Assembly (NCBI GenBank): GCA_002269645.1
Contig: NIVC01002726.1
Span: 1-23,084 of the forward strand
Length of the DNA: 23,084 nt
Direction: 5' to 3'
From: Macrostomum lignano
Taxonomy: Eukaryota
In this document: positions 1-23,084 of the stretch, piece after piece
How positions within the stretch are numbered: the first letter of the stretch is position 1
Layout of the letters: each line of letters opens with the position of its first letter
The notes under the pieces: model-generated
Told to the model about the DNA's origin: nothing
The model's input: the letters and a program-made list of their open reading frames with translations, nothing else
Database searches by the model: none
Program-made: the position numbers and the translations under genes

Positions 1-525
1 ATGAAACTCTTGTACACTGACACAGACAGTTTTATTATGGACATTTCAAACAGAAGACATTTATCAGGACATGCTGCAGCAAAAAGATTTGTTTGACTTG
101 TCTGAGTGATGATGAATCTTTCAGGACACAGAATGGCGATCAAGTGTTTGACGCCACTAACAAGAAAGTGATTGGGAAAATGAAGGACGAGATTGCTGGT
201 GACATAATCACTGAATTCATTGGTTGAGAGCAAAGTCCTATTTTGTAAAATGTGAGTCGTCAGACCCAATTAAAAAATCAAAGGGAATTCCAAAACGCGT
301 GGTTAGGAAGGAAATTAATGAAGCTGAATACAGAGACGCCTTGAATTGCAACAAAAAGACATCACATGAGTTCTCAAAGCTACAATCCAAAAACCATATT
401 ATTCACACAATTCAGCAAAAAAAGATTGGACTGTCAGGTGCAGATAATAAAGATTCATTTTTGATGACAATATTAACAGTCTACCGTTCGGGCACTGGAG
501 ATTAGGTTTAGGAGATTGGGTTTAG
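1..525 (+). pseudogene. polB: Protein-primed family B DNA polymerase, C-terminal part, 4 frameshifts as given (5' end outside the window)
   Basis: Frame-corrected reading: MKLLYTDTDSFIMD/IQTEDIYQDM...FDLSE/DDESF...NKKVIGKMKDEIAGDIITEFIG/LRAKSY...KGIPKRVVRKEI...KKIGLSGADNK/RFIFDDNINSLPFGHWR, stop 523-525. Contains the catalytic YxDTDS motif and the GKMKDE, LRxKSY and KG motifs. Shifts near 46, 107, 222 and 447. Confidence 0.93.
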
Positions 526-578
526 GAGGTTGAGATTAGGTTTAGGTTTAAGAGAAAGTTTAATAAACCTCATAAAAA

Positions 579-979
579 ATGACAAAAAATAACTTTCTTG
601 AAGATTTGGCTAACGAACTGGAAATCCCAAACTTAGAGGAATATTTATGAGGGACACTCTGCCTGATTTTCCTCTAAGAAAAGGAATGCGGCATCATGAA
701 TTTTGACACCACCGATAAGCCAGGATCTCATTGGGTTTGCTGGGTGATTGATCCGATCGCAAGCACAAGTGTTATTACTTCGATAGCTATGGACGGCAGT
801 ACCAGAAGAGCTAAGAAATTATATGAAGGGAAAAAATAATAAAAAAATTTATCGCTCAGACTTTATTCTCCAAGGTCTTAGCAGTGATATTTTGCGGTGA
901 GCTGTGCATGACTGTTTTGTATGCAATGACCAAAACACGAAAGACCTACAAGGAAATTATTCTTGGCTGTGTTTCATAA
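579..979 (+). pseudogene. Adenain/Ulp1-like cysteine maturation protease, about 133 aa after correcting 5 frameshifts; not in the ORF track
   Basis: Corrected reading: MTKNNFLEDLANELEIPN/RGIFMRDTLPDFPLR/ECGIMNFDTTDKPGSHWVCW.../KCYYFDSYG/AVPEELRNYM...FILQGLSSDI/CGELCMTVLYAM...CVS*. Catalytic H (GSHW), D (FDSYG), Q and C (CG) are in the expected order. Shifts near 633, 680, 762, 794 and 892. Confidence 0.9.
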
Positions 980-1688
980 GGGTTCATTGTGAATTTCTTT
1001 GCCGACTTTCTTTCCACATAATGTTGAAGAACTTTCTCGAGTTCATTTCTCAGCTGACTCATGTCATCAGTTACCGACCATGTTCAAGTTCATTCGAATT
1101 GTTTGTTCATAAAGATCCTGAATGGTTTTGAACTCATCCTCTGAAATGAACTTATCCTCGATTGCCCTTGAAATGTACCCTATGATTGAAGTGTGCACCC
1201 CTTTCTCTTTTACTTGCTTCTCCTGTAGCTGCTTTAGTTTTTTCGCCTGTTTCGCCTAATGCTCCAGTAATTGCTGAAATAAGTCCACATGCAGCACCCA
1301 CAGAGCCGAGTGGGATTGCGATTGGGGCTGTGATGACTGGCAACGTTGAGACAGCCGCAGCAGATCCAGATAGAACAGACACAGATCCTAGAATCATATT
1401 GCTGTAGTCGAAAAATTTACAGTGGCTGTTATAGCGCTTAATTTTCTTTGTGTTGTGGAAAATATTTTTTTCAAGATCATCTCGCATTTTTTTAATCTCC
1501 ACCAGTCGAAACTGTTGAGAGTTACAAGTAATGACGGGGTAGAGTTTTTGTTGCTCATATTGAGGTGCATTCAGATTCGGTGCATTCAGGCTTTGTGTGT
1601 TCGAATTCGGTGCCATTGGGTTTGGTGCTGTCGGTATTTTAGGTTCAGCGTATTGAGACTGATCGTATAGAGAATTTTGTTGGGCCAT
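946..1688 (-). CDS. Viral membrane-hairpin protein, about 246 aa after correcting 2 frameshifts, with PTAP and LYPVI motifs
   Basis: ATG at 1688 preceded by an A-run. Hydrophobic hairpin MILGSVSVLSGSAAAV...PLGSVGAACGLISAITGAL. After a shift near 1255 it continues KQAKKLKQLQEKQVKEKGVHTSIIGYISRAIEDKFISEDEFKTIQDLY, and after a shift near 1078 SVTDDMSQLRNELEKVLQHY...PRIISL*. Confidence 0.7.
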
Positions 1689-1779
1689 TTTTTTCTCTAG
1701 AAAAAATAAAAAAAATATAAAACTATCCGGTTTGAAGATCTGTTTTCTTTTTGATAATTCCATCTGCACCGCCGGTTGT

Positions 1780-2589
1780 CTAGGCGGCTCTCGTGACGCC
1801 GGAGGATCGCGAGTCCAGCAGGCAGCGGCTGGGCGGCTGACGTTTGAGAGCGTGCCGGATTACTCCGGCGGGGTCCAGAGCTCCTTCTACTCGATCTGTA
1901 GACATGACCGGACGAGCAGTAGATTCTGCTTCATCAATAGCAATATCACGAAGATTGAGTGTTCTCTCCAGACGATCAAGCCTCCTTATTATTTTACCCC
2001 AAGAGCTATACATTCCGTTTAGATAGCTACTGTGTGATACATCCTTTCTCTTTAATGCTTCAAGTCTTTCTTTGATTCGATCATGCAACGCTGTTGACTG
2101 GTTCATGAACTCTTCTAAATTATTTACTTTACCTGTGTTGGTTGCGACGTTTTCTTTAATTCTATCATGCAACGCTGTTGACTGGTTCATGAACTCTTCT
2201 AAATTATTTACTTTAGCTGTGTTTGTGAAAACTCCTCCTTCAAGAATACGCATCCGTCTATCAGTGGAATTTCCCAGAAGATTAACTGTCGATCTTAAGC
2301 CGTTGATTAGCGAGACTATCGAAGTTATTTCTGACCTTAGTTCATTAGTTGCGTTTAACAACGGCACATAAAGCTTATCACTTTCAAACTTCTGCCTAGC
2401 TACTTTAAGCCTGAGATCTTCCATGTTTATTTGCAACTGGTGCATGGAGCGCTCTAGGGCTTTCAGTCTGTTTTTATTCAGTTTGATCTCTGGGATCTCT
2501 TCATCAGTGTTAATGTAGCGCTTGTCAAGGAAGGAAGTTGTGAGAGTGCTGTTGCCTGTAGTTGACTCACCAGCAAAATTAATAGACAT
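1780..2589 (-). CDS. Coiled-coil viral protein (269 aa), possibly a fibre or spike, with an internal 28-aa duplication
   Basis: Intact ORF with A-run ATG context, heptad-rich middle and two copies of TNT(A/G)KVNNLEEFMNQSTALHDRIKE. Function is inferred only; the GC-rich C-terminal ~40 aa may be out of frame. Confidence 0.7.
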   Translation of the reverse strand: MSINFAGESTTGNSTLTTSFLDKRYINTDEEIPEIKLNKNRLKALERSMHQLQINMEDLRLKVARQKFESDKLYVPLLNATNELRSEITSIVSLINGLRSTVNLLGNSTDRRMRILEGGVFTNTAKVNNLEEFMNQSTALHDRIKENVATNTGKVNNLEEFMNQSTALHDRIKERLEALKRKDVSHSSYLNGMYSSWGKIIRRLDRLERTLNLRDIAIDEAESTARPVMSTDRVEGALDPAGVIRHALKRQPPSRCLLDSRSSGVTRAA

Positions 2590-2605
2590 TTTTTTAAATG
2601 AAAAA

Positions 2606-3406
2606 TTAAAGTAAAATTCTTTTCTCCTTATTAATCATGACAAACTGATAGGGTTGGTTCCACTTTTCATAGCATATGTTAACAAATTCCTCCTGTGATA
2701 TTGTTCTGTTAGAGTTCTTAGCTGGATATGTAATGTGAGCTGGGGCAATGACCTCATTATAAAATCGTTTCAGTCGATCCTGTGGTATGGTTGGGAAAAG
2801 GAGAATCAAATTACAGTTACCTCTAATTGTTTTATTTGGCAGTTCAAACCAGTTTTGGGCAATGTAAATAACATTGCAATTATTATGTCTACCCCGGGTG
2901 AAATAATTTTCTATCTGTTTCTGGGGACCGGTCATGCAGTCATCGAAGACAATCAGGTGCTTTCTCCCCTTTTCTAGTTCATCAGGTTGAGGTAAGAGTT
3001 TAGTTTTAGGATCTATCTGTGGATCTCCATAAGTGAAAACTTTAATGTTTTGCCATTTTTCATTGTCTGGGATGTGCTTTGCGTATTCAGTGGCTACAAC
3101 TTCCGGGTTGCTGTTGAGGTCTTTTTGATGTCTAAAACATTGAATAATATCTTCCTTGTTGAGTTTGTTCTGTAGGCCCGCTACTAGCATTTTATACTCA
3201 TCTTGATACAGAGTGGGTGAATAGATATGTAGTGTGTCATAATCGAGGAATCCAGGTCTGAGGAGCATGTTAAAAACTCTGAAGGTTTTCCCTGACCCAG
3301 ATGAGCCAACAACAATGCATCGGAAGTGCCCTGGAATTATCTCGTTGTGAGCAAATTTTATCTGATTGCGTGTCCAGTGGGGATGAAAGTCGTTTGTGAA
3401 GTCCAT
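2606..3406 (-). CDS. A32/FtsK-HerA-type DNA packaging ATPase (266 aa)
   Basis: Walker A GSSGSGKT, Walker B LIVFDD, and TRGRHNNCNVIYIAQ (Arg finger plus conserved Gln) followed by IRGN. ORF intact. Confidence 0.95.
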   Translation of the reverse strand: MDFTNDFHPHWTRNQIKFAHNEIIPGHFRCIVVGSSGSGKTFRVFNMLLRPGFLDYDTLHIYSPTLYQDEYKMLVAGLQNKLNKEDIIQCFRHQKDLNSNPEVVATEYAKHIPDNEKWQNIKVFTYGDPQIDPKTKLLPQPDELEKGRKHLIVFDDCMTGPQKQIENYFTRGRHNNCNVIYIAQNWFELPNKTIRGNCNLILLFPTIPQDRLKRFYNEVIAPAHITYPAKNSNRTISQEEFVNICYEKWNQPYQFVMINKEKRILL

Positions 3407-3560
3407 TTTTTATGTAAAAAAACTTTTTCTTTTTAAACTTGTGTATTTAAGACGCGTGTGTCTTTTTTCGGGATGTGTATGTGTGTGTCTTTTTTCGACT
3501 AGTCCTACATCCGACTAGTCCTACACCCTCACACCTCTTTTACCGTCAGGGTGCACCAAA

Positions 3561-3939
3561 TTAGTCAAATTTAAAACCGCCTCCTTTCTTATATTCAGCT
3601 CTCATCTTTGCGTAGATGGCTGGATCGACACTATCTGCACTCGGTGCAAGGGGTTGAATATCTGGTATTGATTTCCGGGTTTCATGAACCGTATCTTTAA
3701 TCTTTTTGGCTGCTGTGACTACACTGCCGGCCGCTTCGGCAACGTTCTTGATGTTCTCTTTGTTCTCTCCAATGACCTTAAAAATCTTGGCCCCCTGAGC
3801 GATCAAATCGGCAGGGCCATTCCCAGAGCGTTCTTTTCTTGGATAGTGGCCTGCAGGGAAAAGTCCAGATCCGCGTTTAATGAGATTAAGTTCCTCTTTG
3901 TCATAGTATTTGTCAATGTCTTTTTCGAAAATAAGGCAT
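3561..3939 (-). CDS. Small virion core or membrane-lytic (protein VI-like) precursor, about 125 aa after one frameshift correction
   Basis: AAAAATG at 3939 (MPYF). After a shift near 3925 it reads DIDKYYDKEELNLIKRGSGLFPAGHYPRKERSGNGPADLIAQGAKIFKVIGENKENIKNVAEAAGSVVTAAKKIKD...KKGGGFKFD*, joining the 81-aa ORF of the track. Confidence 0.65.
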
Positions 3940-3955
3940 TTTTACTTGAAATAAA

Positions 3956-5169
3956 TTATTTTTTGTTGAACCGCGAAAGCAGAAGCTCTCTCGCCCTCTT
4001 ATCGATGTATTTTCTCTCAAGCATTTTATTGAGGATGTGAACGAACTCTTTTCTATTCTATCTTTCATTCCGGTCTTTGCCGCTCCTAGAAGAACCGCTA
4101 CTCGCTTGTAGAATTCAGGCATGCCTTTTCCGGAAGAGCTTGGTGGTGATTCGAATGATTGGTCAGAGAAGGATGTTCCTGGTGAGGGTTGCTGTAGCCT
4201 AGGTGTGAATACTCTGTCATTGATTCGCTTCATTCGTTCTGGGGAGAACTGTTCTAATTGTCGCCATTCATCTGGGCGCTGGTTTCTGTACTGGGAAATC
4301 TCATTTGGCCCTGCTTTTTCAAGCGCTTCTAGTACTTGTTCGGGTGTGATTTGTTGCTGTGGCGGTGGAGGTTGTTGTGGTTGTGGTTGCTGCTGTTGTG
4401 GTTGTTGTAGTTGTTGTTTTGGTTGCTGCTGTTGTGGTTGCTGCTGTTGTGGTTGTGGTTGTTGTGGTGGTTGTTGTGTTGGTTGTCTTATGACCTCTTC
4501 TTGATCCGGCAAACCAAACCATTGTTTAAAGTATTTGTATTTTTTAAAATTGTTCAAGACAATCCCTTTTTCATGTAAAATTTTCAAAACACCGTTGTTC
4601 TTGAGCATATCTATGTCCCTATCGAGAGCAAAGGTAACAAGATCTTTGTAATTTTTTAGCTGCTTCTCGGATCTTTTTTTCTGATTTTTAGTCATGTAAT
4701 CAAGTAAAGTTTGAGTGAAGGGGATTCGTTTAGTTTCTGCGCCTTTATTGATTGAAATAGTTTCCTTTGTCACTTCAATGTTGTAATCCGCCGGTTCCCC
4801 GGTAATATTTTTTCGCCAGGCACTAATTCCAAAAATATATTTTCCATCATCCAATACGGGGCCAAAAAAGTTATCCTTCACATTCATCTGCACTGGTTGT
4901 CCTGGTTGCTGAGCCTGTGGTTGTCCCGGTGAAGATGGGATTTTACCCAATGTGTTTTGCAAGTGGCTCTCTTGAATATCATCAACTGCTTCCTTCACAG
5001 TGTCGAGGTTTTTCTTCGCTTCTGTGTATCCGGGTTTGTGAAATTCGGTGGCTGCTTGGACGAATTCATTGTAAGATTGTTGTTCTTTGTTGATTAGCCC
5101 TGTAACTCTCTTTTCTGCCTGCGCCAGCTTTTCTAGTTCAGAGATATGATATGAACTTTTCCGCTTCAT
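3956..5169 (-). CDS. Polinton-associated protein with a polyQ/P tract; true C-terminus in another frame
   Basis: Long ORF with DNFFGPVLDDGKYIFG and a C-terminal GKGMPEFYKRVAVLLGAAKTG. Adding one A near 4050 gives EKEFVHILNKMLERKYIDKRARELLLSRFNKK* (stop 3956-3958), which leaves the next gene's start free. Confidence 0.75.
4352..4486 (-). repeat. Imperfect CAA/CAG/CCA trinucleotide tract encoding QQPPQQPQPQQQQPQQQQPKQQLQQPQQQQPQPQQPPPPQQQ
   Basis: Directly visible (gtt/gct/ggt)n run on the plus strand. Confidence 0.95.
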
Positions 5170-5197
5170 TTTTAAATATTTTTTCTTTTGTTGAAAA

Positions 5198-6489
5198 ATG
5201 AACGATCCCCTGACACCGGTTTTCTACAAAATTAACAAGCCTATTTTGAGTGATGATAGCACAATCAAAGCGACTCAGGTAAGAGTTCCCAGTCAGGAAA
5301 ATCAGAATGAAACTAATTTGGGTCCAGGTCAAACACTGACATTTACATACAATGGATGTTCGTCTTTGGTTAGTGTGCACAGTCTAAGGAGCGGCTTCTA
5401 TATGACGTATCAATTCAAAACTAAAGGAGGCGCAGACGCCGCTCATGCAAATGATGATCTACACAATGCGGATGTCGCACTAACCAGTAATTTCTGGGCT
5501 TATATGTTCAAAGAGTTTAATGTGTCCAATGGAAGTACAGAATTGGAAAGAATAGCAAACTTTGGTGTGGTCTATGATACCCAGTGCTTGATTGAGAACC
5601 CGGATTTTATTCAGATGGGGAGCGGTGCTGGATTCATCCCCAATGAACAGACAGGAGATGAGAATGACCCTGGTTACAAAAAGAGAAAGGAGAGATACAA
5701 CTATGCTCTTGTTGGTGAGAACGATGCTGCTAAGAATCCGCTGTTTAGGTCTGTAGATATTTTTGTACCTTTGAGGTTTATGAGTGGTCTCTGTAATAGT
5801 TTCAATCGGTTGACAAGCAACTTTAGCTACACATTTAGACTGACTAGAGATGATCGGAACAGAGGAATTTGGTCGGGGGCCAATCATACATCGATGGAGA
5901 TTAAGCCAACTAGCGTGGAGCTGTACTTAGAAATTATTGAGCCCAAGACTGCACTCAAAGCTGAATACTTGAAGGCGATTGAGAAAGACATTGATGTTGC
6001 TACAGCTTATATGTGCAGAGATGAGCGGAATGACGCAAGACACAATATTTGCATTAAAGAAGGCTCCTGTAGCAATCCAAGGTACATTATTGTCACTATG
6101 AGGAATACAACTAATGTAGGTAGATATCTACATGGAAACATTCGATCGATTCAACATGAGATCAGTGACAATTTATACCCTGCATTGCCACAAAATGGGA
6201 ATTTCTCGGAGAACAAGATTAGTAAGTTTTACAATGAACTGTCGGACTTGGCTGTCAAAGAGAATAACGGTATTGTTTTGACAACCTTGCAGTATAAAAA
6301 CTATATCCAATATTTGGTGTTGATGTGACTGCTAGACAAATGCCTACAGACAATAGCCCTGTTAACATTGTGACTAATATCGAGTGGAAAGAATTTGGTG
6401 CCGCAACGGCTGTTGATCTGTTTATTATCTATGCATTTGAGAGGAAAATCAAGGTTAATATGATCAATAACTCGTCTAGTAAAGTTTGA
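5198..6489 (+). CDS. Major capsid protein (double jelly-roll, Polinton PY type), about 430 aa after one frameshift correction
   Basis: 376-aa ORF with a beta-rich pattern (IFVPLRFMSG, FRLTR, PTSVELYL, NPRYIIV, LYPALP). Adding one A in the run at 6296-6300 extends it YKKLYPIFGVDVTARQ...DLFIIYAFERKIKV...SKV* (stop 6487-6489). Directly upstream of the minor capsid gene. Confidence 0.85.
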
Positions 6490-6511
6490 ATAATTTTTTT
6501 CAATAAAAAAA

Positions 6512-7369
6512 ATGGAAGCCATAGCCGAAAGACTAAACAACATTGTTTCACACTCTAAGGAGAGCATTCCAATCACTGTAGCGGGTCGCATTACTGAGTC
6601 AAACGGAATCTTCATTCAAAAATTGGAGCAACCACTTCGTTTGGATCCCGAGGCGAATTACCACGTCTATCTCAATGATTTCACTGGGTGGTCAAATGTT
6701 CCCAATGTGACAGCGGAAAATAACAAGTTTTATTACAAATGGAAGCGTACTACAACAGAGGTTGTGATATTTCCTGTCAGCACACAGAGCGTGGATACTT
6801 ATAATTACTTCTTGGAGAAAGTCTTCACTAAACGAAAGCATTTTGAGATACCGGATGAAAGCAAACCAGAAAATAAACTGTTCCCTGTTAGATTAACTTA
6901 TGATCTAACTGTCATGAGAGTTATCTTGCAAGTTCATAAGGACGCAGAGGTAGAGTTTAAAGATGGCACTTGGTATCGCGAGTTGGGATTTGAAAAGAGA
7001 GTTTATGGTGGCGCCACAGACCAAAGCCCGCTGCAGGCGCCTGGCACTGTTGCTGTGTCCCGGCTAATATCCGGTATGTACTTGGCGCCAAATATCGCTG
7101 ACATTGTCAAAGGTTTGAATATATTAATTCGTAGCAATCTGAGCCATGATTGGATATTCAAAGGCAAACGAACCAACATACTTTTTAACATTTCAAACTC
7201 TGTTGCTGGTGGCAAAATGCTTGTGCAAAAGCCGAACCCCGTGAAAAGAGTGATTCTGAGTAATAGAGAGATACATGAAATCGTTCTGCAGTTTGAAACA
7301 GAGGATGGAGTTGGTGTCGATTTTAACGGGGAAGAGTTTGTGCTAACAATTGTTATAGAGAGAATGTGA
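6512..7369 (+). CDS. Minor capsid protein (penton, single jelly-roll), 285 aa
   Basis: N-terminal LEQPLRLD...YHVYL...WSNVPNVTAENNKFYY and C-terminal ILIRSNL...KGKRTNILF...P...IHEIVLQFETEDGVGVDFNGEEFVLTIVI patterns typical of Polinton minor capsid proteins. Intact ORF. Confidence 0.87.
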   Translation: MEAIAERLNNIVSHSKESIPITVAGRITESNGIFIQKLEQPLRLDPEANYHVYLNDFTGWSNVPNVTAENNKFYYKWKRTTTEVVIFPVSTQSVDTYNYFLEKVFTKRKHFEIPDESKPENKLFPVRLTYDLTVMRVILQVHKDAEVEFKDGTWYRELGFEKRVYGGATDQSPLQAPGTVAVSRLISGMYLAPNIADIVKGLNILIRSNLSHDWIFKGKRTNILFNISNSVAGGKMLVQKPNPVKRVILSNREIHEIVLQFETEDGVGVDFNGEEFVLTIVIERM

Positions 7370-7430
7370 GTCGTCTTCAGATTTATAAAATTACGATATA
7401 AACCGCTAGGTACAACCTTGTAGTTGCCAA

Positions 7431-7670
7431 CTACAACTGCCTTATAACTTCTGCAAAGTTATAGTAGCTGTCGTAATCTTTTACGTAGGTTACTCCATAC
7501 TTATGAAACCAGTGTCTTTGGAGAGCTAGATTAATATTAGGGACATTGATATCAATGCCGGGCCAATATTTTCTCATGTACTCGCTGCATTCTAGTTTGC
7601 ATTGGTATTTGGATTTGTACAATGGATTAGGCTGAGTATAATAAGAACCTGGAGAGACAACTGGAAACAT
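7431..7670 (-). CDS. Small Tyr-rich viral ORF of unknown function (79 aa)
   Basis: Shares the TTTT-N4-AAAAATG start context of the other viral genes and is convergent with the minor capsid gene. Confidence 0.5.
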   Translation of the reverse strand: MFPVVSPGSYYTQPNPLYKSKYQCKLECSEYMRKYWPGIDINVPNINLALQRHWFHKYGVTYVKDYDSYYNFAEVIRQL

Positions 7671-7699
7671 TTTTAGAGAAAATTTAGATTTTTTTCAAA

Positions 7700-8124
7700 G
7701 GGTGAGCACCCTGCGCTGAGGGTTTAAAGTCTTTGGGATCTGGTTTCGCTTTGCAAATTGAATGTGGGGAGAAGAATGCAGATTATTTTCTGATTGTTTC
7801 GAACATGCTATGGGTGGATGTCAGTGGATTATGTAGGACACTTGTTATGCTCTGATAATATAGATGTATTTTGGGGGATAGGTTAGGAGGATTATGGATG
7901 ACGTTTTCGGAGCTGCTATGCTCAGAATAACAGTAGGACACCGGTTGTGCTCTGATTCTGTCGGGGATAATACGGATGGATTTAATGGGATTATGTTCGA
8001 AGTTTTCGGAGCAAGGGCGACCCCCCTTTTTTTCTGATTCTGTCGGGGATAATATGGATGGATTTAATGGGATTATGGAGGACGTGAAAAATTTTGCACC
8101 AGAAGCCCCCTCATGCATTCTACT
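7700..8124. repeat. Probable right terminal inverted repeat region of the Polinton, with a 45-bp subterminal direct repeat
   Basis: Non-coding. 7951-7995 and 8033-8077 are 44/45 identical. Inward-reading end is AGTAGAATGCATGAGGGGGCTTC. The partner TIR is not in the window, so the inner limit is unknown. Confidence 0.55.
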
Positions 8125-8287
8125 GAAGGGGGTTCGATAACTGGACAGCCGCTAACTAACCGCGACTAACTCTGCTTAACTTGCAAGCAGGCGGCGGACG
8201 AACTTTCACATTGCAAGCTCTGAGAACCCTGCTACTCCAAGAGTCAGGCGCGTCATACATGCAGATCCCCGACAGAGTGGCGCTCAC

Positions 8288-8446
8288 CTGCGCTCCGTCA
8301 ATGCAGCAGGTGGCCAGCAGGTTGGGGCCCAGCCGGCTCCAGTCCTGCGAGCTGATGCTGCGCGAGTGGCCGCGCAGGCTGGCCAGGCAGGCGGGCGAGG
8401 AGCCGCCGCTGGCGCCGCAGTCGAACACCTGGCAGACATTGTTGCG
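8288..8446 (-). CDS. WDR59: Host WDR59-like gene, coding exon 3 (53 codons, phase 0 to 0)
   Basis: Pyrimidine tract plus ctgcag acceptor (AG 8448-8447) and CAG|GTGAGC donor. Peptide RNNVCQVFDCG...LRGHSRSISSQDWSRLGPNLLATCCIDGAQ resembles the recalled human WDR59 segment SNQRVDLYKW...LQGHTRVISDLDWAVFEPDLLVTSSVD. Confidence 0.82.
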
Positions 8447-8480
8447 CTGCAGTTGGGGCGGCGGGAGGGAGGTTTATAGG

Positions 8481-9360
8481 GATCTCTAATGGGAGATTAA
8501 TATCTGGGTAATGAGATCTCTAATGGGAGATTAATATCTGGGTAATGAGATCTCTAATGGGAGATTAATATCTGGGTAATGAGATCTCTAATGGGAGATT
8601 AATATCTGGGTAATGAGATCTCTAATGGGAGATTAATATCTGGGTAATGAGATCTCTAATGGGAGATTAATATCTGGGTAATGAGATCTCTAATGGGAGA
8701 TTAATATCTGGGTAATGAGATCTCTAATGGGAGATTAATATCTGGGTAATGAGATCTCTAATGGGAGATTAATATCTGGGTAATGAGATCTCTAATGGGA
8801 GATCAACACCTGGATTATGGGATATGTAATGGGAGATCAACACCTGGATTATGGGATCTGTAATTGGAGATTAACATTTGGATGATGGGATCTGTAATTA
8901 GCGATTAACACTTGGATGATGGGATCTGTAATTGAAGATTATTATCTGGGTAATGGGATCTTTTACCTGGATAATGAGATCTCTAATGGGAGATTGACAC
9001 GTAGATGATAGGATCTTTAATTTGAGATTAACACCTGGATGATGGGATCTCTAATTGTAGATTAACACCTCGACGGTGGGATCTCTAATTGGAGATTAAC
9101 ACCTGGATGATAGGATATTTAATGGGAGATTAACACCTGGATGATGGGATCTCTAATGGGAGACTAACACCTGGATGATGGGATCTCTAATTGGAGATTA
9201 ACACCTGGATGATGGGATCTCTAATGGGAGACTAACACCTGGATGATGGGATCTCTAATTGGAGATTAACACCTGGATGATGGGATCTCTAATTGGAGAT
9301 TAACACCTGGATGATGGGATCTCTAATTGGAGATCAACACCTGCATGATGGGATCTACAA
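8481..9360. repeat. 34-bp minisatellite in WDR59-like intron 2, about 26 units
   Basis: Unit GGGAGATTAATATCTGGGTAATGAGATCTCTAAT starting at 8491, 8525, 8559 and so on. About 9 identical copies to ~8800, then the variant GGGAGATTAACACCTGGATGATGGGATCTCTAAT. Confidence 0.95.
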
Positions 9361-9502
9361 TAAGTGATATACCTGGATGATGATTGCTACATGATAAATA
9401 AGTTAAAAAAAGTAATTTGACTTTGACAATGATGCAACTAATGGATGAGCACAGTGAGCAGGGCAGTCACGTGACTAAAGCCAATGAGCTAATCGAACTC
9501 AC

Positions 9503-9641
9503 AGCCGCCATGAACAGCTTGGAGCTGCTGGCATCCTGCAGCTTCTGCCAGACGGCGCAGTGCACGTCCCATTTGGTGTCGCCTTGGATTCGCTTGACAA
9601 TTTGCTGATCATCAAAATCGTAGAGGACAATCTCTCGCTTG
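9503..9641 (-). CDS. WDR59: Host WDR59-like gene, coding exon 2 (139 bp, phase 2 to 0)
   Basis: ccgcag acceptor and GCT|GTGAGT donor. Peptide (C)KREIVLYDFDDQQIVKRIQGDTKWDVHCAVWQK...KLFMAA parallels recalled human GRRFLYIVNLD...RKISRQSKWDIGAVQW...YFAAS. Phases match both neighbours. Confidence 0.82.
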
Positions 9642-9731
9642 CTGCGGTTGTTCAGGGGGAGTTAATATAAAAACCTGTCTGTCAGCAGGCAGCCAGCCAA
9701 TGTAATGCTAATACAATCTAAAGTCTCTTAC

Positions 9732-9838
9732 CATCCTAAAATAGCCAATTTTCCCGATGAGTCAACAGACACTGATGACGAGTTTGACAGGCTGACAGAT
9801 GTAAGTTCAATGCATTTTGTGGCTAGGTAACTGTCCAT
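9732..9838 (-). CDS. WDR59: Host WDR59-like gene, first coding exon (107 bp)
   Basis: ATG at 9838. MDSYLATKCIELTSVSLSNSSSVSVDSSGKLAILG plus TG|GTAAG donor. SVSVDSSGKLAILG parallels recalled human AMSVDCLGQHAVLSG; split codon TG+C gives Cys across a 90-bp intron. Confidence 0.78.
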
Positions 9839-10093
9839 TTTCTGGAATTAATTGTAACAATATCAATAAATAATATTACATTGTTGCTGTACCACAAAAA
9901 CTAGCAGCATAAACCAATAAATTTGCTTGTATTTTTTATCAAAGTTAAATTGCATCAAAATTTTTAGGGTTGTATGAATGAGATTAGGATTCCTATCTTC
10001 TAATTTATAAGTTTAGATCAATTCAGTATTTATTATTTCTATAACTGGTAGATATTTTGTCATAGTTATTGAGACTTATCAGATTAGATTAGA

Positions 10094-10328
10094 CTAGCAA
10101 TCTTGTGTCCCCCTTTGGGGTGGCCAATAAGAAAAGGACAAAAATTACTTAGTGTGAATCATATATGCTTTAACATCTTAGCAAAACTTCCATAAGTCTT
10201 GACTTCTTAGCAATTCCACTTAAACCTTGACTTCTTAGCCTTGAAAAGCCATTTCTTCTGAAATTAACCACATATACATACCTAGATACTGATAAATTGA
10301 TATGGAAACTATTTTTTAAGCTATAAGA
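10094..10328 (-). mobile_element. Short non-autonomous Helitron-like element (~235 bp)
   Basis: Minus-strand 3' end CACCCCAAAGGGGGACACAAGATTGCTAG|T (hairpin plus CTAG before T). 10247-10264 is 17/18 identical to 14900-14917 of the long copy. TC start proposed at 10328. Confidence 0.6.
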
Positions 10329-10969
10329 AGGAAGGACAATGCCTAAAAATTTTCTTTGGTATACAAGCTGGTGGCACTTAAGTGAGGCTCTTCACAGCAA
10401 TTATCCATAGAAGATAATATAAAAAACTTTAAAAAAATTGTATCACTTGCTTTGGTACATAATAATATATATAGAAAAGCTATAGTCTTAAGTTAAAGTA
10501 TGTATAATGCATATAAGAAGACTTAAAAATTTTATACCCTATGCTATAATATAGTGATTTCATTTGCTATTCAAACAATTTTTCTGGCAGATAAATAAAT
10601 TGTGAGTCCCAGTTCCATAGTTCTGGCCTATTGTAAATTACAATATACTTATATAAATAAAAACTAACATAATTTACTTCTTTGAGTAGTTGATATACAA
10701 ATAGTATGCTATAACCTTGCATTACTTTTATACTTTATTTATATGTATACAATATAATAAATAATAATAATAGTTGTGCAAATCATAAGACTTAAGAATC
10801 TGCTGAATTATATAAGTCATATATAGATATGTATACTAGCAATCTTCGCCCCCCGATGGGGGACATCTGGATAGAATCTCTGTTCTCTACAAGTAACAAA
10901 AAAACAGCCAAAAATCCTTCAAAAAGACAACAGACAAACTGCTCAAATGAAGTGCATTGCAAAAAGAAA

Positions 10970-11393
10970 TCATCCCAAGACCGCAAGCATCCCCCAGATA
11001 GCAAGCATCCCCCAGATAGCAAGCATCCCCAAGATAGCAAGCATCCCCAGATAGCAAGCATCCCCAAGATAGCAAGCATCCCCCAGATAGCAAGCGTCCC
11101 CCAGATAGCAAGCATCCCCCAGATAGCAAGCATCCCTCAGATAGCAAGCATCCCCCAGATTTCAAGCATCCCCCAGATAGCAAGCATCCCCCGGATAGCA
11201 AGCATTCCCCAGAGAGCAAGCATCCCCCAGATAGCAAGCATCCCTCAGATAGCAAGCATCCCCCAGATAGCAAGCATCCCCCAGATAGCAAGCATCCCTC
11301 AGATAGCAAGCATCCCCCAGATAGCAAGCATCCCCCAGATAGCAAGCATCCCCCAGATAGCAAGCATCCCCAAGATAGCAAGCATCCACCAGA
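10970..11393. repeat. 18-bp tandem repeat, about 23 units
   Basis: Unit CCCCCAGATAGCAAGCAT, with one 17-bp unit near 11045. Confidence 0.95.
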
Positions 11394-11477
11394 CAATAAG
11401 TAGCTAGTGCGACAATTTCCTTAGCATTATAGCGGCTCCTTTAAAATTCGCTTACTTTTACGTTTGAAATTGTGTAT

Positions 11478-14378
11478 CTTTTATGTTTAACAGGGTGGCT
11501 CTTTTATGTTATACATTGTGGCTCTTTTATGTTATACATTGTGGCTCTTTTTTGTTCTACGCTCGTACATGGTAACTCTTTTATGTTTGATACGGTGGCT
11601 TTTCAATGTCTGACATGGTGGCTCTTCTATGTTTGACATGGGGGCTCTTCTATGTTTGACATGGGAGCTCTTCTATGTTTGACAAAGTGGCTTTTTAATG
11701 TTTGACATGGTGGCTCTATTATGTTTGACATGGTGGCTCTATTATGTTTGACATGGTGGCTCTTTAATGTTCAAAAAGTTGGCTCTTTTATGTTTGACAT
11801 GGTGGCTCTTTAATGTTTGACATGGTGGCTCTTTAATGTTTGACATGGTGGCTCTTTAATGTTAGACAAAGTAGCTCTTTAATGTTTGACATGATGGCTC
11901 TTAAATGTTAGACATGGGGGCTCTTTACTTTTTGACATGGTGGCTCTTTAATGTTGGACATGGTGGCCTTTAATGTTAGACATGGTGGCTCTTTAATGTT
12001 CGACATAAAGTCACTTATATGTTTGACATGGTGGCTCTTTAATGTTTGACATGGTGGCTCTTTTATGTTCGACATGGTGTCGCTTCAATGTTCGACATGG
12101 AGTTACGTATATGTTTTACATGGTGACTCTTTTATGTTCGACATGGTGGCTCTTTAATGTTTGACATGGGGTCTCTTCAATGTTTGACATGGAGTTACGT
12201 ATATGTTTGACATGGTGGCTCTTTAATGTTTTACATGGTGGCACTTTCATGTTTGACCTGGTGGCTCTTTAATATTTGACATGTTGGCTCTTTTATGTTT
12301 GACATGGTGGCTCTTTTATCTTTGACATGGTGGCTCTGTAATGTTCGACATGGAGTCATGTATATGTTTCACATGGTAGCTCTTAAATGTTCGACATGGT
12401 GGCTCTTTAATGTTCAACATGGAGTCATGTATATGTTTGACATGGTGGCTCTTAAATGTTCGACATAGTGGCTCTATAATGTTTGACATGGTGGCTCTTT
12501 AATGTTCGACATGGCGTCATGTATATGTTTGACATGGTAGCTCTTGAATGTTCAACATGGAGTCATGTATATGTTTGACATGGTGGCTCTTAAATGTTCG
12601 ACATGGTGGCTCTTTAATGTTTGACATAGTGTCTCTTTACTGTTTGACATGGAGTCATGTATATGTTTGACATGGTGGTTCTTTAATGTTAGACATGGTG
12701 GCTCTTTTATGTTTTGCATGGTGGCTCTTTTATGTTCGACATGGTGTCTCTTCAATGTTTGACATGGCGTCATGTATATGTTTGACATGGATGCTCTTGT
12801 ATTTTTAACATGTTGACTCTTTAATTTTCGAAATGGTGGCTCTTAATTGTCTAACATGGAGTCACGTATATGTTTGACATGGAGTCATGCATATGCCTGA
12901 TATGGTAGCTCTTTAATGTTTTACATGGAGTCACGTATATGTTTCACATGTTGGGTATTTTATGTTTGACATGGTGGTTCTTAAATGTTCGACATGGTGG
13001 CTCTTTAATGTTTTACATGGTGGCACTTTCATGTTTGACCTGGTGGCTCTTTAATGTTTGACATGGTGGCTCTTTAATATTTGACATGGTGGCCCTTTTA
13101 TGTTCGACATGGTGGCTCTTCAATGTTTGACATGGAGTCACGTATATGTTTTACATGGTGGCTCTTTTATGTTCGACATGGCGTCATGTATATGTTTGAC
13201 ATGGTAGCTCTTGAATGTTCAACATGGAGTCATGCATATGTTTGACATGGTAGCTCTTGAATGTTCAACATGGAGTCATGTATATGTTTGACATGGTGGC
13301 TCTTAAATGTTCGACATGGTGGCTCTTTAATGTTAGACATAGTGTCTCTTTAATGTTTTGCATGGTGGCTCTTTTATGTTCGACATGGTGTCTCTTCAAT
13401 GTTTGACATGGAGTCATGTATATGTTTGACATGGTGGCTCTTGTATTTTTAACATGTTGGCTCTTTAATGTTCGACATGGTGGCTCTTTAATGTCTAACA
13501 TGGAGTCACGTATATGTTTGACATGGAGTCATGTATATGTCTGATATGGTAGCTCTTTAATGTTTTACATGAAGTCACGTATATGTTTCACATGGTGGCT
13601 ATTTTATGTTTGACATGGTGGTTCTTAAATGTTCGACATGGTGGCTCTTTAATGTGTTACATGGTGGCACTTTCATGTTTGACCTGGTGGCTCTTTAATG
13701 TTTGACATAGTGTCTCTTTAATGTTTGACATGGAGTCATGTATATGTTTGACATGGTAGCTCTTGAATGTTCGACATAGAGTCATGTATATGTCTGCCAT
13801 GGTGGCTCTTTAATGTTAGACATGGTGGCACTTTCATGTTTGACCTGGTGGCTCTTTAATGTTTGACATGGTGGCTCTTTAATATTTGACATGGTGGCCC
13901 TTTAATATTTGACATGGTGGCCCTTTAATGTTCGACATGGTGGCTCTTCAATGTTCGACATGGAGTCATGTATATGTTTGACCTGGTTGCTCTTTAATGT
14001 TTGACATGGTGGCTCTTTAATGTTCGACATGGTGGCTCTTTTAGGGTTGAAATGGTGGCTCTTTAATGTTTGACATGGTGGCTTTTTAATGTTCGACATG
14101 GTGGCTCTTTTATGTTCGACATGGCGTCATGTATATGTTTGACATGGTAGCTCTTGAATGTTCAACATGGAGTCATGTATATGTTGGACGTGGTGGCTCT
14201 TTAATGTTCGACATGGTGGCTCTTTAATGGTTGACATGGTGGCTCTTTAATGTTCGACATGGTAGCTCTTTAATGTTCGACATGGTGGCTCTTTAATGGT
14301 CGACATGGTGGCTCTTTAATGGTCGACATGGTGGCTCTTTAATGTTTGACATGGTGGCTCTTTAATGTTTGACATTGT
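11478..14378. repeat. 23-bp satellite array, about 125 units, two main monomer types with higher-order structure
   Basis: GACATGGTGGCTCTTTAATGTTT (catgg at 11821 and 11844) and variant GACATGGAGTCATGTATATGTTT. Confidence 0.96.
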
Positions 14379-14421
14379 GCTTTTTTGTGTTTAGCATTTT
14401 GTGTTTTTAAGATTTTTGAAT

Positions 14422-14505
14422 AAAAAAATCTTTTTGCACTACTAAGATTCGAACCCAGGTCGTAGCATTAGCAGTCCAGTCTGTTCGCATCTATGCTATC
14501 TCTTG
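14422..14505 (-). pseudogene. tRNA-derived Pol III unit (tRNA-Ser(GCT)-like arm) inside the Helitron
   Basis: A-box-like TAGCATAGATG (14498-14488), TGGACTGCTAAT, B-box GGTTCGAATC (14455-14446) and a T7 run (14428-14422). Stems are degenerate. Confidence 0.55.
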
Positions 14506-16047
14506 TCTTGAATTGTGGCCCTTATAATTTAATTTTTATAGCAAATCGGTTAGAGTAAAAAGTTATGACATAATCAATTTCTCAGTCAGCCAGTATCAGT
14601 GTCAATTTAAGTTAGCAATATTGTTACACAATTTAAATCAAGTTTTGTGTGCATTTGTTCGGCACTGTTTTCAACTGGTTGTGATGTAATCTTTATCACA
14701 ATTGGAATTCAGTCAGTCAGTTTTTTCTCTAGCATTCTTACAATGCATTTCAGGTCGAAAGAGCTGCTTGACCTTTGCAAAAAAGCATGTTTTTCGAATA
14801 TTTAATCCCTTTAAAATTGAGCAATTTCTTAGCCAAGATGCATGTACCGTCCCAGGAAAATTTCTGATCGAATGGTGCAAGTTTGAAGAAAATCGATTGA
14901 GCCATTTTTTCTGAAATCTATCGCATACCTACCTACCTACCCACAGACAACTCATTTTTAGTATATAGGACAAACACATATGTATACACTTTATAATGCA
15001 AATTTTATTATAAAACATCTGAAAATAAATTTAAACATTAGAAAAGGCCCATTAAGACTTTAACTCTATTCAGAGATCTGAGTACTATAACTTAATATAT
15101 ACTATGTAGCTTATAGGCCAGAAAAAATTCATGGTATAAGTATTAATAGATTAGCTGATACATACTATACATATATCAGCATCTATACATACATAAATAC
15201 TATACAATGAGATGGAAGGCCTCACTTAGTTCAATAGATATGATGGCAGCAAAGAGTTTGTGCTGCTCTGCGTGTGTATTTATATAATTACAAACAGTGT
15301 GAGATTGAGGGGCCTAGGGAGGTGCAAAAAAGTAGCGTGGCATGATAGGCTACACCAACCCCCCTTCCTGGCTTAGCGAGCTGGCTAGCTTGGTGTGCAC
15401 CTACCCCACCTCAGCTAGACAGAGGTTGGGGGGTTTCCAGTGTGACTGCACTGGTGCTGCCGGTTGCATATAGTCTGGCTGCCACAACAAACAAAAATAG
15501 ATAAAAAGGTGGCAAATGGGCAATCTCCCAGTTTAATACATTAAATTATTTGCAATTTTTAATTAAGTCATTATGAGGTCATGATAAATATCAAGCAAGC
15601 AAGTCAATAAGTCAGAAAGTCAATTAAGCAAGTCAATAATAGTGTGCCACCTAGTAGTTAAAGTACTAAGACATATCCAATCATGGCCTTGTTTGTACTA
15701 TGCTTGACTATGTTTAGCACCTAATGGCCCTCACAATAAACACCTTGGTGAGGTGATACTTTCAATGAAAGAACTTATTAATAGATTTATCTATCTCTAT
15801 CCCACTTCTAAGGCTACCAAGCTTTATGGGATAGTTGAGCAAATACTGACAGTGACAGCAAATATCATAACAATTTTGTTTAGTCTATGGCAGTCTAATA
15901 GGATAGTCAATGTAATACTTATTATTCAATCTGGTATATAGGTATATTGTATGCCTAGAGATAGACAAAATCTAGCAACTAGGTGATAATTAGATAGGTG
16001 TAAAGAAGCTGCACTTTCTAATGGCCTTTTAATATCCTACAGGTAAG

Positions 16048-16540
16048 ACTAGACTAACTAATGCCAGGGGTGTGGGGGTGGCCAGCCCCCCACTAGACCA
16101 TTAAACTAACTAATGCCAGGGGCATGGGGGGCAGCGAGCCCCCCACTATTTTATTAGAGGCAGGGGGTTGTGTGCACCCTGGCGCACTTTAAGCGACATT
16201 GGCACACAACTGGCGAGAGGCATTACTGCCCATTCCACCGACTCCCCTGAGTAGGCATATAAGCACATGGATATGTATGCAGGAGTGTACAGTGGCCCTA
16301 ACTTTATATTATTGTTAGGCATGTACACTTCACTGCGCCTTGGGGGTTGGCTCTCAAGGCCATTAATTGCACGATCAAAGCCAAGCCGAGATTCCAATTC
16401 AGCCCCAAATTAATGTGACTGCACTTGGAATCGAGCCTGGGTCACTAGCACACCAGAGCAGCTGCGCTACCACTGGGCTATGCCCCCCTTGCCCCCCACT
16501 ATACCACTAGACTAACTAATGCAAGGGGTGTAGGGGGGCT
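16048..16540. repeat. Three ~50-bp GC-hairpin units (ACTAACTAATGCCAGGGG...GGGGG...AGCCCCCCACTA) interrupted by a SINE
   Basis: Units at 16048-16096, 16105-16148 and (partial) 16506-16540. Confidence 0.7.
16150..16490 (-). mobile_element. tRNA-derived SINE (~340 bp) with a 12-bp target-site duplication
   Basis: Head GGGGGCATAGCCCAGTGGTAGCGC...GGCTCGATTCC (A box and variant B box), ends in CTAATAAA, flanked by GCCCCCCACTAT at 16138-16149 and 16491-16502. Confidence 0.75.
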
Positions 16541-16999
16541 TTTTAGCTCTTAATTTGGGTGAAACACATAGGTCATAGCTATAAAAGATAAAAACACAAT
16601 ATAACCATCATCCCGTCTTTGAAGACAATAGCATCTTCATTCACTAGTTAATGAAGACAGTCTTTTTGCCCCAGTGAGCTTTGGGTTGGAATTTTGTAAT
16701 ACCTAATGTTGTATCAATTATTTAGAGACTTCCAAGTTCCAAGTCATTATTAACACTGATGCTCCTAATATTTTGTGTCATGACTCATGTCATACATAAA
16801 GTTAGCCTAATAGATAAATAAGGTGAGTGTTGCAATTTTACATATACATTTGGTATTAACCTCTTCTAAATAGAAGAGGATTTTATTCATCTCCATTCCA
16901 GTTGGATGGTAAACAGCACTTACCATAGACTATTCCCTTTAGCAGAATGGTTTGCTAAGTCTATGGCTATTCTAATCTAATAAAAAGACATTGACTAAG

Positions 17000-18253
17000 A
17001 ATAAGGCCAAAAACTAAGAACGAGTACTGGAGCACAGACAGTTACTATAGTGCTCTGTACTTTCAAGCACCTCAAGCTCTCTCTAGAGACTGCTTCAAGC
17101 AGCTACTTGGTCTGCTCCATTTCTACGATTGCGCTAAGAATCTAATTGTCAATGATCCTCTCTTTAAGATCCATCCATTGCTGCAGGCTTTGAGAGATGC
17201 TTGCATTAATGTGTATAGGCCTAAGGAGGATATGAGCATGGATAAGTCTTTGGTGTTGTACAAAGGTCACCTGCGCTTCAAACAATATATTCCAACAAAG
17301 CAGGCTAAGTATGGAATAAAGCTATATTGTGCATGTGAGGCCAAATCAGGCTACCTGTACAACTTCTGCATTCACTTAACCCCAGAGGAGAACCACTGGT
17401 TTGATGAACAGTTGCAGGGAGACAATCCGTCCTTTAGTGAGAAGATTGTTATTGAGCTCTGCTACAACTAGCTGCACCAAGGCTACTGCATCTTTGTCAA
17501 CAAATGGTTTGGTTCCTATTGGCTGTCAGAGTACTTGCTCACTCAAGGAATGCACCTGACTTGTACTATCTGGGCCAACCAAGGTATGCCAATTGAGCTC
17601 AGACAGCTGCACATTCCACCTAATGATGTCACCTTCATGCACAAAGATAGGATGCTAGCTGTCAAGATTGTTGAACAAAAGGAGAGTGGCCTGAAGACTC
17701 TATATTTGCTAGACACAAATGAGGTGACTGAGAGTGTTCAAACCAGATGCACGGTTTGTAAAGGAGCAGAAACAGTGGTGCAGAAGAGCAGATCAGTTCT
17801 CACCTATTATTGGTGCATGGGTGGTGTTGACAGAATGGACAGTCATCTACAGCCTCATCTGCCAGGGAGGAAAACTATGTAAGTGGTTTTTTAAGCTTGG
17901 CTTGCACCTATTTCTTCAAATGATTCATAACACTTGGATTATGTATAGCTGGTGCAATGGAGAGAAAACATTTGCCAAGTTTCTTAGGCCAGCATTTGGT
18001 AGCTGGTGGAGCATACCAGAAGGAGCGAGCAGGAAGCACCCAGTCACTGCCATCCAAGCCACTCCAGGTGGCCAAGTCAGTCCACACTTTCTAATGAAGA
18101 TTGTGGTGTGGGACAGTAAGCCAAGACCCAACAAAGGACTGCCATGTCTGCTACAGAGCTGGAAGCAGCAAGTGCATGGTCTATTGCTTTCCTGAGTGTC
18201 CAGGGGAACCAGGGCTCTGCTTGGAAGCCTGTTTTCAGCAATGGCATACCTGA
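17000..18253 (+). pseudogene. piggyBac (PGBD4-like) transposase fossil
   Basis: EYWSTD...LSRDCFKQLLGLLHF...DPLFKIHPLL...MSMDKSLVLYKGHLRFKQYIPTKQAKYGIKLY...SGYLYNF; FVNKWF; MGGVDRMDSHL...KWFFKL; C-terminal CHVCY...ECPGEPGLCLEACFQQWHT*. Stops at 17469 and 17880, frameshifts, and the second catalytic Asp reads Asn. TIRs not found. Confidence 0.9.
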
Positions 18254-19447
18254 TCTTTAACTGCGATTTTGACTGTCTGCCTAAATGAATCTACATATAT
18301 TTGAAGGCAACATATTCACTCAAACTTAGTCAAAATATAATGCAAGTCATTATATTTTAATGTAGTTTATATGTTTACATGAGTTAGTATGTTTATTTAA
18401 AGTTTAAAGTCGTCTAAACACTATCACAATGTTCTTTTTTGCATTTTGGAGTACTTTTGCATATAAATGTACAATCTGTACAATCAGCTTACTTTTGTTT
18501 TACTTTGTTAAAATATCTTGTTAAAGTATGATTTTCTCCTCAGTCAAGTTGTTTCTAGACTGTGAATGATCTGTAGCAGATTTCAACCAACTGCAGTATA
18601 AAAGGCAAATGATTTAGGCTGGAGCCAAATACAATGGAGCAATTAGTTTCTCTCAAATTTGTCTTTGCCAGTGCCAGTTTAGTCCATTAAAGTAAGTAAC
18701 AAAAGTAAAATATCCATTAGTGGTCCTGTTTCTAATGTTTATAAATATTAAGCTTCAATTGACTTTTGGCATAGAATACAATTTCAAAAATTCATCCTAA
18801 TAATGTTTTGCACTAGGGCAACAGGAAAGTAACTATTTTTTGTTGGAAATTTGATCAAGCAATCAAAAGAGTATATTTCTATGAAAAGGTACTTTTTTCC
18901 ATTTTTCAAATATTTAAACATGTTTTGCTTTTTCAAGAAAAATCATTACAATACCTTCAAAGTATAGTTAGTTTGGAATTAAATGACAGCATTTAATTGT
19001 TTCTTTCATATTCCAAAAATTATAATGAGCACTTTTCCTCAAAGCAGTTTGAGATCATGATTTTTAGTCTTTTGTCTATAACTTCATTACTTAAAATGTT
19101 TAAGAATTGAAAATTTCCACACTTGTATATCTTTGAATTGTGTATCAAATGGTGCATAGTATGTATGTTTAACTATTAGCAGTATAGAAAAAATAATAAA
19201 AAACTAAAAGTACATTCCTAACTTTTCATTTTTTGCTACCAAAGTGCCAAATTTTTGTTACAGTTGAAATAAAACAACCCAATAATGTTATGCATCTTTG
19301 TAGGGCACACCTATAACCCTTGAACATTTTTAGCTTGAGTTTTAATGTGCATAAGGAAATGTACTTTTATAAAGAAATAATCTTACGACAAACATTTCAA
19401 CTGGAGCCTGTTCCTTTTTTTCTGCAGTGAATCCTTACAAAACTATA

Positions 19448-19832
19448 ATAATAATAATAATAATAGTTACGTCCCATGCCAGCCATGGGAGTGGCAAAGA
19501 GGGGAGAGCATCAAATTGCACATTTCAGAGCTAGGTCTCTAATGTGCTTCACACAGGCCACCTGGCTGGGTGCTTGCGCATCTTCAAAAAGGTGGTTGAT
19601 ATAGCAGGCTGATTGTCCCTAGCCATACCTGCATGTCCCTGTAGGGTCCAAAGTAGGATATCCTGCAATGGCTCTGGGCAATAGACTTCAGCCTGGATGA
19701 CATATCTGGCAAGCCATAGATGCCGCTGACTCAGCAGGGCAGAAGGCCGCATCAGGCCTGTGCGCTTGTACAGGGACTCAGTTGTCTCACTACTAGGGCT
19801 GTGGTGGGCGCCAAAAGTGGCGCGGACTAGGG
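19448..19832 (-). mobile_element. 5'-truncated RTE-like non-LTR retrotransposon fragment with (TAT)6 tail and 11-bp TSD
   Basis: Peptide ESLYKRTGLMRPSALLSQRHLWLARYVIQAEVYCPEPLQDILLW fits the LY...S..+..RRL+LAGH+.R...P...LLW pattern C-terminal to RTE-clade RT. ACAAAACTATA at 19437-19447 and 19833-19843. Confidence 0.75.
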
Positions 19833-22800
19833 ACAAAACTATACTTGTTATATAGATTAGATTTTTCTCTTTAAAATGACACCTTACTTGTGAAATTTGC
19901 TCTTTCCCCACAACTGGGTTCATAGGTTGTTGGCAAGAGAAGGTATATTTTTATTTCTGATTTAAGATATTTATATATTATTTAGTTTTTGTTTCTGTAT
20001 GATTGAAGTCCAACCCCCCTCTTTGAGTCATGTAGCTTGTACATGCACTCAGCACCCACCTCCCTTTTATGTAAGTGCTAGTGCTAATATATATTTGTGG
20101 TCTCAGTTGCTCGAGGGCGGGCAACTGTGGTTTTGGTTAGTTAGATTTGCATTGGGCTGCAGCCATAAAGTTGATTTGTTTTTGTGAAGACTTATTCATT
20201 TTGCATGACTCGATAAGAGCGCAAGAACATAAGTTTCACAGAGCTCACTGGGGAACTAGGTATAAATCCTAAGAAGAAAGAATGGAAATTAAGAATTTCT
20301 GGCATAAATTTGGTTAGAAATTATAATTAGGCCTAGGTAAATAGTTTGTAGGGCCTACCTAATAATTCTACTGGCATGTTATAATGGCATAAAAAACTTA
20401 GCATATATACATTGACAAACAATCATTATTGACATCCGTTGTTTGTTTTATGTTCCAGCATATTAATTTATATTTACATGATCTCCACTATGATAGAAAA
20501 GAGGTTAGGGTAGGCCAATAAAAACCTGTAAAGACAAAATGACTAACTAAAAGTAGCTAGAAAGCATAATAATTGGCAAGAGACATATTAGGGCCTATAG
20601 TTGCTTTAATTAATAAGTAGCAATATCAATAAAACTCTTAGACTTATTGTTGGCTCAACTTGGCTTGGCTGTTAAATTTTATGATAGGGTAGGCCAGTAG
20701 GGGTCTATGTCTACAATTAGGGCCTAATGATTGCTGTTGCCTGGCAACCAGAAAAAAGGAAACAAAATAAAAAAGTTAAAAACTGAAAATTGAAGCAGAA
20801 TGAAAGCATTCATTTAATAAATCGTACACGAAAACACAATATGCGCCTTTGAAATATCTACGTTTAACGTAATGTACTTTAACTGACAAGTGACAATTAG
20901 CTTCTATGAAAAAAATGCATTTAAAAAAATATTACTACGTTTAACAAATCTGTTTTTTAATTAGGTGTTACATTACAAAATGTAATTACCTTAAAACTTA
21001 ATTAGTATTTTACAGTTATTAACAAAACATTTAAGTAACAATTACAAATTTATTTCGGTCTTAGTTCAACAACTTCGCAGCTGCAGCAGTGGGTCGTGCT
21101 AGGCCTAATGTAGAACATGCTGAATCAGCTTAGGTCTCTTTTCACTTTCAGGTTCATAATTAATTTTATATTATCGTATTTTAAGCGAGGACGTAGAAAA
21201 CGTTATACTACATTTATTGAAATTCTTTTAGGAAGCAGGTTTTGCTTAGGCCCTAAGAATTTCTACATTATTTATGCGGAGGACGGAGAATGGTGGCTAG
21301 GCTTACTTACATAACAATTTACATTTTTTCACTCTTACAGTAAAATTTTTTTTGCTTTAGATAGGAGAAAACCTAACGTTCATCTTTTTATATGCCTTAC
21401 TTATAGCTTACTTATAGATATTAATAATTCATAGAGCTTTTGTTTTGTTTAGAAAATTAGGATTCTAGAAACTAACTTTTTGTTTATAATGAATAAGCTT
21501 TGCAACAGGAAAATCAAATGCATTGGTATCATCATTGGATAGGGCTCTGGGCTCATAACACTGCTCATATTAGCTGGCCAAGCATATTAAATAACTATGA
21601 ACTCTTTACATTCAATATTATAATTGTAACTATAGCCAGCTTGTAGGCCTAACTCTTTTCTCAATACACGACAATAGATATTTAAATTTTATATTGTATT
21701 TCTTTAAAATTAAAATATTGAGATGGGGGTGGAGAAAGAAAAAAAAATAATTGGGGTTTGGTGGTCCATTGGGGTCAGGTTTTGAAGTTGGGTTTCTTAG
21801 AAACCAATTGGCATTGCATTTGCACAAATAAGTCCAGAAACGTTGCACAGATGAATTGCAATGGAAATTCTTTCTTCTGTTTACTCCAACTGCCGGGGTC
21901 CTCGAATTCCAGGGGAGAGTAGTTGCAATGTAGCAAAGCAGTCATTTAGCGGCACTATTGTCATTATTGTTCAAAAAGTGGATGCCAAAGATCCTGACAT
22001 GCAAATTAGAGTGTCAATTTGTTGCACAGATATTACTTTCAGTAGGGTAGAGCTGCCACTACCATAATTCTCACATTACAGAATGGATTTGTCTTAAAAC
22101 TTTCTTTAAGATAAGAACTTGGTTTGTTTTATACCCCATAGGCAATAACTCAAAATAGACTATAGGCTTCTTATTTGTTAATAAAATATTATTGTTTAAT
22201 ATTAATTATTATTATTATTAACTAAGGGTTAGAAAATTAAATATTTTAGGCAGGTAATAAATATTATGGTGCGACCAAAATGATTCGATGAGCAGAGCCG
22301 GAGTAAGTTTTTGAAAAAGGTAAATAAAGGAGAAAGAAAGAAGCAGAATTTGAATTAGCAGTGCTTGAAGCATGCAAAATAAATAGTTAACATAAATTCC
22401 AACAACAGAGGCAAAACTTGGATGGGCAGCTGGGCAGCTGGTTGGGCAAAGGAAGGGCACAAGGTTGAGCAATGGCAGTTTACGTAGAAATTACAAGAAA
22501 AAAAAACAAACAAGAGTAGGAAACATTGATTCATAGGTAGGACAAATTGGAGGAACAAAAATTGGGACAAAGGACAACATATAGGAAAGTGACAAAATAA
22601 GCAACTATTGAAAAAATATATAAAAATTTCTGGGAGTTGGGGCACATTTAATTCTCAAAAACTTAGTAAATTGAATGCAAAATTATTAAAAGAATTGCAA
22701 AATTGAAGTGGCAACCCAACTGCCACAATAATATAATAAAGAAAATTACCTTTACAAAAATACATTACATAAATTCAAGTATACACTTATAATAAAGTAT

Positions 22801-23084
22801 ACACCTATAATAAAGTATAGTAAAGAGCAACTCAAGCAGAAATTCTTTGAGTTGCAAGCAGTCTTTGGGAACAATCAATCTGCTTGTTGGGTACTAAAAA
22901 GAGTTGGAACATAATAATAATAATTGATTGCATGTGCCCTAATCGGCAAATGTGCAATTGAAAGCTCAGCTGCAGCTATTGCACAACCATCTGAAGGCTG
23001 CATATGGCTGTTTAGTCCAAGGACTGGGGGGGGGGTCGCCACACAAGTGGATCTTGTTCCAGTGGAATCTGGAATCGAACTCCA

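What the first reader, a model, noticed from the sequence alone, without database searches (positions are those of the whole stretch)
1..8124. Endogenous Polinton-type virus with a complete virion morphogenesis module
Protease, packaging ATPase, MCP and penton are all present, together with pPolB, five accessory ORFs and a probable TIR end. It therefore looks like a virus able to form particles rather than a bare transposon. CpG dinucleotides are abundant (for example 1770-1900), unlike the decayed host repeats in the same window, which suggests a young insertion. The layout is PolB/PRO on plus, a five-gene minus block, then MCP/penton on plus.
Basis: partly seen in the sequence, partly recalled or inferred. 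Interest (0 to 1): 0.78.

Follow-up and report, generated by a model that had tools for sequence, protein, structure and literature searches.

The report
Young multicopy Polinton virus, damaged copy
This is the right half of a Polinton, a well-known kind of virus-like DNA element in animal genomes; this copy has a broken main capsid gene, but its many young sister copies show gene swapping and fold-back forms that hint at how such elements multiply.

Summary
Window 1-8124 is the right half of a 16.7-kb Polinton/Maverick (adintovirus-type) insertion. The same insertion, assembled again on contig C907, has an integrase, the rest of pPolB, PLA2-like and pX-like genes, a 402-bp TIR (99%) and a 6-bp TSD. 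MCP and penton models match double and single jelly-roll capsid proteins. This gene set has been known since 2014.

Two corrections. This copy is not complete: its MCP frame ends at 376 of 431 codons, and a second insertion site shares that break, so it is probably real. The PolB and protease breaks look like assembly noise. CpG content does not date the insertion: other host flanks are equally CpG-rich. TIR, TSD and copy identity show youth.

The family is more interesting than the copy. It has two capsid types (MCP 83% identical, dN/dS 0.08) on a nearly uniform PolB-protease block, with all four ATPase/capsid combinations. Left arms copy the right end to varying lengths, and one such form sits at 7 sites. 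Two integrated mirror genomes lack PolB and integrase. This fits recombination between free-replicating genomes and integration in trans. Virions are not shown.

The parts
1..525 (+). [quoted passage not shown]
   Evidence: YTDTDS motif at the contig start; the open 460-aa frame of the same insertion on C907 has 3315 relatives at E<=1e-10, top ones 41-48% identical, many with PF03175 and PF02945; 4 of 5 window/C907 indels here are private to the window
579..979 (+). Adenain-like maturation protease (133 aa in C907 and other copies); broken in the window assembly
   Evidence: Peptidase_C5 E 1.6e-4, 21.9 bits, cut-off 21.3; adenovirus protease E 0.003; 5 of 5 indels private to the window
990..1763 (-). 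Accessory ORF with a central hydrophobic segment (218-241 aa in the longest copies); window ATG frame 1152-1763 ends early
   Evidence: Atlas look-alikes are unnamed mollusc and NCLDV clusters at 0.92-0.93, recognition below threshold, so weak
1780..2589 (-). Accessory ORF, 269 aa, coiled-coil-like, with an 84-bp internal repeat
   Evidence: only sub-threshold coiled-coil matches
2606..3406 (-). A32/FtsK-type genome-packaging ATPase, 266 aa, open; 'A' allele
   Evidence: Pox_A32 E 7.5e-7; Walker A GSSGSGKT visible in the translation; A and B alleles about 80% identical in DNA
3561..3941 (-). Small accessory ORF (about 126 aa), conserved in copies
   Evidence: no family match above cut-off
3913..5169 (-). 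Gln/Pro-rich accessory ORF (about 400 aa); at least three divergent alleles in the family
   Evidence: no usable Atlas hit
5198..6489 (+). Double jelly-roll major capsid protein gene, frame-broken near 6.3 kb (ATG frame ends at 6328, 376 aa; 431 aa in open copies)
   Evidence: PF21738; model of a full-length sister ORF matches PBCV-1 Vp54 (E 5.5e-9), Sputnik and mavirus MCPs; break shared with C907, L007 and L010
6512..7369 (+). Penton (single jelly-roll minor capsid protein with an inserted domain), 285 aa, open
   Evidence: Foldseek: mavirus penton E 1.7e-5, adenovirus penton bases; VIA-align Z 9.6, rmsd 10.1, 215 aligned to mavirus penton; 285 aa in 33 of 36 copies with a start found
7431..7670 (-). 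79-aa ORF next to the TIR, conserved in both subfamilies and duplicated at the left end in copies with longer TIRs
   Evidence: 85-95% identity in B-type copies; dN/dS 0.25 over 78 codons; no family match
7723..8124 (.). Right terminal inverted repeat, ending ...TTCTACT-3'
   Evidence: 402 bp, 99% identical to the left end of the same insertion on C907
8125..8130 (+). 6-bp target-site duplication GAAGGG
   Evidence: the same 6-mer precedes the left end on C907

Best explanation
The window holds the right half of one integrated copy of a recently expanded Polinton/Maverick (polintovirus) family. Likely cycle: (1) a free linear genome is copied from its TIR ends by its own protein-primed polymerase, by strand displacement (established model, inferred here); (2) the RVE integrase inserts it with a 6-bp TSD (shown by the TSDs); (3) protease, ATPase, MCP and penton build adenovirus-like particles at some stage of the lineage's history (folds and purifying selection shown, particles inferred). 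Several genomes replicate in the same cell and switch templates. That would swap ATPase and capsid alleles, re-copy the left end from a right end, and yield fold-back genomes, which are then integrated with enzymes from other copies (patterns shown, mechanism inferred). This particular copy belongs to an MCP-broken sub-lineage that reached at least two sites, so it spreads without a capsid of its own, by complementation or inside the cell.
For: Same insertion on C907: 16,718 bp, TIR 99%, TSD, INT (rve E 4.4e-9), PLA2-like (E 4e-13), pX-like (E 3.9e-7), EndoVII-bearing pPolB in sister copies. TSDs exact in 16 of 19 copies with both ends fetched, one mismatch in 2, unmatched in 1. 40 of 40 scored penton hits (349 candidates) are 98-100% identical; 24 distinct right flanks among 37 loci. 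A versus B subfamily: dN/dS 0.077 for MCP, 0.037 for penton; ATPase pN 0.07 against saturated pS 0.77. All four ATPase x capsid combinations among 22 typed copies of 24 (A/A 4, B/A 9, B/B 8, A/B 1), while the PolB end, protease and TM ORF are 96-100% alike. One left-arm junction occurs in 7 contigs with 7 different flanks, so it arose before integration and was propagated. The MCP break is shared by the window, C907, L007 and L010 and by none of the other 31 loci; L007/L010 share 32 of the window's 49 minority bases.
Against: No particle, free genome or transcript is shown. No full-length open PolB frame was found in any of 13 copies checked (longest 686 aa); indel noise could explain this but it is not proven. 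Structure models are of low to moderate confidence (pLDDT 55 and 64, TM-scores 0.25-0.45). Each mirror genome is known from one site only, so it may have formed after integration. dN/dS comes from one pair of sequences per gene. The searches rank by score, so intact copies are over-represented.
Confidence: 0.75

Rival explanations
1. One reading: this copy itself is an intact provirus able to make particles, and every break, the MCP one included, is sequencing error.
For: The contig start is noisy: 19 gaps (17 of 1 bp, 15 in homopolymers) against 8 mismatches over 5.6 kb between two assemblies of the same insertion; 16 of 24 indels are private to the window; short-read contigs of 4 runs disagree with the window at the 12 listed indel places in 1-1255. 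A different break in the same small region occurs in all four assemblies of another insertion, so the site could be error-prone.
Against: The MCP break is identical in two assemblies of this insertion and in two assemblies of a second insertion that is its closest relative over this region; 30 other loci lack it.
Confidence: 0.12
2. The family now spreads as a purely intracellular transposon. The capsid genes are a recent inheritance from a viral ancestor, and the mosaics, extended arms and mirror forms come from gene conversion or break repair between integrated copies.
For: MCP-broken copies reached new sites. Hundreds of near-identical copies give ample substrate for ectopic conversion. Mirror forms are single-site and one has its centre in both orientations among three assemblies. 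Post-integration conversion leaves TSDs intact.
Against: 66 of 67 scored B-type MCP hits and most A-type hits are open. The same left-arm junction at 7 different sites needs replication after the rearrangement. Purifying selection between A and B capsids is strong, though it may predate entry into this host.
Confidence: 0.3
3. The element needs a helper virus (virophage-like or PLV-like) and is reactivated only during infection by a large DNA virus.
For: Such a life style is reported for integrated virophages and proposed for PLVs (search listings only: PMC10945749, PMC11296320).
Against: It encodes its own pPolB and integrase and its polymerase relatives are from animal Polintons; no evidence for a helper was sought or seen.
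Confidence: 0.1
4. The mosaic, extended-arm and mirror structures are assembly artefacts of a high-copy repeat.
For: The assembly is indel-rich and holds the same insertion up to four times.
Against: Mosaic and mirror copies carry matching TSDs at both ends; 20%-divergent blocks cannot come from polishing; the left-arm junction recurs at 97-100% identity in 7 contigs.
Confidence: 0.08

Closest known systems
Polintons/Mavericks ('Polintoviruses'; Krupovic et al. 2014, PMC4028283, passages read)
   Same: pPolB, RVE integrase, adenain-like protease, A32 ATPase, DJR MCP, penton; TIRs; 6-bp TSD; ordinary copies 14.9-20.1 kb
   Different: Nothing in kind. New sequences: nearest database MCPs 69-75% (unnamed, short contigs), named PolB relatives 41-44% (corals, a sea slug).
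Adintoviruses (Starrett et al. 2021, PMC8502044, parts 1-3 of 6 and supplementary Fig. S2 text read)
   Same: Animal elements with PolB, integrase, adenain, FtsK, hexon, penton, a PLA2-like gene and a pX-like gene; exchange of virion modules between lineages is described there
   Different: The Pfam PLA2 and pX matches fall in two separate ORFs here, whereas the paper describes PLA2X as one protein with a C-terminal pX-like domain. Alpha versus Beta class not resolved. No gasdermin-like match found by Pfam.
Vertebrate Mavericks (Barreat & Katzourakis 2021, PMC8097293, passages read)
   Same: 6-bp TSD, end motif close to 5'-(AGT)2, purifying selection on capsid genes taken as a sign of particle formation; particles not observed
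   Different: Those are mostly low-copy and degraded; this family has hundreds of candidate loci, many young and open, with a different gene order.
Coral polintoviruses (PMC11131425, passages read) and nematode Polintons (10.1101/2023.08.22.554363, passages read)
   Same: Hundreds of copies per invertebrate genome; exchange of genes between Polintons within one species
   Different: In nematodes the swapped gene is pPolB on a shared capsid background; here capsid and ATPase alleles vary on a nearly uniform PolB-protease block. Extended arms and mirror forms did not appear in the passages retrieved (I did not search these two texts for them).
Fold-back or copy-back defective genomes of strand-displacing linear replicons (adenovirus panhandle repair, linear plasmid hairpin derivatives; recalled, not tested)
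   Same: One end re-copied from the other through the terminal repeat; loss of replication genes; dependence on a helper genome
   Different: Here they are integrated with TSDs; no interference or packaging is shown.

Membership tests
Polinton/Maverick | Protein-primed family B polymerase | tested here: met
   PF03175 E 4.9e-10 in a sister copy; KLANNSVYGK and YTDTDS motifs on C907; 3315 relatives. No copy gave a full-length open frame.
Polinton/Maverick | RVE (retroviral-like) integrase | tested here: met
   344-aa open ORF in the same insertion on C907, rve E 4.4e-9, above cut-off
Polinton/Maverick | Long terminal inverted repeats with AG/AGT-type ends | tested here: met
   402 bp, 99%; ends 5'-AGTAG...CTACT-3'; vertebrate end motifs quoted in PMC8097293
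Polinton/Maverick | 6-bp target-site duplication | tested here: met
   GAAGGG for this insertion; exact in 16 of 19 copies
Polinton/Maverick | Protease, packaging ATPase, DJR MCP and SJR penton | tested here: met
   met for the family; the MCP gene of this copy is frame-broken
Polintovirus (bona fide virus) | Production of infectious particles | not testable with these tools
   Only indirect: dN/dS 0.04-0.08 on capsid genes
Adintovirus Alpha or Beta class | PolB class (archetypal PF03175 versus divergent) and matching virion module | tested here: inconclusive
   PF03175 match weak and absent for the C-terminal 460 aa, which leans Beta by the paper's wording; a PLA2 gene leans to an Alpha-type module; reference sequences could not be read from the supplement; BFVD search gave no close adintovirus; no tree built
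Adintovirus Alpha or Beta class | N-terminal OTU-like domain of PolB | not tested
Polinton-like virus (PLV) or virophage | MCP in a PLV or virophage clade; PLVs mostly lack pPolB plus RVE integrase | tested here: inconclusive
   Both pPolB and integrase are present, which fits Polintons by definition (PMC5499653, abstract listing); no MCP phylogeny run; no relative in IMG/VR by pattern scan

The most novel reading that the evidence does not exclude
This genome keeps a record of an animal polintovirus replicating outside the chromosomes as a mixed population: two capsid types recombining on one replication block, ends re-copied from the opposite end over 0.4 to 4.9 kb, and fold-back, capsid-only defective genomes and MCP-broken genomes integrated in trans, like defective-interfering particles. 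With hundreds of candidate loci, many young, the host would be a good place to look for animal Polinton virions, which PMC8097293 (2021) said had not been observed.
Probability: 0.35. Interest if true: 0.68.

Novelty: new member of a known kind. Interest (0 to 1): 0.36.

Why it matters
The flagged feature, a Polinton with all four virion genes, is ordinary. What could matter is the family. Whether animal Polintons make particles, and how they replicate between integrations, is a long-standing open question. A genome with many young, open copies of two capsid types, recombinants between them and integrated fold-back forms gives concrete predictions: free linear genomes with the same junctions, and nuclease-protected DNA of both capsid types. 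It also warns that frame breaks in noisy long-read contigs cannot be read as decay without a second representation, and that CpG content is no clock in this genome.

Tried and rejected
CpG as an age marker: rejected (further along C907 the host DNA reaches o/e 0.9-1.0).

Expression: no RNA holder listed; runs guessed to be RNA cover the whole element as contigs, which shows neither transcription nor silence. Contig depth was not used as copy number.

Pfam on the window's three 5' frames read through stops with X gave nothing. NCBIfam and PHROGs gave no above-threshold names for accessory ORFs. Atlas gave one weak lead and one blank. IMG/VR scan found no relative. Cluster look-up gave no informative names for 10 MCP relatives.

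The idea that mirror genomes multiplied as such: not supported. The C1652 junction recurs only in two other assemblies of the same site, and the C633 junction once among 40 scored of 542 candidates.

The left-arm 'second penton' as a real second gene: rejected. It is a 3' fragment (residues 110-285) of the B-type penton, 94-97% identical in DNA.

Literature: five of eight searches bear on prior description; their listings showed no paper on mirror or extended-TIR Polintons. Only listings were seen, and subscription journals are not covered, so absence from print is not established. Module mosaicism in this virus group is described (10.64898/2026.10.13.758929, abstract only; its supplements are closed). 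Earlier scan notes: nothing returned. No phylogeny was built.
Full report
WHAT IS THERE. The window is the start of contig C2726 of a 764-Mb genome, so the element is cut by the contig end. The ATPase passes the Pfam cut-off for Pox_A32. A model of a full-length sister MCP (pLDDT 55) retrieves PBCV-1 Vp54, Sputnik and mavirus MCPs at E 1e-7 to 1e-9. The window's penton model (pLDDT 64) retrieves mavirus and adenovirus pentons (VIA-align Z 9.6). The models are modest, but the top ranks are filled by the expected folds. The MCP profile has 2513 relatives at E<=0.001 among cluster representatives.

THE MISSING HALF. A 701-bp penton probe gave 349 candidates; the 40 scored were 98-100% identical. 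One copy, on C907, shares the window's right flank (99.7% over 6.6 kb) and is the same insertion. It is 16,718 bp, with a 402-bp TIR at 99% and GAAGGG on both sides. Its left half holds an open 344-aa RVE integrase, a PLA2-like ORF and a pX-like ORF; PolB frames in sister copies match PF03175 and endonuclease VII. Of 19 copies with both ends fetched, 16 have exact 6-bp TSDs, 2 have one mismatch and 1 has none. Ordinary copies measure 14.9-20.1 kb. This is a Polinton by every defining feature I could test.

IS THIS COPY INTACT? As assembled, no. The PolB end and protease run through three frames and the MCP frame stops at 6328. Window and C907 differ by 19 gaps and 8 mismatches over 5.6 kb, 15 gaps in homopolymers. 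Of 24 indels between them over the whole overlap, 16 are private to the window (9 in PolB and protease), 7 to C907, 1 undecided. Short-read contigs of four runs also disagree with the window at the 12 listed places in its first 1.3 kb. So those breaks are most likely consensus errors at a contig end (inference). The MCP break differs: it is shared by the window, C907 and two assemblies of a second insertion (L007, L010; flank CGGCTG), which also share 32 of the window's 49 minority bases, while the other 31 of 34 loci differ there. I read it as a real inherited lesion carried to at least two sites. A caveat: another insertion has a different break in the same 50 bp in all four of its assemblies, so the spot may be prone to mutation or to error. 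No full-length PolB frame was seen in 13 copies; with this noise level that cannot be judged.

AGE. CpG o/e is 0.71 in the element and 0.33 in the rest of the window, but 0.63-1.07 in the flanks of six other copies. The host is not CpG-poor throughout, so CpG does not date the insertion. Youth follows from 99% TIR identity, intact TSDs, roughly 1-2% divergence between copies in MCP and penton and 24 distinct right flanks among 37 loci.

THE FAMILY. A protein search gave 665 MCP candidates; of 97 scored, 30 are of the window's type (A) and 67 of a second type (B, 83-85%), 66 of these open (ranking favours intact copies). Between A and B, dN/dS is 0.077 for MCP and 0.037 for penton, and ATPase synonymous sites are saturated (one pair each). 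The capsid genes were therefore under long purifying selection, the same argument Barreat and Katzourakis used for vertebrate Mavericks (PMC8097293, passages). Among 24 copies typed gene by gene, the PolB end, protease and hydrophobic ORF are 96-100% alike wherever present, while ATPase and capsid alleles occur in all four combinations (22 typed for both). That requires recombination. Left arms repeat the right end over varying lengths: about 0.4 kb in this insertion, about 0.7 kb including the 79-aa ORF, and 23, 56 or 176 codons into the penton gene. The longest form uses a B-type end and has one junction in 7 contigs with 7 different flanks; three of these are known to carry A-type capsids. 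At the extreme, two elements are mirrors with 4.7-4.85-kb arms, two capsid modules, no integrase, no or almost no PolB, and matching TSDs. Each is known from one site.

MECHANISM. Shown: integration with 6-bp TSDs; recent multi-site expansion; recombination between subfamilies; propagation of a rearranged end and of an MCP-broken lineage to several sites. Inferred: protein-primed strand-displacement replication of free linear genomes, where a displaced strand pairs through its TIRs or with a sister genome and one end is re-copied from another (by analogy with adenovirus panhandles, recalled; the single-stranded intermediate model for Polintons is cited in PMC4061559, passages). Also inferred: complementation in trans, and particles. 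The main rival is intracellular transposition with conversion between integrated copies. It explains single-site mirrors equally well, but not on its own the 7-site junction, which needs copying after the rearrangement.

COMPARISON AND NOVELTY. Polintons with MCP, penton, ATPase and protease were described in 2014 (PMC4028283, passages); PLA2- and pX-like genes and virion-module exchange in adintoviruses in 2021 (PMC8502044, parts 1-3 of 6 and one supplementary figure text; its sequence files could not be read, so class assignment stays open); hundreds to thousands of copies in corals (PMC11131425, passages); gene exchange within nematode Polintons (10.1101/2023.08.22.554363, passages); general module mosaicism (10.64898/2026.10.13.758929, abstract). 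The nearest named PolB relatives are from corals and a sea slug at 41-44%, which points to an invertebrate-type lineage; the host was not identified. I saw no description of extended-arm or mirror Polintons in the listings, which is weak evidence of absence.

VERDICT. A real feature and a new member of a known kind. Interest 0.36, raised above routine by the population structure of the family.

Noticed in passing
G000 C1652:28604-39932 (L065, L066) and C633:134497-147606 (L067, L068): Mirror elements of 11.3 and 13.1 kb with 4.7- and 4.85-kb inverted arms (99.85%, 99.3%), two capsid modules, no integrase and no or only the last part of PolB, and matching 6-bp TSDs. For the first, the centre lies in opposite orientations in C1652 versus C276 and C3945.
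   Followed up: partly
L034:5641-6298, L036, L044, L085-L088; shorter in L048 and L062: Left arms carry an inverted copy of a B-type right end reaching 23, 56 or 176 codons into the penton gene; the longest form occurs at 7 different sites.
   Followed up: yes
G000, 67 of 97 scored MCP hits: A second subfamily with MCP 83-85% and penton 79% identical to the window's type, almost all with open MCP frames.
   Followed up: partly
L041:5212-9131; L048:3560-7890; L034:3440-5640: Other mobile DNA nested inside copies: about 3.9 kb with a reverse-transcriptase-like ORF (DIRS-like by recall) inside PolB of C175, about 4.4 kb inside the left TIR of C33, and 2.2 kb with a 352-aa ORF in the left arm of C819.
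   Followed up: no
L070:1653 (G000 C2829): One copy's terminus joins directly into the protease gene region of another copy: an element inserted into or fused with a sister element.
   Followed up: no
left arms, L034:7232-7915, L040:1600-4280, L042:5735-6088, L072:3507-4175: Variable cargo between the PLA2-like gene and the left TIR; a 227-aa ORF in some A-type copies has a 34%-identical relative in B-type copies; no family match.
   Followed up: partly
window 15000-23084: AT-rich host stretch with strong CpG depletion (o/e 0.1-0.25 in many bins, GpC o/e 1.2-1.8), unlike other host flanks; collinear with C907 at 99.7%, so not a join error. It holds short ORFs at 17232-18195 that look like a decayed piggyBac transposase (recalled, untested).
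   Followed up: partly
window 8481-9356, 10983-11393, 11567-14379: Tandem arrays with 34-bp, 18-bp and 23-bp units (the last 122 copies).
   Followed up: no
   Followed up: partly

Follow-up and report, generated by a model that had tools for sequence, protein, structure and literature searches.

A Polinton of Macrostomum lignano encodes a membrane hairpin protein whose N-terminus carries two short motifs, P[ST]AP and a YPxL-type motif, which, judged from sequence, very probably bind the UEV domain of host TSG101 and the V domain of host ALIX. Conservation of the motifs makes ESCRT recruitment by the hairpin protein a well supported prediction, and by analogy with the orbivirus protein NS3 we lean towards seeing it as an ESCRT-recruiting exit adaptor that would work in the same way. 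Like the first-pass annotation of this DNA, we infer non-lytic exit or vesicle cloaking.

The Polinton and its hairpin gene

The window (the whole stretch of DNA analysed, 23,084 nucleotides) contains the right part of a Polinton, from a polymerase remnant through to the terminal repeat, with the following features:

1–480, forward strand: 3' remnant of a B-family DNA polymerase gene, broken (YxDTDS motif read in the matching stretch of sister copies)
560–945, forward strand: adenovirus-type protease gene, broken, convergent with the hairpin gene (a sister-copy ORF matches Peptidase_C5, E 1.6e-4, over the cut-off)
946–1256, reverse strand: basic stretch and helical tail including DKFISEDEF (1156–1130), in other frames, broken (profile positions 88–137 in frame 2, E 2.3e-7)
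1152–1688, reverse strand: open frame as read, 178 codons, matching the family to about residue 144 and then out of frame (core-only profile positions 1–87 in frame 1, E 1.7e-25)
1257–1403, reverse strand: uncharged Gly/Ala/Ser-rich hydrophobic hairpin, residues 96–144, turn near 115–117, two membrane passes predicted (AlphaFold and hydropathy)
1404–1511, reverse strand: basic helix ahead of the hairpin, residues 60–95, where the conserved core begins (family alignment, AlphaFold, flank charges)
1512–1688, reverse strand: predicted disordered N-terminus, residues 1–59 (AlphaFold model of a natural open copy)
1530–1544, reverse strand: LYPVI, YPxL-type late-domain motif, exact in the window letters (117/157 family N-termini, shuffle mean 0.8)
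1623–1634, reverse strand: PTAP, P[ST]AP-type late-domain motif, exact in the window letters (61/157 family N-termini, shuffle mean 0.8)
1780–2589, reverse strand: coiled-coil ORF directly upstream of the hairpin gene (ORF list, Pfam scan)
2606–3406, reverse strand: A32-type packaging ATPase (Pox_A32, E 7.5e-7, over the cut-off)
3913–5169, reverse strand: Gln-rich ORF (ORF list, sister comparison)
5198–6328, forward strand: double jelly-roll major capsid protein, shorter than its 428-aa sister copies (DJR-like_dom, E 2.9e-4, below the cut-off)
6512–7369, forward strand: likely minor capsid protein (penton), from position and size, without a Pfam match
7433–8125, no strand: terminal repeat region of the element (matches the sister inverted repeat pair L041:3341-4132 and L059:3422-4290)

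Own-genome copies of the hairpin gene sit in a Polinton (adintovirus-type) context. Among the hallmarks checked, the A32 ATPase, the adenovirus-type protease and the double jelly-roll capsid are present, a DJR-like_dom match among the element's capsid copies (E 2e-5) falling just under the cut-off; a protein-primed B-family polymerase is suggested by YxDTDS in sister fragments, although three scanned fragments gave no polymerase Pfam match. A sister element, followed across 30 kb, is bounded by inverted repeats (about 750–950 bp, 91–94% identical), and the window matches one arm of them. Sister locus L059 also encodes an rve integrase (E 2.4e-8, over the cut-off), a feature of Polinton membership that is missing from the window because the window contig begins inside PolB. 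The Gln-rich ORF is presumably a PZ-type core gene.

Several further observations concern the element and its surroundings. The integrase gene of L059 (221-1258, reverse strand) and a parvovirus-type PLA2 gene (1289-1789, forward strand) lie beside the terminal repeat, and the polymerase region of a sister Polinton has received an LTR retroelement whose gag-pol frame is open over 1320 aa (L042:2241-6203). The coiled-coil ORF, which has no family assignment, contains an internal duplication of about 21 residues. The major capsid protein has one LYPAL, found in two sister copies too, which may be chance or a capsid-borne ALIX site. Right past the element, at 8490–9340, lies a tandem repeat with a unit of about 37 bp, followed at about 10950–11400 by a 21-bp tandem repeat readable as an open frame and, from 11441 onward, by a long 23-bp satellite of at least 117 overlapping copies; a broken piggyBac-type transposase relic with DDE_Tnp_1_7 matches occupies 17232–18195 (forward strand).

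The first-pass annotation read 946–1688 as one gene, and much of its description is borne out in the window letters: the start codon (ATG at 1688, reverse strand), the exact PTAP (residues 19–22, 1634–1623) and LYPVI (residues 49–53, 1544–1530), the Pro-rich N-terminus (also rich in Gln and Asn), the basic coil, present as a basic helix before the hairpin, and the Gly/Ala/Ser-rich hydrophobic stretch (residues 96–144). The single frame did not hold up, as the ATG frame departs from the family sequence directly past the hairpin and ends at 1154–1152 after 178 codons, while the helical tail with DKFISEDEF sits in another frame; the breaks lie at about 1257–1235 and near 1071. They reflect either decay or assembly error; contigs of four runs differ from the window by many single-base indels, so that either cause would fit. 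Such indels are dense over positions 1–6400, where they break the polymerase, protease, hairpin and capsid genes, and contigs of several runs vary at the same spots. The contigs covering the gene come from four runs of four studies, with the copy not distinguished and the RNA status guessed; none of the runs listed for the gene is recorded as RNA. The broken state of this copy was missed in the first-pass annotation, as were the SLATT-like core and the relatives outside Polintons.

The same genome holds at least 150 scored matches to the gene among 717 candidates. At the 30 best loci, the window included, the tail is in frame in 21 and not in 9, P[ST]AP is found in 29 and the LYP motif in all 30. 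A natural open copy (L025) served as search query in place of the broken window copy. The terminal Ile of the window's LYPVI is a minority form (last residue across the family: L 94, I 14, V 14).

Conservation of the two motifs

The family set comprises 157 distinct proteins (8, plus the best 150 of 161, with one shared) with a median pairwise core identity of 27%. Each homologue was split at the start of the core, and motifs were counted in the unalignable N-terminus. The pattern [LIVM]YPx[LIV] occurs in 117/157 N-termini and P[ST]AP in 61/157, against a mean of 0.8 and a maximum of 4 for either motif in 1000 shuffles; the core plus tail of the same proteins contains the YP motif 0 times and P[ST]AP twice. 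Conservation in homologues had been proposed earlier as a check, and at least one motif is indeed present in 126/157 proteins, or 116/121 of those with an N-terminus of 18 residues or more. Among the 31 homologues with neither motif, 17 have an N-terminus shorter than 12 residues or none, and these may be incomplete sequences or may genuinely lack the motifs.

Short motifs in a Pro-rich region could arise by chance, as the first-pass annotation cautioned, and the first search query included the N-terminus, so that the enrichment could also be an artefact of a motif-holding query. The caution is fair for one PTAP in one Pro-rich protein and fails for the family as a whole. Near-miss motifs in the 157 N-termini stay close to shuffled values (P[^ST]AP, 5 against 4.0; PPxY, 7 against 3.5) or are absent (Phi-[FWH]-P-x-Phi, 0), with P[ST][^A]P mildly raised (18 against 8.4, maximum 20), and an unbiased count of words in the N-termini places PSAP (43), PTAP (19), LYP.L (51) and IYP.L (30) at the top. 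When homologues are rescored on the core only, 109 hits are still significant, 81 of them with the YP motif and 39 with P[ST]AP, which means that search bias is not the cause of the enrichment. After clustering at 45% identity, the YP motif is found in 65/89 clusters and P[ST]AP in 35/89. As a natural background, other open stretches totalling 36,802 residues contain 4 YP-type and 2 P[ST]AP motifs, where the 4,318 residues of N-termini contain 117 and 62. As shuffles, near-miss motifs, core-only rescoring, clusters and natural background all reject it, chance is excluded for the family, and we regard an origin of the motifs in chance or query choice as extraordinarily improbable.

The distance from the YP motif to the core ranges from 9 to 55 residues, and in the 52 proteins with both motifs PSAP comes first in 33 and LYP in 19. 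On a core tree (a quick one of 152 rows and 140 columns, weakly resolved) the motif orders imply 23 and 14 changes, and well-supported branches alone require 7 and 5 of them. With order and spacing shifting in this manner, the motifs behave like selected short linear motifs. Two own-genome copies (L015 and L055) carry tandem repeats of P[ST]AP, and a second own-genome subfamily with a different N-terminus nevertheless has P[ST]AP and LYPVI in 12/12 loci read. Ten further homologues from a later search all carry a motif, fused as YPTAP in five and with ASAP beside the YP motif in three; ASAP in an iridovirus protein is reported to bind Tsg101 (PMC4880917, available portion).

Predicted topology and putative host partners

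An AlphaFold run on the natural open copy with 146 sequences (mean pLDDT 82.6) gave a model of three helices (57–114, 118–179 and 184–236) preceded by residues 1–56 without secondary structure, block pLDDT being 54–67 over residues 1–50. Measured in 153 proteins, the hairpin has a median of 49 residues, zero charges and 42% Gly/Ala/Ser, with a maximum Kyte-Doolittle 19-mer of 2.0. Its flanks are basic (medians of 7 and 6 Lys/Arg) and its loop is uncharged; a signal-peptide-like hydrophobic window was found in only 1/141 N-termini, and a start suited to N-myristoylation (MG) is not enriched (2/153). Basic flanks mark the cytosolic side of a membrane protein under the positive-inside rule. Since the flanks are basic and a signal peptide is lacking, the motifs are predicted to be cytosolic, in a disordered N-terminus of a protein with two membrane passes and both ends in the cytosol. 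A luminal N-terminus, one of the cases that the first-pass annotation named against itself, is unlikely by the same features.

The tail had been described as EF-hand-like on account of DKFISEDEF. Canonical EF-hands have acidic or polar ligands at loop positions 1, 3, 5 and 12; the tail motif was found in 132/154 proteins, and in 128 of these 132 the position-1 Asp and the position-3 D/N/S are both absent. We rejected the EF-hand reading in favour of a helix cap. One homologue (P0126) has a histidine-phosphatase domain at residues 189–249 (E 1.3e-12), either a fusion or a gene-calling artefact.

Both putative partners are encoded by the host genome (G000), which has ALIX V-domain and TSG101 UEV-domain genes, both over the cut-off. 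A full-length ALIX with the source label flatworm, which shares 99% identity with a G000 exon, retains the arm-2 stretch conserved in other ALIX proteins, which we take to be the stretch that binds YPXnL. The ALIX loci (contigs C3039/C2509/C1209) and TSG101 loci (C629/C1162/C1163) are present in three assembly copies each, and paralogue hits behave likewise.

Relatives of the hairpin core

Compared with Pfam, the core matches no family over the cut-off. The NCBIfam family SLATT_1 matches 33/146 members at E<=0.01 (best 2.7e-7) and SLATT_4 matches 10/146; per-protein SLATT_1 scores lie below the curated cut-off (20–26 bits against 41, from the scores of 3/15 proteins), as does another SLATT score (27 bits against 29.5). 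The SLATT architecture of two adjacent transmembrane helices followed by a helical cytoplasmic region is present in prediction, and the core appears weakly SLATT-like. Other weak matches are to the RTX N-terminus (22/146 members), an ApoL-like hairpin and, best in a sequence-profile search of the PDB, AopB (E 2.8e-4). Foldseek returned 0 hits against the PDB at E<=0.001, and the best VIA-align match (Z 11.7, rmsd 2.5, 121 aligned) is tied among unrelated long helical hairpins; on the predicted model, the PDB matches look like generic hairpins of no specific fold. The top three of the BFVD fold search are invertebrate iridovirus proteins (S6DF61, A0A068QKD3 and A0A5B8RH66), with SLATT-annotated giant-virus proteins next, and the Atlas look-alikes are weak, being clusters without names (score 0.92–0.93, recognition 2175).

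A pore or lysis effector under ESCRT regulation is the main rival to an exit adaptor. The protein would be a SLATT-like pore former that either serves lytic release as a viroporin or acts against co-infecting giant viruses as a suicide effector, and the ESCRT motifs would set its turnover via multivesicular bodies, or would soak up ALIX and TSG101 so that membrane repair fails. Counting against an exit adaptor, a pore fits better than a budding adaptor with the weak SLATT likeness of the core and with the weak matches to pore-forming hairpins (RTX, ApoL, AopB); SLATT-annotated giant-virus proteins are also among the fold hits, and the SLATT and holin-like genes of polisuviruses have been proposed to act in abortive infection or lytic egress (10.64898/2026.10.13.758929, available portion). 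We nevertheless hold this alternative to be unlikely: the SLATT scores stay below curated cut-offs, composition alone predicts hairpin matches, no plasmid relative was found for P0020 (the member with the best Pfam SLATT hit), and two ESCRT entry points kept in shifting order would be more than turnover usually needs. The two activities can also coexist, as NS3 may itself be a viroporin (PMC7409164, in the part available).

Outside the own genome, locus searches in viral_contigs with A1, P0158, A4, A5, P0222 and A7 and with a neighbouring helicase gave no confirmed relative, and neither did a first metagenome scan. A second scan found two loci, each encoding a homologue with the motifs (E 1e-24 and 5e-22 against the core profile), in both cases fused as YPTAP (L045:4424-5056 and L046:5719-6333). 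These contigs encode DUF5767, DUF5772, a GT90 protein and an SF2 helicase, with no Polinton hallmark among the 16 ORFs scanned, and on the strength of these families we take them to be giant-virus-like, which agrees with the Atlas look-alikes and the BFVD ranking. Polinton context was read for own-genome copies, and the outside loci read are these two, both non-Polinton. The hairpin family thus seems to span Polintons and large DNA viruses. The homologue clusters include one named coral protein (Oculina) and multi-copy clusters on long contigs; none of the 30 homologues looked up carries the name Cupiennin or PW. The gene family has probably been catalogued already under a non-functional name (SLATT, Cupiennin or PW).

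A possible route of exit

The route that we favour would begin with the hairpin anchoring the protein in a membrane, both ends in the cytosol, where the N-terminal motifs would call in ALIX and ESCRT-I. The basic helical tail might contact and gather capsids or cluster the protein, and ESCRT-III would then cut the neck, particles leaving in host-derived membrane. Scission could take place at endosomes, at the plasma membrane or possibly at the nuclear envelope. Capsid contact and particle release, taken as one joint claim, seem somewhat likely. In favour of exit, the best fold matches are iridovirus proteins, and iridovirus budding uses ESCRT (PMC4880917, available portion). Against it, a particle wrapped in membrane would still have to enter the next cell, and late-domain motifs can merely route a membrane protein to lysosomes or exosomes.

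Herpesvirus nuclear egress proteins are the model for a different role, that of an inner nuclear membrane protein recruiting ALIX and ESCRT-III for the crossing of the nuclear envelope by capsids assembled in the nucleus. Motifs and topology are equally compatible with this role, the hairpin flanks are very basic, an integrating, adenovirus-like element could plausibly assemble in the nucleus, and more N-termini carry the ALIX motif (117) than the TSG101 motif (61). However, P[ST]AP and ESCRT-I are typical of endosomal and plasma-membrane budding, and the relatives lie on contigs resembling those of giant viruses, which mostly assemble in the cytoplasm, so that we think a nuclear role improbable.

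Entry deserves consideration as well, as the hairpin gene adjoins the protease gene, own-genome copies end in an Arg-rich tail, and a 'Macc' class with holin-like hydrophobic domains has been proposed for these viruses (10.1101/2024.03.25.586562, available portion). The protein would then be a virion-packaged, membrane-active core protein akin to adenovirus protein VI, its motifs acting on post-entry endosomal repair. We consider this quite improbable: adenain-like sites are not enriched (5/157 N-termini against 3.8 in shuffles), a 49-residue uncharged hairpin would be hard to pack in a membrane-free capsid, and the sister element already carries a PLA2 gene. PLA2-like genes are associated with virion modules of the Alpha class and with the disruption of membranes during entry (PMC8502044, in the part available), and with this class present in the sister element exit therefore remains as the free role.

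It is conceivable, if short of probable, that animal Polintons possess a dedicated, ancient ESCRT exit protein that they share with iridovirus-like giant viruses, and that extracellular vesicles carry them about as quasi-enveloped particles. Polintons occur widely in animal genomes and change hosts, yet their particles were unobserved as of PMC8097293, and several of their conserved genes are without a function (available portions of the sources). If true, quasi-enveloped travel would explain why sightings of free Polinton virions are so rare, and also how an element can pass to another cell or host while the cell it resides in survives. With a conserved pair of ALIX and TSG101 motifs carried by a membrane protein, Polintons would have an exit mechanism that is concrete and cheap to test.

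Comparison with known systems

A link of Polintons, adintoviruses or Mavericks to ESCRT or vesicle budding was not found in the literature searched, which excluded most subscription papers. The term ESCRT is absent from 10.1101/2025.02.07.637071, 10.64898/2026.10.13.758929, PMC11161782 and 10.1101/2024.03.25.586562 (term look-up), and the available part of PMC9683012 does not mention cupiennin, gasdermin or transmembrane. Orbivirus NS3, hepatitis A virus and retroviruses already make use of ESCRT motifs, so this is not a new kind of system. The part not found in the literature searched is the presence of this strategy in Polintons and in relatives on giant-virus-like contigs.

The adintovirus 'Cupiennin' and Maverick PW genes, compared by description only and from partial sources, are, like the hairpin gene, conserved, function-unknown genes of these elements and candidates for membrane activity. 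PW sequences may look like the hairpin family. The vertebrate Maverick pw gene lies between the minor and major capsid genes, whereas the hairpin gene lies between the coiled-coil ORF and the protease; and Cupiennin is a marker of the Beta class, whereas the Polinton here has an Alpha-class PLA2 gene (PMC8502044, available portion). SLATT proteins share with the hairpin protein a two-helix membrane hairpin followed by a helical tail, the HMM and fold matches being weak. SLATT genes are labelled on the Hydra and Stylophora adintovirus maps (PMC8502044 Supplementary Fig. S2) and listed for polisuviruses (10.64898/2026.10.13.758929), both sources being available in part; the functions guessed there are pore, defence or lysis, and late-domain motifs and ESCRT are not mentioned in those parts. 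The three iridovirus proteins align over most of their length (BFVD E 2e-6 to 2e-5, 17–21% identity), but with a high rmsd of 18–34 Å, and long helices match easily.

Among systems with known late domains, hepatitis A virus is alike in that a nominally naked capsid leaves in host membrane through an ALIX-binding YPXnL (PMC8402826, available portion), and differs in having its motifs in the capsid protein VP2, without a membrane anchor. Retroviruses, where P[ST]AP is a ligand of the TSG101 UEV domain and YPxL-type motifs are ligands of the ALIX V domain, share the motif pair (HIV-1 p6, PTAP and YPXnL; EIAV p9, YPDL; MLV, PSAP and LYPAL; PMC8402826, same portion), and the exact words YPDL, LYPAL, PTAP and PSAP are all found among hairpin family members. 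In retroviruses, however, which are enveloped RNA viruses, the motifs belong to the structural polyprotein Gag, while the Polinton, a jelly-roll DNA virus, has them on a separate integral membrane protein.

The closest parallel to the proposed function is NS3 of bluetongue virus (BTV), also a protein of a non-enveloped virus with two membrane passes, an N-terminal cytosolic PSAP for TSG101, a predicted coil, and polybasic motifs before the first transmembrane segment (PMC7409164, in the part available). According to the same source, NS3 has PSAP and PPRY as late domains, binds capsid through its C-terminus, serves non-lytic exit and may act as a viroporin. Homology to orbivirus NS3 is unsupported, Orbi_NS3 (PF01616) matching 1/146 members (E 0.0022, 18 bits against 27). 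NS3 pairs PSAP with PPRY (for NEDD4), whereas the Polinton protein pairs PSAP with a YPxL-type motif and has PPxY at background; and NS3 has a 21-residue glycosylated luminal loop where the hairpin protein has a tight uncharged turn. The hairpin protein is on this comparison not a member of the NS3 family, and would be one that works like NS3.

What the first reader, a model, noticed from the sequence alone, without database searches (positions are those of the whole stretch)
7700..9838. The virus sits 163 bp inside intron 3 of a WDR59-like (GATOR2) gene
Three phase-compatible exons splice to an open 135-aa WD40 N-terminus. No further exon (expected xxWD...GASQV-like) is visible before position 1, so intron 3 contains the whole Polinton or the gene is truncated by it. 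WDR59/Sea3 is a GATOR2/SEACAT subunit regulating TORC1 (established). The five-gene viral block, including the ATPase and both membrane proteins, is co-oriented with host transcription, so host read-through could express viral genes or yield a truncated or chimeric WDR59.
Basis: partly seen in the sequence, partly recalled or inferred. Interest (0 to 1): 0.78.

Follow-up and report, generated by a model that had tools for sequence, protein, structure and literature searches.

The report
Polinton provirus inside flatworm WDR59 intron
A complete 16.7-kb Polinton/Maverick-type virus-like element sits inside a normally 192-bp intron of one WDR59 gene copy of the flatworm Macrostomum lignano; it is a clean, recent integration but an ordinary kind of event.

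Summary
Three GT-AG exons on the minus strand (9838-9732, 9641-9503, 8446-8288) join into an open 135-aa peptide. It is 135/135 identical to the start of an annotated 1211-aa Macrostomum lignano protein, whose best solved-structure match is human WDR59 (E 6.5e-72). The element ends at 8124, 163 bp into intron 3.

Intron 3 holds the whole element: 16,718 bp, 401-bp inverted ends 99% alike, AG...CT tips, and a 6-bp target duplication (CCCTTC). Exon 4 follows 30 bp after the far end, and the annotated coding sequence runs on to its RING finger. A virus-free paralogue has a 192-bp intron 3 with a single CCCTTC.

The element encodes a protein-primed-type PolB, rve integrase, A32 ATPase, a double-jelly-roll-like capsid protein, an adenain-like protease, PLA2 and a pX-like protein. 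That makes it a Polinton of the adintovirus kind.

Effects on the host gene, or on viral expression, are untested. Plain intron retention meets a stop codon before the virus, so it cannot give an in-frame fusion. This is a new member of a known kind, of modest interest.

The parts
9732..9838 (-). WDR59-like gene, exon 1 (ATG at 9838; 107 nt)
   Evidence: GT donor at 9731-9730; joined frame open; identical to P0196 residues 1-35
9503..9641 (-). WDR59-like gene, exon 2 (139 nt)
   Evidence: AG acceptor and GT donor; identical to P0196; carries the copy-specific Ala65 (Thr in the paralogue)
8447..9502 (-). Intron 2 (1056 bp) with a 34-bp minisatellite at 8481-9356
   Evidence: Tandem Repeats Finder, about 26 copies in two sub-arrays; the same intron is 398 bp in paralogue L005 and 1664 bp in L006
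8288..8446 (-). WDR59-like gene, exon 3 (159 nt, phase 0, WD40 repeat)
   Evidence: Exon peptide 100% identical to residues 84-136 of P0055 in an exhaustive search; Pfam WD40 weak hit
8125..8287 (-). Host part of intron 3 before the element (163 bp). The exon 3 frame, if unspliced, meets a stop codon inside this stretch.
   Evidence: 87% identical to the virus-free paralogue L005 up to exactly 8125; read-through translation
8125..8130 (-). Target-site duplication CCCTTC (GAAGGG on the + strand)
   Evidence: Same hexamer directly after the far end of the element in L006, and present once at the empty site in L005
7723..8124 (.). Terminal inverted repeat of the element (401-402 bp, tip AG on the host-sense strand), with internal 45-59-bp direct repeats
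   Evidence: 99.0-99.3% complementary to L006 28650-29050; internal repeats
1..8124 (.). The part of the Polinton provirus that lies in the window (8.1 of 16.7 kb); the rest lies beyond position 1
   Evidence: 99.2% identical to L006 20481-12333; the whole element is L006 12333-29050
7431..7670 (-). 79-aa ORF, no known family; open in both assemblies
6512..7369 (+). 285-aa protein, conserved in related elements (candidate minor capsid/penton protein, function not shown); open in the window, one frameshift in L006
   Evidence: 37% identical to a 261-aa ORF of related contig L002; no Pfam family; break counts
5198..6462 (+). Double-jelly-roll-like major capsid protein gene; one frameshift, seen in both assemblies
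   Evidence: Pfam DJR-like_dom E 2.9e-4, below cut-off; 42% identical to the L002 431-aa protein, which carries PF21738; break counts
3913..5169 (-). 418-aa protein with a Q/P-rich repeat, unknown function; open in the window, one frameshift in L006
3564..4059 (-). Small conserved protein gene (167 aa in L006); one frameshift in the window, open in L006
   Evidence: Homologous to 130-145-aa ORFs of L001 and L002; bounds and break counts
2606..3406 (-). A32/FtsK-type genome-packaging ATPase, 266 aa; open in both assemblies
   Evidence: Pfam Pox_A32 29.3 bits, cut-off 22.8; 54 relatives, most with PF04665
1780..2589 (-). 269-aa coiled-coil-like protein with an in-frame 84-bp duplication; open in both assemblies
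1152..1769 (-). 205-aa protein with one clearly hydrophobic segment (candidate membrane protein); open in the window, two frameshifts in L006
   Evidence: Kyte-Doolittle 19-residue maximum 1.81; break counts
579..976 (+). Adenain-like cysteine protease gene; one frameshift in the window, open (133 aa) in L006
   Evidence: Pfam Peptidase_C5 21.9 bits, cut-off 21.3, on the L006 ORF; bounds and break counts
1..505 (+). 3' end of the family-B DNA polymerase gene; at least two frameshifts in the window, while the last 418 codons are open in L006
   Evidence: L006 ORF shows the Pol A, B and C motifs; 778 relatives, many with Pfam PF03175 DNA_pol_B_2; break counts

Best explanation
SHOWN. The window comes from the flatworm Macrostomum lignano. 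It holds the first three exons of one paralogue of the WDR59 gene (a GATOR2 subunit). It also holds 8.1 kb of a 16.7-kb Polinton/Maverick provirus of the adintovirus kind. The provirus is integrated in intron 3, 163 bp after the exon 3 donor and 30 bp before the exon 4 acceptor.

SHOWN. The integration has the signature of an rve-type integrase: a 6-bp target duplication, 401-bp inverted ends and AG...CT tips. A paralogous copy of the gene keeps the unoccupied site in a 192-bp intron.

INFERRED. The insertion is younger than the genome duplication that produced the paralogues. The inverted ends differ by 1% or less, while the paralogues differ by dS 0.044.

INFERRED. The element is most likely carried as an intronic passenger and removed with the now 16.9-kb intron:
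- The donor is untouched.
- A CUAAU branch-point-like motif, the pyrimidine tract and the AG acceptor all lie downstream of the element and are also untouched.
- All later exons are open.

Any loss of output from this copy would be buffered by the other paralogue(s).

The confidence given is for the whole statement. The structural part alone is about 0.95 and the 'spliced out and tolerated' part about 0.6.
For: Host gene:
- Exon model and open frame.
- 135/135 identity to PAA75032.1.
- Full protein against human WDR59, E 6.5e-72, and yeast Mtc5, E 1.8e-28; zf-RING_16 at 36.8 bits against a cut-off of 27.4.
- All 1211 residues map onto L006.

Junctions:
- Both junctions, the CCCTTC duplication and the single CCCTTC at the empty site in L005.
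- Homology to L005 stops exactly at 8125.
- Inverted ends of 401 bp at 99%.
- The same junction is present in two assemblies that differ by indels and by a 4.1-kb block.

Element genes:
- A32 ATPase and DJR-like protein.
- rve, PLA2, Adeno_PX, Peptidase_C5 and Endonuclease_7.
- PolB motifs, and relatives carrying PF03175.
- Related metagenomic contigs with the same gene set.

Purifying selection on the two paralogues: dN/dS 0.23.
Against: - No expression data were available, so splicing across the 16.9-kb intron is inferred from intact signals and an intact downstream CDS only. The public CDS is translated from the genome and does not prove a copy-specific transcript.
- The host-sense strand of the element carries 20 poly(A)-like hexamers in the 8.1 kb seen here. 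These could end transcripts early, although such consensus matches are weak evidence.
- The dN/dS value mostly reflects time before the insertion.
- The two assemblies may share raw reads, so they are not proven to be independent.
Confidence: 0.8

Rival explanations
1. The insertion cripples this WDR59 copy. Transcripts end or mis-splice inside the 16.7-kb element and give at most a truncated N-terminal WD40 fragment. The animal tolerates this because the other paralogue(s) supply WDR59.
For: - The intron grew from about 192 bp to 16,911 bp.
- There are many poly(A)-like hexamers on the host-sense strand.
- Five co-oriented viral genes presumably carry their own 3'-end signals.
- An intact virus-free paralogue exists.
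- M. lignano has three paralogous subgenomes (PMC10733133).
Against: - Donor, branch-point-like motif, pyrimidine tract and acceptor are intact.
- All downstream exons are still open and 97% identical to the paralogue.
- If the insertion is very young, decay would not yet show, so this argument is weak.
Confidence: 0.25
2. Host transcription through intron 3 expresses the co-oriented viral genes, or makes a chimeric WDR59-virus protein.
For: ORFs 1152-5169 and 7431-7670 are on the host-sense strand, and several are open.
Against: - The exon 3 frame meets a stop inside the host part of the intron, before the element, so intron retention gives no fusion.
- The first large genes met by a read-through transcript (capsid genes 5198-7369) are antisense to it.
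- Internal ORFs of an unspliced pre-mRNA are not normally translated (established knowledge).
- The deposited annotation lists no gene inside the element in L006.
Confidence: 0.08
3. The host-virus junction is an assembly artefact (a chimeric contig).
For: The genome is a repeat-rich neopolyploid that is hard to assemble (PMC10733133). The two assemblies differ by many homopolymer indels.
Against: - Both junctions are present, with a perfect 6-bp duplication of a hexamer that is single at the paralogous empty site.
- The host sequence resumes exactly where it left off, 24 bp before exon 4. A misjoin would not create this.
- The same junction occurs in the window and in NIVC01000907.1.
Confidence: 0.02

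Closest known systems
[quoted passage not shown] 2007, as summarised in PMC10748475)
   Same: - Size 16.7 kb (range 13-25 kb).
- 401-bp terminal inverted repeats (range 100-1500 bp).
- 6-bp target duplication (range 5-8 bp).
- Protein-primed-type PolB, rve integrase, A32-type ATPase, adenain-like protease and a double-jelly-roll-like capsid gene.
   Different: - Not described for Macrostomum in the held literature.
- The PolB region carries an Endonuclease VII/HNH-superfamily domain.
- The closest protein relatives, all from unannotated metagenome or animal contigs, are at most 77% identical for the ATPase and 47% for the PolB part.
Adintoviruses (proposed animal-tropic family; Starrett et al. 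2021, PMC8502044)
   Same: - Animal host.
- PolB, rve integrase and adenovirus-like virion genes.
- A parvovirus-VP1-like PLA2 domain and an adenovirus pX-like domain, both named as adintovirus hallmarks in that paper.
   Different: - PLA2 and the pX-like domain lie in two separate ORFs on opposite strands here, not in one fused PLA2X gene.
- No phylogeny was made, so the Alpha/Beta class is not assigned.
- This copy is integrated, and no free form is known.
Human WDR59 / yeast Sea3 (Mtc5), subunit of GATOR2/SEACAT
   Same: N-terminal WD40 propeller collinear from residue 17/18, central matches and a C-terminal RING. It is the best hit among all solved structures.
   Different: 1211 aa against 974 aa, with long low-complexity inserts. 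No RWD domain was detected by Pfam at E 0.001. Its function in flatworms is untested.

Membership tests
WDR59/Sea3 (GATOR2 subunit) | N-terminal WD40 beta-propeller collinear with WDR59 | tested here: met
   135-aa peptide: 7uhy_D E 3.7e-7, residues 18-132 against 17-127. Full protein: residues 18-341 against 17-326.
WDR59/Sea3 (GATOR2 subunit) | C-terminal WDR59/RTC1-type RING zinc finger | tested here: met
   Pfam zf-RING_16 36.8 bits against cut-off 27.4 at residues 1159-1207 of P0196. It lies outside the window, in the same gene in L006.
WDR59/Sea3 (GATOR2 subunit) | WDR59 is the best match, ahead of the paralogous GATOR2 WD40-RING proteins (WDR24, MIOS) | tested here: met
   WDR59 E 6.5e-72 and Mtc5 E 1.8e-28, against WDR24 E 3e-11 for the RING region only.
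WDR59/Sea3 (GATOR2 subunit) | Central RWD domain | tested here: inconclusive
   No RWD family among the Pfam hits at E 0.001 or better. phmmer does give four matched stretches along WDR59.
WDR59/Sea3 (GATOR2 subunit) | Assembly into GATOR2 and regulation of TORC1 | not testable with these tools
   Biochemical property.
Polinton/Maverick | Protein-primed-type family B DNA polymerase | tested here: met
   Pol A, B and C motifs are visible in the L006 ORF. There are 778 relatives, many with PF03175 and some named DNA polymerase. Direct Pfam and PDB searches of the ORF gave nothing.
Polinton/Maverick | Retrovirus-like (rve) integrase | tested here: met
   PF00665 37.0 bits against cut-off 32.6 on L006 24408-25442. 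It lies outside the window.
Polinton/Maverick | Terminal inverted repeats of 100-1500 bp | tested here: met
   401 bp, 99% complementary.
Polinton/Maverick | Target-site duplication of 5-8 bp (typically 6) | tested here: met
   CCCTTC on both sides, single at the empty paralogous site.
Polinton/Maverick | Virion module: double-jelly-roll major capsid protein, minor capsid protein, A32/FtsK ATPase, adenain-like protease | tested here: met
   ATPase 29.3 bits against 22.8. Protease 21.9 against 21.3. Capsid protein only E 2.9e-4, below the cut-off, but 42% identical to a relative that carries PF21738. The minor capsid protein is inferred from conservation and position only.
Adintovirus (proposed) | PLA2-like and adenovirus pX-like virion accessory domains in an animal-associated PolB+integrase element | tested here: met
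   Phospholip_A2_4 49.8 bits against 23.9; Adeno_PX 30.3 bits against 25. Definition from PMC8502044. Here the two lie in separate ORFs, not in a fused PLA2X.
Adintovirus (proposed) | Placement within the adintovirus PolB and capsid clades | not tested
   No reference sequences were at hand, so no phylogeny was made.

The most novel reading that the evidence does not exclude
The provirus belongs to a young Polinton/adintovirus lineage that is still transcribed in the laboratory flatworm M. lignano, and its position in a transcribed GATOR2 gene affects either viral gene expression or the output of that WDR59 copy. The grounds are inverted ends 99% alike, and most reading frames open in at least one of the two assemblies. 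If true, a tractable animal model would be available for describing the expression and host control of such elements.
Probability: 0.12. Interest if true: 0.55.

Novelty: new member of a known kind. Interest (0 to 1): 0.3.

Why it matters
This is a textbook-clean Polinton integration. Both ends are visible, with a perfect 6-bp duplication and a paralogous empty site. It lies in a model animal whose Polintons are not described in the literature I could search.

It gives three things:
- A dated, precisely bounded insertion, younger than the recent genome duplication.
- A natural test of how a 192-bp intron copes with 16.7 kb of virus-like DNA.
- A pair of near-identical gene copies, with and without the element, whose transcripts can be told apart by copy-specific variants.

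It does not reveal a new kind of element or a new mechanism.

Tried and rejected
- The word-indexed protein search with the 135-aa peptide found nothing.
That search found the M. lignano protein.
- An exact look-up of the window's ATPase found no record.
- Scans of viral contigs with the 285-aa protein and with a repeat from the inverted end found nothing.
- Related contigs L001 and L002 gave no inverted ends to compare.
- Rfam gave no hit in the window.
- Pfam and PDB searches of the PolB ORFs gave no polymerase hit. Identity rests on motifs and on annotated relatives.
- A 12-nt inverted match links the element's subterminal repeat to 8265-8276 in intron 3. I considered whether the element extends to about 8276. 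I rejected this because 8125-8287 is host sequence shared with the virus-free paralogue, and the target duplication sits at 8125-8130.
- I considered that L005 might be an empty allele. I rejected this because its flanks are only about 87-91% identical and dS is 0.044, so it is a paralogue from the genome duplication.
- I considered that the window might be a third paralogue of L006. I rejected this because the host flank is 99.8% identical.
- Structure prediction of the capsid proteins was not run.
Full report
**1. The observation**

On the minus strand the window has an ATG at 9838 and three segments bounded by GT donors and AG acceptors: 9838-9732, 9641-9503 and 8446-8288. They are 107, 139 and 159 nt long. 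Joined as they stand they give 405 nt, an open 135-aa frame. Intron 2 (9502-8447) is filled by a 34-bp minisatellite at 8481-9356. The coordinates of the finding are therefore right.

**2. What the gene is**

The 135-aa peptide matches human WDR59 best among all solved structures (7uhy_D, E 3.7e-7). The match is collinear from the N-terminus, residues 18-132 against 17-127. Yeast Mtc5/Sea3 comes second at E 1.3e-6. Pfam sees only generic WD40 signal.

The word-indexed protein search found nothing, and the exhaustive search would not accept a spliced peptide. So I searched with exon 3 alone. Its top hit, 100% identical over all 53 residues, is residues 84-136 of a 1199-aa protein, P0055.

- P0055 is PAA61397.1 of the flatworm Macrostomum lignano.
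- Its cluster mate P0196 is PAA75032.1, gene Mlig005134g1, 1211 aa. UniRef names it 'WDR59/RTC1-like RING zinc finger domain-containing protein'.
- P0196 matches human WDR59 at E 6.5e-72 in four stretches and Mtc5 at E 1.8e-28. WDR24 matches far more weakly. P0196 also carries Pfam zf-RING_16 above its cut-off.

The gene is the flatworm WDR59 orthologue.

**3. Where the rest of the gene is**

The locus of P0196 (L006, NIVC01000907.1 of assembly GCA_002269645.1) is the same locus as the window in another assembly. Window 1-9382 aligns to L006 20481-11073, and window 14970-23084 aligns to L006 9004-881 at 99.8%. Within the viral part the two are 99.2% identical, and 20 of the 24 indels lie in homopolymer runs.

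In L006:
- Exon 3 is 12011-12169.
- The element is 12333-29050, or 16,718 bp.
- Exon 4 starts at 29081.
- Intron 3 is therefore 163 + 16,718 + 30 = 16,911 bp.
- All 1211 residues of P0196 map onto L006.

**4. The integration signature and the empty site**

Window 7723-8124 recurs inverted at L006 28650-29050. The inverted ends are 401 bp long and 99.0-99.3% alike, with 2 mismatches and 1-2 gaps. On the host-sense strand the element begins with AG and ends with CT. The hexamer CCCTTC directly flanks both ends.

The second M. lignano copy of the gene is Mlig006669g2, locus L005.
- It aligns with the window from 8125 upward at about 87%, and contains nothing of window 1-8124.
- Its intron 3 is 192 bp, with one CCCTTC at the homologous point, 24 bp before the acceptor.

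This is the classical filled-site/empty-site pair with a 6-bp target duplication. It makes a misassembly very unlikely. A 12-nt inverted match between the element's subterminal repeats and 8265-8276 lies in sequence shared with the empty copy, so I take it as chance.

**5. What the element is**

In the window:
- An A32-type packaging ATPase at 2606-3406, minus strand; Pfam 29.3 bits against a cut-off of 22.8.
- A double-jelly-roll-like capsid gene at 5198-6462, plus strand; Pfam E 2.9e-4, and 42% identical to a relative that carries PF21738.
- A conserved 285-aa protein at 6512-7369, plus strand.
- Several ORFs without a family.

Beyond the window, in L006:
- An rve integrase, 37.0 bits against 32.6.
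- A PLA2-like domain, 49.8 against 23.9.
- An adenovirus pX-like domain, 30.3 against 25.
- An adenain-like protease, 21.9 against 21.3.
- An Endonuclease VII-type domain.

A 418-codon ORF whose 3' end is window 1-505 shows the Pol A, B and C motifs of family B polymerases. It has 778 relatives, many carrying PF03175 and found in animal genomes such as sea anemones and a sponge.

Size, inverted ends, target duplication and gene set meet the definition of Polintons/Mavericks given in PMC10748475. PLA2 and pX-like domains are hallmarks of the proposed adintoviruses (PMC8502044), although here they lie in separate ORFs. I found no paper on Polintons or Mavericks in Macrostomum.

**6. State of the viral genes**

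The two assemblies of the same provirus disagree.

| Gene | Window | L006 |
|---|---|---|
| PolB, 3' part (last 418 codons) | at least two frameshifts | open |
| PolB, upstream part | outside the window | at least one frameshift |
| Protease | one frameshift | open |
| 167-aa gene | one frameshift | open |
| 205-aa hydrophobic protein | open | two frameshifts |
| 418-aa protein | open | one frameshift |
| 285-aa protein | open | one frameshift |
| Capsid gene | one frameshift | one frameshift |
| ATPase, 269-aa ORF, 79-aa ORF | open | open |

Most differences are homopolymer indels, so most of these breaks are probably assembly noise. Only the capsid gene's frameshift is seen in both assemblies. 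The true coding state cannot be told from these data.

**7. Age and the paralogues**

M. lignano is a neopolyploid with three paralogous subgenomes (PMC10733133; PMC5704211). The filled and empty copies encode proteins that are 97% identical. Over 1197 codons, dS is 0.044, dN is 0.010 and dN/dS is 0.23. The element's ends differ by 1% or less, which is within assembly noise. I infer that the insertion is younger than the duplication. A third paralogue may exist; none was retrieved.

**8. How it most likely works**

Shown: integration with an integrase-type signature into a short intron, with both splice sites intact and the downstream exons open.

Inferred: the element is removed with the intron. 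The 30 nt between the element and exon 4 keep a CUAAU branch-point-like motif at about -22, the pyrimidine tract and the AG acceptor.

Rivals:
- The enlarged intron, or viral 3'-end signals, reduce or abolish the output of this copy. The host-sense strand has 20 poly(A)-like hexamers in 8.1 kb, which is weak evidence. The other paralogue(s) would buffer the loss.
The exon 3 frame, if unspliced, stops after 43 further codons, inside the host part of the intron. The first large viral genes downstream are antisense. The deposited annotation has no gene inside the element.

Of the five co-oriented ORFs, only one has a clearly hydrophobic segment, so 'both membrane proteins' is only half supported.

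**9. Verdict**

The observation and the main interpretation are correct and are now precisely bounded. The event itself, a Polinton in an intron, is ordinary. The element is a new member of a known kind, in a host where it had not been described. Its consequences for WDR59 or for viral expression need expression data.

Noticed in passing
window 10837-14969: A 4.1-kb block about 1 kb upstream of the WDR59 start codon is absent from the same locus in L006 and from paralogue L005; the flanks join cleanly in L006. It consists largely of an 18-bp tandem array (10983-11393, 23 copies) and a 23-bp satellite (11567-14379, about 122 copies). It could be an assembly collapse, a haplotype difference or a satellite-carrying insertion.
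   Followed up: partly
window 8481-9356 (intron 2): A 34-bp minisatellite fills intron 2. The intron is 1056 bp in the window, 1664 bp in L006 and 398 bp in the virus-free paralogue L005, so the array length is unstable between copies and assemblies.
   Followed up: partly
window 17178-17882 (+): Remnant of a piggyBac-type transposase, split over at least two reading frames (Pfam DDE_Tnp_1_7, E 1.8e-17 and 7e-6). It is also present in L006 and, in part, in L005.
   Followed up: partly
L006 26742-27694 (inside the element, beyond the window): Five copies of a 93-nt repeat, each holding a near-perfect hairpin, lie in a 2.5-kb stretch without long ORFs between the PLA2 gene and the far inverted end. 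This could be a regulatory region or nested small elements.
   Followed up: no
L006 21854-22603 (-), PolB region of the element: An Endonuclease VII (His-Me/HNH superfamily) domain lies just upstream of the polymerase domain, and some PolB relatives carry the same Pfam family. PMC10748475 describes endonuclease domains (HNH in oomycete and nematode, VSR in mollusc and marine nematode) in the pPolB2 class and treats the HNH domain as a lineage marker. Whether this flatworm polymerase belongs to that class was not tested.
   Followed up: partly
window 2067-2223 and 4351-4486: There is an in-frame 84-bp tandem duplication inside the 269-aa viral ORF, and a Q/P-rich 15-36-bp repeat inside the 418-aa viral ORF.
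   Followed up: no
window 8288-9838 (exons 1-3): G+C content rises steeply along the gene's first exons, from 42% to 54% to 72%, while the introns stay near 39-43%.
   Followed up: no
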